Sequence record: MH383160.1
Length of the DNA: 64,000 bases
Direction: 5' to 3' (one strand)
Part shown: piece after piece, positions 1 through 64,000 of the stretch
Position numbering within the stretch: the first letter of the stretch is position 1
Layout: each line of letters begins with the position of its first letter
Notes under the pieces: model-generated
Databases searched by the model: none
What the model was told of the DNA's origin: nothing
Seen by the model: the letters and a program-made list of their open reading frames with translations, nothing else
Program-made: the position numbers and the translations under genes

Positions 1-4
1 ATAT

Positions 5-30
5 AAAAAATCCCTGCCAAAAGACAGGGA
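5..30 (-). terminator. Rho-independent terminator
   Basis: TCCCTG/CAGGGA stem followed by a T6 run on the minus strand. Confidence 0.7.
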
Positions 31-134
31 CGAAAAACTGAAATAACACATGGAGTTCTTTTTAATTTAATAAAAAGTATTATTATTCTTATAAAAGTAT
101 TTATTAAGAACTCCACAATATGTCTTCAAATGAA

Positions 135-323
135 TCAAAAACCTTTCTGAGCTACTAGTTCACGGTACTGTGCACGAGTTAGTACACCTTGTTTGCGTAG
201 AGCTTGTAGACCGGATAGGGTTTCACTCTTACGTTGTTCGTACATACGTTGTTCTTTAGATTGAATAACTTTCTCTTTCTTTACTTTTGCTACTGGTTCT
301 TTTTTCTTAGGTTGTTTAGCCAT
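135..323 (-). CDS. small basic hypothetical protein
   Basis: 62 aa, K/R rich, AGGAG RBS. Confidence 0.75.
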   Translation of the reverse strand: MAKQPKKKEPVAKVKKEKVIQSKEQRMYEQRKSETLSGLQALRKQGVLTRAQYRELVAQKGF

Positions 324-354
324 TTTATATCTCCTTCTGTATTATGATAACAAC

Positions 355-388
355 ATTATATCATGTATGGGACATTATGTCCCATACA
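355..388 (-). promoter_or_regulatory. extended -10 promoter overlapped by a perfect 11-bp inverted repeat
   Basis: GGGACA-N17-TATAAT with TG extension; TGTATGGGACA/TGTCCCATACA at 364-388. Confidence 0.6.
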
Positions 389-391
389 ATA

Positions 392-1831
392 TTACATATT
401 TTCTTCAGCAAATTCAGCTAGTGGTGAGCGAACAACACCTTCAAGTTCGATGACACGACAACCTGCCCAATCTTTAAACTTTTCAGTTACATATGTCAAA
501 CCACTGTTAACAGGACTAATAAACTTACTGTCAATCTGACTCAAGTTACCCATAATTACTACTTTACAGTTTAATCCTGCTCGTGTCAAGATTGTTTTGG
601 CTTGTGCAGGTGTAATGTTTTGGAATTCATCAACTACTAGAATAGTGTTGGTGAATGAACGTCCACGTACAAAGTTTAGTGCTTTAAATTGAATAACATT
701 ACGTTTCATAATCTCTTCAATACTACCTTGTGGGTTAGCATCATCTTTATGAAGAAACTCTAACGCGTCAATTGCGGCTCCACAGAATGGAATAACTTTT
801 TCTGCTTCTGAACCTGGCAAGAAACCAATATCTTCAAACTGTGAGTCTTGAGTTTTAGAGAAGATGATTCGGTCGTATTTACGTTTTTCCAGTACTAATT
901 CTAATGCAGTAGCAATCGTAATTAGTGTTTTACCAGTACCAGCAGAACCTAGCAGTACTGTTAGATGTACATCAGGATCGAGAATACTGTTGATGGCGAG
1001 TGCTTGTTGGATATTCTTTGCTTTAATATCCCATACTTTAGCACGTAAAGCTACTGATTGTCCAATATCTTGGAATACCAAAATATCTTCTGGTGTTAGT
1101 GTTCCATCATCTTCCTCAATTGCTGATTGACCTTCGTACACAAATAATACGTCTGCATCATCATATAGATAATCACCGATGCATAGATTTTGTGGAAGCA
1201 AATGTTCAATCAAGCTTTTAGAAATGTAATGATACAAACGACGACCAACTTGTTCGGATTGAATATTAGTATTGGTTAAGTTGCTATATACTTCCCAAAA
1301 ATTGATTTCCAAATGGTGTTGACCAATGTGAATCAAATCACTATCACCAATAACAATATCATGGCGATAATCTTGTACCTCGACACCATAACTTAGTGCT
1401 TTGATACGCATGTTGATATCACGAGTTACCAGTACTGATTCTGTTGCTAAAGCTACCAGAATGATTTTATCATCAGGTACTGTGCTTTTGAGAAGGGTTT
1501 GAACTTTCTCTTCTGAACCTTTAGTACGAATTAGTGCTTCAGCTTCTTCGTTTGTAATAACAAACAATTTGCTATCAGGATTCATATTGGTATGAACATC
1601 AGCAATATTAACACCAGTACTACTAATCTCATCATGTGATGCATCTGCAATAATTGCTTCAATGTTACGAATAGCAACACGAGCATCGCGTGAAACATCT
1701 ACATTACGACTCTTAATTGAATCCAATTCTTCCAGTACTGTAAATGGTAGAATGATTGCAGCACCATCAAAAGCAATAGATGCATTAGGGTCAGATAGTA
1801 GTACGTTTGTGTCAATTGTATATTTTTTCAT
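392..1831 (-). CDS. phoH: PIN domain-PhoH ATPase (PhoH2-type)
   Basis: N-terminal DTNVLL PIN motif; GSAGTGKT Walker A; RGRS and VVDEFQN PhoH motifs. Confidence 0.92.
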   Translation of the reverse strand: MKKYTIDTNVLLSDPNASIAFDGAAIILPFTVLEELDSIKSRNVDVSRDARVAIRNIEAIIADASHDEISSTGVNIADVHTNMNPDSKLFVITNEEAEALIRTKGSEEKVQTLLKSTVPDDKIILVALATESVLVTRDINMRIKALSYGVEVQDYRHDIVIGDSDLIHIGQHHLEINFWEVYSNLTNTNIQSEQVGRRLYHYISKSLIEHLLPQNLCIGDYLYDDADVLFVYEGQSAIEEDDGTLTPEDILVFQDIGQSVALRAKVWDIKAKNIQQALAINSILDPDVHLTVLLGSAGTGKTLITIATALELVLEKRKYDRIIFSKTQDSQFEDIGFLPGSEAEKVIPFCGAAIDALEFLHKDDANPQGSIEEIMKRNVIQFKALNFVRGRSFTNTILVVDEFQNITPAQAKTILTRAGLNCKVVIMGNLSQIDSKFISPVNSGLTYVTEKFKDWAGCRVIELEGVVRSPLAEFAEENM

Positions 1832-1891
1832 AAAACATCCTTGAGTTATGAGTACATCCTTGTACTCGACTAATGTTATTGACTCGGATTA

Positions 1892-2194
1892 TTACATATT
1901 TGGTTCGTATTCAACATAGCAACGTGAACCTCGAACCTTTTCTTCCCAGCACTCCTGGTAAACAAGTTGACCAATTGAAACTGGTTCTCTTGATAGTCCA
2001 TTACGTACTTCACCACTTTGGGTTTTATACATAAATGAACATTTGGACTCGCTACATTGTCCTAAACTAACAACTTCTGCGGTATTGTAGTGAATGTTGG
2101 TACGCTTAGTGTTCTCGTGATACTGTCCGAACCAAAGAACTCCTGCACCTAACAGAACAGTACAAATAAGACTTTTGATGTGTGTTTGAATCAT
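1892..2194 (-). CDS. membrane-anchored hypothetical protein
   Basis: N-terminal hydrophobic helix; 4-bp overlap with neighbour. Confidence 0.7.
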   Translation of the reverse strand: MIQTHIKSLICTVLLGAGVLWFGQYHENTKRTNIHYNTAEVVSLGQCSESKCSFMYKTQSGEVRNGLSREPVSIGQLVYQECWEEKVRGSRCYVEYEPNM

Positions 2195-2511
2195 AATGAG
2201 TTAAATCCATTGTTTAAGTATGTTTCAATATTAATTTTACCAACAGGATTACTACTGTGAACAAAGTACTCAAACGGTTCTTTAATATTATTATCAAACA
2301 TATAATCAATAAGAAACTTAGCAAAAGAATATCCAGTCTTTTCGTCTTCGCTCACATCACCCAAGTCATGGTCGAATGATACAAATGCTGGAATTCCATT
2401 TTCAATAACATATTCACATGCACTTTTAAAGTCACGACATACCACCATATCTTGGTTTGGATAATATAGATTTGCATCACGAATATCATCCAAAAACATT
2501 GAGTAAGACAT
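2191..2511 (-). CDS. cyclic-phosphate-processing receiver (cREC-like) domain protein
   Basis: FLDDIR, SFDHDLG, TGY and HSSNPVG motifs. Confidence 0.8.
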   Translation of the reverse strand: MSYSMFLDDIRDANLYYPNQDMVVCRDFKSACEYVIENGIPAFVSFDHDLGDVSEDEKTGYSFAKFLIDYMFDNNIKEPFEYFVHSSNPVGKINIETYLNNGFNSL

Positions 2512-2520
2512 GTTAAACTC

Positions 2521-3072
2521 CTATAGATAACTAATTAGTAAGTTTTCTTTTTGAACCAGATACTCCAATTCTTGTTTTGCTGTACCGATGAAGTTCTGTG
2601 TCATAAGATTATTATATCCCGCTTCTCGATTTTGTCCCTTAGAATAACGAGAAATATGACATAAATTTACACCAGCAACTTCTGCACTTGCATGTTTAGC
2701 ATTAGTGTATCCATCTCTAATGTGTTTCAACTCGTCATAGCTCACTTCATAGCTAAAACTATGACTGTTTGCACCTGGGTAAATTTCAAAAGTTTTGAGT
2801 GGTCGAAGATGGGAAACAAAAATATTGTAATCCATTTCTTCTTGAACTTCACGACGCAACGCATCTTCTAGTGAGATATCAGTACTTTCTACGGTTCCAC
2901 CACATCCACCAAGAAGACCATCCCATCGTAATTGCAGTAATACTAAATTTACTTCTGGTATATCATTCAACTCATAGTTTTTGTAAGGGTTGCATTTTCT
3001 TGCAAAGAAATAACAAAATACAAAATTTGCACGTGTGCCATATTCACCAAAGGGAACTTCTTTAACACTCAT
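2521..3072 (-). CDS. NUDT16-like Nudix hydrolase
   Basis: LRWDGLLGGCGG...LEDALRREVQEE Nudix box; NFIGTAKQEL resembles the NUDT16 C-terminus. Confidence 0.8.
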   Translation of the reverse strand: MSVKEVPFGEYGTRANFVFCYFFARKCNPYKNYELNDIPEVNLVLLQLRWDGLLGGCGGTVESTDISLEDALRREVQEEMDYNIFVSHLRPLKTFEIYPGANSHSFSYEVSYDELKHIRDGYTNAKHASAEVAGVNLCHISRYSKGQNREAGYNNLMTQNFIGTAKQELEYLVQKENLLISYL

Positions 3073-3827
3073 TTCATACGTTCCTTAATTATAGTCTCTA
3101 GATGCGGTATTGCTTTGGTTGCTGGCTTGATAACTTTTTCATTAAACAAAAAATCATTATCATTTTTACGAATGTTAACATTAACACTATAACATGGTAA
3201 TGCTGCTGCTAATCTCGACCATACCAGTACTGTATCGCTACTACCAATTACAATAACTGTATCATTTTCATTAAGAGATTTCAACACATTATTTCGTTCT
3301 TCGTAAATTGGTAAGCGAATACCATCAACATAACGATGATATTCTCCAATCATTACTACATTTGGTTTGGCAAAAACATCATGTTTTGGTATGTATGGTT
3401 CGTATCCGCAGTTAATAACATTATAATCATCGGAATTGATACTATAATTTTCAATAACTTCGCACAAGTTTCCATGAAGTTTAAGCTCATGACCACCAAT
3501 ACGAGTATAAAGATCGTCCATGTTAGAAGTCATATGAAGGAAGCAATCACCATATTGATCTTCTAACGATTTTATAAAATAATGCATTGCATTGGGTTTG
3601 CATTGACCCAATTTTACACGTAATGTATTATAGAAGGAATGAACAACGTGATATTTCGTAGTTAAACTAGCAATGTTACATACATCATTAATTTTAAATG
3701 TATCCCACAAACCATCATCAAATCGAAAAGGTTCCATACCACTTTCAACAGAAAGTCCTGCACCTGATATAATCAGTAATCGCTTTTTACCTTCATTGCT
3801 TATAAATTTTTCTGATATCATATTCAA
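3069..3827 (-). CDS. Sir2/CobB-family NAD-dependent deacylase
   Basis: GAGLSVESG, SNMDDL, HG, KPNVV and GSS motifs. Confidence 0.88.
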   Translation of the reverse strand: MNMISEKFISNEGKKRLLIISGAGLSVESGMEPFRFDDGLWDTFKINDVCNIASLTTKYHVVHSFYNTLRVKLGQCKPNAMHYFIKSLEDQYGDCFLHMTSNMDDLYTRIGGHELKLHGNLCEVIENYSINSDDYNVINCGYEPYIPKHDVFAKPNVVMIGEYHRYVDGIRLPIYEERNNVLKSLNENDTVIVIGSSDTVLVWSRLAAALPCYSVNVNIRKNDNDFLFNEKVIKPATKAIPHLETIIKERMK

Positions 3828-3830
3828 TCC

Positions 3831-4025
3831 TTATAAAAAAACAATTAAATATATTGATAATAACAGAATGATTCCAATATGATAGGCATACATAAAATTA
3901 TTATCTTTGTGATAACCATTGGATTTCAAGTCCCTATATAAGCATTTAGCATTGTTATAAATTACAACAATAGAAAAAACTATAAAAAAACTCAAAACCC
4001 ATTCATAAATTGTGTATGCCATCAT
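3831..4025 (-). CDS. small membrane protein
   Basis: two hydrophobic segments. Confidence 0.6.
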   Translation of the reverse strand: MMAYTIYEWVLSFFIVFSIVVIYNNAKCLYRDLKSNGYHKDNNFMYAYHIGIILLLSIYLIVFL

Positions 4026-4052
4026 CTATTCTCTCTTATAATATTAGTACTT

Positions 4053-4646
4053 TTAATATTTTAAAACATCAAACTCTTCGCTTACGNNNNNNNNNNNNNN
4101 NNNNNNNNNNNNNNNNNNNNNNNNNNNNNNNNNNNNNNNNNNNNNNNNNNNNNNNNNNNNNNNNNNNNNNNNNNNNNNNNNNNNNNNNNNNNNNNNNNNN
4201 NNNNNNNNNNNNNNNNNNNNNNNNNNNNNNNNNNNNNNNNNNNNNNNNNNNNNNNNNNNNNNNNNNNNGATTGTATGATTGTGGAGAATGATAAATTGTC
4301 CACCACCTACATCTTGTGATGCATCTCGTGCACCCCATTCTTCTTTAAACATTTGACGAATAATTGGAATAACTTTAAGAACCAAATATTGTGAAAATGT
4401 TTGACTAGCATCTTGTTCAGGTAAATTAAGGTTATAATTTAACAACTGACCCATACGAAATGATGTAGTATAACCCAATGCCATTACTTCTTTAGTTCTA
4501 GTTAGTCCATCATCATGTAACTTGATAAATTCTTTCTCGAATACCTTTGGCTCAGTTTGAACAGTTTTTGTAAATCCATTGCTTCCTAACTTATCCCCAG
4601 CAATAAAAGAACTTACTCCGTCAGTGTGTGCAATAATACAGGTCAT
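4053..4646 (-). CDS. HslV/proteasome-beta-like Ntn peptidase (interrupted by an N gap)
   Basis: likely start MTCIIA..GD exposes an N-terminal Thr; ATGA overlap with the upstream gene supports this start. Confidence 0.65.
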   Translation of the reverse strand: MTCIIAHTDGVSSFIAGDKLGSNGFTKTVQTEPKVFEKEFIKLHDDGLTRTKEVMALGYTTSFRMGQLLNYNLNLPEQDASQTFSQYLVLKVIPIIRQMFKEEWGARDASQDVGGGQFIILHNHTIXXXXXXXXXXXXXXXXXXXXXXXXXXXXXXXXXXXXXXXXXXXXXXXXXXXXXXXXXXXXXVSEEFDVLKY

Positions 4647-4903
4647 AAAATAGCTCCAATTGCAAATAATGTTGTGTATAAGATATAAATTAGTGCTCCT
4701 AACAACATTAGGCACACCAAGTATGAAGTTGATAGTACATAATAAATTATTGCTTCGAATTTTGAATTGAACTTCATTGTAGTTGGATCAATAAAGCCAT
4801 TACGATAATCTTTGTAAATGAAAACTGTTAGAAAAAGTACTGTAGCATACATTACTACAGTAGCATAAAAAATAATAGATGTCAAGTTTTGGATGTTTGT
4901 CAT
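4643..4903 (-). CDS. small membrane protein
   Basis: two TM-like segments. Confidence 0.65.
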   Translation of the reverse strand: MTNIQNLTSIIFYATVVMYATVLFLTVFIYKDYRNGFIDPTTMKFNSKFEAIIYYVLSTSYLVCLMLLGALIYILYTTLFAIGAIL

Positions 4904-4973
4904 AGTTATATAATCTCAATATAATTAATAACAAAGGAAGTACATCATAATCATCCTGTTATTTTAATTATTT

Positions 4974-5597
4974 TTATTGTTTGACTGAACCGTAAAAAAC
5001 CAGTTCTGGTTTTGTTAATATTACAACATCTTCACCACGAGAACGACTAACTCTAAATAGAACTTCTGGTGGGATTCCATTTGCTGCATATAGTGAAAAA
5101 AGGAAACCTACCTTTGTTGCCATTTCTTCGGTAAAAGTTGATAGCTGTCTTACAGACACAAATGAATTATCACCATCAGTAACATTACTTTTAATCGAAA
5201 TGTTATGAAGACCCAGTACTGAGCGATTTGTCATATATCGCTTTTCGGGAGATACACTAAAGAATACCACAGTACATGCTGAGTTGCAATACCTAGAAAC
5301 AATTAAATTTATACCATTGTCTCTAACGAAGTTTGCCATTTTAATCCCAGCATCAAAATCACCACCAGGAGATGTAATTGTGATGGTATCATAGTGTTCT
5401 TTATCATACAACTCTATCATACGCTTGAGTGACCCATCTGTAATATCTGATATGAAATATACATTTCGGGTTTCAGGATTATACTTTATCACATTTTTAC
5501 TTTCAATACCAGCACTAGCTGGAAAATTTATTAACAATAGAAACATTGCTGCTTGTACCACTTCAAGCCATAGTCTTTTCATATAACAAGTCCTCAA
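4974..5597 (-). CDS. exported ClpP/crotonase-fold peptidase-like protein
   Basis: signal peptide-like N-terminus; ITSPGG, CNSAC and LGLH motifs. Confidence 0.7.
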   Translation of the reverse strand: MRTCYMKRLWLEVVQAAMFLLLINFPASAGIESKNVIKYNPETRNVYFISDITDGSLKRMIELYDKEHYDTITITSPGGDFDAGIKMANFVRDNGINLIVSRYCNSACTVVFFSVSPEKRYMTNRSVLGLHNISIKSNVTDGDNSFVSVRQLSTFTEEMATKVGFLFSLYAANGIPPEVLFRVSRSRGEDVVILTKPELVFYGSVKQ

Positions 5598-5617
5598 TTT
5601 TGTTTAGGAAGATATAA

Positions 5618-5646
5618 ATAATATAGTACTTAAACACTTAAGTCAA
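5618..5646 (-). promoter_or_regulatory. sigma70-type promoter
   Basis: TTGACT-N17-TATTAT. Confidence 0.6.
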
Positions 5647-5708
5647 ACTTTTTCTGTACTTAACTCAAATTTTTAAAAATAAAACTTAAGGTGTACAGTT
5701 TATAACAG

Positions 5709-5737
5709 ATCATATCATACCACTGATGTTTTGTCAA
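5709..5737 (-). promoter_or_regulatory. sigma70-type promoter
   Basis: TTGACA-N17-TATGAT with TG extension. Confidence 0.75.
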
Positions 5738-5808
5738 CTAGTTCATGGTGCATCTGATGTAAAAAAACAAATATATTTCATACTTATATTTAAAAAAGGA
5801 AATAAAAT

Positions 5809-6186
5809 ATGAAAGCTATCGCAGCACAAGGTAAACTACCATTCAATATCGGCGGGTTTTGTGTAACCGCAGCTAATATAAACGGTGAATTGAAATATAA
5901 CTTGAACATCTTTAATCAACGTTCTAGTTGTGTTTACGATCTCATTGATACTGATTTTAATGTTTATCGTTTTGTAACTATCACTAGTTATGATAAAGAT
6001 AAAATTAGATTAGATGCATCTAAAACAGCATTGGAAATTGCACCAACTCTAGCCAAAAACACTTTTTGTATTAAGATTGACGATAGTGCATTTGCCGAAT
6101 CATTCCAGTTTCATAAAATTAAATTGAGTACTGGTGCGATGAAATATCACCCTTGGGATTTGTATTATTGTAACCTCCCTGGTTAA
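5809..6186 (+). CDS. hypothetical protein (only convincing plus-strand gene)
   Basis: 125 aa ORF filling a gap between minus-strand genes; AAGGA RBS. Confidence 0.8.
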   Translation: MKAIAAQGKLPFNIGGFCVTAANINGELKYNLNIFNQRSSCVYDLIDTDFNVYRFVTITSYDKDKIRLDASKTALEIAPTLAKNTFCIKIDDSAFAESFQFHKIKLSTGAMKYHPWDLYYCNLPG

Positions 6187-6473
6187 CAAAAAAGGAGCCA
6201 TACNNNNNNNNNNNNNNNNNNNNNNNNNNNNNNNNNNNNNNNNNNNNNNNNNNNNNNNNNNNNNNNNNNNNNNNNNNNNNNNNNTCCAAATCTACTTGTT
6301 ACCCTTTTCTCACTACGGTGTATACAGTTTACAATATAGTACTTATTATTTTGTGCAGAAAAACGAACTTCATAATTTCGAAAAGAAGTATTAGGTTCAT
6401 CCATAGCAACTATATATAACATAAAAATAAAAAACACTGTTATTAGAAAAGCAATAATAATTATTACTGTCAT
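6183..6473 (-). CDS. membrane-anchored hypothetical protein (gap)
   Basis: N-terminal TM helix; N run inside. Confidence 0.55.
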   Translation of the reverse strand: MTVIIIIAFLITVFFIFMLYIVAMDEPNTSFRNYEVRFSAQNNKYYIVNCIHRSEKRVTSRFGXXXXXXXXXXXXXXXXXXXXXXXXXXXVWLLFC

Positions 6474-6961
6474 TTATCAAGACCCTTATCATAAATGCAA
6501 TTAACAATAATTNNNNNNNNNNNNNNNNNNNNNNNNNNNNNNNNNNNNNNNNNNNNNNNNNNNNNNNNNNNNNNNNNNNNNNNNNNNNNNNNNNNNNNNN
6601 NNNNNNNNNNNNNNNNNNNNNNNNNNNNNNNNNNNNNNNNNNNNNNNNNNNNNNNNNNNNNNNNNNNNNNNNNNNNNNNNNNNNNNNNNNNNNNNNNNNN
6701 NNNNNNNNNAATATTACTCCACTCATGATGTTCATGCTTTGCTTCATCACTAACCCAGTCTTGAAAACGTCCATCATTGACTAAGTGTTGATTCACATCA
6801 CAACAATTTGGTTGTTTTGATGGAGTACCATTGTATCCAGTACTCAATACTCGATTATTTTTGACAATAACACAACCAACTTTTTGTGAAATACATTTAC
6901 TTTCCTCAGCAACTACTTCTGCTATCTTCAACCAAGTCGTATGTTTCATTATAAGCTCCAA
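6470..6961 (-). CDS. cd: dCMP deaminase (gap over the catalytic HAE region)
   Basis: SKCISQKVGCVIVK...STGYNGTP...CCD. Confidence 0.88.
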   Translation of the reverse strand: MELIMKHTTWLKIAEVVAEESKCISQKVGCVIVKNNRVLSTGYNGTPSKQPNCCDVNQHLVNDGRFQDWVSDEAKHEHHEWSNIXXXXXXXXXXXXXXXXXXXXXXXXXXXXXXXXXXXXXXXXXXXXXXXXXXXXXXXXXXXXXXXXXXIIVNCIYDKGLDK

Positions 6962-7430
6962 TACTTAACAATGCGTTTTTACACAAATCATGAATTTTCA
7001 TAACTCGAATATAGTTTAACACATCTGTTTCATTAATTTCAAATGGTTTATCTGCATATGTAGACCACGTTTGATTTAATTCAATAACAAATGTAATTTT
7101 ATCTGTATCCATAATATTATCACAAAATCTACGAAAATCTTGCTCTTCATCGGAAAGTCTGAAATTTAAATCATTTTTTAAACCATTAACTGTGAAGCAA
7201 ATACCAGTACTGTAACCGATGCAAATATCTTCAATATCATATAATCCATAAATTAATTTAGAGATAAACGTGCTATATTTGTTTCTATGATAATAGTTTA
7301 ATATTTCTTGTTTAATATTAATTTCAATATCAGTAGTTTTTTGTAATGTAAGTTTAATTAATTCTAATGTCTTGATTATGTTATCTAACCAGATATTAGT
7401 ATCATCTATACTTAGGTGTGTGTATTTCAT
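6906..7430 (-). CDS. hypothetical protein
   Basis: 174 aa; KPFEINE resembles KPYVLDE in the neighbouring ORF. Confidence 0.7.
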   Translation of the reverse strand: MKYTHLSIDDTNIWLDNIIKTLELIKLTLQKTTDIEINIKQEILNYYHRNKYSTFISKLIYGLYDIEDICIGYSTGICFTVNGLKNDLNFRLSDEEQDFRRFCDNIMDTDKITFVIELNQTWSTYADKPFEINETDVLNYIRVMKIHDLCKNALLSIGAYNETYDLVEDSRSSC

Positions 7431-7956
7431 TATGTCCCTCTAGATTCCAATCATCAACGAGTTTAGAACAAACTTCCATATGATTATAGTACTTTTCATC
7501 CAATACATACGGTTTATTATGATNNNNNNNNNNNNNNNNNNNNNNNNNNNNATTTCTATATATGAATGACATATTTTTATGCATTAATTCTATAGTTTTC
7601 CAAATTTTCTCAATATCATATAGAATTGTTTCTAATGACAAACCTGTTAACTTGGAAATTCTTTCAACTTTAAACCCTGATAACATCATAGTACTATTGT
7701 GTTTAGTTAAGTAACTATATCCAATAGAACTATGTATTAACTCAATACTATCAGTATATGTGATTGTTTTTAGAAATGATTTTATATTTCTATTTAACCA
7801 ATACCACTTTTTGTTTTTATTATAACATCTATACCATTTCTTCAATATATCAATTGCTTCAGAATTAATTTTTAAANNNNNNNNNNNNNNNNNNNNNNNA
7901 TGATGGTAAAAAATATCACTTTGTTCTTCAGTTAAATTATATTGCTGCATATTCAC
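7402..7956 (-). CDS. hypothetical protein (gaps)
   Basis: 184 aa ORF, probable paralog of 6906-7430. Confidence 0.65.
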   Translation of the reverse strand: MNMQQYNLTEEQSDIFYHHXXXXXXXXLKINSEAIDILKKWYRCYNKNKKWYWLNRNIKSFLKTITYTDSIELIHSSIGYSYLTKHNSTMMLSGFKVERISKLTGLSLETILYDIEKIWKTIELMHKNMSFIYRNXXXXXXXXXXHNKPYVLDEKYYNHMEVCSKLVDDWNLEGHNEIHTPKYR

Positions 7957-8035
7957 CTACCCTAGTAACAATGATTCCTTGGGTATTTAGCTCATATAGA
8001 TCAAAATATGATCAATGGAAATTGATATACAGCAA

Positions 8036-8068
8036 TAAAAATAGGAATCCATGATAGGATTCCTTTTC
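8036..8068 (-). terminator. Rho-independent terminator
   Basis: AGGAATCC/GGATTCCT stem flanked by A and T runs. Confidence 0.7.
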
Positions 8069-8074
8069 ACGATA

Positions 8075-8521
8075 TTATTTTTGATATGGGGTGTACTGAT
8101 ATTTTTCACAATCAGCGACAGTTAGAACACCTTCATCATAACCATATTGAAGTACAAGGNNNNNNNNNNNNNNNNNNNNNNNAACAACATCTTTATAACG
8201 AACAATCTTATGAGATTGATTCTCAACTGCTTTCATAATCCCCATTAGCAACCAGCGACCTTCATCGGTGTGTAATTTAGCAAAGCGTGGACGCTTTGTC
8301 GCTGCCATAATATCAGTCCATTCAGCTTTAAAAATGTGTGGACGTTTTGGAATATCATATAGTGTAGTAGGAAAAGTTACATTATTTTTCTTCATTGCTT
8401 CTGCTTGTGCTGCACGATAGCCCTGACGATATAATGGATGCTGCATTTTTAGCTGTTCAGCACTTAGAACTACTTTTGCTTTGTATGCGTCATAACCATC
8501 TTTATATTGTGCATTGGACAT
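8075..8521 (-). CDS. hypothetical protein
   Basis: 148 aa ORF. Confidence 0.7.
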   Translation of the reverse strand: MSNAQYKDGYDAYKAKVVLSAEQLKMQHPLYRQGYRAAQAEAMKKNNVTFPTTLYDIPKRPHIFKAEWTDIMAATKRPRFAKLHTDEGRWLLMGIMKAVENQSHKIVRYKDVVXXXXXXXXLVLQYGYDEGVLTVADCEKYQYTPYQK

Positions 8522-8522
8522 A

Positions 8523-8840
8523 TTATTCTTTTACCTCATCAGTTTGAATGTATTTTTTGTCAGAGAATGTACCGTGTTCTTTACGCACAGCTTCTGCATG
8601 TTGAACCGCATCAACNNNNNNNNNNNNNNNNNNNNNTAGTACTTCCTTCATTAATTCAAGTACAATTGCAAAACCATTCAGCACACGCTCAGATTCATCT
8701 ACATTTTTTAATTCAAGTGCTACTGCACTAATTTGATCGAACGCAACATTAATAAAATCGGAATCTTCTAATACATTTGCTACTTCCGTATTATTACGTA
8801 CTAGTACTTTCATATAATCTCCACAAAGATGATGCCCCAT
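8523..8840 (-). CDS. hypothetical protein
   Basis: ORF in operon context; true start may be the internal MKV. Confidence 0.65.
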   Translation of the reverse strand: MGHHLCGDYMKVLVRNNTEVANVLEDSDFINVAFDQISAVALELKNVDESERVLNGFAIVLELMKEVLXXXXXXXVDAVQHAEAVRKEHGTFSDKKYIQTDEVKE

Positions 8841-8861
8841 ATTGAGGCATCAAAATCTATC

Positions 8862-9557
8862 TTACACCCACTCTTCCACGCCACCGCGACGCTTAACTAA
8901 GTACTTACCTTCTTCATTGCGTGGCCCAAGAATAATACCATCGATGAAACCATGTTCACCATATTCAAGAGCTTCTTCTGCATTTAACCACAAATCACGG
9001 TCTGCATCTTTAAGTAGTTGTTCGTGTGTTACACCAACTGCTTCTGCAATTTCTTTAGTCAATAGAGTGTTTAGGGCATCAGAATGTTTAAGTGAAATCT
9101 TCTGGTCAGTAATTAGACCTTGTGTACCAGAACTTACTTGGTGACACATGAAATAAGAACGCTTACCACCTAAACGGAAACCTTTAGTGCCAATTACAGA
9201 TTGTGTATAGCAACCCATTGATGCTGCATAGCCCATTACTACAGTGCGAATTGGAGAAATACAAGACTTAGCAACATCTGCAATACCCAAACCTGCGTGT
9301 ACTGAACCACCCGGTGAACTAATGTAGAATGTAATAGGGGAATCACCTTGTGAGTCTAACCATACCAATTGTTGTTTGATGATATGTGCCATTTGATCAT
9401 TGAAATCAGTATCAAGGAAAATGATACGGTCTTGCATCATACGAGATGCTAGATCATATGTACGTTCTGAACCATTAACTTTCTCAACTACGTAAGGAAT
9501 AGAAATGTTACGTACTTCGCCATTAGCATAACCACCAAACATGAATTGTTCAACCAT
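8862..9557 (-). CDS. clpP: ClpP serine protease
   Basis: SRMMQDRIIFL, SSPGGSV, AASMG, MCHQ and DRDLWLNAEEALEYG motifs. Confidence 0.95.
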   Translation of the reverse strand: MVEQFMFGGYANGEVRNISIPYVVEKVNGSERTYDLASRMMQDRIIFLDTDFNDQMAHIIKQQLVWLDSQGDSPITFYISSPGGSVHAGLGIADVAKSCISPIRTVVMGYAASMGCYTQSVIGTKGFRLGGKRSYFMCHQVSSGTQGLITDQKISLKHSDALNTLLTKEIAEAVGVTHEQLLKDADRDLWLNAEEALEYGEHGFIDGIILGPRNEEGKYLVKRRGGVEEWV

Positions 9558-9591
9558 TATTTATTTCCTCTATTATTTCGTTGTTGTGAGT

Positions 9592-9620
9592 ATTATATCA
9601 CTAAGATTTAAAATGTCCAA
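9592..9620 (-). promoter_or_regulatory. sigma70-type promoter for clpP
   Basis: TTGGAC-N17-TATAAT with TG extension. Confidence 0.7.
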
Positions 9621-9621
9621 A

Positions 9622-10062
9622 CTATTTTACTGGAATATTTGAAAAGAAATCAGTCATCCAATACGCCGTCTCTTTGTTGAATAATACTGGATCAAACTTA
9701 AGTAACTCAACATGACTTGTATCATACACGCTTGTATCGGTAATGTCAAACAAAGTTTTAGTACTGAATAGTGGATTACTCACTAGAAAGTAGTAATCAG
9801 CAGTAGTGCTAATGTCATCATAAAACACACCGTCATACCATCCATCATCATATACATAAACAGAATCGTCATGAAGATAGTAAACTTCTATATGTAAACT
9901 CAAGTTCTTCATGGTTTCAATCATTTTTGCCGTATGAGGATTTAACTTATTGACATTTTCAAAAACATAAGAGTGTTTTTTATTCATATCAACAAATGAA
10001 AATATTCGTACTGAACGTATATTCATATTACTCCAAATAAACAAGTGAATTAATGAAATCAT
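9622..10062 (-). CDS. hypothetical protein
   Basis: ORF in operon context. Confidence 0.65.
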   Translation of the reverse strand: MISLIHLFIWSNMNIRSVRIFSFVDMNKKHSYVFENVNKLNPHTAKMIETMKNLSLHIEVYYLHDDSVYVYDDGWYDGVFYDDISTTADYYFLVSNPLFSTKTLFDITDTSVYDTSHVELLKFDPVLFNKETAYWMTDFFSNIPVK

Positions 10063-10411
10063 ATTTCAATTTATCATCAACATAATTCAAATCAACTTTA
10101 ATCATCGGAGCATGGGAACGTATAGACAGTGTTTCCATAAAGTACTGATTAAGTTTGTATGTATGGAAAAGATGAATATCTCGTTTCAACACCACCATTA
10201 CTTCCCCGAACAGATCACAGAGTTCAACTTCAGTGTTAGTTGGGTCAAACCCATAACGATTCTTTAATGTACGTGGTTCTTTATTTCGATAATAATGCAC
10301 AGCTTTATTACTATTCACTAACAAGTGATGATATGCATTACTATAAACTGAGCAAATAACTCGGCTTGGATAATTGGTATATTCTGGTAGTTCAAAATAA
10401 ATTAATGACAC
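10028..10411 (-). CDS. hypothetical protein
   Basis: 127 aa ORF, GAGG RBS. Confidence 0.7.
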   Translation of the reverse strand: MSLIYFELPEYTNYPSRVICSVYSNAYHHLLVNSNKAVHYYRNKEPRTLKNRYGFDPTNTEVELCDLFGEVMVVLKRDIHLFHTYKLNQYFMETLSIRSHAPMIKVDLNYVDDKLKYDFINSLVYLE

Positions 10412-10423
10412 AATATCCTCTCA

Positions 10424-11215
10424 TTAAATTTCAAATACAAATTTAGGATTGTAATCAAAATTCTCACAAGCTCCACTGTATGATTCATAGCCTCGTGGAT
10501 TACAAATGATACGTGTCTTACCAATGTGGTAGTCAAAGCTACTATGAACATGACCATGAATCCAAACATCAGCACCCAAATCTTCAATGTACTGATCCAT
10601 ATCGGAACAGTAACAACCATTCAGTGAATCATTTTTATATTTTGGTGAAACACTTTGATAACTTGGTGCGTGATGGGTAACCACGATGACCTTGAAATCA
10701 TTATCATGCATAAAGCGAACTGTGTCAATAGAATTTTTGATAAATTGTTTATCTTTGTGATGCATAAACTCAGTATCATCTGGTGTCAGTTTCTTACGCC
10801 AAGGCTCTGATGTTGTTCCATGACGGATATGTTTGTAATCGTTCATCTTCTGACGAGCATCAAACTTCGTCAAAGAATTACCTTTATCGAAGTCTGTCCA
10901 CAGAGTACTACCAACAAGCAGTACTCCATCCAGCCATACAAATTTGTTTTGCAAAAAGATGAAATTTGGAATCTCATCTTGTATATCGGACAGTACTTGG
11001 TGCGTCTTGTGAATGTTTGAACCGTAATATTCATGGTTACCTGGAACCAGTACTACATTCTTAAACTGCTTACACAGGGATTCAATGCCAGTACGATAAC
11101 GACTACGTTTAACTTCATCAAAATCCCCAGCAATAATCAGTACTGTATCACTGTAATCACCACTATGGAGGTAATCAGTACCACCGTGTACGTCAGACGT
11201 TACAACAAATTTCAT
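10424..11215 (-). CDS. calcineurin-like metallophosphoesterase
   Basis: SDVH, AGD, GNHEYY, THHAP and HGHVH motifs. Confidence 0.92.
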   Translation of the reverse strand: MKFVVTSDVHGGTDYLHSGDYSDTVLIIAGDFDEVKRSRYRTGIESLCKQFKNVVLVPGNHEYYGSNIHKTHQVLSDIQDEIPNFIFLQNKFVWLDGVLLVGSTLWTDFDKGNSLTKFDARQKMNDYKHIRHGTTSEPWRKKLTPDDTEFMHHKDKQFIKNSIDTVRFMHDNDFKVIVVTHHAPSYQSVSPKYKNDSLNGCYCSDMDQYIEDLGADVWIHGHVHSSFDYHIGKTRIICNPRGYESYSGACENFDYNPKFVFEI

Positions 11216-11234
11216 AATTACCTCCTATAAGTGT

Positions 11235-12653
11235 TTAGCCAAGTGATTCAATGATACTGTTTGAGAACACCTCAACAGCACTATCACGAATTTCTAAAAT
11301 ACGAGTATAGTCGTCACAAGTGTTTTTGTCAAATCTAAATTCAATAAACACTGGTAAGAACAGTGATGGCTCACCAGTACGCTTGTCGAATACAATGTCA
11401 TTACACTCAACTGTAACCACTTTACCAATAAGTTCTTGCATTCTTTCCCAAATGGTTTTAAAGGTCCATTCAGCATCTTTCTCTTTGATACCAGTACCCA
11501 CATTAACTTTCAATGAACCACAAGCACTTTCCAGTTGTAAAGAACCTAGGCTTCCTTTACGTTTACCTTCACCTTCATTGAAACCAACAATACGCAAGTC
11601 TAGTTGCATTTTCAATTTCATTTTCAACTGCTTCGGAGAAGTGTGAGATTTCCAGATACCATCTTCACATTTCAGTACTGAACCCTCTTCACCTTCGTTC
11701 ATTAGTTCACTATTGTACTCAAATGCTTCTTTGATGTTTAGAACTTTACGGAATCTAACCATACGAACAAAATCACTATTGAGTTCGTTAATTGCATCTA
11801 CTAAGATCTCGCGACGTTCTTTACGTTTTACATCCCATACACCTTCACAAAATGCATCATATGGAACAACATCCCATAGAACGAATACAGTACGCATTGC
11901 TTCATTCTGACTGATGCTATCTTTACCAGCTTTCTGAATTATACCGTTGCCAGTAGTGCGTGGGAGAATGGTTTCTCCATCATTGTCCAGTACTACACCT
12001 TCCCCCATAAAGACCACACCACTACTAAAACGTTCATCTTTACTTTGGATGATGTGAGCAAGACCTGCCATCTCACCATCACGACAACCCAGGAAGTCGT
12101 ATAGTTTACCATTACGGGATGTAGAAGTTAATGAACCATTAATGACAACGTGGTTCAAGTACTGACCATCCATTTTCACTTCTGATATAGCGTAACCATA
12201 ATCTTTGAAGTTGATGTTCTTTGCAGTCTTTTTGTCAATCAAAGAACAACGCATATATGGTTCGTCTTTAATAAAGCCTTTACCAAATACATCATTGCAG
12301 TTCTTTTCTTGAATACCACAATCAAGGTTTTTAGTAAGCATTTTACGGAGAACTTCCTGATCATCTTCAGATACAGAACCCAGTACTGAAGCAATGAAAT
12401 CACGCCCCGCATTTCCTGTCACATCACGCTTGTAAATGCATTCTAGCTTATCAATTGCTTCATCTAACGTCATATGTTGATATACGTCATCAGCGGCAGG
12501 GAGCTTCTTATAGCCACTAACGATAGAAGGGTCTAGAGTATATTTCAGTACTTTTTGTAAAGTTACATTATCTTTATTTTGTTCAAGAATAGCTTTTTTG
12601 CCTAGTGTACTGCTAGTATTTTTAATGCTTTCAAGAATTGCTAAAATGCTCAT
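11235..12653 (-). CDS. lig: ATP-dependent DNA ligase (T4 gp30-like)
   Basis: EVKMDG adenylation motif; GEG, EGSVLK, KMK motifs; C-terminal OB fold LFLPVF. Confidence 0.95.
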   Translation of the reverse strand: MSILAILESIKNTSSTLGKKAILEQNKDNVTLQKVLKYTLDPSIVSGYKKLPAADDVYQHMTLDEAIDKLECIYKRDVTGNAGRDFIASVLGSVSEDDQEVLRKMLTKNLDCGIQEKNCNDVFGKGFIKDEPYMRCSLIDKKTAKNINFKDYGYAISEVKMDGQYLNHVVINGSLTSTSRNGKLYDFLGCRDGEMAGLAHIIQSKDERFSSGVVFMGEGVVLDNDGETILPRTTGNGIIQKAGKDSISQNEAMRTVFVLWDVVPYDAFCEGVWDVKRKERREILVDAINELNSDFVRMVRFRKVLNIKEAFEYNSELMNEGEEGSVLKCEDGIWKSHTSPKQLKMKLKMQLDLRIVGFNEGEGKRKGSLGSLQLESACGSLKVNVGTGIKEKDAEWTFKTIWERMQELIGKVVTVECNDIVFDKRTGEPSLFLPVFIEFRFDKNTCDDYTRILEIRDSAVEVFSNSIIESLG

Positions 12654-12664
12654 TGTATATTCCT

Positions 12665-13867
12665 TTATAGATAATACTTTCCAATATAAAGTGGATTACT
12701 AATTGATAGTTGAACGTGACACGGCTTATCTTGGTAGTAACGAGAACTTGATGTTTTGCGTTCATTTGGTGGGAAGAATGGGGAACGATAGCCATTCCAT
12801 GTACTAAATGATGAGTGTTCATTAATATCAACATCCATTACCATAATCCCATTATCATCAATTTGAACTGGATATGCACTAAAGCGTTCAAATTTATCAT
12901 TATAATGGATATTATAATCTCCACTACGCCCATAATAACTACGCGTTGTATTATTACTTACACCAAAAAATACGCGATATGTTTGTTCATTATCTTTAGT
13001 CATAAATGGTACGTTCTCGTTGAAACGTCCATTATTCATAAGATCATCAACATTTATTTCTTCATATTTAATTTTTAGGTCTTTTGCTTTAAATGATTTA
13101 TTGTGTACCAGTACTGGAATGTTAGATTCACCTAATGGGTTATGTCTGTTTGTTCTATAGCTTTGCCAAAATTCATTAGCAAGTTTAATTTCTTCATCTG
13201 CCGTAGTCTTCTTATTCAAGAGTGCACGAGGTTCAAGATTGTAATTATCCAAACGTTGATTCAATGCATAAGTTCCACGAGTACTGTTAAAAAGTAAATG
13301 ATAAACTGAACTTTTGTCTGGATATGCAAATTCTTTAGTTTTCTTTATACAAATTGCATGTACTTTACCGCAGTAATAGTAATCTTCTTTAAGATAAGTG
13401 AAACCATCACCAACTTTAAGACCTGCTACAGTTTCTTTTTGTTGTTCTTTTTTATTTTCTTTTTCAACTAACTTAGCAAACGTTTTTGTTTTACCATTAA
13501 TTAATTCTAAGTTATTGTTGAAAAACATTGGGTCTACAAAAACACCTTTGATTATATCGTTATTGATAATTAAATCATTCATGTTTTTTGCACTAATCAT
13601 AAATTCAAATCCTTCTGGGTGACGGATCGTGAAATATGTTTCTCGTGCATGAGTTGTTAATTTATCAACTACACAAAATCCCGTAGTTGGAACGTTGTCA
13701 ATATATAACGATGGAAGATTGTTCTTCTTTGCCCAGTACTCTGCTCTCTCTTTCTTTGTTTCAAACGCTTTTGTATGTGATTTTGTTGCATCGATAATAA
13801 AACCATCAACTTGGTTGTGGTTTACATAGGAACGTGCAACAAATAACTTCTCTGGAAAATCCATCAA
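12665..13867 (-). CDS. hypothetical protein
   Basis: 400 aa intact ORF. Confidence 0.8.
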   Translation of the reverse strand: MMDFPEKLFVARSYVNHNQVDGFIIDATKSHTKAFETKKERAEYWAKKNNLPSLYIDNVPTTGFCVVDKLTTHARETYFTIRHPEGFEFMISAKNMNDLIINNDIIKGVFVDPMFFNNNLELINGKTKTFAKLVEKENKKEQQKETVAGLKVGDGFTYLKEDYYYCGKVHAICIKKTKEFAYPDKSSVYHLLFNSTRGTYALNQRLDNYNLEPRALLNKKTTADEEIKLANEFWQSYRTNRHNPLGESNIPVLVHNKSFKAKDLKIKYEEINVDDLMNNGRFNENVPFMTKDNEQTYRVFFGVSNNTTRSYYGRSGDYNIHYNDKFERFSAYPVQIDDNGIMVMDVDINEHSSFSTWNGYRSPFFPPNERKTSSSRYYQDKPCHVQLSISNPLYIGKYYL

Positions 13868-14283
13868 ATTGTCCTCATTGTGCTGATTGCTTTTAATGTG
13901 TCAAACAATGCACCATATTTTACTTGCATTAGTTGATCACCAGCAGGAAGATTCATACGCATAACAGCCATGTCTTCAATCATTTCAGACGTACACAGTA
14001 CTGCTACACAGGTAATAGCATCATTCAATCCAGCTTCATTGAATTTGGCAAACGGAACTTTTCCCTGTTTGCTAAGGTTGTTATAATAAGAATTTAACTT
14101 ATCATGTCCACCAGCATTTAGTACTACAATAGTTTCGTGTTCATAGTACCATTCATCAATAATAGTACTGAAAGCAGTACCTTCATATTCTTTAATTAGT
14201 TTAACACCAGCATGGAATGCTTGAATACCAGCTTGGACACCTTGGCAGTACATATTAGTTAAACAATACAATTTCATTTCCAT
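13864..14283 (-). CDS. peptidyl-tRNA hydrolase 2-like protein
   Basis: AGIQAFHA, W...TIVVLN and FNEAGLNDAITCVA pattern of the PTH2 fold. Confidence 0.55.
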   Translation of the reverse strand: MEMKLYCLTNMYCQGVQAGIQAFHAGVKLIKEYEGTAFSTIIDEWYYEHETIVVLNAGGHDKLNSYYNNLSKQGKVPFAKFNEAGLNDAITCVAVLCTSEMIEDMAVMRMNLPAGDQLMQVKYGALFDTLKAISTMRTI

Positions 14284-14501
14284 ACCTCTTGTTTTTCTAA
14301 AAACCCTTTACCATCACAGCGTGGACATGCATAATAGCTGCGATAGTCTTCAGATGGCACTTGTTGTGTTCCATTACATGTAGGACACACTTTACGTGCA
14401 CCTGAAATAATACGTTCATGATGTTCAGCTTGTTTAGCTGAATCAAAAATGCGACCATCTTCAGTTTGGTATTTTTCTACCATAACTTGAATTACTTTCA
14501 T
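14274..14501 (-). CDS. DnaJ-type zinc-finger protein
   Basis: CPTCNGT...CPRCDGKG. Confidence 0.75.
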   Translation of the reverse strand: MKVIQVMVEKYQTEDGRIFDSAKQAEHHERIISGARKVCPTCNGTQQVPSEDYRSYYACPRCDGKGFLEKQEVWK

Positions 14502-14511
14502 TTCTATTTCC

Positions 14512-14781
14512 TTATAAAAATGTTAAATCTTCAGTACTTAATTGTGATAATTTACCATCATATTCAATTTCAACATATACATTTTGGTCATAAACAGCAA
14601 CTACACGTTTAATAACTCCAACCTTCACGACATTCTTTTTGTAGTTGAACTCAACTGAACAACCAATAAGTTTATTTGATAGAATCTCACGTATTTGATT
14701 TGCATGATCTTTTAGGATAGAATTAATAGATTTTTTCATAATATATCTATCATTCAAATATTTTTTAACTACATCATGCAT
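14512..14781 (-). CDS. small helix+barrel family protein
   Basis: LSNKLIGCSV motif shared with several neighbours. Confidence 0.7.
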   Translation of the reverse strand: MHDVVKKYLNDRYIMKKSINSILKDHANQIREILSNKLIGCSVEFNYKKNVVKVGVIKRVVAVYDQNVYVEIEYDGKLSQLSTEDLTFL

Positions 14782-14786
14782 AATTA

Positions 14787-15530
14787 TTACCTTTTGAAAC
14801 GATTGAATGAGTACTCATCTTTTTCTTTACGTAAGTATCTCATTCCACCACTTTGTGGAGTAGCGAGAGTTAAGTCACCCGTCAAGAACTGACTATCAAT
14901 CCAAATGCGATTACCGTAAATTAGTGGATCTGTAACTGCTGTATGTCCACTAAAGACACAATGCACTCCATCTAACTTAGGTGCATAATATGTATTATTA
15001 GTTCTACAATAATCGAATGTTTTTCTATCCCACAAGCACTTATCAATTATATCAGCACTAAGTGATTTTGTCCCATTAACAAATCGTTCCCATGTTGTAT
15101 ATTCCAACGGAACTCCAGCATGAACTAACCCAATCTTCAATCCTCGGTGATTGATTTGGATAATCATAGGGAGATCCTTTAAGTACTGACGAAAGAATTG
15201 AATGCCTGTTCCTCCAACTTCATCAAGGAATTTATCACCACCATTACTTATCCAGCAATGATACCAATCTCGAAGTGTTTCCGAATCAACGCACATCATC
15301 TCATGATTACCCGCAATCATGTAACGATTTTCTCCGAACAAAAATTCAAAAAGGAGCTTTGAATTTTGTTCTCCACGGTCGATAATATCACCTACACTGA
15401 AAACATAATCATTGTGTGTAATACCAAATTCTTTCACTGTAGCATCCCATAGTTTTCCATTACCATGCAAATCACCTACAATGTATAAATCTTTATCATC
15501 AGGTACGGTTACTTCTAAGAAGTGTTTCAT
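14787..15530 (-). CDS. Ser/Thr protein phosphatase (NinI/PphA-like)
   Basis: GDLHG, GDIIDRG, GNHE, HAG and GHT motifs. Confidence 0.92.
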   Translation of the reverse strand: MKHFLEVTVPDDKDLYIVGDLHGNGKLWDATVKEFGITHNDYVFSVGDIIDRGEQNSKLLFEFLFGENRYMIAGNHEMMCVDSETLRDWYHCWISNGGDKFLDEVGGTGIQFFRQYLKDLPMIIQINHRGLKIGLVHAGVPLEYTTWERFVNGTKSLSADIIDKCLWDRKTFDYCRTNNTYYAPKLDGVHCVFSGHTAVTDPLIYGNRIWIDSQFLTGDLTLATPQSGGMRYLRKEKDEYSFNRFKR

Positions 15531-15532
15531 TA

Positions 15533-15784
15533 TTACTCCAACCATATAATATTAGTGTGTTTAGTAACTTGTGTTCCAGCAAAAGAACCATCTTTAAGAT
15601 AAGTATTAATTTTAAAACGCCATTCACCACCACTAATATACATATCAGTAATAATATACTTTCCATACCCTCTGGAGTTTATTAATCGTACTTCTTGACC
15701 AATATATTTTGGCTTCAGATCATTTATAAAATCATCAGCCAAAGACATAAGATATCGCAGATGTGATAAGTCAGTGTTGAACAT
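15533..15784 (-). CDS. small helix+barrel family protein
   Basis: LKPKYIGQEV. Confidence 0.7.
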   Translation of the reverse strand: MFNTDLSHLRYLMSLADDFINDLKPKYIGQEVRLINSRGYGKYIITDMYISGGEWRFKINTYLKDGSFAGTQVTKHTNIIWLE

Positions 15785-15999
15785 TATTTCTTTCTCTTAT
15801 ATTTGTTAATAATATCTTGGGTAAGTGAAATAAAAATATATACTAATGTTACAGGCCAAATAATAGCCATCAGTGCTGCTGTTTGGAGATTCATGATAAT
15901 CATGATTTCATCTTTAAAACAACCCCAATTGAGTACTAGAAAGTTGGTTATAAATGTAACAAATGCTACAAATCCATATATTGCAAAAAATGTTATCAT
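15784..15999 (-). CDS. small membrane protein
   Basis: two TM segments, AIIWP motif. Confidence 0.7.
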   Translation of the reverse strand: MITFFAIYGFVAFVTFITNFLVLNWGCFKDEIMIIMNLQTAALMAIIWPVTLVYIFISLTQDIINKYKRKK

Positions 16000-16001
16000 A
16001 A

Positions 16002-16331
16002 TTATTCCTCATCATCCACTAAAACAAGATAATCCAAACTCAACTCGGTATCTATGTAACAATCACAATTCAAGTACTCAATTTCAGCACCTATAGTTCT
16101 CCCATTCTTAAATATCTCAATGATTTTCATTCTAGTATTGGGATTAATGTGTTCAATGTCGTATTCGTATTCAGGGTCAATATACTGACTTGTCATACGT
16201 TTGATGTATTGTTCCGAATATCGTACAGTTTTACCTATAAGATCATTACTCAACGTCTGATAAAAATCATCTTGAATTTTGAATAATGACCTATAAAAAA
16301 TATTATGTTGAATTAGTGGTTTCATTGACAT
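16002..16331 (-). CDS. small helix+barrel family protein
   Basis: LSNDLIGKTV. Confidence 0.7.
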   Translation of the reverse strand: MSMKPLIQHNIFYRSLFKIQDDFYQTLSNDLIGKTVRYSEQYIKRMTSQYIDPEYEYDIEHINPNTRMKIIEIFKNGRTIGAEIEYLNCDCYIDTELSLDYLVLVDDEE

Positions 16332-16960
16332 TAATCACAACTTCCAGACGATGAACTTGAATCAGAACTAGAGCTATCATAGGAACAAGAATCAGAGGAA
16401 GAACTGCTGTGACGGCTATAATCACTGTAATCATCATTGTTGTAGATTGGTGATGTTACGATTGCTGCTGCGGTCGCTGCCGTTGCAATTTGTGCAGTAT
16501 GGTCATGAACATCTAGTTTTGGTTCATCCTTAGATTTACCTTTGTTCTTACCTTTAGTGTAACGAGCTTTCTTTGCAGTTTTAGTATTTTTCTGTACTTT
16601 AGGAGCTTTTGGTTTCACATCTTCAACTACTGGAACTACATTCACTACAACTTTAGGATCAGTTTCTTCAAGTGTATTATACACTTTAACTTGCATTTGA
16701 ACTTCAACTTCTTTAACTTCTTCTTTAACTTCTGGAATAACTGTTTCTGGTGCTGGAGTGATTTTATCAAGTTCTTTAGTAATAAAGAAGCTTGTATTTT
16801 TCTCACCTAGCATAACAAGAAGACCAATGGCAATCACTGGACTTAGTACTGTACCAAGTACTACATAACCTAGAACACTTCTGTTATAGTTATATGCAAG
16901 CATACCAGAAATAATAATACCGATTACATATGCACTGCTAAGAATAATTGGGGTTAACAT
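16331..16960 (-). CDS. membrane protein with low-complexity Ser-rich tail
   Basis: two N-terminal TM helices, K-rich linker, SSSSSDSCSYDSSSS tail. Confidence 0.75.
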   Translation of the reverse strand: MLTPIILSSAYVIGIIISGMLAYNYNRSVLGYVVLGTVLSPVIAIGLLVMLGEKNTSFFITKELDKITPAPETVIPEVKEEVKEVEVQMQVKVYNTLEETDPKVVVNVVPVVEDVKPKAPKVQKNTKTAKKARYTKGKNKGKSKDEPKLDVHDHTAQIATAATAAAIVTSPIYNNDDYSDYSRHSSSSSDSCSYDSSSSDSSSSSGSCD

Positions 16961-17264
16961 ATTCTACTCCTTTGTATATAAATTTACTAACTTCTTCGAT
17001 GTATAAAGACAACCCTGAACGTTCATTTAGAACTAACCAAGCACCAAAACCACATCGAATCTCGGATATACGAAACTCTTCTACACTATAAATTGAATAC
17101 GCGTTAAATGGACATATTTCATCAGATATACTTACCACATAGTTATTATTAATTGAATCTAACACCTGGGTATTGTATAAATTATTAGTACTGAAAATCT
17201 GCATTAACGAGCTAGAAAGCATCTCGGTTGTCTTTTCTAATATTGTTAAAAACGAACCATTCAC
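16938..17264 (-). CDS. hypothetical protein
   Basis: 108 aa ORF. Confidence 0.65.
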   Translation of the reverse strand: MNGSFLTILEKTTEMLSSSLMQIFSTNNLYNTQVLDSINNNYVVSISDEICPFNAYSIYSVEEFRISEIRCGFGAWLVLNERSGLSLYIEEVSKFIYKGVEYVNPNYS

Positions 17265-17321
17265 TTCAACTTCTCCCTATTGGTGATGTAATCAAATTAT
17301 ATCACCGAATTCTGATACGTC

Positions 17322-17627
17322 TCATGATATTCGCATTTCATCTATATATAATGAACATGATTCAGAATTATCGTCTAAACTTAAACCTAAATCGACCATC
17401 AAACCGCAATGCGTTCCCCAGAATTTCTTTATGTATAGTTTTTTGCTACTATTACCTAAATCATAAACATATTCATTTTTAAATATACTTTTTAATTCTT
17501 CACATATACATTTTATTATCTTCATTACTTGATTATGATATTCGTATGGTATTCCATCAAGTTCGTTAATTATTAATGCAAAACCATTATCATAGTACTT
17601 AAGTTTATTGAATGTTTGTATATCCAT
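17322..17627 (-). CDS. hypothetical protein
   Basis: 101 aa ORF. Confidence 0.65.
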   Translation of the reverse strand: MDIQTFNKLKYYDNGFALIINELDGIPYEYHNQVMKIIKCICEELKSIFKNEYVYDLGNSSKKLYIKKFWGTHCGLMVDLGLSLDDNSESCSLYIDEMRIS

Positions 17628-17924
17628 TTAATATATAATCTCACTAGCTTCTATTGTGTAGACACCATCATCAGTCATTAATCTTACTGCAACTTTAATA
17701 TTACTAGACATTCGTGTAACTATCAATCCAATAATTATACCATTCTTTAAAGTACCATTATGGTATCTAACTTTTACTTCAGTTTTATTATCAATTAAGT
17801 ATCTTCTAATTATGTGTATTTCATTTCTGAATAATTCTAAAAAAGCTTCACTATTTTCTTTATCTGACCCGTCTGAACACCAGTACAATAAATTTACTTG
17901 TTCAAATAATTTTTTTATATTCAT
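17628..17924 (-). CDS. hypothetical protein
   Basis: 98 aa ORF. Confidence 0.65.
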   Translation of the reverse strand: MNIKKLFEQVNLLYWCSDGSDKENSEAFLELFRNEIHIIRRYLIDNKTEVKVRYHNGTLKNGIIIGLIVTRMSSNIKVAVRLMTDDGVYTIEASEIIY

Positions 17925-18280
17925 AAAAATCTCACAGATTTAATATTACTGGTTACATGATTTACCCAAGTGTTATCGAACTTGTAAACAATTGTATTAA
18001 GTGATTTATGAAAATTAACCTCGCACACTAAAGCCTTGGAACCATTGATTGTACAGACCGTGGATGGTAAGTTGTTTGCTAATATCTCTTTTTCATCTAA
18101 ACATAGTGAACTAATACAATCATAATAGAGAGGTTCAAGAACTTTTTCAGTACTGAGAAATTCAAAAGAAAGATCATCTATTAGTTTTATGTAATCGAAT
18201 AAATTATGATAATATTCATTCATTGTAGATCCTTTTAAATTTAGCATTATTAGAATATGTATATGAATGACCAAAATCAT
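17921..18280 (-). CDS. hypothetical protein
   Basis: ORF; true start likely the internal MNEYY. Confidence 0.6.
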   Translation of the reverse strand: MILVIHIHILIMLNLKGSTMNEYYHNLFDYIKLIDDLSFEFLSTEKVLEPLYYDCISSLCLDEKEILANNLPSTVCTINGSKALVCEVNFHKSLNTIVYKFDNTWVNHVTSNIKSVRFL

Positions 18281-18467
18281 TTACACCATGTACATTTAGT
18301 ACACCGTCACTGAAATAAATTCGATCAATAGTGAGTTCACGTTTATAATCCCAATCATCATACCAGCACAGAACACGAATGCCTTTGTACTTTGTAGTTA
18401 AATCATTTTCTAATATAGTCAAGTAATCAATATGACTTTTGAATATCTCTAAGTCCTGCTCAAACAT
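18216..18467 (-). CDS. small helix+barrel family protein
   Basis: LTTKYKGIRV. Confidence 0.7.
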   Translation of the reverse strand: MFEQDLEIFKSHIDYLTILENDLTTKYKGIRVLCWYDDWDYKRELTIDRIYFSDGVLNVHGVNDFGHSYTYSNNAKFKRIYNE

Positions 18468-18727
18468 TATTGTTCCTCGTATAATTCTATATCATCAACT
18501 CCAACTTGGCGAATTGCAGTACTTCTGATGAATGTATTTTTTTCAAACAAACATACTGTTAAACGTATTTCACACTTCAATGCACTGTAATAAATCATAT
18601 CAATAACACCATATGTTTCATACATTTCTACGTATACATTTCGACCTAAGTACTTTTCTTCTAAATCAGTAATTAGACTATTGATAAGATTACCTATCTG
18701 TGTTATATCTGTGTGAAATTTATCCAT
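18467..18727 (-). CDS. small helix+barrel family protein
   Basis: LEEKYLGRNV. Confidence 0.7.
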   Translation of the reverse strand: MDKFHTDITQIGNLINSLITDLEEKYLGRNVYVEMYETYGVIDMIYYSALKCEIRLTVCLFEKNTFIRSTAIRQVGVDDIELYEEQ

Positions 18728-18972
18728 TATAATAAACCTCTCACATAAAACATTGATGAAAATAGATAATCATCAGTACTTGTGTTTAGATGTTTAGAAA
18801 AGCTATATTTTTTATTTTTATTTTCGTATAAAGACAATCTATAGAACATTTCTATATTTTCTAAGTATTCTTTTTGTAATAACATCTGTGTTTTTACATT
18901 CATTATAATATTCCTTAAAAGAAAAAGGGACCAACATATGATCCCTTTTGTATTAGAAATTTCCTTCTGCAA
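18727..18972 (-). CDS. hypothetical protein
   Basis: true start likely the internal MNVK. Confidence 0.5.
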   Translation of the reverse strand: MQKEISNTKGIICWSLFLLRNIIMNVKTQMLLQKEYLENIEMFYRLSLYENKNKKYSFSKHLNTSTDDYLFSSMFYVRGLL

Positions 18973-19885
18973 CTTGAAAAACTTTCAAGCCAAGTAGCTT
19001 ACGCCACATGAATACGACTTGTGCTCGGTCATCATATACCTTTTTAACATCGTAATGATCAACCACATTTTTCATGTACAGGTCGAATTTTACAACATCA
19101 TCAGGACGTTTATCATCGATATCTCGCATAAACAATGCATCGTAAGGAACACCCCAATTCTTAAGCCACTGTTCGGTATCAGCACGACACCCTTCAGTAC
19201 GCCCACTCATGACGATAATCTTGCGTTTATGAAAAACTGCTTCAGCGATAATAGACAAAATAACTTCTTCATCAGGTGTATCCTGAAGAACAGTACTTTC
19301 ATCGTAAGGATTACGACCCCATTTATGAGCAAGAGTACCGTCAATATCAACGATAACAGCAGCTTCGCGTGAATTACCATAGTAACCAATGTGTAATGCT
19401 TTACTATAATAGTACGTATCTGCCATTTTGTCAATGATATCATCTGGTACTGAACGCCCACGCTGGAGGTTATATTTCTTACAAAGTTTTACGAACTCTT
19501 TAATCTTAAAGAATTCATGAACATCTGCACCACGGTCTTCATTAGGTACAAAATCATCATAGAAGTTCTTTTCTTTGTAATCATAACCATTATCTGTAGC
19601 CCATACTTTCCAGAGATCACGGAAATGTGGTTTAAGGTTCGTATCGGATACGATGATGTTCCAACCATTCTCTGCTGCTGAATTTGCTGCACTGAACTGT
19701 AAATTATCTACGTACTGCTCATTAGCATCGTTGAATTTGTAAGCATCATGTGACCCAGCCATAGATTCACGAATATCATCACGGTTGATGTTGATAGTCT
19801 TGGATTTGGCTTTTTTAATCTCTTGCACTGCCCATGTAGTTTTACCACACCCAGGCAATCCAACTGTTAATGTGATAGTTGGCAT
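18953..19885 (-). CDS. pseT: polynucleotide 5'-kinase/3'-phosphatase
   Basis: GLPGCGKTT P-loop; DIDGTLA HAD motif; SGR and YDDR motifs. Confidence 0.95.
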   Translation of the reverse strand: MPTITLTVGLPGCGKTTWAVQEIKKAKSKTININRDDIRESMAGSHDAYKFNDANEQYVDNLQFSAANSAAENGWNIIVSDTNLKPHFRDLWKVWATDNGYDYKEKNFYDDFVPNEDRGADVHEFFKIKEFVKLCKKYNLQRGRSVPDDIIDKMADTYYYSKALHIGYYGNSREAAVIVDIDGTLAHKWGRNPYDESTVLQDTPDEEVILSIIAEAVFHKRKIIVMSGRTEGCRADTEQWLKNWGVPYDALFMRDIDDKRPDDVVKFDLYMKNVVDHYDVKKVYDDRAQVVFMWRKLLGLKVFQVAEGNF

Positions 19886-19888
19886 CCT

Positions 19889-20218
19889 TTAATCCTCTAA
19901 AAATTTAACATGCTCTATATTATGATAGGTGAGCCATTCCTGTGGTGTTCCCTTTCGTATTAAAACACCAATATACGCAATACCATTAATTAGACCATTA
20001 CTATCAGTATTCACATCAACTTTCACAATCTCGGAATCGTACCAGTGTTTAAATGTGTAATCCCAACATCTGACTTTCTTCCCAATAAGATTGCTCTTGT
20101 ATTTGTCAATCATTTCATCGACGATAGTTTGCACTGAATTTTTAATTTCAGCTTCTACTGACTTTATATATAGTAAATTACTTTGTGCATTGTTTATCAT
20201 TATATTTCCCAACTCCAA
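19889..20218 (-). CDS. small helix+barrel family protein
   Basis: YKSNLIGKKV. Confidence 0.7.
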   Translation of the reverse strand: MELGNIMINNAQSNLLYIKSVEAEIKNSVQTIVDEMIDKYKSNLIGKKVRCWDYTFKHWYDSEIVKVDVNTDSNGLINGIAYIGVLIRKGTPQEWLTYHNIEHVKFLED

Positions 20219-20414
20219 ATCGCTTGGAGATTTTCACAAGTACAGATTCATCACAACGAATACTAGCAGTATCATTGGATGAACTGTACTTTAATGGGGT
20301 CCACTGTAATTGAGATTCTTCTAGGAACTTGATACATCTGAAATAATCTTTCAAGGAAAGAAATTTAACTACTGACATATCCTGAACAATACTATGCTGA
20401 ACTTCAACTTTCAT
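20178..20414 (-). CDS. hypothetical protein
   Basis: 78 aa, GGAG RBS. Confidence 0.65.
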   Translation of the reverse strand: MKVEVQHSIVQDMSVVKFLSLKDYFRCIKFLEESQLQWTPLKYSSSNDTASIRCDESVLVKISKRFGVGKYNDKQCTK

Positions 20415-20423
20415 ATGAACTCC

Positions 20424-20681
20424 TTATAGTGGGTCGAATTTATTTTCACGTTTCGATGTATAGCGAGTTACATCATGTATTCTCGGCTTAACACCTTTTG
20501 GTTTCCTTTTCTTCTTGTATTCAGTACTACTACATCCGAAGGTATTCTCGATTCGTTTCTTACTTATCTTCACACCTTTCATTGAGCGTTTGTGCTGTAA
20601 TTCATCGATTTCTTCTTGTATTTTCCTGAACTCAGTCGGAGAAAGGGAACCGTCATTTTTATACTTAGGTTTAGCCATCAC
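20424..20681 (-). CDS. small basic hypothetical protein
   Basis: 85 aa, K/R rich, AGGAG RBS. Confidence 0.7.
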   Translation of the reverse strand: MMAKPKYKNDGSLSPTEFRKIQEEIDELQHKRSMKGVKISKKRIENTFGCSSTEYKKKRKPKGVKPRIHDVTRYTSKRENKFDPL

Positions 20682-20708
20682 TTCTCCTTGTGCTTAGGCT
20701 AGATAGTA

Positions 20709-21851
20709 CTAAAAATCCTTTAGTACAATTTTCATGTATTTTATAAGAGTCTCTTTGTAATCAACTTTCTTATTGTTATACATTGCAAAGGCCAAGCCCT
20801 GACGATTCAGTTCATTAGTTAAACACTCCTGAACCTTCATTGCGAATTCCTTTCGCTCCAAGTGCTTGTGTTCCTTGACGAAGCTTTCTACTTCATCTTG
20901 TAATGCATTATAGCACGAAAATACCAATTGTTCCATTCTTAATATCTTTTGCATAGCATATTCATCAGTACTGAACAATTGTTTTAAATCATCACTTGAA
21001 CCATTTAATACTGCTTCATATAAATGAGAATCAATAATAATACTATCTTTTGTAAGATGTAATGAACTGTACCAGTCAGTCTTTATTTTACACATTGTCC
21101 CATTATTTAGGATGCACACAAAACCCTCAATATCAAGCATTTTATGAACTTCCTCCACGCTTTCACGGAAGGTATTTCGTACCGGAAAAGTGTGATGAAT
21201 ATCTTTTCCAGTCATATTAGTACTGTACTGTGCAAGACATGGAAACTTATCACGTAGTGCTTTACCACATAGCAACTCACCACTCACACGATGACGAACG
21301 TTCAGTACAAACAGTTGTTCTACCTGATATGGTAATACAATTCGGTACTCTGGGCTTGTATACTCCATATTAACTGTGTAACCTAAACGTTCCGCTTCGT
21401 CGATGTACTGATACAAATTCTGGTTCTCGTTAATAAGTCGAGTACTGTTAATCGCATGGTCAGAATACAATGCTGTATGTGATTTACAACGAATCTCACC
21501 ATCATTATCACGGTAAGTACTGATAATCGAACCATCCAACTTAGGCATCACTACCGCAATGTCATCGCATGTGGTGTTAGCAGGGAACATTGTAGCAGGA
21601 TTCTCGTAAGCATTGAAGAACTTTTTCATTGTACGTGCTGCACAACGTATCATGTCACCTTCTTCATCAATTTCCCACATAGAGCCACGGGTTTCCAATG
21701 CATTTGGTTGCATGAAATCAGTGTATGATGCTAGACGATAACTGAATACACGATACGTGCCACCAGCAGGACTTTTATGATCCACATAAAAGAATGCATC
21801 GTTTGTATTACATAAGTGCATTAAATCTTCATATATTTGCAAAAGGGTCAT
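20709..21851 (-). CDS. rnlA: RNA ligase 1 (T4 RnlA-like)
   Basis: ETRG, KFFN, KLDGS, EGFV and KIKTDWY motifs. Confidence 0.93.
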   Translation of the reverse strand: MTLLQIYEDLMHLCNTNDAFFYVDHKSPAGGTYRVFSYRLASYTDFMQPNALETRGSMWEIDEEGDMIRCAARTMKKFFNAYENPATMFPANTTCDDIAVVMPKLDGSIISTYRDNDGEIRCKSHTALYSDHAINSTRLINENQNLYQYIDEAERLGYTVNMEYTSPEYRIVLPYQVEQLFVLNVRHRVSGELLCGKALRDKFPCLAQYSTNMTGKDIHHTFPVRNTFRESVEEVHKMLDIEGFVCILNNGTMCKIKTDWYSSLHLTKDSIIIDSHLYEAVLNGSSDDLKQLFSTDEYAMQKILRMEQLVFSCYNALQDEVESFVKEHKHLERKEFAMKVQECLTNELNRQGLAFAMYNNKKVDYKETLIKYMKIVLKDF

Positions 21852-22156
21852 TTTATTACCTCTATATCTACATCAGTTCCATAATATGATATTAATCCAT
21901 CATCAGATTCACACTGAATAGACAACTCAGATTCATAGTATGTTACTTTATTCACTGTTAGTACTTGTTCTTCAATTACTCCAGAAAAATAATTCATCTC
22001 ACGTACACGAACTTTAGTTCCTTTAGGTAGTTCATCTGAGATTTTTCGAACAAGATCATAAGCAGCCTGTTCAAGTGTGTACAGTAATTGTAATCTATCT
22101 TGAATATTCATATTATTTCCACCAACTGGTATCACGTCCATTAGACAAAGATTCAT
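21848..22156 (-). CDS. small helix+barrel family protein
   Basis: ELPKGTKVRV. Confidence 0.65.
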   Translation of the reverse strand: MNLCLMDVIPVGGNNMNIQDRLQLLYTLEQAAYDLVRKISDELPKGTKVRVREMNYFSGVIEEQVLTVNKVTYYESELSIQCESDDGLISYYGTDVDIEVIK

Positions 22157-22802
22157 TGTACTGATGCCTAAAATTAGTTTTTGGATTATTGTTCATAGTA
22201 CTAATAAAATCAAATTTAACATTCTCTTGAATATATTTTTTAACACTATCTTTAAATTTAATAGTACTGAAGTCTAAATCTAGATGTTCATACAATACCG
22301 GATGACAAAACTCATGTGTACGCAACGCTGGCATGGTATCCTTAATGTATTGCACAGTGTTAATCATTGCATTGTATTCAGGCATAGCACGCATCATCAT
22401 TAGCTGAAAGTGTTCTTCCTCTGACATTGACTCATCCAAATCAATAACGACTTCATCATTTTTAGAGTCATAAACTTTAATGGTACTCTTGGTTGGATCA
22501 AGCATAGCCCACTCTGGATACAGGCATGTTTTCCAAAAAGGATTATTGCACTGAAACATACTAATGAGATTTTGATCTTTATCAAAAATAGCAAATCCAA
22601 GATCCGAACTTGGTTGTACTTCACATACACAAATATCGTAAGACGAGTCTTCAGTACTGAGTGAACCAACTACATTTGATATATGTGAATATGGAGTTTC
22701 TCTTGACTCCAACTGAAATGTACTTTCAATTCGATTGATTTGTGGATGTAATGTAATTACACCCCTTAGTACATATAAAATTCTATCTAAATCTTTAATC
22801 AA
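22113..22802 (-). CDS. FQ-module family protein (outlier)
   Basis: SEEEHFQLMMM. Confidence 0.75.
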   Translation of the reverse strand: MIKDLDRILYVLRGVITLHPQINRIESTFQLESRETPYSHISNVVGSLSTEDSSYDICVCEVQPSSDLGFAIFDKDQNLISMFQCNNPFWKTCLYPEWAMLDPTKSTIKVYDSKNDEVVIDLDESMSEEEHFQLMMMRAMPEYNAMINTVQYIKDTMPALRTHEFCHPVLYEHLDLDFSTIKFKDSVKKYIQENVKFDFISTMNNNPKTNFRHQYNESLSNGRDTSWWK

Positions 22803-23377
22803 AATTCTATCCCCGTATCAGTTAATTTCGTTCCGTCCATGTACTTAACAGTTATTTCAATGCGTCGATCAGTACTCAATTTTTGAAGATCATTGTAGTA
22901 CAATTTAAATTCTTCAAAGAATTCAAGTGGTGGAATATCGTATAAAGTACTAATCTGGAAGTGCTCAGGTAATCCAAATTCCAATATATCAATCTTAGGC
23001 ATAAGTCCATCGGCTGCTGCACCTTCTGGAGTACTGCTGTCTGCTACATAAAACATAGAATTACCATGACGCTGGATAACGAATACGCAATCATCTTCAC
23101 TTATATAAATCATATTTCCAAGGTATGGATCGTTATCACACCAATTGTCATGGACGAATTGATCAACTTGAAGTAAATCGTGTATAATTCCTCGACCACT
23201 ATCATCGATTCTAATATGTAAACCAGAATCACTTTTGCTCAACCAGCGGTATCTTGAATCACATCCTGATTCCATAAATGGATATTTTGAAAAATCCATA
23301 TCAGTACCATTATAAAACCAATCGTACCACTCATTACGCATACTAATCAGCTTAGTACTTAATTCTAATACATTCAT
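22799..23377 (-). CDS. FQ-module family protein (outlier)
   Basis: LPEHFQISTLYD. Confidence 0.75.
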   Translation of the reverse strand: MNVLELSTKLISMRNEWYDWFYNGTDMDFSKYPFMESGCDSRYRWLSKSDSGLHIRIDDSGRGIIHDLLQVDQFVHDNWCDNDPYLGNMIYISEDDCVFVIQRHGNSMFYVADSSTPEGAAADGLMPKIDILEFGLPEHFQISTLYDIPPLEFFEEFKLYYNDLQKLSTDRRIEITVKYMDGTKLTDTGIEF

Positions 23378-23384
23378 TTTAGTT

Positions 23385-23687
23385 TTATCCTCTTAATTTA
23401 ATAGTACTGGCTGGATATTCTACAAAAGTATTATCTGGTAATCCTATACAGTAATAAGGTAAATACCCCATCTTTATATTAATACCAATTAAAATTCCTG
23501 TTTTATATGAAGTATTAATTCCATAGTAATCGTCTATATCAACAGCAAGTCCATATAATGATATGTTACAATCCTTGATGTATCGGTCAAACATTTTATA
23601 CATTGATGGATATAAAGTTCCATTGGATTGTCTCACCAAATCAGCCAACATTTTGATAGTACTGTTAATTAAATCTATACTGAACAT
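23385..23687 (-). CDS. hypothetical protein
   Basis: 100 aa ORF. Confidence 0.65.
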   Translation of the reverse strand: MFSIDLINSTIKMLADLVRQSNGTLYPSMYKMFDRYIKDCNISLYGLAVDIDDYYGINTSYKTGILIGINIKMGYLPYYCIGLPDNTFVEYPASTIKLRG

Positions 23688-23731
23688 CTTTGTACCTGCG
23701 AAAAAAGACCAGCAAACGCTGGTCTAAGAAT

Positions 23732-24013
23732 TTAAATTATTTCATAAAGACAATATACACCATCAACGCCAGCATCAGGAAAATCAACATAGAAATTCAC
23801 ACTAACAGTGTCGTAATCTATATTAGTGATTCGTCCGGTTTTACCTACACTTTTTACAAATATATCAGACCCAAGATACACAAACTCGAACTCGTCAGCA
23901 TACTCTTTTATGATATCTGCGAACCAACAACCACACCTAGGTTCTGTGTTAATAATTTCAAGATATAATGTAATATATTGTTCGTATGTCCATGTGTGTA
24001 GATAAAAATCCAT
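23732..24013 (-). CDS. hypothetical protein
   Basis: 93 aa; EFVYLGSDI resembles the helix+barrel family. Confidence 0.65.
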   Translation of the reverse strand: MDFYLHTWTYEQYITLYLEIINTEPRCGCWFADIIKEYADEFEFVYLGSDIFVKSVGKTGRITNIDYDTVSVNFYVDFPDAGVDGVYCLYEII

Positions 24014-24023
24014 AGAAGTTTCC

Positions 24024-24761
24024 TTAGAAATATATCATACCCATCAATTCAGAATCGGCGGGGCGAGTGTAACCTTGCTTCTTAACTTTAAAATAGAATG
24101 ATTCATGCTCTTCTAAATTATAACGTTTTTTCAAGCAACGAGTGTATGTCTGACAATTTGGGTGAACCCATTCATAAATGTGAATGCCATTTTCGTCATA
24201 ACCATTTATACTACAACGATTTCCTTCATGCTTCATGAAGTTTTTACTTTTTTCAGTAAATTCTTTCACTGTAGTTGTATATGGAGATTTGTATTCAAAA
24301 GGAACTTCAGTCATACGAAAATAATAGTATTCTTCGTCTTCATCATATCCCAAGAGCACTGTGTTAGTTTCACGTACATTGTAATGATTCTTACTTTTTA
24401 ATTCATTTTCGTATATATCTTTCAGTACTTCTGCAAAAACTTCCTCGCTTGATGCATTAGGATTAGATACACCTGATACTCGGCGTTCAATAATAAAATC
24501 AGTGAATTTACGGTCTTCGGCAATATCTTCGTTCATATAAAGACTAACAAACTTATCCTTATATGTCTTTACACTATATTGCTTACTTTGCACTTCACTA
24601 TAAACATCTGCTAACATATTCTCCTGACCACACTGCACACCACTTACAGAATAAGCACATGCATGTTCAGCCATTACTGATGTTAACATTTGGAAATTTG
24701 CCATGTTTAATTCATTCGCCATCTCTGTAGCGAAACGGATACGGTCAAGCATTTCACACAC
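24024..24761 (-). CDS. hypothetical protein
   Basis: 245 aa, GGAG RBS. Confidence 0.8.
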   Translation of the reverse strand: MCEMLDRIRFATEMANELNMANFQMLTSVMAEHACAYSVSGVQCGQENMLADVYSEVQSKQYSVKTYKDKFVSLYMNEDIAEDRKFTDFIIERRVSGVSNPNASSEEVFAEVLKDIYENELKSKNHYNVRETNTVLLGYDEDEEYYYFRMTEVPFEYKSPYTTTVKEFTEKSKNFMKHEGNRCSINGYDENGIHIYEWVHPNCQTYTRCLKKRYNLEEHESFYFKVKKQGYTRPADSELMGMIYF

Positions 24762-24792
24762 TCCTTGTGTTAATTATTGTTCCTTACCCATT

Positions 24793-24820
24793 ATTATATC
24801 ATGAATTAAACTATTGTCCC
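24793..24820 (-). promoter_or_regulatory. extended -10 promoter
   Basis: GGGACA-N16-TATAAT with TG extension. Confidence 0.55.
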
Positions 24821-25107
24821 TGTTTATAGCAATAAAGATTCTCTAATTTAAAGTCCACTAGGTCACATTCAGAACGTACTCGATTCTTGTTCCAGAATAA
24901 AATACGAATCCTTTCATAATCACGATAAACACTAATAATGCTTCGGTGCTTGGATTTGTAGTACTCCTGTACTATCCCCAGATACACAGTCCTCAATAAA
25001 GACTTAGTTGGATAGGGCATATTCTGTGCTGACGTGATATTGTAAATCATCTTCATTGTTTCAGCAATAAGTACTTCATTTGTTCTCATTGTAATCCTTA
25101 CATACAC
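24811..25107 (-). CDS. hypothetical protein
   Basis: true start likely MRTNE. Confidence 0.6.
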   Translation of the reverse strand: MYVRITMRTNEVLIAETMKMIYNITSAQNMPYPTKSLLRTVYLGIVQEYYKSKHRSIISVYRDYERIRILFWNKNRVRSECDLVDFKLENLYCYKQGQ

Positions 25108-25252
25108 TATGCAAAGTAAACCCTAAACCAACACCGACAAATGGAAATAGTAAATTGATATACCAAGTATTAATTGATGAAAGGAAACAAATCCCACATA
25201 CTGTCAGTACTGCCAATGAAAAAAGACTCCAGATAAAAAATACTGTTCTCAT
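25076..25252 (-). CDS. small membrane protein (not in ORF track)
   Basis: 58 aa MRTVFFIWSLF..., two hydrophobic segments, ATGA overlap with upstream gene. Confidence 0.6.
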   Translation of the reverse strand: MRTVFFIWSLFSLAVLTVCGICFLSSINTWYINLLFPFVGVGLGFTLHSVCKDYNENK

Positions 25253-25539
25253 AAAAATATTACCTCATCAAATGAAAAGTTTAAGTACGTTGTTGAATCT
25301 TGGTCTAAACTATGAATAGTAATATGACCATTGAAATAAAAAGAAACATCAACTATTTGAAGTTTTGGGTATTTTCTAGTACTGAAATATCTACCCACTA
25401 ACACAGCATATATATAATCCCTGTACTCTTGAGTAATGAATTCATACATATTATGATTTGCACTGCACTTTTCATCATAAGTATTAGTATATTCTTTCAT
25501 CAGTAGAGCATATGTTTTTTGTATTAATATGATATTCAT
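25249..25539 (-). CDS. IQxTY tandem family protein
   Basis: LIQKTYALL. Confidence 0.7.
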   Translation of the reverse strand: MNIILIQKTYALLMKEYTNTYDEKCSANHNMYEFITQEYRDYIYAVLVGRYFSTRKYPKLQIVDVSFYFNGHITIHSLDQDSTTYLNFSFDEVIFL

Positions 25540-25922
25540 AAATCACCTAATACCTCAAAAATTACTGATATTGGGTATAATGGGTTACCAGTTGAAGTAA
25601 TACATACAATTAGTACGTTTTTTCCTGGTCCCACATCCGTTATAGTGAAATTAATATTATTAATATTCAGTGATTTACCAATATAATGCTCTTTCAATAA
25701 TTCAACAAAATAATCCAGTACTGGATTATCTGCACTATATGATAACTCAGTACTTGATATCATTTTATATGTATGAACTATTAGTTCAGCTTTAGTCATG
25801 AACACGCTCACAATTAAGGCAATAAATGCACTCAATGTCAGGTCGCCATGATTTATCAAAATCTTTGTGCTGTTCTTCGGTGTATTCTGCATCATCATTA
25901 ATAGGGAAGAAATCACCAGCAC
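25536..25922 (-). CDS. hypothetical protein
   Basis: LKEHYIGKSL; true start likely the internal MTKAE. Confidence 0.6.
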   Translation of the reverse strand: MLVISSLLMMMQNTPKNSTKILINHGDLTLSAFIALIVSVFMTKAELIVHTYKMISSTELSYSADNPVLDYFVELLKEHYIGKSLNINNINFTITDVGPGKNVLIVCITSTGNPLYPISVIFEVLGDL

Positions 25923-25992
25923 CAGTCGCCCAGTCTGAATCTAAACGGAAACGAGCTAATTGAGTACTGTTACAATATGGACATTTATTCAA
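25792..25992 (-). CDS. small zinc-ribbon protein
   Basis: CPYC...CLNC. Confidence 0.7.
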   Translation of the reverse strand: MNKCPYCNSTQLARFRLDSDWATGAGDFFPINDDAEYTEEQHKDFDKSWRPDIECIYCLNCERVHD

Positions 25993-26269
25993 AATTTATT
26001 CCTTCTAACTGATATACGTTTAATGAAAATGACCCACTATTATTATCGCATCTGAAACACAGTGTTAAAGAACCATTAAAACTAACTACATCCGTACAGA
26101 TACATTTTTCACCATTGGATATGATAGATTTTCCTATATATAAATCTCTTACTATAGTACGGTAATGTTGCCATAAAAAATAATACACACTTTCATAGTA
26201 CTCATCTTTTACATATGATAAGTATAAGAATTTATAAAATACTTGTATTTCCTTTAAGTTGTTTTTCAT
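25985..26269 (-). CDS. IQxTY tandem family protein
   Basis: EIQVFYKFLY...DVVSFNGSL. Confidence 0.75.
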   Translation of the reverse strand: MKNNLKEIQVFYKFLYLSYVKDEYYESVYYFLWQHYRTIVRDLYIGKSIISNGEKCICTDVVSFNGSLTLCFRCDNNSGSFSLNVYQLEGINFE

Positions 26270-26543
26270 TCTTCAATTCCAGTAAATTTACACCAATCCA
26301 ATCAACATCACTATCAGTACTTAATTCCAATCGTAGCTTACCGCTATGACTAACAATATCGCGGAATTTGTATATTTTATTATCACGAACTATACACAAA
26401 TCATGGTAATAATCATGTAATTCATCCAAAAACTTTATCCATACCGAACGATAGATTTCACTGTAGAGATATTCTCCAGCATCAACCGTAGCGTATTGGA
26501 TATACAAAAATTTGTATGTGAATTGTATATCATTTAATAACAT
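26232..26543 (-). CDS. IQxTY tandem family protein
   Basis: NDIQFTYKFLY...DIVSHSGKL. Confidence 0.75.
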   Translation of the reverse strand: MLLNDIQFTYKFLYIQYATVDAGEYLYSEIYRSVWIKFLDELHDYYHDLCIVRDNKIYKFRDIVSHSGKLRLELSTDSDVDWIGVNLLELKNEKQLKGNTSIL

Positions 26544-26553
26544 ATGTAACCTC

Positions 26554-26865
26554 TTATAAATTCACCAACTTCACAACTTTAATCTCGATAAATCCCCTAT
26601 CGGTTATTTCCTGAAATTGAACATGGATTATACCATTATATGATTGCACACCATAGAAATCGAATTTATCATTTCCATCGATAAAAGTACTGTAATTCTT
26701 TTTTATATATTCACCTACTGAATCTAAGTACTCAATATATAAATCAATAAATGGTTGTTCTTTGTATCGGTTATGTGAACCTATGTTGTTACTAACAAGG
26801 TATACATCATACAAATCATATAGGATCTTATAAGTGAATTGTATATCATTTAAATTTAATCCCAA
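26554..26865 (-). CDS. IQxTY tandem family protein
   Basis: NDIQFTYKILY...GVQSYNGII. Confidence 0.75.
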   Translation of the reverse strand: MGLNLNDIQFTYKILYDLYDVYLVSNNIGSHNRYKEQPFIDLYIEYLDSVGEYIKKNYSTFIDGNDKFDFYGVQSYNGIIHVQFQEITDRGFIEIKVVKLVNL

Positions 26866-27122
26866 GGGAATATCTCCAACGGAATACTGGTAAATCCAAA
26901 ATCAGTGTAGTACTGAACCTCAACTTTACCATCACGTCTAATGATTATATCAGAAAATTCTGCATGGTCATCACCAATAATAACAGTACTGAATTTTTTT
27001 TTAATCTTACCACGAATCGTATGAATCATTTCAGTGCCTGTGTCTTCTAGACTAGGGCTATCATTGTCGTGTGCTAAATCTCGAATAATCTTGTATGTTA
27101 GTAGGAAATCTTTATAATTCAT
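26856..27122 (-). CDS. IQxTY tandem family protein
   Basis: DFLLTYKIIRDL. Confidence 0.7.
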   Translation of the reverse strand: MNYKDFLLTYKIIRDLAHDNDSPSLEDTGTEMIHTIRGKIKKKFSTVIIGDDHAEFSDIIIRRDGKVEVQYYTDFGFTSIPLEIFPWD

Positions 27123-27394
27123 ATGTCCACCAAATCTATACTATATCTTTCATTAGTATTACTATCTATAAATGATAGTACTAATTTACCACCAAAACTA
27201 TTAACTTGTTCTATCTTCTGTTTTTTACCACGAATGATTATCTCACTATTAACAAAATATTCACGTATCATTATTAAGTGATTAATCCAGATAGTATGAG
27301 TGAATGTGTTTTCTCGTATTGTATTGAGATATCTTCCATTGTGATGTAAATCAAACAAAACACTGTATGTATATTGTAGAACTTTATAATTCAT
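27119..27394 (-). CDS. IQxTY tandem family protein
   Basis: VLQYTYSVLFDL...VNSFGGKL. Confidence 0.75.
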   Translation of the reverse strand: MNYKVLQYTYSVLFDLHHNGRYLNTIRENTFTHTIWINHLIMIREYFVNSEIIIRGKKQKIEQVNSFGGKLVLSFIDSNTNERYSIDLVDI

Positions 27395-27406
27395 ATATCC
27401 CCTTAC

Positions 27407-27435
27407 AAAAATAGCCCGAACTTATGTCGGGCTAT
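27407..27435 (-). terminator. Rho-independent terminator
   Basis: ATAGCCCGA/TCGGGCTAT stem plus T run. Confidence 0.8.
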
Positions 27436-27440
27436 GTACA

Positions 27441-28127
27441 TTATTCATCGTCGTCATCGTCATCTAGATCGATATAGATACTATCATCACCATCATCAAA
27501 GTACTCCACAATAACTCCTGGAATATTAAGAGCAGTAAACATTGCATCATATTTCTCATCAGATGGAATCAAAACAAATTCATCAATGTTTTGGACTTCT
27601 GGCATTTTATCTTCGGGGATACCCATATCAACAAGTGACTGAATAATCTTTTCTTTGAATTCTAAAAACTTCTCTTCAGATTCAAAATCCATAATAAGCT
27701 GTGCAACATATCCTTCATCGTTACCGAATGAAATTGACATTTGTGCATCAGTACCGACATAGCACCAAACACGTTTGCCTGTGTGTTGCTCAATAAAGTT
27801 TTGAATCTGTAACACAATGTCATGGCGAGAACTGTTAGCAATGTTGTTAAGATTTTCTACACCAGCATTAATTCCAGTACTGTCATTTGTTTCTTCAAAT
27901 TCACCATAATCACCCAATACATACTGTACACCTTCATGATGTAATGCATATGCATAGTCAAGGTCAGCGAGTGAATCGCACTTTCCACGGATCGGACGTA
28001 GGGAAAGACCTAAGCGAAGATAACGGAAGTATGTATTAGTATTTGTATTTGTCAACGTAATGCTCCTTAACAATATAAAAGTAGTTGCTGTTATTGTCAA
28101 AAAAGATAACCATCCCTTTATAGACAT
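27441..28127 (-). CDS. acidic hypothetical protein
   Basis: 228 aa, hydrophobic N-terminus, poly-Asp C-terminus. Confidence 0.75.
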   Translation of the reverse strand: MSIKGWLSFLTITATTFILLRSITLTNTNTNTYFRYLRLGLSLRPIRGKCDSLADLDYAYALHHEGVQYVLGDYGEFEETNDSTGINAGVENLNNIANSSRHDIVLQIQNFIEQHTGKRVWCYVGTDAQMSISFGNDEGYVAQLIMDFESEEKFLEFKEKIIQSLVDMGIPEDKMPEVQNIDEFVLIPSDEKYDAMFTALNIPGVIVEYFDDGDDSIYIDLDDDDDDE

Positions 28128-28335
28128 TTACACCAATTTTGATTTCACATATGTTATTTGATTTACTGGCTTCAGTCAATAACATTTTGTGCTCTTTACT
28201 GAAAGTGTGGAACAGTGGTTTGACATGCCACATTTCGATACCATCCAGTACTGAAAATTTATCACTAAATTTAATCATTGATTCTTGTAAAAAATATCCT
28301 GTAAGATTTATTTCATCACACATGTAAGTTTCCAA
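28036..28335 (-). CDS. hypothetical protein
   Basis: 99 aa; overlaps the downstream ORF by 92 bp. Confidence 0.5.
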   Translation of the reverse strand: METYMCDEINLTGYFLQESMIKFSDKFSVLDGIEMWHVKPLFHTFSKEHKMLLTEASKSNNICEIKIGVNVYKGMVIFFDNNSNYFYIVKEHYVDKYKY

Positions 28336-28609
28336 GAAAATTAATCACATCTTCATGGGTTAATGTATCATTACCTTCTAGTACATTAATGATAAACGGC
28401 ACTTGACGATATAGTTCAGCCAGGAATTGAACCTCATCAGATGTGTAAGAATATCCCATAGGAACAACCTGTGCAGTCCAGTTTCCTAGAGTTTTGTTAG
28501 CAATAATTGCAACTACAGTATTACCTTTGTATTCAACATGGATGGAACGAAATCCTGATTGCTCATTTTGATCCCAAAGTACTGGATTGGTTTTGAACAG
28601 TACTGACAT
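28316..28609 (-). CDS. hypothetical protein
   Basis: 97 aa, GAGG RBS. Confidence 0.7.
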   Translation of the reverse strand: MSVLFKTNPVLWDQNEQSGFRSIHVEYKGNTVVAIIANKTLGNWTAQVVPMGYSYTSDEVQFLAELYRQVPFIINVLEGNDTLTHEDVINFLGNLHV

Positions 28610-28611
28610 AA

Positions 28612-29145
28612 TTATTTCCTCATGTATTTTATAACGTCTTCAAATAATTGTATTTTTAAGTCCTCGTCATTTCCAGGTAAAAACTCACGAAAACTATCAA
28701 AATCTTCATTTTTTGCGAAGTTACGCATTTGTGTTGAGCTATATTGACTTGATTGGCGGTCAATACCTGCTTGAATTGCTTTTATATTACAAAAATTATA
28801 CAACTTCCCATTGTAACTGTCAAGTGTTTTCTGAAAAGAATCAATACGGTCTGAACCACATATAAAAAATACATCTAAATATTTTCCATCTAATTCACGC
28901 ATTATATCAAAAAGATTATCTTCAGTATAAATGTTTTCTTGAACCGAAGGATAGAAACCCTCAGTGTAATACATCTTTAATTCAGGAGGAAGCGGGTTTT
29001 TTATATTATCAGTACTGGTGCTTAGATATATTTTCAAATCTGCATTGTACTGTTCTTGTAATGTTTTGGCCTTTTCAAAAACTAAACCATGACCATTGTG
29101 GACTGGGTTACATCTCATAAATGATAATATACATGTTTCTTTCAT
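28612..29145 (-). CDS. HIGH-family nucleotidyltransferase (cytidylyltransferase-like)
   Basis: FMRCNPVHNGH, GSDR and YSSTQMR motifs. Confidence 0.85.
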   Translation of the reverse strand: MKETCILSFMRCNPVHNGHGLVFEKAKTLQEQYNADLKIYLSTSTDNIKNPLPPELKMYYTEGFYPSVQENIYTEDNLFDIMRELDGKYLDVFFICGSDRIDSFQKTLDSYNGKLYNFCNIKAIQAGIDRQSSQYSSTQMRNFAKNEDFDSFREFLPGNDEDLKIQLFEDVIKYMRK

Positions 29146-29663
29146 AAATTCTTCATCACCAATCCAAGAGATTTAAGATAATTGATTTTAGCAGTGGTTA
29201 AGTACTTATCTAGTACTATCAGACACGAAGGAAATGGTGCTGAATCTGTTTTCTTCTCTGGTTCTTCTGGGATACCAAATCGTAACCTTCCCTTAATAAA
29301 ACAAATACAATCACAAACTTTCGCAGCATAATCCTGAAAAGCTATAGTATCCGTTCTTGATGGTACAAGAATTAATACAGTTGCCCCTTTATTATACGCA
29401 TCTACTGCTTTAGATAACCATGTTTTCAAATCACTATATGGAGGGTTCAACCAAACTATATTCTTTCCCCAATCCTGTGAAAGAGAATCATCATTTGGTG
29501 TAAAATAATTCTCACATAATGCAGTCTCATCAACACAAGCAGCATCAAGCGTAAATCCCCATAACTCATCTAACTCTTCAAAGAAATCTTTTGGAGTTGT
29601 CCAGTTATCTTTACCAGTACTGAAGTGTACTGAATGTTTGTTCGAAGTATCCTTCTTCGACAT
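29142..29663 (-). CDS. DNA N6-adenine methyltransferase (phage Dam/PF05869-type)
   Basis: WTTP, FTLDAA, WLNPPYS and PSRTDT motifs. Confidence 0.92.
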   Translation of the reverse strand: MSKKDTSNKHSVHFSTGKDNWTTPKDFFEELDELWGFTLDAACVDETALCENYFTPNDDSLSQDWGKNIVWLNPPYSDLKTWLSKAVDAYNKGATVLILVPSRTDTIAFQDYAAKVCDCICFIKGRLRFGIPEEPEKKTDSAPFPSCLIVLDKYLTTAKINYLKSLGLVMKNL

Positions 29664-29679
29664 GTTATAAATCCTTTTG

Positions 29680-30225
29680 TTATAGACAGTTCTGTACTAT
29701 CTTATCAAAAGTACTACTGTCAATGTTATATTCATACAAAAATTTAAAATGTGAACCATAACGCATCATCAGATTAAACTCTTCTTCAGTATTAAATTTG
29801 TAATCATGAAGAGTTTCAGGGGTACATGTTAAACCTAAAAACTCAATTATTTCAGATGTTACATCATTTCCTGAATTGAAGTATTTAACCCAAACACATT
29901 TTCCTTGTGGGTTGTATTTTCTATATTCTCCTTCTAGTTCTCCTTTTATAATATGAGCCTTAACACTTATTAAATTATTACTATATCTTTCCTCGAAATA
30001 ATTACCATACTGTGCTTTTAATATTGTTGGTTTTTGTGTAGGAAGTAATTTGACTGAAGTAACTTCAATGCCGTTCTGTAATTCCTTTATGTACGAAATG
30101 CATCCTTTTTCTTTAATAACAACAAATCCTGTAAAGTTATCTTCATCTTGTAATTGGTTTTCACAATCAACAAAATCCAAAGTCTTATAGGTAAAAGTTT
30201 TTTGTTTTCTAATAAATGCCATCAT
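29680..30225 (-). CDS. MORN-like repeat protein with degenerate FQ-type module
   Basis: GELEGEYRKYNPQG; TEEEFNLMMRY; start reassigned to MMAF after an AGGA RBS. Confidence 0.65.
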   Translation of the reverse strand: MMAFIRKQKTFTYKTLDFVDCENQLQDEDNFTGFVVIKEKGCISYIKELQNGIEVTSVKLLPTQKPTILKAQYGNYFEERYSNNLISVKAHIIKGELEGEYRKYNPQGKCVWVKYFNSGNDVTSEIIEFLGLTCTPETLHDYKFNTEEEFNLMMRYGSHFKFLYEYNIDSSTFDKIVQNCL

Positions 30226-30329
30226 TATTCCTATGGAAACATCAATGAATATACGTGACGTTGATTTCATCAACATCAGTAGAATTACCATGCTACGCAT
30301 GTCTAATTCTACAAGTACTATTTTCTTTT

Positions 30330-30871
30330 AATTAATATTGACGGGGTTTGCTTGAGCATATTTCATCCCCCCGCAGGGGAAAGAACAAAAAAGTTTGACG
30401 CTGGTGGCCTTCACATAGTTCATATCACGAATTCTCTTACGAGACGAAAGCGGGTTGCTCTGTTTCTCTCTATCGCGGTTCTTGTAGCAACGGTCGTCGG
30501 TCTTAAACATCCCGACACATAATACAAATACCATATGACCAGTACTTGTATTTGATTTCACAAAATTTGGACGCAACTATATTGTATAATTCCGACCGCA
30601 TATTTCTTATGAAATCTCCCTTAGATAATTGGTAAGGTGCGATCCTTATATGTCTATCGAGGAACTCTCTTTATCCTATTGGAGTTCTTTATACAGCCGC
30701 ATTGCCGTGAGTGGTTCAAACTATGCCATCATCTAACGGGTTTCATCTGCTGTTCGTACTGAAAGGACTACTCATCTACCCTCTACATTTTCGAGTGGAT
30801 TAGGCTTTTAATCATTTCCTCATAGGAACCTTTCAGGATTAAAAAAAAGGTGACAACAACATCTGCTGTCA
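30330..30871 (-). ncRNA. candidate large structured non-coding RNA (~500 nt), boundaries approximate
   Basis: 41% GC over 30361-30840; many local and long-range helices; promoter directly upstream; no credible CDS. Confidence 0.65.
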
Positions 30872-30875
30872 CCTT
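30841..30875 (-). terminator. Rho-independent terminator
   Basis: AAGGTGACA/TGTCACCTT stem plus T run. Confidence 0.8.
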
Positions 30876-30877
30876 AC

Positions 30878-30905
30878 ATTATATCATTAACTTATTCTTT
30901 GTCTC
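30878..30905 (-). promoter_or_regulatory. extended -10 promoter for the candidate ncRNA
   Basis: GAGACA-N16-TATAAT with TG extension. Confidence 0.65.
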
Positions 30906-31758
30906 AGTTATATTCTGTTTTTTCAGTAAAATTTGTCAGTATATCAACGCTTACGCATCTAATAATTTCAATCTTACTTGGCATTAAACGGTGTTTATTT
31001 TTAACGTACAATTCATCATCTTCAATAAAAGACGTAAAAATGAATGCCATATCTTCACGTGGAATTTGTAAAATATCACACATTTCATTTGCCGATGCTA
31101 CTGGTGAATCATTGTAATACTTAGAGTATGCATTGGATTGGCGACCGATTATAATAGAATTTCTGATTAGAAAATTACTACAGTACTGAAAATCTTTGTA
31201 GTACTTTTCAATAATGTACGGCATAAGTGCTTCTTTCACGTCTTCATACCCATTAGTACTATCAATTGCTATACAGTAATCTTCACGTTCTTTTTTCTCA
31301 TGATGGTAATCATAAACATACTCAAAGAATGAATTTTTATTTAATGAATCATTTAAACCAACTGATCCACTATAGTATGATTTTCTATCATTCAATCGAT
31401 CATCTGGGCATGATGCATACATAGAAGTGTCATGTGATGATGTACCAATATAAATTTTCTTAGTAATATGATTATATGCTATGTAATCATAATCTTGAAC
31501 TCCAGTTAGCATTAACTGGAACATTAAATCATCAGGAACATCAATTAACGGGTACTCAAACTTCGAATATCTACTGCGGCAGAAGTTCTTTTCAAATGCT
31601 CGGTATGTGATAAAATCTTTTAGATTTTTACAAGATTCATGTTCATGAGCACTACTGATACGTACATTGACATTAGTCGATGTGCAATATCCATCCGAAT
31701 CTTCGGTGAAGTTACCAGCATAATCCTTATTGTAGTCAACGATTAGATAAAGTTTCAT
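30904..31758 (-). CDS. hypothetical protein with internal FQ-type module
   Basis: 284 aa; PDDLMFQLML. Confidence 0.8.
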   Translation of the reverse strand: MKLYLIVDYNKDYAGNFTEDSDGYCTSTNVNVRISSAHEHESCKNLKDFITYRAFEKNFCRSRYSKFEYPLIDVPDDLMFQLMLTGVQDYDYIAYNHITKKIYIGTSSHDTSMYASCPDDRLNDRKSYYSGSVGLNDSLNKNSFFEYVYDYHHEKKEREDYCIAIDSTNGYEDVKEALMPYIIEKYYKDFQYCSNFLIRNSIIIGRQSNAYSKYYNDSPVASANEMCDILQIPREDMAFIFTSFIEDDELYVKNKHRLMPSKIEIIRCVSVDILTNFTEKTEYN

Positions 31759-31770
31759 ACATCTCCAGAC

Positions 31771-31805
31771 AAAAAAAAAGGACGAGATAACAAATCCCGT
31801 CCTTT
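31771..31805 (-). terminator. Rho-independent terminator
   Basis: AAAGGACG/CGTCCTTT stem plus T run. Confidence 0.75.
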
Positions 31806-31811
31806 GGTTTA

Positions 31812-32117
31812 TTAGTGACTTGCCCAGCAGTAAACAGGACGTAGATTTTCCATTGGATTTACTTCAGGCTTCAGTACTGTTACACGTACTTCATATGGAG
31901 TTCCATCTGCATGATGGAATGTTTCATAATGAATACTTTCAATAAATGTTTCGTATTCTTCTTGTGAACGTGAACGTACTGCTGATGAATATTTCTTCTT
32001 AGAATCTGCTTTAAGTGTAACACTGACTAGTTCTGATTCCTCACCTTCTTCAAGTTTGTTGAAATCGAACTCTGGTACACCTTCAAACATATCAAATTTC
32101 ATTCCATTGTCTTCCAT
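31812..32117 (-). CDS. hypothetical protein
   Basis: 101 aa, AAGGA RBS. Confidence 0.75.
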   Translation of the reverse strand: MEDNGMKFDMFEGVPEFDFNKLEEGEESELVSVTLKADSKKKYSSAVRSRSQEEYETFIESIHYETFHHADGTPYEVRVTVLKPEVNPMENLRPVYCWASH

Positions 32118-32166
32118 TTTTAAATTCCTTTTATATAATGTTAATTAGATATTTTTAATAAGCAGA

Positions 32167-32553
32167 TTAGATTGTGTCATACTGTAGTGTTCCGTGACGG
32201 AATTTTTCAAGTCGTGCTAGGACTTCTTTTCGTTCGACAATTTCTGGAACATCTTCTTGTAGTTGATCACAAACTTCAACAATGAAGTCCCAATCACTCT
32301 CACAACTTTGTCGTACCGCCTCAATTGTTTTCCAATCAGTACTGATATCACCATCAGCATTTTGATATACAGGCCAAACTTTTCCATAATCAGCAATGGA
32401 TTTGTCATTTAGAATACGAATGGCATTGAAAATCTGACCAGTACTGAAGTGTTTTGTATTCTTCATATCTTCTAAACAGCATAGCTTTGGTTCACCTTTT
32501 ACTTCAATGAGTAAAACACCACCAATTGCTTTTAGGATTGAACTTGTATTCAT
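32167..32553 (-). CDS. hypothetical protein
   Basis: 128 aa, GGAG RBS. Confidence 0.75.
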   Translation of the reverse strand: MNTSSILKAIGGVLLIEVKGEPKLCCLEDMKNTKHFSTGQIFNAIRILNDKSIADYGKVWPVYQNADGDISTDWKTIEAVRQSCESDWDFIVEVCDQLQEDVPEIVERKEVLARLEKFRHGTLQYDTI

Positions 32554-32570
32554 CTATATCTCCGTTATCA

Positions 32571-32616
32571 AAAAAAGATGTGAACATTATATCACAAGAA
32601 TCTAATATGTTCACAT
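32571..32616 (-). promoter_or_regulatory. nested terminator and promoter
   Basis: ATGTGAACAT/ATGTTCACAT stem plus T run enclosing TGAACA-N16-TATAAT. Confidence 0.65.
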
Positions 32617-32624
32617 TATTTTCA

Positions 32625-32918
32625 TTAGATTTTAATAATATTGTACCAGTTATCAAAATCCTCAATTGCTAGAATGAACATATTTTCATCATTGAAATCT
32701 AAAATATGTTCATTGTATAGGTAACTAATGTACTTGTTTTTGCATAGTCTAGCATTCATTAGTAACATTTCTACTGCACGTTCATAAGAACAAGGAACAA
32801 GGTATAACTTTGTACCATCTTGGTGAATAATTTCCTCAGCACCATGTGGTATAAAACGTTCTGCTGTATGTGGAATATACGGCTTAGTTTTAAAAATAAT
32901 TTTGAATTTAGTATCCAT
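32625..32918 (-). CDS. hypothetical protein
   Basis: 97 aa, GGAGG RBS. Confidence 0.75.
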   Translation of the reverse strand: MDTKFKIIFKTKPYIPHTAERFIPHGAEEIIHQDGTKLYLVPCSYERAVEMLLMNARLCKNKYISYLYNEHILDFNDENMFILAIEDFDNWYNIIKI

Positions 32919-32934
32919 ACCAAATCCTCCAGAT

Positions 32935-33789
32935 TTATAATGTTTCTTTTATGTTATGTAACATAGTATTAACTATGCACATCTTACCACCTAACTTGTA
33001 GTAATATTCTAACTTATTAATAATATTACTTTTTAATATATCAAATATTTGATATTCATTTGGATCGAAACTAAGTTCGAATTGGAATGTATATAAATTG
33101 TTAAAGATGTGAACTAATGATGCATCTGGTGATTCCATTGTAACTGTATATTTTTCACGATAACCAGTACTAATCACTACTTCGGATATATCACCTTTCA
33201 TGTATATGTCAATATTGTACATCATTGGTCTGCCTGTGGCAATATCTTTCATGCGAAAGAATGCAGTGCTACGATATACAATGCCTTCTGAAACCTGTTC
33301 TTGTATAGTGATATTTGAAACTTCACTCTCTTGGAATTTGGACTCGAATGAATGAGTGTAATTTGTTTTTTCATTATCCGTGTGCATAGTACATGTGTAT
33401 TTTCCAAAATCATCTCTAGATGTATATGATTTATCACTGCTAGTTTTATAGAACGAAACACCATTGATATGTTGTTCTTTATACATCATCGTGTCATGTG
33501 ATTTGTAGTATGAACAATTAGGTGTTGCAAGAGATTCAAACTTGTTCACATCATGACAGTAAGAAATAGAAGAATCGCTATACATTACTACATCACGAAT
33601 TGCAACTTCTTTTGTAAAACCTTTTTTGACGGAAATTTGAAAGTCATTGTATGGGAAGATTGTATATCCATCGTATGCATCTGATGTACTGATACCAAAT
33701 GGTGTAGTAGAATTCAGAAATTCGTTGATATGTTCAAGTACTGAATACTTTTTAAAATTAAGAAAATCTGAAATGTCTAACATATACAA
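32935..33789 (-). CDS. hypothetical protein with degenerate FQ-type C-terminus
   Basis: 284 aa; FQFELSFDP. Confidence 0.8.
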   Translation of the reverse strand: MYMLDISDFLNFKKYSVLEHINEFLNSTTPFGISTSDAYDGYTIFPYNDFQISVKKGFTKEVAIRDVVMYSDSSISYCHDVNKFESLATPNCSYYKSHDTMMYKEQHINGVSFYKTSSDKSYTSRDDFGKYTCTMHTDNEKTNYTHSFESKFQESEVSNITIQEQVSEGIVYRSTAFFRMKDIATGRPMMYNIDIYMKGDISEVVISTGYREKYTVTMESPDASLVHIFNNLYTFQFELSFDPNEYQIFDILKSNIINKLEYYYKLGGKMCIVNTMLHNIKETL

Positions 33790-33806
33790 TCCTCATAAAT
33801 TTAGAC

Positions 33807-33836
33807 AAAAAATTAGTCGAGAATAAATCTCGACTT
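33807..33836 (-). terminator. Rho-independent terminator
   Basis: AGTCGAGA/TCTCGACT stem plus T run. Confidence 0.75.
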
Positions 33837-33944
33837 GTGTTTTACTTTACCATTTTTCATTTCTTTTTTACGATCCACATGTGTCTGTGGCTTGTTAAAC
33901 TCATTCATGTGTTTCTGTACGAAATTGTTTACTTTCTTAGCCAT
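33813..33944 (-). CDS. small basic phage protein (not in ORF track)
   Basis: 43 aa MAKKVNNFVQKHMNEFNKPQTHVDRKK...KHK, a pattern common in myophage mini-proteins; GGAG RBS. Confidence 0.75.
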   Translation of the reverse strand: MAKKVNNFVQKHMNEFNKPQTHVDRKKEMKNGKVKHKSRFILD

Positions 33945-33946
33945 AC

Positions 33947-34420
33947 TTACTCCAAACTGGGATCTTTAACTGTTAGACTTTCTATGTCACTCGCATAAAG
34001 AACTACATTGGATTGATTTTCAGATACTTTAAAGTCGTGATAACTGTCTTTTACAATAAAATTATCTAATATAAACCCTTTACTACAGCACATCATAATT
34101 TTATCATCTTTGATTGTGTAGGTGTTTTTCTTTTTACGTACTTCAGATTGTGGCGTAATACTATCGTTATTACGAATAACACAATCAATATATTGTTCAT
34201 TTGTACTCATAGGCATACCCATGATAAACGAGTTTTCAGTACTGATTGTTAGTATAAAAACGTTAGTATTTGGGTTGTGAAAAAAATCATGCATTGTCTT
34301 GCTACACAAAAATAGACATTGAATAATGTCCTTCACATTAAACATTATATCATGAACTTTGAATGCGTCCAACTCTAAAATGTCATCAATTTTCCCATTT
34401 TCAACAGTTTTAATCTCCAT
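33947..34420 (-). CDS. hypothetical protein
   Basis: 157 aa, AGGA RBS. Confidence 0.75.
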   Translation of the reverse strand: MEIKTVENGKIDDILELDAFKVHDIMFNVKDIIQCLFLCSKTMHDFFHNPNTNVFILTISTENSFIMGMPMSTNEQYIDCVIRNNDSITPQSEVRKKKNTYTIKDDKIMMCCSKGFILDNFIVKDSYHDFKVSENQSNVVLYASDIESLTVKDPSLE

Positions 34421-34462
34421 GATCTATCCTTGATCTTCTAATGCACTCCATGTGCGTTTTTA

Positions 34463-34960
34463 TTAAGTCACTGCATTATACTTCTCTATAGCATTAGTAA
34501 TATTTAATATAGCTTCAGGAACCATTTCTTTATTGTATTCACGTTTTAAATTTTCCATTTTCTTAATAATTTCCAAGAAAAATGGCAAAATACATGAAGT
34601 ATCTGTAAAATTACATGAGTACAAAGTACTCATTTGAAATAATTCACCTGAATCAATATTAAGAGTATTGTATTCCTTAACAATGTTTTCGTTTGAATTG
34701 AAAATGTGAAATACTGTTCCCATGTGATGAAGATATACACCATTCTCATTTTGAATATTGCATGGTGTGATTACAATAGCAGTGTTGTCAATATTATTTA
34801 CTATTGATAAACGCAGACTATGTAAACCAAAAATAACAGTGCAATCACTTGAACTGCTTTGAATTTGGTCAGCAGTTTGTGTAACACTTGTAATATTTTC
34901 TCCATCAAGACAACTCTTGATTTTATCAAATGAATTTTTCATTGATTTAGTTAGATACAT
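34463..34960 (-). CDS. FQ-module family protein
   Basis: SGELFQMSTLY. Confidence 0.8.
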   Translation of the reverse strand: MYLTKSMKNSFDKIKSCLDGENITSVTQTADQIQSSSSDCTVIFGLHSLRLSIVNNIDNTAIVITPCNIQNENGVYLHHMGTVFHIFNSNENIVKEYNTLNIDSGELFQMSTLYSCNFTDTSCILPFFLEIIKKMENLKREYNKEMVPEAILNITNAIEKYNAVT

Positions 34961-35364
34961 TTATGAACACCTTCGAAATATTTGATTAATGATTTTATCA
35001 TATCGCTACTAATGCCATGTAAGTCAACACCTAAACACTCGTATTGAAAAAAATCAATATCCTCCAGCGTGTTTAGATCAATTTCCACCTTATCATGACC
35101 CAACGAATTCATAATAACGTTTTTATCATTAATTGTCAAGAAAGTTTTATTACTTGAACCTAAAAAGATTTTAACATGTTTATTTGGCATTGCATCATAA
35201 GACAACGATTGTGAACCATAAATGTATGTACCTTCCATCGAACCAGTATCTATAAAGTATAGACGAATCCCTTTATGGTATTTTGACTCCTTAGTGATCG
35301 CCTCTATTAGTTCATCTGTGGTTGTTAACCTTGTTTCTTTCTTCTCTAAATTGCTCAAATGCAT
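34951..35364 (-). CDS. FQ-module family protein
   Basis: EDIDFFQYECL. Confidence 0.7.
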   Translation of the reverse strand: MHLSNLEKKETRLTTTDELIEAITKESKYHKGIRLYFIDTGSMEGTYIYGSQSLSYDAMPNKHVKIFLGSSNKTFLTINDKNVIMNSLGHDKVEIDLNTLEDIDFFQYECLGVDLHGISSDMIKSLIKYFEGVHKCI

Positions 35365-35785
35365 AAAATAATACCTTGATCATTTGTAATGTTTCCGACA
35401 TTACATCAGCAGAAAATTGAACATCAGTGTATTTTACCATAGTACTTTGAGTAAAGAAAGTAGCTTCAATATCTTCAAGGTCAAATGGCTCATCAAATAA
35501 ATTAGTACTGAACATATCAGTTTTTTTCTTATAAGTCAACATAAACTTAGCACTGTATCTCAATACAATTTCATCTTTACTTACTAAAATTCGTGCAATG
35601 TTCTGTCTACCCAGTGTTGTAATGTTAACATTAAACGTATTCTTTCGTGCCTCAACAATATCAACGAAATAACCATCACCTTGGTAAACGTTATGACGAA
35701 CTTCTAATCCTTGTTGAACTGTATTGAACAGTGCGTCCTGGATAAAATAATTTGCAGTATCGATGTTTCCTAAAATATCTAACAT
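35312..35785 (-). CDS. FQ-module family protein (degenerate)
   Basis: EATFFTQSTMV. Confidence 0.7.
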   Translation of the reverse strand: MLDILGNIDTANYFIQDALFNTVQQGLEVRHNVYQGDGYFVDIVEARKNTFNVNITTLGRQNIARILVSKDEIVLRYSAKFMLTYKKKTDMFSTNLFDEPFDLEDIEATFFTQSTMVKYTDVQFSADVMSETLQMIKVLFYAFEQFREERNKVNNHR

Positions 35786-36315
35786 AACTTCTCCTTTATA
35801 GCTGTCATATTTAGAAGAAATTCAGTAAGCAATTCCTCCGTAACATGCTCTGTATACCAGAATATCACAATATCTTTTGAAAGTCGTGTATTCATAAAAA
35901 TATCTACTAACTCTTTGTAGTACTCTAGCGTTTCGAGATTTGTGAGAATTAACGAGTACTGAAAGAGTAATTCTTCCGTTAGATTAAATTCTGGATAAAG
36001 TAAATCATTGAACTCATGTGATGCAGTTTGAACTTTAATTTCTTTGAAGTTATTGGTTATACAACCGGAATAAATATTTCGGTGCAACTCTCTGTACAAC
36101 GCAGCATAATCTATGAATTTTGCTTTAGGGTTAAAATCAAGAACACTTTCACCTTTATATGACAATCGGTGGAACGCCGAGAACATAGTCACTTCCCACG
36201 GTTGCTTAATATCTAGCTCAGTAATATCAATATTATTGGACAGAAGAACCGTAAAAATCTCACCAATCTTTAATAGTAACTTAGTACGTGCTAGTACTGT
36301 CATAGGTTCAATCAT
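35779..36315 (-). CDS. FQ-module family protein
   Basis: TEELLFQYSLIL. Confidence 0.8.
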   Translation of the reverse strand: MIEPMTVLARTKLLLKIGEIFTVLLSNNIDITELDIKQPWEVTMFSAFHRLSYKGESVLDFNPKAKFIDYAALYRELHRNIYSGCITNNFKEIKVQTASHEFNDLLYPEFNLTEELLFQYSLILTNLETLEYYKELVDIFMNTRLSKDIVIFWYTEHVTEELLTEFLLNMTAIKEKLC

Positions 36316-36728
36316 TATACACCTTCATATTCATCAAGGAAATCTTCGATGATCATTTCAGCTTCATCCATATGCATCGCATCAACTTCAATAATACGAA
36401 TTTTAGATGTATCCCAAATCATAAAGCTAGGAACATTGTCTGGCTCGTAATCATTTTTGTACTGAACAGCATCATAACCTTGAGCCGTGCAATTCTCAAT
36501 AAGTGAACGCCACTCATCATCACTGCCTAAATCTTCACACAGAAGCACGTTATCAACATCAACTTCTAAGGTATGCAAGTATACTGTACATGCGTCAACA
36601 ACGTTTAGTGGGCTTCTCAGCTTGCGTAAGGCAGCTTCCAAAGCACTGTGTTTACCTCCCATATGAAGTCCACCATACGGGATATAAAAGTTATCAATTT
36701 TTACAGTACTCGCATGATACAGTTTCAT
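36315..36728 (-). CDS. ADP-ribosyltransferase-fold-like protein
   Basis: LYHAS, GLHMG, LY and GYDAVQYKNDYE pattern seen in ART-like phage domains. Confidence 0.55.
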   Translation of the reverse strand: MKLYHASTVKIDNFYIPYGGLHMGGKHSALEAALRKLRSPLNVVDACTVYLHTLEVDVDNVLLCEDLGSDDEWRSLIENCTAQGYDAVQYKNDYEPDNVPSFMIWDTSKIRIIEVDAMHMDEAEMIIEDFLDEYEGV

Positions 36729-36737
36729 ATTTCATTC

Positions 36738-37322
36738 CTATTTCAGTACTTTAGTCAATGCTTTCACAGCGGTTTCGAGTTGAGCATAGTCGTTAATTGT
36801 AAGGTAATGAATACCATGTGCATTCATTTCAGCATCTATTTTACTATATAAATCAAACATGTCAAGGATATGATTGTATGCATATGAAGTATTTGAAACA
36901 CACAATTCTTGGAACAAACGTTCTTCCAAGTCATTCACAACTTCACCATGAATGTCAAGTACTACACCATCTTTGTAAGTATAGTATTCTTCACTCCACT
37001 CTTCAGAAAGTCGGAACAGTAACGGATTCCCGCCGAACACTTCCATGTCATAGGAATTTATCTCACTAAGTAGTGTTTCACCTGGTTCTGGTGTGAAGTC
37101 GAAATATGCGAGTGTTGAACCATCATAGTCCTTGAGTGATATACCAGTATGATTTAAGCTTACTTCACCATAATTATTATTCTTGAACTTAATTTTGATA
37201 TTAATCTCAATGTATTTTATTGTCTCATCATCACTGAAATTGTAATCAATTTTATACTTTTCCCAAAGAAGTTTGATATCTTTGAAGTACTTTAATTTAC
37301 TTTCAATTTCTTTAAAGTCCAT
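36738..37322 (-). CDS. FQ-module family protein
   Basis: LEERLFQELCV. Confidence 0.8.
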   Translation of the reverse strand: MDFKEIESKLKYFKDIKLLWEKYKIDYNFSDDETIKYIEINIKIKFKNNNYGEVSLNHTGISLKDYDGSTLAYFDFTPEPGETLLSEINSYDMEVFGGNPLLFRLSEEWSEEYYTYKDGVVLDIHGEVVNDLEERLFQELCVSNTSYAYNHILDMFDLYSKIDAEMNAHGIHYLTINDYAQLETAVKALTKVLK

Positions 37323-37914
37323 CTGGAACCACCATTTCTTGAATGTGCTTACATTTTATATTTCCCATATTAGTATGCAATATAAGGGTGTGATTACGCA
37401 ATGATTTTACTTTATAGCACTCATTGAGTACTGAAATAATTCCCCATAACTCTTCTACACTAATAGTGATAGGTTCACTTGTACTCAGTTGCATTAGTGC
37501 TGCTTCAACATCATCTTTGTTATTAATAGTGAACTGAATTCCTCTTTTGAGAATTTTAGTTTTTGGATTGTATTCAGCTAATACATCACCTTCTGGATAA
37601 CCCTCATGAAGTAATAATGTTGTTTCAAAATCACCGCAGTTGAAGTTAATTTCATCATAATCAGGTACACAAATGTTTCCTTCCCCGTACTCATTAGGTT
37701 CAGATTCTAGTGTTAAAATACGCTGAGTCTCATTGCTCAGGATGATAGAATCATTCCAGTACTGGGTAGTGAATGCTCTACGTTTCTTTTGAAAGCACAT
37801 ACTCGACATTGACCCATACTTCTTGTATATGGACTTCTTGAACTCAATAGCAGCAGGAGCCACCTTGATAACTTCACGAATTAAGTCAATAGCTTCTTGA
37901 TAACTTTTTCTCAT
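37312..37914 (-). CDS. FQ-module family protein
   Basis: VEAALMQLSTSEP. Confidence 0.75.
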   Translation of the reverse strand: MRKSYQEAIDLIREVIKVAPAAIEFKKSIYKKYGSMSSMCFQKKRRAFTTQYWNDSIILSNETQRILTLESEPNEYGEGNICVPDYDEINFNCGDFETTLLLHEGYPEGDVLAEYNPKTKILKRGIQFTINNKDDVEAALMQLSTSEPITISVEELWGIISVLNECYKVKSLRNHTLILHTNMGNIKCKHIQEMVVPDGL

Positions 37915-38462
37915 TTATCGTATCCATATAAAATATGATCTAGTGTACTTTGGACTTCTTCATGAAAGAATGAAGGGTAAACTTGTATTAATTTATCTTT
38001 AAGTTCAAGGGAATGGCATAGTTCTAATGTTTTGTAACAATCCTCGTACTGTGCCAGTACATGCAATGTACTTAACTGAAAATGTTGTTCTTCGGAGTAC
38101 AATAAATCATAAACCATATTATCGGATAAAAGATTAGATTTGATTGAAGGATCAAGTACTGTCTGATGGTGACCAACCCAAAAGATAGCTTTGGAGTTAA
38201 TGTTATTACAACCCCATCCTTTCCCCATCTTTTGGTGAATAGCAAATACACAGGAATCATACAAATTAATGTTCAGACGTTCTTCGTCTGCATGGATAGT
38301 TACACCATCAATAGATAGTGTATATTTGAAATCCATAGCCCCCTCACTTCGTGCACGGGAACTAAAGACGAGATATCGATGAATTATGGTATTGATTTTA
38401 TCTGCCCATCCTTCAACACATTTGGATGCACATAATGTAAAAAGATCATGATTGTAGTTCAT
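37911..38462 (-). CDS. FQ-module family protein
   Basis: SEEQHFQLSTLH. Confidence 0.8.
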   Translation of the reverse strand: MNYNHDLFTLCASKCVEGWADKINTIIHRYLVFSSRARSEGAMDFKYTLSIDGVTIHADEERLNINLYDSCVFAIHQKMGKGWGCNNINSKAIFWVGHHQTVLDPSIKSNLLSDNMVYDLLYSEEQHFQLSTLHVLAQYEDCYKTLELCHSLELKDKLIQVYPSFFHEEVQSTLDHILYGYDK

Positions 38463-38480
38463 AAAATTCTCCTTGAGAAC

Positions 38481-38516
38481 AATGTATCATACAAAAAAAC
38501 CAGAGTCAACCCCTGG
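38481..38516 (-). promoter_or_regulatory. nested terminator and promoter
   Basis: TTGACT-N17-TACATT with the -35 inside the CCAG/CTGG-T7 terminator hairpin. Confidence 0.7.
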
Positions 38517-38523
38517 TACAAAT

Positions 38524-39105
38524 TTAATCCATCATAAGTGGGATGATTGCCCATATCTTTTTCATAATCATATCTTCAGTAAAAACAAATGTTTTAGGAG
38601 CAGTATATGATATTGACACACCAAATGGAAGTTTGATTGCATCATCAATTATATTATGAATATCAAACCATGTTTTAACATAATCATATGGTGGAAGTTC
38701 ATGAATTGTACTTAACTGAAAGTAATGTTCTTCACCAAAATCATTATATTCAATTTCACAAATTTTAGTGAATTGTTGATTCCATTTAGATATAATACTA
38801 TTTTTATTATTGTACATAGTAGTTCTATGCATAAAACCATTTTTGCTAGTATGATTTGATATTATGTTTTCTTCAATGTCAGTATCTATTTTAAAATTCA
38901 TATCAAAGTTGTAGTACGGACTCGAAGATTCTTTGAATTTTAAATGTAAATTGCGATTGTTATTAATTTCAATTTCAATACAAAACACATCTGAATCAAA
39001 ACGATTAAACTTGTAATCGTTATCTTCCGGTAGATTCTGTATTTTTTTCATAATACTAAGCATAGGGTGTACTACACTTTTAATAAAATCATTTGTTATT
39101 TTCAT
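38524..39105 (-). CDS. FQ-module family protein
   Basis: GEEHYFQLSTIHE. Confidence 0.8.
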   Translation of the reverse strand: MKITNDFIKSVVHPMLSIMKKIQNLPEDNDYKFNRFDSDVFCIEIEINNNRNLHLKFKESSSPYYNFDMNFKIDTDIEENIISNHTSKNGFMHRTTMYNNKNSIISKWNQQFTKICEIEYNDFGEEHYFQLSTIHELPPYDYVKTWFDIHNIIDDAIKLPFGVSISYTAPKTFVFTEDMIMKKIWAIIPLMMD

Positions 39106-39598
39106 AGTATTCCTTTAGAACTTTATATGATTCAACAATACTATCTTGTGTATAATTTGAACTATATACAACAGCACTTGTTTTAGTTGACCATAGATAT
39201 GACATAAAGGTTATAACACTACTACATGGACTTAATGTATTGTTTTGAAATTCAATTTCTTCAATGTTATCAGTACTGGTATAGATGAATTGGAAAGTAT
39301 CTCGTTTCTGATTCGATACCGAAACTAAAGTGCAATCAGTATAAGGGTTGTATATAAATGTCTCATTACTAATTGAACTATCATTAGTATATGAAGGTTT
39401 GGGAATATAAATCAAACGCATGATATCACGTTCAAGACCTGACTTATTACTTTCCACCAAAGAAATCATATCTATAATTGTCATATGTTCAACACTGACA
39501 TGGAACTTTTTGTTTAGAATTACATCTTTTGGAGAATTTTTATATGAAGACAAAATCTCATACATCTCAACCAATTCGCGTGCATTTAATAAACTCAT
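39089..39598 (-). CDS. FQ-module family protein
   Basis: IEEIEFQNNTL. Confidence 0.75.
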   Translation of the reverse strand: MSLLNARELVEMYEILSSYKNSPKDVILNKKFHVSVEHMTIIDMISLVESNKSGLERDIMRLIYIPKPSYTNDSSISNETFIYNPYTDCTLVSVSNQKRDTFQFIYTSTDNIEEIEFQNNTLSPCSSVITFMSYLWSTKTSAVVYSSNYTQDSIVESYKVLKEYYENNK

Positions 39599-40023
39599 AT
39601 TTTGTCTCTTAATGAAAGAATATCCTTAGTATAAACTGAAACAGAAATATGATTATATTTCATCATTAATTTATACACATAAGAAGCTAGTACTAAATCG
39701 TAAATTAATTTAGTATTATATAGTACTTGGTATTGTAACGCAAGTGAATCAATATCATCTTTACTTTCAATATCCAGAAATGTACCAAAAATTGTAGTAC
39801 CGTAGAGATGAAAAGTGGAATTAATGCAATCAATGCATTCATTGTCCAACAGAGTAGATGATGATGCCCTCGGTGAATCCCAAATAGTCACTGCGTGTAT
39901 GCCCTCAACGAACAAATCTATCCATATTTTGTGTCGTTGTCTTTTTTTTGTTTTATAATTTTCTGGATTTGAAAGTGTAGTTTCAATTATATCCCATATG
40001 TACAAACAATCATCTCTTGTCAT
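39595..40023 (-). CDS. FQ-module family protein
   Basis: DSLALQYQVLYN. Confidence 0.7.
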   Translation of the reverse strand: MTRDDCLYIWDIIETTLSNPENYKTKKRQRHKIWIDLFVEGIHAVTIWDSPRASSSTLLDNECIDCINSTFHLYGTTIFGTFLDIESKDDIDSLALQYQVLYNTKLIYDLVLASYVYKLMMKYNHISVSVYTKDILSLRDKI

Positions 40024-40601
40024 TATAGCACCTTATCCATTGCTGCATTTAATGCTTTTAAACGATCTACATTCAAATTATTGAAGATGTATGTTCCTAA
40101 CATGTGGAAATCGAACTGGTACTTTTTGTATTCATGATAAATTAAACTACAAAAAATAACAGTACTAAGAACCTCTTCAGGTATAACAGTGCTCATCTGG
40201 AACAGTTCTTCTTCAACTGTACTTGATTCTGGATTGATAGATTTTAACACATACTCTTCATCACCGAATAGTACTTTAATATTATATAAAACACCAATAG
40301 TACTAATATGGAATGGGTGGTGTGAAAAACTTCCATCATCCTTAATTTGTATATCGGTTCTAATCTCACACTCTTGATTACTTTTATTTTTATTTTTTAC
40401 AATACAAATATTTCTAGCCCCAGAAATAGTAAGAATACCGTGATCGTAATATTCATTGGACCAACATTTAGATGAAATTGCTACATCACGGATGAGGTAT
40501 TGTTTTTCAATTTCTTTCGCACTACTAACAATTGATAACATTTTTGTACTGATATCATATAATAACTGATGGCGTTCTGTCATATAACTATAAGCGTTCA
40601 T
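40023..40601 (-). CDS. FQ-module family protein
   Basis: VEEELFQMSTVIP. Confidence 0.8.
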   Translation of the reverse strand: MNAYSYMTERHQLLYDISTKMLSIVSSAKEIEKQYLIRDVAISSKCWSNEYYDHGILTISGARNICIVKNKNKSNQECEIRTDIQIKDDGSFSHHPFHISTIGVLYNIKVLFGDEEYVLKSINPESSTVEEELFQMSTVIPEEVLSTVIFCSLIYHEYKKYQFDFHMLGTYIFNNLNVDRLKALNAAMDKVL

Positions 40602-41172
40602 ATTTTTCCTTAACCGATTCTATATTTTGAAGTAGTGTATTCAGAACATCAGTCTTGTAATTGATAAAATCATTGTACATAACTAGTTCACCACAATCAA
40701 GAACTTTTGCAGTATCGTAACAAAGCATTAAGTACTCGAATTCTTTGTAATTGTCCAACAATGATTTCTGGAAAATGAATGCATCTCGAATATCTTCACT
40801 TTGGTCTAATTCTGGTGGAACATCCAACCCAATAAAACCATCATCTTCACTGAAATCAGATTCTACAATTTTATTCATTTTTTCATGTAATGCATTCGCA
40901 AATACCATATTAGAAGAAATAGAACCAATACGTTCACGATTTCTGGATGTGCGAATGTACATAGTAATCGTATCCCATGAACTTTTAATTTTTTTAGAAA
41001 ATTCATAAGTTTTATATACATCCAACTGAACTGATCCAAAACGATGTTTGGATTTGTTTTCAATTTTCAGTCGATAATCATCAAATTCAACAATTTCTGT
41101 AATGTCATGAATCTCTGAAAGTTCTGCAATGTCATGCATGAGTCTCAAAATTTTAGTTCTGATATGGTTCAT
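40588..41172 (-). CDS. FQ-module family protein
   Basis: DAFIFQKSLLD. Confidence 0.8.
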   Translation of the reverse strand: MNHIRTKILRLMHDIAELSEIHDITEIVEFDDYRLKIENKSKHRFGSVQLDVYKTYEFSKKIKSSWDTITMYIRTSRNRERIGSISSNMVFANALHEKMNKIVESDFSEDDGFIGLDVPPELDQSEDIRDAFIFQKSLLDNYKEFEYLMLCYDTAKVLDCGELVMYNDFINYKTDVLNTLLQNIESVKEKYERL

Positions 41173-41735
41173 TGTGCATCCTCGAATTTAACAGGTACAT
41201 GTTCATTAATGAAATTCTTAAGAGCCTGTACTAAATCCTCTAATTCTTTTGTACTGTATTTTAAAATAGTTTTAAAGTGAATCAAATCTTTTCTTTCCAT
41301 GATCTTTGGAATTTTATATGCTAACTCTAAACAGCGTACAGTACTGGCATCATACAAAAGGTTTGCGTTGAACATTAGCACATTGTATTCATCAGATGAA
41401 ATTTTATAATTATATGTATCAATCACTTCATGTGTGTATAAATTCTTATACACAATTTTATTCTCACTGAAGTTTGAGCAAACACACAGATAATCGTTGT
41501 AAAATGAAGAACGATAATCTTGTTTACGTTGTACATCTGCTATGATTTGTAATACTGTATATTTTTCTTCAGAATCCAACTCAATGTTAGCATAACTGCT
41601 CGCAGTTTCAGATACAAGGATATTGATGTTATATTTCTCATTAACTTTAATGTACTGGCGTGAACCAGTATCAGGAATGAACTTAAAACAATGCTTCAGA
41701 AGTAAGGTAACTTCTTTAATTAATTCAGTACTCAT
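41169..41735 (-). CDS. FQ-module family protein
   Basis: VLMFNANLLYD. Confidence 0.7.
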   Translation of the reverse strand: MSTELIKEVTLLLKHCFKFIPDTGSRQYIKVNEKYNINILVSETASSYANIELDSEEKYTVLQIIADVQRKQDYRSSFYNDYLCVCSNFSENKIVYKNLYTHEVIDTYNYKISSDEYNVLMFNANLLYDASTVRCLELAYKIPKIMERKDLIHFKTILKYSTKELEDLVQALKNFINEHVPVKFEDAQ

Positions 41736-41762
41736 ATCTTCTCCTGTCCTCTATTAAAAGCG

Positions 41763-41791
41763 ATTATAACACATCTAAATGCTACTGTAAA
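41763..41791 (-). promoter_or_regulatory. sigma70-type promoter
   Basis: TTTACA-N17-TATAAT with TG extension. Confidence 0.75.
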
Positions 41792-41802
41792 GACATAAAC
41801 AC

Positions 41803-41826
41803 AAAAAGACCCATAAGGGTCTTTAT
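41803..41826 (-). terminator. Rho-independent terminator
   Basis: AAAGACCC/GGGTCTTT stem plus T run. Confidence 0.75.
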
Positions 41827-42389
41827 TTTGGTAAAACACTGTCAATGTACGCTAGAGCTTCATCTCCGAGGTACGTTCCATCTATTGTTATGTAATAGTT
41901 CATGGGAATATCACACCCAACCTTCTCATAAATTTTCATACATGATATCACATCTTCATCACAAATGGTACTCAATTGAAAAAGTACTTCATCAGTTAAA
42001 GGTACGATATCATGTTTAGATATAGGATTGGTATTTTCATTTAAAACAATATCAAACAAGTTGGGAGTATTCTTTGACGAAATGTAACGATGCTTACTAC
42101 GAATTACCATTCTCGATAGTGAAATACTGGAACTCCATCTTGGATCAACATCTTCATATGATAACGATATTAACATCTCGTGAAAATCTTGGAATTTCAT
42201 TGATGCATAATATGTTTTTTCCTCACCGTACATTCCAAATGATTTGAATTCAATGTCACCTATATTGTGTGTATCACTGGCACTATTCACGAAATTTAAC
42301 AGACTATTGATTAGTCTGATTAGAATATCATCTTTATCCATTCTTAAATAACTCCAAGTGCATGTCGTATAAATCTCTGAAGTCTTCAT
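41823..42389 (-). CDS. FQ-module family protein
   Basis: TDEVLFQLSTICD. Confidence 0.8.
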   Translation of the reverse strand: MKTSEIYTTCTWSYLRMDKDDILIRLINSLLNFVNSASDTHNIGDIEFKSFGMYGEEKTYYASMKFQDFHEMLISLSYEDVDPRWSSSISLSRMVIRSKHRYISSKNTPNLFDIVLNENTNPISKHDIVPLTDEVLFQLSTICDEDVISCMKIYEKVGCDIPMNYYITIDGTYLGDEALAYIDSVLPK

Positions 42390-42897
42390 AGAAATCTTTT
42401 TCTTCCAGAATATCCTTTAAACTAGGAAACTCTTCCATAATTTCTTCTATATCCGATTCTATGAAAAACCCTGATGGATTATCGTAGTTTTGTAACAGAT
42501 AACTGAAAGTAATAATGTAAAGAAGTTCATTAGGATCGTGAATTAAACTTAGCTGGAACATAGCTGATTCTAAATCGGATTCAGTACTAAGATCAACCCA
42601 ACGTGAATTTCTATAATCAATTCGTACTTGACTTGTATTTGGATTCCATGTGAAGCAATGTGTACCAATATGACCTATACAACCAACCCTTGTACTGTCT
42701 CCGGTATCAACACTGATATCAACAAATAGTTCAACACTGATATCGGATGATGTTACACGACCTTTTTTCAGAAATAAATCATTATCCTTACGAAATTGTT
42801 TGGATGAAAGAGTGTCAATGATGCACATCAATGTTTTTGCAAATGCAACACAATGACGAAATTCAAGCCTATGAAATTGGTAATCATTGATATTCAT
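42334..42897 (-). CDS. FQ-module family protein
   Basis: LESAMFQLSLIHD. Confidence 0.8.
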   Translation of the reverse strand: MNINDYQFHRLEFRHCVAFAKTLMCIIDTLSSKQFRKDNDLFLKKGRVTSSDISVELFVDISVDTGDSTRVGCIGHIGTHCFTWNPNTSQVRIDYRNSRWVDLSTESDLESAMFQLSLIHDPNELLYIITFSYLLQNYDNPSGFFIESDIEEIMEEFPSLKDILEEKDFYEDFRDLYDMHLELFKNG

Positions 42898-43436
42898 AAT
42901 TCAACCCCCAATATTTTATCAGCAATTGATATAACCTTATCATTGAATACATTACCAATCTCAATCCTTATATACATAGCAGGTGGAATCTTTCCTTGTA
43001 GTGAATAATATGTTTGTATACCTAAGTACTCATTATCTGATAATGAAAATTTGATTCTCTCCATATCAATGTCTGTTACTGGTAAATCAATCATTTCATA
43101 ATGGTAGTCAACGTTTTCAGTGTATATTTTATCGAAGTAATTTGAATAATCACTACTAATATAGATGCTATCATCACGAATAATCACTTTATAATCAGAA
43201 GGTTCAAATTTATCTTTAGAAGAAAAGAATGCATCATCTATCTTCTCTTCTCTTATACCGAATAACATTTTACCATCATATTTTACATCAAGAATACTAC
43301 CTAGTATATTAATGGTACAATGCTCATCAATATTATGACGTAAAGAACGAGTCTTGTATTTTGGGTTAATGAAAATTTTCATTAATTTTATACAAATGTC
43401 AGTAATGCATTTTACATTCTCATTTTCTATGTACAT
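42894..43436 (-). CDS. FQ-module family protein (degenerate)
   Basis: MERIKFSLSD at the equivalent position. Confidence 0.7.
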   Translation of the reverse strand: MYIENENVKCITDICIKLMKIFINPKYKTRSLRHNIDEHCTINILGSILDVKYDGKMLFGIREEKIDDAFFSSKDKFEPSDYKVIIRDDSIYISSDYSNYFDKIYTENVDYHYEMIDLPVTDIDMERIKFSLSDNEYLGIQTYYSLQGKIPPAMYIRIEIGNVFNDKVISIADKILGVEL

Positions 43437-43914
43437 TAAAAGCCCTCTTTAATTCTTTTACATTTTTAATGAATACTTTCATTGCAGAAATCTCAAAAGA
43501 TAATGTATTAAATTTGCAGTACTTTTTAAAGTACGACATTATGAATAACATTTTGAGTTCTTTTTCTGTGTAAATTAAACTATTTTGAAAGTAACTTTCT
43601 TCTGATAAATCATCAAGAAACGGATATAAAACTCCATTTGTTCTCAAGAACATGATACCTTCACTCCATGATCTAAATGAAAGGTAATCAGTCTTACCAC
43701 ATTCATATAAGGAGTTTATCATTCCATCAATCATTAAGGAGAACTCAATACTGTATCCTAATCTTTCACACTTGTATCTCTTATCTTCTTTCTTTGTAAT
43801 TACGAAGTGATGACCCAGTGAGTCTTTGTTATCGAAAATGAAATCAACTGTCTCTAAACACTCCTTAGCGAACTTCATAGTTTCTCTGTACTTTCGGTTC
43901 ATTAGTCTCTCCAA
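43420..43914 (-). CDS. FQ-module family protein
   Basis: SEESYFQNSLIY. Confidence 0.8.
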   Translation of the reverse strand: MERLMNRKYRETMKFAKECLETVDFIFDNKDSLGHHFVITKKEDKRYKCERLGYSIEFSLMIDGMINSLYECGKTDYLSFRSWSEGIMFLRTNGVLYPFLDDLSEESYFQNSLIYTEKELKMLFIMSYFKKYCKFNTLSFEISAMKVFIKNVKELKRAFNVHRK

Positions 43915-44315
43915 ACTTTACCAGGGAAGTGTTTCTCGTAGTACTCATCATCACTTAACATATAATCAGGAGTTTCTACTTCTATGGTTTTGAAGATTGT
44001 TTCTGGAATGTGTGTGACTTTATTGGGTTGTACTTTATGTTCGCGTAAAACCTTCTGTATCGCTCCTAGACGTTGTAAATCGATACATGTAGGAAAGACT
44101 AAGCTGTACTGAAATAGCTCGTCGGGGGTCATTATAGACACATCCTTAGCTTGTTTGATTTTATTGTTGGCATCAATGAATATATCAAATCCTTGTACAG
44201 CATTATAGCTTACATAGGTTGTTTTATTTTTGTCAATAGGAGCACTTAAACGATATCCATATACCCCGTGTTGGTCAACAATGCATCGTTGCATAATTTT
44301 AATCATTTCGAACAT
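43902..44315 (-). CDS. FQ-module family protein (short type)
   Basis: TPDELFQYSLVF. Confidence 0.8.
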   Translation of the reverse strand: MFEMIKIMQRCIVDQHGVYGYRLSAPIDKNKTTYVSYNAVQGFDIFIDANNKIKQAKDVSIMTPDELFQYSLVFPTCIDLQRLGAIQKVLREHKVQPNKVTHIPETIFKTIEVETPDYMLSDDEYYEKHFPGKVWRD

Positions 44316-44661
44316 AATTTACCTCGTATGTGTTATAATTCCACGCTTTAACACTATCCATTTGTATATCCTGAACTTCATGGAAATATTTAAGTACCTT
44401 CTGGTATTCCATTATTTCATATACATCTTCAGTATTGACAGTGCTCTCCTGAAACAATTCCTCTTCTGATAAAGTACTATAATCCGGGATTTTTATTTCA
44501 GAATATATCTCATTCATATATGAATCATTTTGGTAAATCTGTAGATAAAACTGATTATATTCAGGGATATAGGTTACGAAATGGTTCTTGTTGAATTCAT
44601 ATCTTGAAGCAAAGCATTCATTGCCATCCGTCATGTACTGAATTGTTTTCTTATTTTGCAT
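44299..44661 (-). CDS. FQ-module family protein (short type)
   Basis: PDYSTLSEEELFQESTV. Confidence 0.8.
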   Translation of the reverse strand: MQNKKTIQYMTDGNECFASRYEFNKNHFVTYIPEYNQFYLQIYQNDSYMNEIYSEIKIPDYSTLSEEELFQESTVNTEDVYEIMEYQKVLKYFHEVQDIQMDSVKAWNYNTYEVNYVRND

Positions 44662-45121
44662 TCAAATAATCCACGCATTTATAGTAGACTGCTAAATCTA
44701 AAAAGAATCGTTGATTGTATTTGTAATGATTAAGTAGTGCACCATAAAATAACATAGCATTAAGTACTTTTACATCATGAATACAAGAACCCTGAAAGTA
44801 CATTTCCTCTGACATGAAGACTAAATCATTATACGGAACAAATACTGCTTCTCTAAATGTATCAATATTAATCTTCAAATCAGACCCAGGGCAATATGAA
44901 ATGTATTCGGCTTTGTAATGAAAGTCATTATCATCAAAGTACTCCGCGTAGATTTGATTACCTCTACCATTAGTAAATGCTAGTCTTCCTTTAGATGAAC
45001 TGAACTCATCGTATTGAAACATACCACCAAAAGGCTTAGGACTTCTGAACTCCTTTGCAATGCGATAGATATTTTCTGTAAATTCTAAAACACCATAGTA
45101 ATCATATTCTGTAGTAATCAT
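44651..45121 (-). CDS. FQ-module family protein
   Basis: SEEMYFQGSCIHD. Confidence 0.8.
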   Translation of the reverse strand: MITTEYDYYGVLEFTENIYRIAKEFRSPKPFGGMFQYDEFSSSKGRLAFTNGRGNQIYAEYFDDNDFHYKAEYISYCPGSDLKINIDTFREAVFVPYNDLVFMSEEMYFQGSCIHDVKVLNAMLFYGALLNHYKYNQRFFLDLAVYYKCVDYLNAK

Positions 45122-45594
45122 AAACCATTTTTCTCCAGGTACTCAATAATACAATCGACATTGTTCAGGTCCAAGTAGAAATGATCACTATCGGAATTTA
45201 GTTCATTTTTAAGGGCTGTTAAAATCACTGAACTGAAAACAATCCTCTCTGGATACACAGTACTGTACTGGAAGAACTCTTCTTCAGTGTTAATTACAAT
45301 CGTATTAAATGCTTCATTTATAAGAAGATGATTGTAGTATTTGAAATTATCTGAACTTGGAAAATGGTATGAAATAAAATCACCACTTGGTACTTCATCA
45401 AGTACTCTAATGCTACAAGTTGATTCATCTGAACTATAGAGTAACCCATCCATAAAGGAAAGGTATCCATTTCGTTTAATAACTTTATGTTCCCCCACGG
45501 AAAAATCTTCAGTAACATTCGCAAGGAATTTATAAACCCTGATAATGTCTTTTGCTATTTTTTGTGCATTGCTAAATGATAGGTCTTTGGACAT
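45118..45594 (-). CDS. FQ-module family protein
   Basis: TEEEFFQYSTVYP. Confidence 0.8.
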   Translation of the reverse strand: MSKDLSFSNAQKIAKDIIRVYKFLANVTEDFSVGEHKVIKRNGYLSFMDGLLYSSDESTCSIRVLDEVPSGDFISYHFPSSDNFKYYNHLLINEAFNTIVINTEEEFFQYSTVYPERIVFSSVILTALKNELNSDSDHFYLDLNNVDCIIEYLEKNGL

Positions 45595-45627
45595 TGTGAT
45601 ATAACCCTTTACAATTAATATAAAGAG

Positions 45628-45657
45628 ATTATATCACAAAGAATCGGAGGGTGTCAA
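45628..45657 (-). promoter_or_regulatory. sigma70-type promoter
   Basis: TTGACA-N18-TATAAT with TG extension. Confidence 0.8.
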
Positions 45658-46238
45658 GATGGGTTGCGAAGTTCTACCATTTCTTTCCAAACTAATTGGT
45701 AATCTTCTAAGTCCAGATAGAAGTCTTCATTCCAGTGCTCATGAAAGTACTTATACATGAATAGAACTCCTAAATCGTATGCAGGAAACAATAATGATAG
45801 TTGAAAGTAGTATTCCTGATTTAAAACTATATCAATGAACTCTAATGTACGTATGCCACCTTTCGATGAACGTATCTCAATGTGTGAGGTATCCTTTATA
45901 CTGTAACACATGAAACCGCCTCTGAATTCTGGATCATATTCACATTCGAACTGCTCACTGTTGTTATAGAAATCTCTCCCACTTTCTTTATCTTTCGGTC
46001 TACGTACTGATACATGAATATTGTTATCACGGTACATTGAACGATTTAGTATTTTCAAACATTTGAACTTATTTTCTTTAATGAACTTGATAATATCAAT
46101 TATATCTTGTGCAGTACTGATAGCTGATTCGAATGTATCCAACTTAAGATGATTATATTGTGTTCCATTGTTCATTTTTTCATCTAACATATAAACCTCA
46201 TAATTCATACATTTTTGATTTGAACTGCATATGACCAC
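45654..46238 (-). CDS. FQ-module family protein
   Basis: QEYYFQLSLLFP; true start likely internal. Confidence 0.8.
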   Translation of the reverse strand: MVICSSNQKCMNYEVYMLDEKMNNGTQYNHLKLDTFESAISTAQDIIDIIKFIKENKFKCLKILNRSMYRDNNIHVSVRRPKDKESGRDFYNNSEQFECEYDPEFRGGFMCYSIKDTSHIEIRSSKGGIRTLEFIDIVLNQEYYFQLSLLFPAYDLGVLFMYKYFHEHWNEDFYLDLEDYQLVWKEMVELRNPS

Positions 46239-46533
46239 CTATTTCACATGGATAACAATTCATAATTTTGTTCAATAAAATCTGGTATTTTTTAATAACT
46301 TCTATATCAATTTTTATATTACTATTAAAAACTAATGATTCTTGAAATAATTCACCCTCGTCAAGTGAAGTAAAATCATTTATCTTCAACGGTATATTGT
46401 TGCATCGCAAGGAGAATGTATTTTCATCACGAATTAAAGTATAGAAATCATTATGTTTTTTATTATAATCAAATTTCACAAGTAGTAGTTTAATATGAGT
46501 AGCGTACATTACTTTCACTAATTCAGTCTTCAT
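46198..46533 (-). CDS. FQ-module family protein (short type)
   Basis: DEGELFQESLVF. Confidence 0.8.
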   Translation of the reverse strand: MKTELVKVMYATHIKLLLVKFDYNKKHNDFYTLIRDENTFSLRCNNIPLKINDFTSLDEGELFQESLVFNSNIKIDIEVIKKYQILLNKIMNCYPCEIGGHMQFKSKMYEL

Positions 46534-46885
46534 AACGGAATAAAATTCTCCTGTACTGCTCCGGTCCAGTACTCAATCTCTTCACTGGATAATTATCAAA
46601 GATTCTTTTCATTTCTTTCTGGATTAAACATAAGAAATCAAAGTTACAATCGTACTTATTATCCCATACTAAACTTTCTTGGAATAACTCATCCTCTTGC
46701 ATTAGTGTAGTGTCAATTACATCTTCACGAACATAGCTATATACTTCATAGCTCTTGAAGCCATCTTCTGATAATTCTAATTCATATGCCGCCATATCAA
46801 ACATATCATCATGGTTTGTCTTCAATGATATTAAACAAGTAACTAATTTTTTAGTTGTATAGTATGTAATACTTAATGTGTTCAT
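46523..46885 (-). CDS. FQ-module family protein (short type)
   Basis: QEDELFQESLVWD. Confidence 0.8.
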   Translation of the reverse strand: MNTLSITYYTTKKLVTCLISLKTNHDDMFDMAAYELELSEDGFKSYEVYSYVREDVIDTTLMQEDELFQESLVWDNKYDCNFDFLCLIQKEMKRIFDNYPVKRLSTGPEQYRRILFRYED

Positions 46886-46890
46886 TTGTT

Positions 46891-47493
46891 TTATACCTCA
46901 GTATAAAGCTTACAATAGCTTTCATCAAAATCACAAACACTTCTCAAGTACTGACACAGGTCAGTAAAAATATTTACATTTGCTATATATACATTATCAA
47001 ATTCTACTCGTTGAAAGAATGTATGCATAGAATTTGTAATATATCTCATTGCAGATTCACGTTCCATCGTTAAATCATTTGTGAACATTGCATCTTCATC
47101 AGTACTGACTAATTCAATATCAAATGATTGCATATATGGAATACTCTTTCCTAGGGCATAACTATCACCATATGATGCTTCTACTGCACCTTTAGAATAC
47201 ACCAATTGATATAAGTCCGAAATAGGGTTATAAAACGTGCGGCAAATTGAGGAACATAATTTATTATTCATCCAATAGAAAACCCTATTTGAATTACCGT
47301 CAAATGCTATACGCAATCCATCACCATCTAGAGTAATAATCCCATCCAGCATAAAAGAGAACTGAACTAATGCTTTTTCTAAGTCCATTCTTTTGTGATA
47401 AATGATTTCTTGCATATAGATAATATCATTTACTAATTTCTTAAAAAACAAATGCACATCTGCACTACAACATTTATTTGCATTTATTGGCAT
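46891..47493 (-). CDS. FQ-module family protein (degenerate)
   Basis: DEDAMFTNDL. Confidence 0.7.
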   Translation of the reverse strand: MPINANKCCSADVHLFFKKLVNDIIYMQEIIYHKRMDLEKALVQFSFMLDGIITLDGDGLRIAFDGNSNRVFYWMNNKLCSSICRTFYNPISDLYQLVYSKGAVEASYGDSYALGKSIPYMQSFDIELVSTDEDAMFTNDLTMERESAMRYITNSMHTFFQRVEFDNVYIANVNIFTDLCQYLRSVCDFDESYCKLYTEV

Positions 47494-48044
47494 AATAGTT
47501 CCTTATACATATTATGTACTTTACAAATCTCATTATAGTATTTCATATCAATATCATTTGTATTAAAAACGGAAACAGACAATACCGCTAAATCATCAAT
47601 GAAGTAATTATTATCGGCGTACTCTTTTAACTTATTGAACATATAGATGCATTTTATACTTAATTCATCATGCAACACACTGTTCTGAAAAATATTCTCT
47701 TCAGTATTAGGAGATAAGTAATCTTCAATTATATACGATAAACTACTATCGCAATCTTTATAGATTGAAATTGATGGATGTAATGTGTCATACATTACAC
47801 TAAACAGATCACCGTCATATGTGGATATTAAACTATTATTGGAAACAGTAGGATGATAATATTTCAGTACTGAAAACTTTGAACAATCAGTGCAGTAAAA
47901 ATGATCCATCCCTCGACGACTTTCGTATGAGAATAGTTTACTTGTATATTCAATCCCTTTGGTGCGACGGATTGTTTCATGCATTTCTGCACATTGCATT
48001 AAAATTACCATACGTTCAAACGCAAGATCTAAATCATCGTACAT
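47484..48044 (-). CDS. FQ-module family protein
   Basis: TEENIFQNSVLHD. Confidence 0.8.
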   Translation of the reverse strand: MYDDLDLAFERMVILMQCAEMHETIRRTKGIEYTSKLFSYESRRGMDHFYCTDCSKFSVLKYYHPTVSNNSLISTYDGDLFSVMYDTLHPSISIYKDCDSSLSYIIEDYLSPNTEENIFQNSVLHDELSIKCIYMFNKLKEYADNNYFIDDLAVLSVSVFNTNDIDMKYYNEICKVHNMYKELLCQ

Positions 48045-48225
48045 AACGGATATCCTTCTTCAACGAATTAATATATTCCAAAATAACTTGTTCCTGATAT
48101 TGAGTTCCCAAGTACATCAGGACTTTCAACTCTTTGAATTCAGTACTATATGAGTCTGTTTGCATCATTCTAGTAGAATATATATTGAATAGTTTAGCAA
48201 TGTCATTTTGGTCTATTATTTTCAT
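48034..48225 (-). CDS. LGTxxQE family mini-protein
   Basis: LMYLGTQYQEQVILEYINSL. Confidence 0.75.
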   Translation of the reverse strand: MKIIDQNDIAKLFNIYSTRMMQTDSYSTEFKELKVLMYLGTQYQEQVILEYINSLKKDIRYVR

Positions 48226-48421
48226 ATATTCTCTTCTGGATTAGTTCCTGTAAGTGCTGAATATAACCCTTCATTGCAACATCCTGTTTGTTAGAGCCAA
48301 CGAAGAACAAGAGCTTAAAGTCATGGTAATCCATTTTTGGTTTAGTAGTGAACCATATGTCCCACACTGCACTCACAGTTCTCATGTATTCAATTCGATT
48401 AAATGTTTTTGAATACTTCAT
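48203..48421 (-). CDS. LGTxxQE family mini-protein
   Basis: LFFVGSNKQDVAMKGYIQHL. Confidence 0.75.
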   Translation of the reverse strand: MKYSKTFNRIEYMRTVSAVWDIWFTTKPKMDYHDFKLLFFVGSNKQDVAMKGYIQHLQELIQKRIYENNRPK

Positions 48422-48935
48422 CGATGTTCATCGCCAATAAGTTAATATACAAATTACTGTTAAATGCTATCTGCAATTCCATATAGAACTGAATGATAGC
48501 ATAGTCAGGGTCAGTACACGATAGTTGAAAGCACTGTTCTTCAAATGAATTGTAATTGTACTTAGGGATGTGAATTTCACGCTTCAAATCAGGTTGACCC
48601 CACTTCATCGCGTACACACCAATGTTATTGTTCTTTTTCCTTTTCTTAAATGTTAATTGTTGAATATTTCCTGCGTCATCCAGGAAAATAGTATTATTCG
48701 ACACAGGTGCACCAATAGAAAACAATGATGTATCAATTACGTGTGTCGCACGCACCTCACACTTCTGGAATGCCCCAGTACCCTGTAATACATAATGAAA
48801 ATTGTACTTCTCATTAACAACAGTACTAGGATCGATTAAACCAGTACTGCATTTTTTGAGTACTGGTACAATGGTGCGAATCTTTTTTGATAAATCTTGT
48901 AATGCATCAAAGTCATTGATGTTAACTTTCATCAC
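48399..48935 (-). CDS. FQ-module family protein
   Basis: FEEQCFQLSCTD. Confidence 0.8.
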   Translation of the reverse strand: MMKVNINDFDALQDLSKKIRTIVPVLKKCSTGLIDPSTVVNEKYNFHYVLQGTGAFQKCEVRATHVIDTSLFSIGAPVSNNTIFLDDAGNIQQLTFKKRKKNNNIGVYAMKWGQPDLKREIHIPKYNYNSFEEQCFQLSCTDPDYAIIQFYMELQIAFNSNLYINLLAMNIDEVFKNI

Positions 48936-49381
48936 TCGAATGTAGCCTCTTCAGTAGTAACAAAATTGGTTAGTGTATCCAGTTCAGCAGTGTCAAGATA
49001 AAATACATCTAGTACAGATTTCTGATATATTACACTGAATGTGCATAGATTGTCAAGTGTTCCTTGTTCATAAACAGTACTACCCTGGAAGTACCCTTCT
49101 TCAGTACTCAGGGATAAAATATCTGAAATTTTAAAAGATTCTTCAGTTGCATGTCTTTCTATATTAACTATATTGCCGTTTCGGTTCAATGAAATATAAT
49201 CGTATGCTAACTCAATTAGACTATAATTATCCGCATTAGTGTCAAATAAAGCGACAATTTTTCGTCTCAATCTCTCATCGTGATCATGGTTTTCATCAGC
49301 TAAGTATTCAGGATTTTCTTTGAAGAATTTAACGACGCGTAGAATATCATTTGCTTTCTTGATTGCACTTTCGTAACTCAT
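48932..49381 (-). CDS. FQ-module family protein
   Basis: TEEGYFQGSTVYE...FYLD. Confidence 0.8.
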   Translation of the reverse strand: MSYESAIKKANDILRVVKFFKENPEYLADENHDHDERLRRKIVALFDTNADNYSLIELAYDYISLNRNGNIVNIERHATEESFKISDILSLSTEEGYFQGSTVYEQGTLDNLCTFSVIYQKSVLDVFYLDTAELDTLTNFVTTEEATFE

Positions 49382-49686
49382 AATAATTCAACCACTCCAT
49401 CTCTAAAGTACATATAACTACCACCATTGGATACTGTGAATTCTATTGTCCCCAATAATATATTATATTTTTTTATTTCACATGTAGTACTTGTAGTGTA
49501 AGGCTCACCATCTCCTAAGTACATTGACATATGACATAGAACTTTTCTACCAGCATATTTCTCTTCAAACGATTGTTCAAAACTATGCATAATTTGATTT
49601 AAAGCTGAAATGTAATTAATAAAGTCAGGTATTTCTGTCAATGAATTATAAACCGTACAAAGTGAATCAAATTCATTTTTAGTCAT
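49378..49686 (-). CDS. small helix+barrel family protein
   Basis: FEEKYAGRKV. Confidence 0.7.
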   Translation of the reverse strand: MTKNEFDSLCTVYNSLTEIPDFINYISALNQIMHSFEQSFEEKYAGRKVLCHMSMYLGDGEPYTTSTTCEIKKYNILLGTIEFTVSNGGSYMYFRDGVVELL

Positions 49687-50000
49687 TATATTTCTATCTC
49701 AATGTAATCCTGTGTGATTAAATAATCCCAATGATACTTCACCTGCTTTTGTAATTCAATTAACGTAAAGAAGTTGATCGATTTATCCCATACGAGCGAT
49801 TCCTGGAAAATAAATGATTCATGTTCATCGTAATAATCACACTCTAAAAAATCAGGTATATATTCACTATCGTGAATGTATTCAACAAACGAACTAGCTT
49901 GGCATTTCTTTACTACTAGTAATAATGAATTATCATGATCAAACAGATACAATAAACTAATTTCACCAGGGACGTACTGAACACTGAATAAGTTTTTCAT
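49686..50000 (-). CDS. FQ-module family protein (short type)
   Basis: ESFIFQESLVWD. Confidence 0.8.
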   Translation of the reverse strand: MKNLFSVQYVPGEISLLYLFDHDNSLLLVVKKCQASSFVEYIHDSEYIPDFLECDYYDEHESFIFQESLVWDKSINFFTLIELQKQVKYHWDYLITQDYIEIEI

Positions 50001-50449
50001 TCTATACCTTCTGGATCTTTACGAAGTTCTTCGAAATCCAAATAAAATCGAGGACAGTTAACACTCTTTAAGTACCACATAATAACTAATGCTTCAAGTA
50101 CTTCATCATCGTAAACAGTACTGTTTTGGAAGTAATACTCTTCACTATCCCACGGACCTTCCAGTACTTCATAATTCAAAATTAATGGTTTTTTGCGATT
50201 AATAAAACGAATGCTACCATTTTCAACATAACTAATAAATTCTGCATCTCTATTGTATTCAGAAAACGATATAGGACTATTGGAATTCAACCCAAGAATA
50301 ACCCTTACACCAACGGAGTTATTATACATTTCATCCTTGTAGTAGTTGCCGTTCTCGGCTTTGTACACTTCTTTGAACTTTCCTGCCTTTATATCGTCAA
50401 AGTATCCATGTAGTTCTTTTGCTTTTTCAAGAGCACTTTGTAATGACAT
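49997..50449 (-). CDS. FQ-module family protein, recent-expansion copy 1
   Basis: MSLQSALEKAK...GPWDSEEYYFQNSTVYD. Confidence 0.85.
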   Translation of the reverse strand: MSLQSALEKAKELHGYFDDIKAGKFKEVYKAENGNYYKDEMYNNSVGVRVILGLNSNSPISFSEYNRDAEFISYVENGSIRFINRKKPLILNYEVLEGPWDSEEYYFQNSTVYDDEVLEALVIMWYLKSVNCPRFYLDFEELRKDPEGIE

Positions 50450-50915
50450 TACCTTCTCCTACAGTATTCTCTACATATTCATAATCAAAATAGAAACTAC
50501 TGGAGTCAATACTTTTGAAATACCACATAATTACAATAACATCTAATTCTTCTTCATTGTACAACGTACTATTCTGGAAGTAATATTCTTCACTATCCCA
50601 CGGTCCTTCCAGTACTGAATAAGGAATGATAGTGTCATCAGCATCACTATCTGTGTTGTAGATGGTAATATCTTCATTACGGCAATAACTAATGTACTGA
50701 TTGTACATATGATATTCACAGTTATCACTGTCACCAGTATCAGTGTGCAGTACTAATGTTTCTGCACATATCTCGGACTCGTCATAATCGTCACGGTCTT
50801 TTACAAAAAATTCAGTATCAGATGTTTTATACACCCCAGGTACTGAACCTTCCTGTACCATAATCATGTACTCATGAATCTTCTTTGCTTCTTTCAATGC
50901 ACTTTGTAACGACAT
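50427..50915 (-). CDS. FQ-module family protein, copy 2
   Basis: GPWDSEEYYFQNSTLYN. Confidence 0.85.
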   Translation of the reverse strand: MSLQSALKEAKKIHEYMIMVQEGSVPGVYKTSDTEFFVKDRDDYDESEICAETLVLHTDTGDSDNCEYHMYNQYISYCRNEDITIYNTDSDADDTIIPYSVLEGPWDSEEYYFQNSTLYNEEELDVIVIMWYFKSIDSSSFYFDYEYVENTVGEGNVITKCS

Positions 50916-51358
50916 TACAAATCCCCTGTACTTAAATATTCACATGCTCCCCAGTCAAGAAAAAATGGTTCAAACTTCAATTCCTTAAAGTACCACAAAA
51001 CAACCAAGGAATCAAGCATTTCTTGGTTAAAAATAAGACTCTGTTGGAAGTAATACTCTTCAGTACCCCACGGGCCATCAAGTACCCCGAAGTCAACAGG
51101 TGTATTTGATGTGTCAAACGTAATCTTAGTACCTGGAATATATACAAAAAAACTAGTATATTGACTACATGAAGAGTACTGTATAGTATTGTCTTTATCC
51201 TGTCCCATAAGTAAAATATCATCAGAGTATGTCTTTATACCTGATAGATAATACTCATCACCAAATGCACTTACTTTATCACCATAGAACCCACTTTTTA
51301 TGTTATCGTGGAAGTGATGTATTCTGTGTGCTAGTTCAAGTGCACTTGCTAAACTCAT
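50915..51358 (-). CDS. FQ-module family protein, copy 3
   Basis: GPWGTEEYYFQQSLIFN. Confidence 0.85.
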   Translation of the reverse strand: MSLASALELAHRIHHFHDNIKSGFYGDKVSAFGDEYYLSGIKTYSDDILLMGQDKDNTIQYSSCSQYTSFFVYIPGTKITFDTSNTPVDFGVLDGPWGTEEYYFQQSLIFNQEMLDSLVVLWYFKELKFEPFFLDWGACEYLSTGDL

Positions 51359-51825
51359 ATATCCTCTTTAATAACTCGTAGTAGATCCAAGTCCAAATAG
51401 AAGCTAGGACAATCTGTATTATTAAAGTACCACAGAATGACAAGCTTGTCAAGTACATCTTCCTCGTAGATAGTATTCTGCTGGAAGTAGTACTCTTCAC
51501 TTCCCCAGTCATTATCCAGTACTGAATACGGAAGATGTTTCTCTGCTGCACCAGATATAATGTCAGAATCTTGTATTAAAATATCAGCATCACGACAGAA
51601 GTACATGTAATTATCTTCCAAATTAACATCACACCCATTGAGTGTTGTTTCAGAAGAATCTAAGTTTTCTTCATACATGTGAATGTACTCACTACTGTCA
51701 TCGTATCTCATTCGACAATAAGATTTACCTTCCTTGAATAGATATCCATTAAGACAATTTGCTACAATTTCTTTGCTGCATAAATCAATTAACTTCGCAA
51801 TCTCTAATGCTCTTTCTAAACTCAT
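51355..51825 (-). CDS. FQ-module family protein, copy 4
   Basis: NDWGSEEYYFQQNTIYE. Confidence 0.85.
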   Translation of the reverse strand: MSLERALEIAKLIDLCSKEIVANCLNGYLFKEGKSYCRMRYDDSSEYIHMYEENLDSSETTLNGCDVNLEDNYMYFCRDADILIQDSDIISGAAEKHLPYSVLDNDWGSEEYYFQQNTIYEEDVLDKLVILWYFNNTDCPSFYLDLDLLRVIKEDI

Positions 51826-51826
51826 T

Positions 51827-52318
51827 TCAACCCCTGTTAATACCGTTATCTACAGTTTTCTTTACGTATTTGTAATCGAAATAGAAGTTCCCAGAACCAA
51901 TACTTTTAAAGTACCACATAATTATAATAACATCAAGTACTTCATTATCATATACAGTACTTTGTTGGAAGTAATACTCTTCACTATCCCACGGACCTTC
52001 CAGTACTTCACTCGGAATTATAATGTCATTGGAATCGCTGTCAGTACTGTTGATGGTATCTGTATCATTAATATAGACCATGTACTCATTATGCATATTA
52101 ATGAAGCATTCATAATCATTAGGGTCGGTATCTAGTATGCACGTTTCTGTATCCAGTACGCACGTTTCTGTATCTGAGCAGTCATTATAAAGGAGGTTAT
52201 CCGGTACATAATATTGAGTACTTGTGTCTTTGAAAACACCGTAAACTGAACCTTCTTTTGCCATATTCATGTACTCATGAATCTTCTTTGCTTTTTCCAA
52301 TGAACTCTGTAATGTCAT
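51827..52318 (-). CDS. FQ-module family protein, copy 5
   Basis: GPWDSEEYYFQQSTVYD. Confidence 0.85.
   Translation of the reverse strand: MTLQSSLEKAKKIHEYMNMAKEGSVYGVFKDTSTQYYVPDNLLYNDCSDTETCVLDTETCILDTDPNDYECFINMHNEYMVYINDTDTINSTDSDSNDIIIPSEVLEGPWDSEEYYFQQSTVYDNEVLDVIIIMWYFKSIGSGNFYFDYKYVKKTVDNGINRG
52133..52174. repeat. 21-bp tandem duplication
   Basis: TAGTATGCACGTTTCTGTATC / CAGTACGCACGTTTCTGTATC, encoding DTETCVL-DTETCIL. Confidence 0.85.
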
Positions 52319-52327
52319 TTTATAATC

Positions 52328-52687
52328 TCATATATTGAAATAATAATTATTCGTTCTTGATGGGGATGGATTAAATACGTTTTCTTTTTCAAATCTCTTC
52401 ATTTCATTTTGCAAAGAAACCATTTCTTCAAATGTACAGGAGTACTTATTCTTATCAAACACTAATGCAGCCTGAAATAGTTCGCCATCGTCCAGTACTG
52501 TATAATCTATAAGACTCTCAGATTCATAGTCATAGTCGTCATGTGATACATGAATAAATTTAAAACAAGAATCTTTGTAATGCATATATAAACTCAACTC
52601 ATGTTCCGAGTCGCCCTTAATAAGATTACAGCACAAGTCCCATCCTTTAGGTAACTTATAATAGTACATAGAATAATCATATGTCAT
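52328..52687 (-). CDS. FQ-module family protein (short type)
   Basis: DDGELFQAALVFDK. Confidence 0.8.
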   Translation of the reverse strand: MTYDYSMYYYKLPKGWDLCCNLIKGDSEHELSLYMHYKDSCFKFIHVSHDDYDYESESLIDYTVLDDGELFQAALVFDKNKYSCTFEEMVSLQNEMKRFEKENVFNPSPSRTNNYYFNI

Positions 52688-53043
52688 TCTTGAATTCCTA
52701 AATTGAATTTGTATTCTTGATTAATACTTGCATTGGGTTTATGCAAAGCAGCATACTCTTTCATTTCATTTTGTATTGCAATAACTTCTTCAAATGTACA
52801 CAAGTACTTCTTATCAAATACTAATGATTCTTGGAATAGTTCTGCGGTATCCATTAATGTATAGTCCGGCATATCTTGGTGTGGATACTGTAATGAACTG
52901 TAATCAATGAATGTAAATTTACCCTGAGTGTAATGAATATACTCATTCGCACTGTGCATTAAATCACCTTTGTTTAAATTACAAAAGTACTGATAACTGT
53001 GCTTGAAAGTATGTACTGATATTAAAAAATCAAATTCCATCAC
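52684..53043 (-). CDS. FQ-module family protein (short type)
   Basis: DTAELFQESLVFDK. Confidence 0.8.
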   Translation of the reverse strand: MMEFDFLISVHTFKHSYQYFCNLNKGDLMHSANEYIHYTQGKFTFIDYSSLQYPHQDMPDYTLMDTAELFQESLVFDKKYLCTFEEVIAIQNEMKEYAALHKPNASINQEYKFNLGIQE

Positions 53044-53417
53044 TCTTCTCCTAGATTAAAAAATTTCCAGAAATCGGCCTCACCAGTACTGCACCAGATA
53101 TCTATACATTCCCTGTGAATACATTTAATTCTACGCTGTAATTCAATCATCTCTTCTAATGTACAGATGTACTTCTTATCAAATACTAATGCCTCCTGGA
53201 ACAGTGCAGCATCATCAAGTACTGTATAGTCCGGCATCTCGATAGATATCCCATGAAACCCAGTACTAAAATCCATCAAATAAAAGTCAGCATTCCAGTA
53301 CTTTAAAATCTTGTCCCTAGCGTAGTTTAAATCACCCTTGTATAAGTTAGAGTGCGTAACTAACTCACCAGTGTACATCCATGTCCTTGCACAAAATTCA
53401 TTATATTTTATTTCCAT
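53040..53417 (-). CDS. FQ-module family protein (short type)
   Basis: DDAALFQEALVFDK; start reassigned to MEIKY. Confidence 0.75.
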   Translation of the reverse strand: MEIKYNEFCARTWMYTGELVTHSNLYKGDLNYARDKILKYWNADFYLMDFSTGFHGISIEMPDYTVLDDAALFQEALVFDKKYICTLEEMIELQRRIKCIHRECIDIWCSTGEADFWKFFNLGEE

Positions 53418-53468
53418 CTTAATCTCTACTATAATTAATAAGGTAAACTCCAATATAAGGAGCACGTT

Positions 53469-53596
53469 GCGGGGGCGGGGTATTTTTTGTTTCAGGAAAC
53501 ATGAACTGTACTCTGAAAAACACAATANNNNNNNNNNNNNNNNNNNNNNNNNNNNNNNNNNNNNNNNNNNNNNNNNNNNNNNACCCCCCTGCGGCC
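53469..53596. repeat. G-rich/C-rich imperfect inverted repeat flanking an N gap
   Basis: GCGGGGGCGGGGT at 53469 and ACCCCCCTGCGGCC at 53583. Confidence 0.45.
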
Positions 53597-53614
53597 TGTA
53601 AAAATGAAACGTCT

Positions 53615-53824
53615 CTATTTATTCAGCCTAGAAAGCTTGATTTCTTCAATCCTTTTCATCGCACAAAGCCTTCGACTCGTCATCTCGTATAAATTCAATA
53701 CTCGGTGTACCGTATTATCTACACTCTGAACCAAATATGTATCCTTCAAAATCAAATCCATCATGTATTCAAAACCCTTAATACTATGCGAACTTAACAC
53801 TTCCGGCTCTTCAAACGTAATCAT
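53615..53824 (-). CDS. small hypothetical protein
   Basis: 69 aa. Confidence 0.6.
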   Translation of the reverse strand: MITFEEPEVLSSHSIKGFEYMMDLILKDTYLVQSVDNTVHRVLNLYEMTSRRLCAMKRIEEIKLSRLNK

Positions 53825-54041
53825 AATTCCAATCCCCTATCCCATCTAACCTTCTAAGATATCTTGCGTAAATTATTTCGAAATATCTGTGCAACGAAAT
53901 TACGGATTGCTCATAATCATCATTCCTGTACATTGTGCATGTAAGAAAATCATTTAACCCAAAATCTAAACTGCACTTGAACTTCTCCTTTGCAATATCA
54001 CTATTACTTGCACTTTTCATAATAAACCCTTTGTACCGCAT
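53811..54041 (-). CDS. small hypothetical protein
   Basis: true start likely MKSAS. Confidence 0.6.
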   Translation of the reverse strand: MRYKGFIMKSASNSDIAKEKFKCSLDFGLNDFLTCTMYRNDDYEQSVISLHRYFEIIYARYLRRLDGIGDWNYDYV

Positions 54042-54180
54042 TGGTGTACTGTGAACTCAGCACCACTAATAGGTAATCTATATTGTAAGCACGATTTCCT
54101 CGTTGACTAGCACGGCTGGAATAAAGAATATTATCCACATATGTATTGAACTGATCTTCAAATAACTCTTTCATCAGCAT
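54004..54180 (-). CDS. small hypothetical protein (not in ORF track)
   Basis: 58 aa MLMKELFEDQFNTYVDNILY... fills the gap. Confidence 0.55.
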   Translation of the reverse strand: MLMKELFEDQFNTYVDNILYSSRASQRGNRAYNIDYLLVVLSSQYTNAVQRVYYEKCK

Positions 54181-54195
54181 TATCCCATCACATAA

Positions 54196-54819
54196 TCATA
54201 CATTAACAACTTTATCGATGTAATCTTCTAACATATCAATATATCTGGTATTGGTTCTAACTAAAAGGTATGCAAATCCAGAGAACTCATGTGTATAATG
54301 CTTTACAGCGTACATACAACGAAGCTTATCATTGTCATACATTGTACTGTACTGAAACAAACTCTCGTCTGATAGCTCTAATAACGCTTGGGCTTCACTT
54401 CTCGTGAACTTCATAGGGTCATGTACTGCATCACAAAAACAAACCTGTGTCTCGCTATTGAAACCCTGTGATAGATATATACCTTCACACTCTGAACGCA
54501 CCGATACTGCATTATAACTATGTGTTGCCCCCATCATATCTGAACTCAAAACTAAAATCAACCCATTTTTATTTTTAATCAACAAATCTGACTTAAGGGA
54601 TTTGATCTCCGTATGGGAAATATCACCAAATCTTCCTGGGACTTCAAACTTATCAACGTTGTATACAATCTTTTGTACTTGCTCTTTTAAACGCTTAATT
54701 GCACTTCTGTCTTTTTCTAATGTATCTAATAAACTCATTGAACTCATTGTGCTTTCCTTACATATTTGTACCGAACAAAACGGAACTTTGAATGCCATTA
54801 ATCGACACTTCATGTACAT
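54196..54819 (-). CDS. FQ-module family protein
   Basis: SDESLFQYSTMYD; true start likely MSSMSL. Confidence 0.8.
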   Translation of the reverse strand: MYMKCRLMAFKVPFCSVQICKESTMSSMSLLDTLEKDRSAIKRLKEQVQKIVYNVDKFEVPGRFGDISHTEIKSLKSDLLIKNKNGLILVLSSDMMGATHSYNAVSVRSECEGIYLSQGFNSETQVCFCDAVHDPMKFTRSEAQALLELSDESLFQYSTMYDNDKLRCMYAVKHYTHEFSGFAYLLVRTNTRYIDMLEDYIDKVVNV

Positions 54820-55102
54820 ATATATTTTGTCTGAACAAAGGAACTAATTGAACTAAACTCGTTTGCATAATAATATGCATATGTACATTGTCATATGCCG
54901 TTTCGTATTGGAAACGTGCAGCTTCATCTTCTATGAAATTCGGAACTTGGACTGGATTCTCAAAATTTGTCCTTGTACTGAACTGTACATCATTGTCCTG
55001 TACCTTAATACCATATGAATTATCATTGTTATCAACTACATCAAATTCAATTAAACTACCATCTTTACTGACGTTTACTATATAAACCGAAAATCGACTC
55101 AT
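54758..55102 (-). CDS. FQ-module family protein (short type)
   Basis: DEAARFQYETAYD. Confidence 0.75.
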   Translation of the reverse strand: MSRFSVYIVNVSKDGSLIEFDVVDNNDNSYGIKVQDNDVQFSTRTNFENPVQVPNFIEDEAARFQYETAYDNVHMHIIMQTSLVQLVPLFRQNIYVHEVSINGIQSSVLFGTNM

Positions 55103-55647
55103 AAACCTATTTCCTCTAAATCTTTGACAAATGTATCATAATCCGATAATGACAAAAATATGTCTGTACTGATGTTTTGACGTAATGTATTAAACAAATT
55201 ATGTACCTGTAATAAATCAGGTGCATAAATCAGGGATTGCTGGAAATACGATTCTTCTGTATCTAATATATCCCTGCACTCAATTTCACGAACTCGTTGG
55301 TATATTGAATTTAATAATACATTTTCATCTTTGAGCATTGGAAGGTATCGGATGTACATGTGCTCCATCAACTCATCCTGGATTGAACCCCTGAACTGCA
55401 ACACGTATTCAAAACACATCACTACATCTTGTAGGTAATTGGCACTGTAATTATTGCTGTAAACAATCTTATGACTTCTGAACTCATCATCATTTCTGAA
55501 CCAATTGTCACCTACTTTGGTGTACTTATGACTAAGCTTCCCATCCTCCAACGCTCGAATGAACTTCATAATGTTAATTGCAAAATCATATGAATGATGC
55601 TTGTGTTGATGCATTTTTACCTCAATTCTGTCCGAAAAAATAACCAA
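55099..55647 (-). CDS. FQ-module family protein
   Basis: TEESYFQQSLIY. Confidence 0.8.
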   Translation of the reverse strand: MVIFSDRIEVKMHQHKHHSYDFAINIMKFIRALEDGKLSHKYTKVGDNWFRNDDEFRSHKIVYSNNYSANYLQDVVMCFEYVLQFRGSIQDELMEHMYIRYLPMLKDENVLLNSIYQRVREIECRDILDTEESYFQQSLIYAPDLLQVHNLFNTLRQNISTDIFLSLSDYDTFVKDLEEIGL

Positions 55648-55816
55648 AATGTTTAAAGCAAGAAAGCATTACTATGTTCATCACTCTATCATCAAATTCA
55701 TCTTGTGTTTCTGCACATAATGTTTCACAGATATTCAAATGTAATAATTCAAGCTGGAAACTGTCGGTGAACCAATCAAACTTACGGTATTTTTGTTTAA
55801 CATCAACTGTAAGCAT
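55622..55816 (-). CDS. small hypothetical protein (possible LGTxxQE relative)
   Basis: LCAETQDEF. Confidence 0.6.
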   Translation of the reverse strand: MLTVDVKQKYRKFDWFTDSFQLELLHLNICETLCAETQDEFDDRVMNIVMLSCFKHFGYFFGQN

Positions 55817-55817
55817 A

Positions 55818-56441
55818 CTATATATCCAACCCTTTTACAACATCTACGAAATGTTCAAACACTTCTTTTGAAAAATAACCACCTTCACAAAAAAGCATAC
55901 TAAACGGTGGCAGCATGTCCGATAACTCTTTAGCTAAATTGATTTCTGCTCTTAACTCTTGAACATCAATGATATCATGTACTAAAGATAATTGAAACAT
56001 GAATGCATCTACATCTTCATTCATTTCTGAATTGTAATATAACTCTTCAGGGAATTTGTCGGTTTCGTAATAATAAAAAACTTTATTGTTGAACACACCA
56101 CTAATAGGAACATCATTTTCATCTTTCTTTGAAATGTTTGTTTCCCATGACTCTATATTATTAGGAACAAAAAAATCATAGGCTGACTTTGAACCCTGTA
56201 CTGAATCCAACTTTATTCCATAATATTCCGTATCCATGTATTTCTGCTGTAATGTAATACCACGTGTACTGACATTCACTTGGAATATATCATCTTTATC
56301 TGGAACACTAAATGGAATACATAACACTGAATTCTCAGGGTATTTGGCAATGAATGCATCCAGCACTTTATTAAGCACTGGAATGGCAATTTTACTGTAC
56401 TGCATCAAATCATACATTTTAATTCTGGTCATATCATTCAC
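55818..56441 (-). CDS. FQ-module family protein
   Basis: DAFMFQLSLVHD. Confidence 0.8.
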   Translation of the reverse strand: MNDMTRIKMYDLMQYSKIAIPVLNKVLDAFIAKYPENSVLCIPFSVPDKDDIFQVNVSTRGITLQQKYMDTEYYGIKLDSVQGSKSAYDFFVPNNIESWETNISKKDENDVPISGVFNNKVFYYYETDKFPEELYYNSEMNEDVDAFMFQLSLVHDIIDVQELRAEINLAKELSDMLPPFSMLFCEGGYFSKEVFEHFVDVVKGLDI

Positions 56442-56973
56442 CTGTGTATGTTTTCACCCTTAGCGATTCAAAATCCCATACATCACTGATTGTACCATTG
56501 TGCCTGTAATCATAATATTCTACTAATACATTATACAATAACTTCAACGATACAAATTCATGATTCCACGGAGCTTTATTGTCATGAACACATTTGGTGA
56601 TATAAGGTATAATATATAAACTAAACAACACTAATGGTGAATGTATACATTGCATTTGAAAATATTCTTCTTCTTGCATACAATGTTCAGGAATAATTAG
56701 ATCATAATGTGTCTCAAATAAATGTAAACCTATTGTGGTTTTTTTCGTATCACATGCGTACCATATTGTACTATCCGAAATAAATGGAATGATACCATTA
56801 TTGTTTGCAATGTACATCATATGGTAAGAGCGATTTGTCTTGTTAAATATCTCGATACTTTCGATATTACTACAAATCATGTATTCAAGGCAATCAATGA
56901 TCTTATCTTTAAATGTACCAATTTCATTGAATGACATTGCTTTCTGTACTTTTGATACTGTTGTACTGCTCAT
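56434..56973 (-). CDS. FQ-module family protein
   Basis: QEEEYFQMQCIHS. Confidence 0.8.
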   Translation of the reverse strand: MSSTTVSKVQKAMSFNEIGTFKDKIIDCLEYMICSNIESIEIFNKTNRSYHMMYIANNNGIIPFISDSTIWYACDTKKTTIGLHLFETHYDLIIPEHCMQEEEYFQMQCIHSPLVLFSLYIIPYITKCVHDNKAPWNHEFVSLKLLYNVLVEYYDYRHNGTISDVWDFESLRVKTYTGE

Positions 56974-57512
56974 ATGTTCTCCTTAAAAAAATCCAAATAC
57001 TCTTCATTGAAAGCATATGTATCATCTTTTTTGTTATGCACCACATAATCATAAAGAGCTATGAATGCAGGGATTATGATCTTACATGATTTATTATTGT
57101 ATTTGTACTGCTCCAAATCAACGGTGTTCAATTTAGCAATAAGCATAGCAGCAAAGATATCTTCATGGCGGTGTACTGTGCTGTACTGAAAATACTCATC
57201 CTCTCCAATATCGGGATGATATAACGGTATAACCAAATTATTACGAATTGACATTTTATATTTTTGTAATGCAGCTAAATGCATGAACCACAATCTATCT
57301 TCATGGAAAGATGGAAAAATAATTTTGTCTGTGCTAATAAAAATTTCTTCATTTCGATTATTTGTCACAAGAGGTGCATACATTTTAATTTTTGCAGATT
57401 TAATAATTAAATTAAAAATATAATGAATCTTATGAACTGCACTTGATGCATCTTCGTATGTACTTGGGATTATGAAACTCACTATATGTTCTCCTTTAAA
57501 ATGAATACACAT
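56970..57512 (-). CDS. FQ-module family protein
   Basis: GEDEYFQYSTVH. Confidence 0.8.
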   Translation of the reverse strand: MCIHFKGEHIVSFIIPSTYEDASSAVHKIHYIFNLIIKSAKIKMYAPLVTNNRNEEIFISTDKIIFPSFHEDRLWFMHLAALQKYKMSIRNNLVIPLYHPDIGEDEYFQYSTVHRHEDIFAAMLIAKLNTVDLEQYKYNNKSCKIIIPAFIALYDYVVHNKKDDTYAFNEEYLDFFKENI

Positions 57513-57564
57513 GATAACAGCTTTGGTCTTCTATGTCAATACCAAAACGAAAAAAGCCCATATC

Positions 57565-58071
57565 TTACGATACAGGCGTTATGGGCATGTTGATTTGAAT
57601 TTCATTGTACAAATCATCAATATATAGACATGAAAAAAATACACTATCTTGTACTATATTGTTGTGATAAAGCATTTTAAATACTACATAAAAAAATAAA
57701 TCAATATCATCGTGGACTAAATTCTGCTGGAACCACCACTCGTCTGTTAAATCTTGTGCATTAAAATCATCAGGAACTTCAATGAACGACATATCACAAT
57801 CTTCTTTGTACTCAAACCACATGTCGTCATTCGGATAACGTTCATGCTTCTCTGGGTAACAATTGCTGGGATTAAATGTTAAAATATTAAACCCCGTAGA
57901 GCAACGTTCTTTATTTAAAAATGTATTATTCCATACCTGATATTTTTCACCAACATCAAGCTCTTCTGTTACTGATTTTATTGCACATAATGTACTGTAT
58001 ATTGTTTCTATCTTGTGAACATATTTAAATGCAGCATCTAAGCTGAACTCTAAATCATACATGTACTGCAT
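57565..58071 (-). CDS. FQ-module family protein
   Basis: TDEWWFQQNLVHD. Confidence 0.8.
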   Translation of the reverse strand: MQYMYDLEFSLDAAFKYVHKIETIYSTLCAIKSVTEELDVGEKYQVWNNTFLNKERCSTGFNILTFNPSNCYPEKHERYPNDDMWFEYKEDCDMSFIEVPDDFNAQDLTDEWWFQQNLVHDDIDLFFYVVFKMLYHNNIVQDSVFFSCLYIDDLYNEIQINMPITPVS

Positions 58072-58391
58072 AAAATTACCTCAACTAAAGCAAGGACTGT
58101 ATTGAATTCCACTATACTTGTAATTCCTTGAAGGTACATGTACTTTGCTACTACATATTTCTGTACTAAATTATAATTATTAAATTCCTCAAAATTGTAA
58201 TTTAGAACATAATCTGTACTCAAAAATATCTTATGCATCTCTAATGCACTTTGATAATACGCGTACAACTCACGGATATCAATACTGGTTAAATTATATT
58301 GTTCATATCTATGATACGGGATGGCTTCAATTTCAATACTATAAAACCATTCTCTTAACTTATTAATATCAAATGTATTATTCAGCTTCAT
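58050..58391 (-). CDS. hypothetical protein
   Basis: 113 aa; NFEEFNNYNLV weakly FQ-like. Confidence 0.65.
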   Translation of the reverse strand: MKLNNTFDINKLREWFYSIEIEAIPYHRYEQYNLTSIDIRELYAYYQSALEMHKIFLSTDYVLNYNFEEFNNYNLVQKYVVAKYMYLQGITSIVEFNTVLALVEVILCSTCMI

Positions 58392-58944
58392 AACTCAATA
58401 CCTCCATTAAACACTCATACACACCGTCAATCGCATAAGCACAAAAATTGAAATTAATTTTGTGATTCTTGTGTAATGGACTATTGTGTACTGTACTCAT
58501 TATGACATTATAAAATAACAAACGCACTGGTACAAGCATTGAACCTTGGAAAAATTCTTCCTCTGATTTATATGTATTGTACTCTATTGCGTTGTTCGTT
58601 TCTTTATCATATGTTACCATTACTAACGGGGCATTTTTATTATACCATGCGTACTCTAAATCATTCTTTCCAATAACAGAACCAGGTGCGAAATCCAAAA
58701 GACCAATAACACTACGGGCATTTGGTATATCTGGTGTATTGAATCGTTTATCAAAATGACTCGTGCACGCAATATATGTATTGTACTTCGATGGAATAAT
58801 ACCAATACATTTGTGGAAATGACGCTTGTGATATTTCTGGGCATTATATAAGGCTGCAACAATACAAGCTAACTTTTGTCCCATAAGGATGGCATTAGCG
58901 TAGGTGTACTGAATTTCATTGCTGGTATGGTACTTCGAGGTCAT
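58378..58944 (-). CDS. FQ-module family protein
   Basis: SEEEFFQGSMLVP. Confidence 0.8.
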   Translation of the reverse strand: MTSKYHTSNEIQYTYANAILMGQKLACIVAALYNAQKYHKRHFHKCIGIIPSKYNTYIACTSHFDKRFNTPDIPNARSVIGLLDFAPGSVIGKNDLEYAWYNKNAPLVMVTYDKETNNAIEYNTYKSEEEFFQGSMLVPVRLLFYNVIMSTVHNSPLHKNHKINFNFCAYAIDGVYECLMEVLSYEAE

Positions 58945-59227
58945 AATATTTCCTTTGCCATATCATGGGCTTAAAATCAATAACAGCTTTCTGTATCTTT
59001 TTTAATAATAAGACATCATAACCACCCGTGTCAATCACTAATTGCTGTTGGAACAATTCTTCATCGGATAATGTATTGAAATCTACAAAATAATCTGTAA
59101 CTATCGAATCATTTAAATGTGCCATGTACCAACCTGAACTTCTTGAATAAATCAAATTCCACCCATCGTCATCATCTTCTAATTCAACATAAATCATATC
59201 TGGGGTATACATCATTTTATACTTCAT
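58916..59227 (-). CDS. FQ-module family protein (short type)
   Basis: SDEELFQQQLVID. Confidence 0.8.
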   Translation of the reverse strand: MKYKMMYTPDMIYVELEDDDDGWNLIYSRSSGWYMAHLNDSIVTDYFVDFNTLSDEELFQQQLVIDTGGYDVLLLKKIQKAVIDFKPMIWQRKYYDLEVPYQQ

Positions 59228-59765
59228 AACTATATCCTTGCATTAATAAATCATAAACTACATGGACTAAATTTAATTGAATATAAAATTTTAAACCTTT
59301 AATTAATGAATTCAAATGCATTGTACTGAATAACATTAGATACATCATCTCATGCGGTTTTGTGATTAATGATTTTTGAAATACTTCAGCTTCATCATAA
59401 GGGTCTATGAACTGAAATTTGTCTTCATCATAATTTGTATTGGAATGCTGATATATAAAATAATCATCATTGGTATTGTACCACAAATATCCTTCGAATC
59501 CTGTACTAACATCTTTGGTCAATGGGGATGCTGATACTGGATTTGAACTGATTAATGCACCTACATCAACAATCCCCGTTGTATCATATTCGATTTCAAC
59601 ATCAATATCAATGTATTTCCTTGCGATATCTGCGTTTATGGACAAATATAAACTACCACCTGTCCTCTGACTCAGGATTCCATCTATCTGCGATATAGGA
59701 TGGTTGTTATTGAGGATAAGCATTATTGTACTTATCTTGTGTGCTAATAACTCTATCTCATTCAT
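59217..59765 (-). CDS. FQ-module family protein
   Basis: DEAEVFQKSLIT. Confidence 0.8.
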   Translation of the reverse strand: MNEIELLAHKISTIMLILNNNHPISQIDGILSQRTGGSLYLSINADIARKYIDIDVEIEYDTTGIVDVGALISSNPVSASPLTKDVSTGFEGYLWYNTNDDYFIYQHSNTNYDEDKFQFIDPYDEAEVFQKSLITKPHEMMYLMLFSTMHLNSLIKGLKFYIQLNLVHVVYDLLMQGYSYEV

Positions 59766-59965
59766 AATTTACCTATCGATGGATACCTAGGATTTGTAGG
59801 ATGTAAAATCCTGTCCTGTACTGAAAGGTGCTCAAATGTAATTAAACTCAAATAATAATCGTAATTATCAATACCACCCTTCAAATGTATATTGTAATAC
59901 ATCTTAATACTATCTAATAATGAATCCTGTAATGCATTTAATGTTATCGTATTAATCTTTTGCAT
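59762..59965 (-). CDS. small hypothetical protein
   Basis: 67 aa, overlapping start/stop context. Confidence 0.55.
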   Translation of the reverse strand: MQKINTITLNALQDSLLDSIKMYYNIHLKGGIDNYDYYLSLITFEHLSVQDRILHPTNPRYPSIGKL

Positions 59966-60171
59966 TAATGTTCTTCTCTTAAAAATCGTTTGATAGCATA
60001 ATCTAAATAAAATTCATAACACATGCTATCTCTGTTCTTTATCCATATTTTGTAATCGGATTTTATATTACTCAACAAATAATTTGTATTAATTGTGTAA
60101 TAATCCAAACGACCTAATCGTGCCATTTGATAGGATACTCCGTTCCATTTATTGTATAAGATATAATCCAT
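59965..60171 (-). CDS. small hypothetical protein
   Basis: true start likely MARLG. Confidence 0.5.
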   Translation of the reverse strand: MDYILYNKWNGVSYQMARLGRLDYYTINTNYLLSNIKSDYKIWIKNRDSMCYEFYLDYAIKRFLREEH

Positions 60172-60524
60172 CCGTAATGAATAGGACTATTCTTTTCTCC
60201 TTTAGGAATAAAATATAAAGATGTACTGGGGTTATAACTGAATAAATCGTTGTTACCAAATGTAAAATGCGATAACTCAATTTTCCTTGTACCTGTACTT
60301 GGACGAAGAGCATTCTTAACACCGAAGACTGTACCTTGATATTTCTCGGAAAATTCAAACAATACATCTGTAATTAAATCACGAAACTCCGCATGTATGG
60401 TTTCAAAAAAATCTATATTACACGATGTTTTAATATCCTTGAACTCATTATAAAAAGCATGTCTTGTATTCAAAAGAAATATTACTTTTTTAAGATCCTG
60501 AACTATTTCTGGATTCATATTCAT
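60114..60524 (-). CDS. helix+barrel family-like protein
   Basis: FSEKYQGTVF. Confidence 0.7.
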   Translation of the reverse strand: MNMNPEIVQDLKKVIFLLNTRHAFYNEFKDIKTSCNIDFFETIHAEFRDLITDVLFEFSEKYQGTVFGVKNALRPSTGTRKIELSHFTFGNNDLFSYNPSTSLYFIPKGEKNSPIHYGWIISYTINGTEYPIKWHD

Positions 60525-60756
60525 TTATCTCATTCTGTAACTTAAGCATCAAAATTTGCATATTAATTTTTTGTAAAAGGTGCTTGATAAATTTCTGTGC
60601 CATTTCTTCTTGTTCTTTTGTACCAAGATAAAATAACAGATTAAATTCTGATAATCGCAAAGAAAAATCTTCATCACCACCCTTTAAACAAAAATCCCTG
60701 TACTTTGTAGCGTACAAATATTGGTTTACCTTTTTATAATACCCTGTGTTTTGCAT
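60490..60756 (-). CDS. LGTxxQE family mini-protein
   Basis: LLFYLGTKEQEEMAQKFIKHL. Confidence 0.75.
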   Translation of the reverse strand: MQNTGYYKKVNQYLYATKYRDFCLKGGDEDFSLRLSEFNLLFYLGTKEQEEMAQKFIKHLLQKINMQILMLKLQNEINEYESRNSSGS

Positions 60757-60944
60757 ACTATCTCCGTTCGCAACGAATTTATATAATAATGAACAAATTG
60801 TTCTTGTGAACGTGTTCCAAGAAAAATAAACATATCAAACTCTGTTGTTTTTAAATTCAATGCATCTTTTGTAAAATTCCTGTTGAATTCCCTGTACTTT
60901 TGGGTCTTCCATTCTTGATTAATTGTCTTGTATATCGATTTCAA
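60726..60944 (-). CDS. LGTxxQE family mini-protein
   Basis: FIFLGTRSQEQFVHYYINSL. Confidence 0.75.
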   Translation of the reverse strand: MKSIYKTINQEWKTQKYREFNRNFTKDALNLKTTEFDMFIFLGTRSQEQFVHYYINSLRTEIVCKTQGIIKR

Positions 60945-61239
60945 TGATTCTCCCTGACATACCTTGTATTAGCTTATCATACATATCGAGCATCACTTTT
61001 TGAATATTAATTAGTACTGGCATCGTGCAAATATCAATGTCGTATACTAAGCTGTACTGGAATAATTCATCTTCCTGCATTTGTACTAAATTAGGTAAAA
61101 GATAATTGTCTGCCTCTTCATCCTGGTACTTGAAATGCATAACACCATCCTTTTTGTACAAAAGAATGTCAATATCACCTAACTCTTCTGCATAACCAAA
61201 AATACATATACTCGATGTTTTTGCTATATTAAATTTCAT
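60919..61239 (-). CDS. FQ-module family protein (short type)
   Basis: QEDELFQYSLVYD. Confidence 0.8.
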   Translation of the reverse strand: MKFNIAKTSSICIFGYAEELGDIDILLYKKDGVMHFKYQDEEADNYLLPNLVQMQEDELFQYSLVYDIDICTMPVLINIQKVMLDMYDKLIQGMSGRIIEIDIQDN

Positions 61240-62045
61240 GATTTATATTGTTCCTTAAAAACACCACAATGATAATTTTTATTGTATTGTGTAATACTAT
61301 AATCACACGGCATTGTCCCGCACGAAGCTCTGTGTTTTAAACGTTCCAATACCTTATCGTAATCTTTACTGAAAATGCCATTTTCATTGGGCGTAGCAAT
61401 CATTAATGCTTGCTCATATAAATCTTTTGTTCTTGTTGAACCATGCGAATGTTTGTTAAAATAAAATACATATTCAACTTCCCAATTACTTCTTAAATAG
61501 GATATTCCGTAATTGATAATCATATAATAATGTAAATCCTTGTAATAATTGAATGTCTTATCTGTATTAATCAAAATATATGAAGAACTATCATTGTCCT
61601 TAATAACAAATAAACGACCAATCTTATTTTCTTTATCTTTAACTAATTGTCTAATTTCATCACCTTCTTCAAATTTACGATGCACTTCAATTACAGATTT
61701 AGCAATCCCAGTCTGTACTAAAGATTCATATGTTGCGTACATAAAATCACTTACATGACCTAAACCAACATCTTCTTTTCTTGGTGTCTCTGTTGTATTG
61801 ACAAACATATTCAATAACTTTTGAATTGAAAAATCAGTACTGCAATCTTTATTAATTTTAATTTTTTCTCGAATCTCTTCCTTTAATGCATTAATATATT
61901 GCTCTTGTGCTGCTTCCTGATAATTTGTACCAAGATATAAACTCAAGGCAACTGAACCTTTGTAAGATGCTGATTTCTTTAAATCACCAGAACTAAATTT
62001 TTTCATAATCAAATTGGTTGCTTCAGATTCTGTTAAAAATTTCAT
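61236..62045 (-). CDS. LGTxxQE domain fused to a ~190 aa C-terminal domain
   Basis: LYLGTNYQEAAQEQYINAL within the first 60 aa of 269. Confidence 0.8.
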   Translation of the reverse strand: MKFLTESEATNLIMKKFSSGDLKKSASYKGSVALSLYLGTNYQEAAQEQYINALKEEIREKIKINKDCSTDFSIQKLLNMFVNTTETPRKEDVGLGHVSDFMYATYESLVQTGIAKSVIEVHRKFEEGDEIRQLVKDKENKIGRLFVIKDNDSSSYILINTDKTFNYYKDLHYYMIINYGISYLRSNWEVEYVFYFNKHSHGSTRTKDLYEQALMIATPNENGIFSKDYDKVLERLKHRASCGTMPCDYSITQYNKNYHCGVFKEQYKS

Positions 62046-62081
62046 ATCATTGTACCTTATCTTAAAATTGAATAGGTAAAC

Positions 62082-62110
62082 ATGTTAACACTATTCAAAT
62101 GGAGTGTCAA
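62082..62110 (-). promoter_or_regulatory. sigma70-type promoter
   Basis: TTGACA-N17-TAACAT with TG extension. Confidence 0.7.
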
Positions 62111-62153
62111 CATTGATCTTCATTCTGTGAATATTAAATTTCATATTATTCTC

Positions 62154-62486
62154 TTATATATTGAATTCACATACGTGTTGAACAAAATTCTTTGGAAGAT
62201 GACAATGTGCAATCATCTGCTGTTGCACTTTCTTCATATCTTCTAATGTAAAACCTAAAGAATCATCGTGTACTAACATGTACTGAAACTCTTCTTCTTC
62301 AGAGATAGAACATAAATTCGGTACTGAAATTGTTTTTGTTTTTCTTGCACCTAATTTCCAATGAAAAGAATTATTGCATTTTCTGTACTCAAATATCTTC
62401 AACCCAGCACCTCTATTAAAATCAGCTACTACAATGTAACATGAATTCTTACGTACAATACAATTAAATTTACGCATTATCTCCAC
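62154..62486 (-). CDS. FQ-module family protein (short type)
   Basis: SEEEEFQYMLVHD. Confidence 0.8.
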   Translation of the reverse strand: MEIMRKFNCIVRKNSCYIVVADFNRGAGLKIFEYRKCNNSFHWKLGARKTKTISVPNLCSISEEEEFQYMLVHDDSLGFTLEDMKKVQQQMIAHCHLPKNFVQHVCEFNI

Positions 62487-62722
62487 CTCTCTCCGTCATC
62501 GCAAGAGTACTGGTACGTTGTCGTTAGGGTAGGGACCATGTTGGTAATGGGCATATTATTAACAATAACCGTAACAGGCATAAGAATCGTCTCTACTCTA
62601 CTCTGTCCTGTCCTTGTGCAATTCATCTTTTGCATTTCATCTGAATCCATGAAATACAATACAAATGGTGCAATCCCAAGAACAATACACAAGACGATAA
62701 GGAAATTTAAAAAATTTAACAT
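62477..62722 (-). CDS. membrane-anchored small protein
   Basis: N-terminal TM helix, C..TG...YQYSC. Confidence 0.7.
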   Translation of the reverse strand: MLNFLNFLIVLCIVLGIAPFVLYFMDSDEMQKMNCTRTGQSRVETILMPVTVIVNNMPITNMVPTLTTTYQYSCDDGERWR

Positions 62723-62751
62723 AATTTTTACCCTATGATTAACGTTAGTGT

Positions 62752-62780
62752 ACTATATCAGTAATGAAAAGTACTGTCAA
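62752..62780 (-). promoter_or_regulatory. sigma70-type promoter with GTAC sites adjoining both boxes
   Basis: TTGACA-N17-TATAGT; GTAC abuts the -35 and overlaps the -10. Confidence 0.75.
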
Positions 62781-62781
62781 G

Positions 62782-63177
62782 CTAGTACTGCACTGTTCTA
62801 ATGAAAGTACCTTTACTCATGGATTTAAGCTTATGAACCTCTTCCTGCATACCCTTAATTAACCCTAAAGGTATAGGTAAATCATGTACTAAGCTGTACT
62901 GAAAGTATTCTTCTTCAGATAAAGTACTAACATCTGGGACTCCAATTTTAGTTAGATAATCTTGATGTGTTGACCAATAAATTATATCTTCAGTACTATT
63001 GTACTCCCCATATACTGAACAATATTGATGAATATCTTTCCTGTACCCTTGAGCAATAAAGAACTTATCTACTGCATTACCAGCATTAATAGAATTCACT
63101 TCTATTGTCACAGTACTTGAGCTTGTATAACTCTTAATATTATCAGTACTCAATAATGTGTTCTTCATAATCACCAT
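62782..63177 (-). CDS. FQ-module family protein (short type)
   Basis: STLSEEEYFQYSLVHD. Confidence 0.8.
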   Translation of the reverse strand: MVIMKNTLLSTDNIKSYTSSSTVTIEVNSINAGNAVDKFFIAQGYRKDIHQYCSVYGEYNSTEDIIYWSTHQDYLTKIGVPDVSTLSEEEYFQYSLVHDLPIPLGLIKGMQEEVHKLKSMSKGTFIRTVQY

Positions 63178-63487
63178 TAGGCTCCTGTTTAGATTCTTTC
63201 ATTAGTACTATCATCTTATGTACTAATGGCATAGGAAACTCTAAATCCCATACTAATGATTCCTGAAAGTATTCTTCTTCAGATAAAGTACTTAAATCTT
63301 TAATATCAACGTGCTTGTATATTTTATTTTCGTAATTAACAAATGATATATATAAATCACTAACATAAGAATCATAGGTAATTGTGAATGGCTTACCCTT
63401 GTAATCCATTACATCTCTACATAGACTACTTTTGATATATGTATGTTCAAATGATTTATATACCTTGAGTTGTATATTAGTTTTCAT
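63143..63487 (-). CDS. FQ-module family protein (short type)
   Basis: STLSEEEYFQESLVWD. Confidence 0.8.
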   Translation of the reverse strand: MKTNIQLKVYKSFEHTYIKSSLCRDVMDYKGKPFTITYDSYVSDLYISFVNYENKIYKHVDIKDLSTLSEEEYFQESLVWDLEFPMPLVHKMIVLMKESKQEPNGDYEEHIIEY

Positions 63488-63752
63488 ATTTCTCTTTATT
63501 AGCTTGTTTTGTTTTATGGTGAATTAAATCTATTAATGTAATCAAGTACAACGTCAAATAGTACTCTTGTTGATCTGTACCTAATGATACAAAGAACTTG
63601 TGCTCATAGATTAAAACCTGTTTCTCTTCAAATGGACATTTAATCCTCTGTATAGGCTTAAGTAAATGATAGTACTTATTAAATCTATGATACATTTCTA
63701 GTTCTGTCAGTACTTTCATATTAAACACGTACTCCATTAGCAGTAGCATCAC
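63477..63752 (-). CDS. LGTxxQE family mini-protein
   Basis: FVSLGTDQQEYYLTLYL. Confidence 0.7.
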   Translation of the reverse strand: MMLLLMEYVFNMKVLTELEMYHRFNKYYHLLKPIQRIKCPFEEKQVLIYEHKFFVSLGTDQQEYYLTLYLITLIDLIHHKTKQANKEKYEN

Positions 63753-63942
63753 GTAAAGCTGTCAAATACTTCTGTACTGCTTGCTCTTGTTTATTTGTAC
63801 CTAAAAGTATATACATCCATAATTCACTGTAATGTACATCTTCTGTATAAGGGTTGTTGTAACTTTTTGATAATATAGCATCAAATTCAGATGCATGAAC
63901 CCTTGTGAACTTAAGAATATCTTGTTGTGTTATGATTCTCAT
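63721..63942 (-). CDS. LGTxxQE family mini-protein
   Basis: YILLGTNKQEQAVQKYLTAL. Confidence 0.75.
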   Translation of the reverse strand: MRIITQQDILKFTRVHASEFDAILSKSYNNPYTEDVHYSELWMYILLGTNKQEQAVQKYLTALRDATANGVRV

Positions 63943-64000
63943 ATCTTTTCCTGTACAATCTGTATAAGAATACCTATGTGTGAATTAACAGTTCTCTCTT

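Follow-up and report, generated by a model that had tools for sequence, protein, structure and literature searches.

Why should the commonest hexamer of a bacteriophage genome vanish from one stretch of that genome, and be replaced there by a hexamer that differs from it by a single base? The DNA analysed is a stretch of 64,000 nucleotides (hereafter, the window) from sequence record MH383160.1, which is the genome of Escherichia phage UB, a 350-kb Rak2-like jumbo phage of the genus Asteriusvirus. In a preliminary description, made from the sequence alone, it was noted that the palindrome AGTACT is missing from a block at positions 53,303–61,012, where about 20 copies would be expected, and that about 40 copies of TGTACT occur there instead, the left edge of the block lying close to an assembly gap. 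Two explanations were offered: either a module recombined in from a lineage that had escaped an AGTACT-cutting enzyme, or a functionally distinct region (such as a terminal repeat or an early-entry segment) purged of the site, as in the first-step-transfer DNA of phage T5. The observation proved to be correct, although it described only part of a larger pattern. The interpretation was partly supported: the block is indeed a functionally distinct region of small early-type genes near the terminal repeat, but neither of the two specific forms of the interpretation held.

Loss of a trinucleotide from one strand

AGTACT occurs 185 times in the window, where it is the most frequent hexamer; base composition predicts about 22 copies, i.e., the hexamer is about eight times as frequent as expected by chance. 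There is no AGTACT between 53,297 and 61,013. At the rate found outside the block (3.29/kb), 25 copies (rather than about 20) would be expected in 7.7 kb, giving a probability of finding none of about 1e-11. The block contains exactly 40 TGTACT and no AGTACA on the + strand. The loss is not confined to the palindrome: every AGTACN is gone from the block (0, compared with 252 outside it), and the whole trinucleotide AGT is absent from the + strand for 7,641 bp (53,372–61,012), where 136 are expected at the rate found in the rest of the window. In contrast, ACT on the + strand is normal. Equivalently, ACT is absent from the sense (−) strand of 19–20 genes, in all three reading frames and in the spacers between genes, and it was removed entirely by synonymous choices. 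The change from AGTACT to TGTACT is a by-product of this loss. The region at 53,371–61,012 is referred to here as the ACT-free zone.

The 40 TGTACT sites (53,507–60,898 on the + strand; AGTACA on the sense strand) are degenerate AGTACT sites that keep the C...G flanks of the palindrome. They fall in all three frames, and their density of 5.2/kb is equal to that of AGTACT in the neighbouring DNA; the GTACT core on the + strand is about 14 times as frequent as expected by chance. Elsewhere in the window, positions 1–53,302 contain 171 AGTACT sites, which lie in all three reading frames of genes on the − strand. On the other side of the zone, at 61,013–63,714, the palindromes return, with 14 sites in 2.7 kb; this region, termed here the centre, lies between the zone and a second AGTACT-free block located beyond the end of the window.

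The same gap is found in independently sequenced relatives: it is 7,649 bp long in G17, 7,511 bp in 121Q, and about 7.5 kb (14–15 bins of 500 bp) in TH47. The zone was also found in JNE01 and in contigs from four metagenomes, so it is not a sequencing, base-calling or assembly artefact. In an unbiased scan of all 64 trinucleotides in the G17 genome, this was the only such gap and by far the most extreme, with a score of 150 compared with 25 for the next best. A genome-wide examination of the ACT–AGT skew revealed no global pattern, and the two other outlier bins were ACT-rich genes rather than purges. The assembly gap of UB (53,528–53,582) lies in the spacer after the last zone gene. Its flanks map collinearly in G17 (58 nt apart) and in 121Q (57 nt apart), and in both relatives the corresponding position is in an intergenic spacer, so no reading frame crosses it. 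The true left edge of the zone is at 53,371, inside the next gene, and not at the gap.

Genes and signals of the zone

The zone contains 19 co-oriented small ORFan genes (53,615–60,756, − strand) encoding proteins of 58–207 amino acids, the first of which is at 60,490–60,756 and the last at 53,615–53,824. Each of the larger ones matches its own PHROG family of unknown function, and no match was found in NCBIfam or PDB. The predicted structure of the 207-amino acid protein had a pLDDT of 47.6, which is too low to be usable; a resemblance to DUF4303, with a score of 0.86, is a lead only. The codons show how completely the word has been avoided: threonine is encoded by ACT in 0 of 115 cases, NAC is followed by T in 0 of 133 cases, and a codon ending in A is followed by a CTN leucine codon in 0 of 49 cases. 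As all three frames and the spacers are cleared, a codon or tRNA effect is rejected.

The spacer upstream of the first zone gene (60,757–60,918, − strand) contains a sigma-70-like promoter, identified by consensus match only (TTCACA-16-TATTAT at 60,810–60,783). At 57,511–57,577 (− strand), a terminator-like hairpin (57,577–57,556) is followed by a near-consensus promoter (TTGACA-17-TATCAT with TG, 57,539–57,511); a terminator is annotated at the same place in G17. The zone therefore spans at least two transcription units.

Conservation among related phages

The zone is conserved in Asteriusvirus and in Munch-like phages, with a length that varies between lineages from 2.4 to 7.6 kb. In EJP2 and Munch it keeps its position, although the genes within it have no homology to those of the UB zone; a search of IMG/VR for homologues of the zone genes gave only 121Q. 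In four lineages, the downstream edge overshoots the last zone gene by 200–350 nt, so the edges do not follow gene ends. A few ACTs remain in the zones of EJP2, JNE01, Kae01 and Munch; these are located at the promoter-proximal end, and the zone is clean to its downstream end. TCT is depleted 2.4–3-fold in four lineages. Three sister genera that share the enrichment of AGTACT have no zone. Phyletic profiling identified 13 ORFs that co-occur with the zone, all of unknown function.

The reverse complement was examined in the operon next to the repeat boundary. There, AGT is the most depleted sense trinucleotide in Kae01 and Munch and the third most depleted in EJP2 (3-fold, in all three frames), and ACT and AGT also rise on the opposite strands; in G17 and 121Q, however, the depletion is only 0.65x. 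A strict mirror image of the zone was rejected for the second AGTACT-free block: its 11 AGTACA sites are partly conserved paralogue sequence, and it has no trinucleotide purge in G17.

Neither a foreign module nor the terminal repeat

Avoidance of a Type II restriction site would deplete the palindrome as a duplex, so that both strands would lose it. Here, only AGTAC/AGT is lost from the + strand, in every context of the trinucleotide, while GTACT stays on that strand at 5.2/kb. Furthermore, AGTACT is enriched 7.6-fold genome-wide, which is the opposite of restriction avoidance. The genome does show extreme avoidance of other palindromes, 22 of 64 palindromic hexamers being absent, but this avoidance is genome-wide and is not a property of the block. 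Nor does the block carry the signature of imported DNA: it is 99.2–99.8% identical to G17, compared with 93–99% outside it, its GC content is unchanged, and the zone is present across the genus. In G17, the direct terminal repeat of 20,668 bp (350,150–370,817) starts 7.7 kb beyond the block (zone at 334,815–342,463), and the repeat has the highest density of AGTACT in the genome (6.5/kb). The block is therefore not the terminal repeat or a T5-like first-step-transfer segment. Although the block lies in the part of the genome likely to enter the cell early, escape from an AGTACT-cutting enzyme is contradicted by these data and is very improbable.

Two other origins were considered for the enrichment of AGTACT itself. 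A drive resembling very-short-patch repair is not indicated, as the one-mismatch neighbours of AGTACT are not depleted; and an RNA-level origin is unlikely, as the motif is a perfect palindrome with symmetric C/G flanks and sits in all three frames.

What could have removed ACT from one strand?

The analysis itself establishes that one DNA strand of a 7.6-kb block of early-type genes has been cleared of ACT by nucleotide-level selection, whereas the other strand keeps ACT and dense GTACT; the identity of the enzyme involved, the priming or cleavage activity proposed below and the purpose of the arrangement are inferred. The explanation preferred, weakly and tentatively, is that 5′-ACT-3′ is the word read on single-stranded template by the T4-type (gp61-like) primase of the phage. 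The primase of T4 reads 5′-GTT/GCT-3′, does not copy the 3′ T, and makes primers of five nucleotides. By analogy, the template 5′-AGTACT-3′ would give pppGUACU, and the palindrome would be the most compact way of placing a full priming site on both strands, i.e., two priming sites back to back, which would explain its enrichment of about 7-fold throughout the Rak2-like clade. In this view, the − strand of the zone could not be primed, whereas the + strand would keep near-perfect sites (TGTACT, giving pppGUACA). Forks moving toward the terminal repeat would make Okazaki fragments normally; forks moving from the repeat side into the genome would run for 7.6 kb on leading-strand synthesis alone, leaving the sense strand single-stranded. 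Together with the second block, which lies next to the repeat and where AGT is depleted on the sense strand (only weakly in UB-like phages), the zone would form a polar pair around a centre of about 2.4 kb. Possibly, this is a built-in source of long single-stranded DNA for recombination-dependent replication, or a one-way valve for forks beside the repeat.

Several features fit this view. The purged word is three nucleotides long, strand-specific, independent of reading frame and also purged in the spacers, which is the recognition format of DnaG/gp61-type primases (GTC for T7 gp4, with preferred sites of five nucleotides; CTG for E. coli). It is the terminal half of the only enriched palindrome in the genome; if the two features were independent, the chance of this overlap would be 3–6%. 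AGTACT has the length of one uncopied base plus a T4-type primer, the permissive strand keeps GTACT at full local density with its flanks, and TCT as a graded second site resembles the GTT/GCT pair of T4. The opposite biases in Kae01, Munch and EJP2 resemble the skew of one double-strand motif that changes sign across a centre, the position of the zone is kept where its genes are not, and its edges do not follow gene ends. Homologues of gp61 primase and gp41 helicase are reported for the clade (PMC5259590). However, no primase is known to read ACT, no primer-free zone is known in any replicon, no genome is known to enrich full priming sites or to void them on one strand, and the benefit of such a zone is speculative. 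As ACT occurs every 45 nt by chance, it is difficult to see why AGTACT should need enriching if ACT alone were enough. The mirror block is only weakly depleted of AGT in UB-like phages, where its TGTACT sites are partly explained by conserved paralogue sequence, and the sister genera have the enrichment without the zone.

Nearly as likely, though also tentative, is immunity at the level of RNA: the mRNAs of the zone contain no ACU and so would survive an ACU-specific, ribosome-independent endoribonuclease, either made by the phage for host shut-off or a host abortive-infection toxin, and the roughly 20 proteins would be made while every other message is cut. The purge is on the sense strand, which this explanation requires and which the primase explanation obtains only by a 50% chance. 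It is complete, in all frames and in the untranslated spacers, as immunity to a three-nucleotide mRNA interferase requires (PMC9102682, PMC5408214); enzymes of the MazF family have sites of 3–4 nucleotides, including UACU (PMC10864209, PMC8546651). The promoter-proximal position of the leftover ACTs would be expected if 3′ exonucleases follow a cut, and fits RNA decay better than priming. The sigma-70-like promoters suggest that the zone is read early by host polymerase, and the phage carries genes for RNA repair (polynucleotide kinase and RNA ligase). On the other hand, no ACU-specific RNase is known in E. coli, and no RNase-like hit was found in the phage, either among the zone proteins or among the 13 co-occurring ORFs, most of which are ORFans. 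This explanation does not account for the purged word being half of the enriched palindrome, for the depletion of AGT in the neighbouring operon, for AGTACA being kept at full density, or for the overshoot of the edges; and, as all other phage mRNAs carry ACU every 45 nt, it needs a narrow time window. Less likely is another enzyme with a three-nucleotide site on single-stranded DNA, such as an endonuclease like T4 Endo IV or a DarT-like base modifier, whose target would have been cleared from the strand that becomes single-stranded beside a fixed origin or recombination site. The strand-specific format and the bias mirrored across the centre would fit, and there are precedents for short motifs: DarT2 reads TNTC (PMC11543638). 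T4 Endo IV reads TCA. However, the known DarT motifs do not match, the enrichment of AGTACT is not explained, and the rest of the genome would remain exposed during replication. Mutational erosion, by a process tied to one strand such as error-prone handling of sites always used in one direction, is more doubtful still. The replacements are the minimal synonymous ones (ACT to ACA, NAC|T to NAT|T, and A|CTN to A|TTR), and the length of the zone varies between lineages; but 0 of about 140–160 sites remain in four genomes that are 92–99% identical to one another, the edges are sharp, new ACTs would arise constantly by mutation, and T is chosen in 88% of cases at the first position of the site, which implies selection. 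Among 40 variants in the zone, 1 creates an ACT on the sense strand compared with 2.3 expected, a sample too small to distinguish neutrality from selection.

Comparison with other systems

The absence of a three-nucleotide word from the sense strand in every frame, achieved by synonymous changes, is also the principle of the ACA-less mRNAs used with the MazF interferase for single-protein production, and of the GCU-poor transcripts related to MqsR. Here, the feature is natural, spans about 20 genes and their spacers, concerns a word for which no nuclease is known, and is accompanied by depletion of the complementary word in the next operon. Polar oligomers such as Chi and KOPS have a strand bias that flips at an origin or at dif; those are 8-mers with a genome-wide statistical skew, whereas here a trinucleotide is removed completely, and only locally over 2–8 kb. 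First-step-transfer DNA of T5 and the one-way EcoP15I sites of T7 are also cases in which motif constraints shape a leading genome segment and strand orientation matters, but the zone is outside the terminal repeat and its motif is not a restriction site.

Implications

No published description of the zone or of the AGTACT enrichment was found, and a multi-kilobase, strand-specific, complete absence of a trinucleotide has not, to our knowledge, been described in any virus or cell. The zone gives a simple computable signature, the longest k-mer gap on each strand, for finding similar elements in other genomes. The boldest possibility, which remains speculative, is that Rak2-like jumbo phages have written the grammar of their primase into the genome: AGTACT would be a double-sided full priming site, present in about 1,000 copies per genome, and one lineage would have built, beside the terminal repeat, a kilobase-scale strand with no priming sites, to force one-directional, strand-displacing replication. 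Whichever explanation holds, the zone points to an unrecognised enzyme with a specificity of three nucleotides, acting on single-stranded DNA or RNA. If it is a primase, the zone would be the first cis-acting element defined by missing priming sites, a new kind of replication element defined by the absence of a word, and would also explain a clade-wide hexamer enrichment; if it is an RNase, the zone would be a natural single-protein-production system and a new strategy of host takeover or anti-defence. In either case, it picks out 20 ORFan genes as a functional unit.

Identity and Gene Content of the Window

The block is 100% identical to Escherichia phage UB (MH383160.1) and 92–98% identical to other Asteriusvirus jumbo phages of about 350 kb, including G17, Sharanji, PBECO4 and 121Q. 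The window encodes PhoH, DNA ligase, RNA ligase and polynucleotide kinase, together with long arrays of small genes, almost all of which are on the − strand. The genes for polynucleotide kinase and RNA ligase lie 0.8 kb apart (18,953–21,851, − strand; T4 Pnk/Rnl-like RNA repair), which is relevant if RNA-cutting enzymes take part in this infection. There are two tandem paralogue arrays (43,420–53,525 and 60,919–63,487): one is a 10-member family of about 110–130 aa that lies on both sides of the zone described below, and the other is an 8-member family of about 150–165 aa. Seven of the eight N gaps of the window cluster between 4 and 8.6 kb (4,087–8,636). UB also lacks, at about 53,040, some 445 bp (roughly one small gene) that G17 has at 333,959–334,402.

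A Trinucleotide Missing from One Strand

The preliminary description, in which AGTACT disappears from a 7.7-kb block and TGTACT takes its place, was borne out by the computed counts. AGTACT occurs 185 times in the window and is its commonest hexamer, but none lies in 53,303–61,012, where 25 would be expected (P about 1e-11), whereas 40 TGTACT and no AGTACA lie there. All AGTACN words are missing from the block, with 0 against 252 outside. The sites fall in all three reading frames, so the signal is at the nucleotide level.

Comparison of the k-mers in the block with those in its flanks revealed that the whole trinucleotide AGT is missing from the + strand. G17 has 4 AGT where 158 are expected, and the window has none between 53,371 and 61,012, where 136 are expected. 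On the sense (−) strand this means that there is no ACT at all: Thr-ACT accounts for 0 of 115 Thr codons (132 of 303 in the flank), NAC|T for 0 of 133 (102 of 299 in the flank), and A|CTN-Leu for 0 of 49 (99 of 185 in the flank). Thus, the purge costs no amino acid change. AGTACT became AGTACA on the sense strand because its last three letters are ACT; the site otherwise keeps its density (5.2/kb) and its C…G flanks. TCT on the sense strand is also depleted, 2.4–3-fold, in the zone in four lineages (the window at 53,371–61,012, and the equivalent zones in 121Q, EJP2 and Munch), and is a possible weaker second target of the same agent. One protein of the zone, of 207 aa (55,818–56,441, − strand), resembles DUF4303 families by language-model features (score 0.86), which is no more than a lead; its AlphaFold model was too poor to test the resemblance (pLDDT 47.6).

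Uniqueness and Conservation of the Zone

A scan of all 64 trinucleotides for their longest gap finds only this zone in G17 (7,649 bp, score 150, against 25 for the next best). The same zone is present in 121Q (7,511 bp) and in TH47 (about 7.5 kb). Shorter zones at the same relative place exist in EJP2 (3.9 kb, with 7 ACT left), JNE01 (6 kb), Salmonella phage Munch (2.4 kb, with 1 left) and Klebsiella phage fENko-Kae01 (Kae01). The zone genes of EJP2 and Munch are not homologous to those of UB, so the property belongs to the place rather than to the proteins. No zone exists in KP13-7 (Alcyoneusvirus), CBB (Mimasvirus) or fHe-Yen9-04 (Yen904; Eneladusvirus). Elsewhere, G17 at 210–220 kb and CBB at 130–140 kb show a large local excess of ACT over AGT (G17, +167) or the reverse (CBB, −199), the cause of which is ACT-rich repetitive genes and not a purge.

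As a check on artefact, contigs from four unrelated metagenomes carry the block at about 99.5% identity. One wastewater contig (run X8) has C>T at 56,464, which creates an AGT inside the zone; therefore, the purge is not absolute in the population. The flanks of the N gap within the zone, which was left unfilled, are collinear in two relatives, where the position of the gap is intergenic.

Genome Setting, Edges and Transcription

G17 has direct terminal repeats of 20,668 bp at 1–20,668 and 350,150–370,817, and Sharanji has the same by PhageTerm (PMC11895373). The order along G17 is the zone (334.8–342.5 kb), a centre with dense AGTACT (342.5–344.9 kb), an AGTACT-free block (344.9–350.3 kb) and then the repeat, and all of these genes are transcribed from the repeat inward. 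The AGTACT-free block lies beyond the end of the window, occupies the 5.4 kb next to the repeat boundary (G17 344,904–350,280), and holds about 23 tandem paralogous genes of 70–90 aa. It has 11 AGTACA on the + strand, many of which lie in conserved paralogue sequence, and in G17 it shows no 3-mer purge. However, in Kae01, Munch and EJP2 the operon that starts at the repeat boundary is depleted about 3-fold in sense-strand AGT, in all three frames; AGT is the most depleted 3-mer there in Kae01 and Munch, and the third most depleted in EJP2. Thus, in these three phages one complementary word pair is biased in opposite senses on the two sides of a centre.

The zone starts about 250 nt before its first gene, and in four lineages it ends 200–350 nt after its last gene, inside the next gene. 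It contains a terminator-like hairpin and promoter-like sites, so it spans more than one transcription unit. The ACTs left over in the leaky zones lie toward the promoter-proximal end.

Enrichment of AGTACT

The enrichment of AGTACT is clade-wide, at 6–8-fold in every Rak2-like genus tested (Asteriusvirus, Munch-like phages, Alcyoneusvirus, Mimasvirus and Eneladusvirus). Counts against a reversed-word control are 1034/154 in G17, 903/134 in 121Q, 1312/159 in EJP2, 850/149 in Munch, 954/154 in KP13-7, 1235/187 in CBB, 941/150 in Kae01, 1008/137 in Yen904 and 1000/129 in JNE01. It is absent from the T4-like phages RB18 (28/57) and KVP40 (60/117). The density of AGTACT peaks in the repeat and the early regions, at about 6.5/kb, and falls to 1–2/kb mid-genome. 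The enrichment appears to be unreported; no paper that mentions it was found. AGTACT is the only strongly enriched palindrome in a genome marked by extreme avoidance of palindromes: 22 of the 64 palindromic hexamers are absent from the 350 kb of the G17 unit genome, although each is expected 8–32 times, and 27 are absent from the window, whereas only 1.4% of comparable non-palindromic hexamers are absent. GATC and CTAG occur at about half the expected number.

Interpretation

A complete, strand-specific purge of a 3-mer implies an agent that reads three letters on a single strand. The purge, its conservation and the enrichment of AGTACT are established from the sequences themselves, whereas the activity of that agent, be it priming at ACT or cleavage at ACU, and the identity of the putative enzyme are inferred. 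Two readings can be considered. In the first, at the level of RNA, the messages of the zone are free of ACU and would be immune to an ACU-cutting interferase. This reading has the better precedent and a clear logic, and is favoured by the purged strand being the sense strand, by the completeness of the purge, and by the promoter-proximal position of the leftover sites. In the second, at the level of DNA, 5′-ACT-3′ would be the word read by the primase. This reading is favoured by several links that the RNA reading leaves to chance: the purged word is the end half of the enriched palindrome, the palindrome has the length of a T4-type primer plus one uncopied base, the other strand keeps full sites, and the reverse complement is depleted in the neighbouring operon of Kae01, Munch and EJP2. 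Both readings are tentative and are rated as nearly equal, with a slight preference for the DNA reading, in which 5′-ACT-3′ would be the primase word of these phages, because it ties the observations together.
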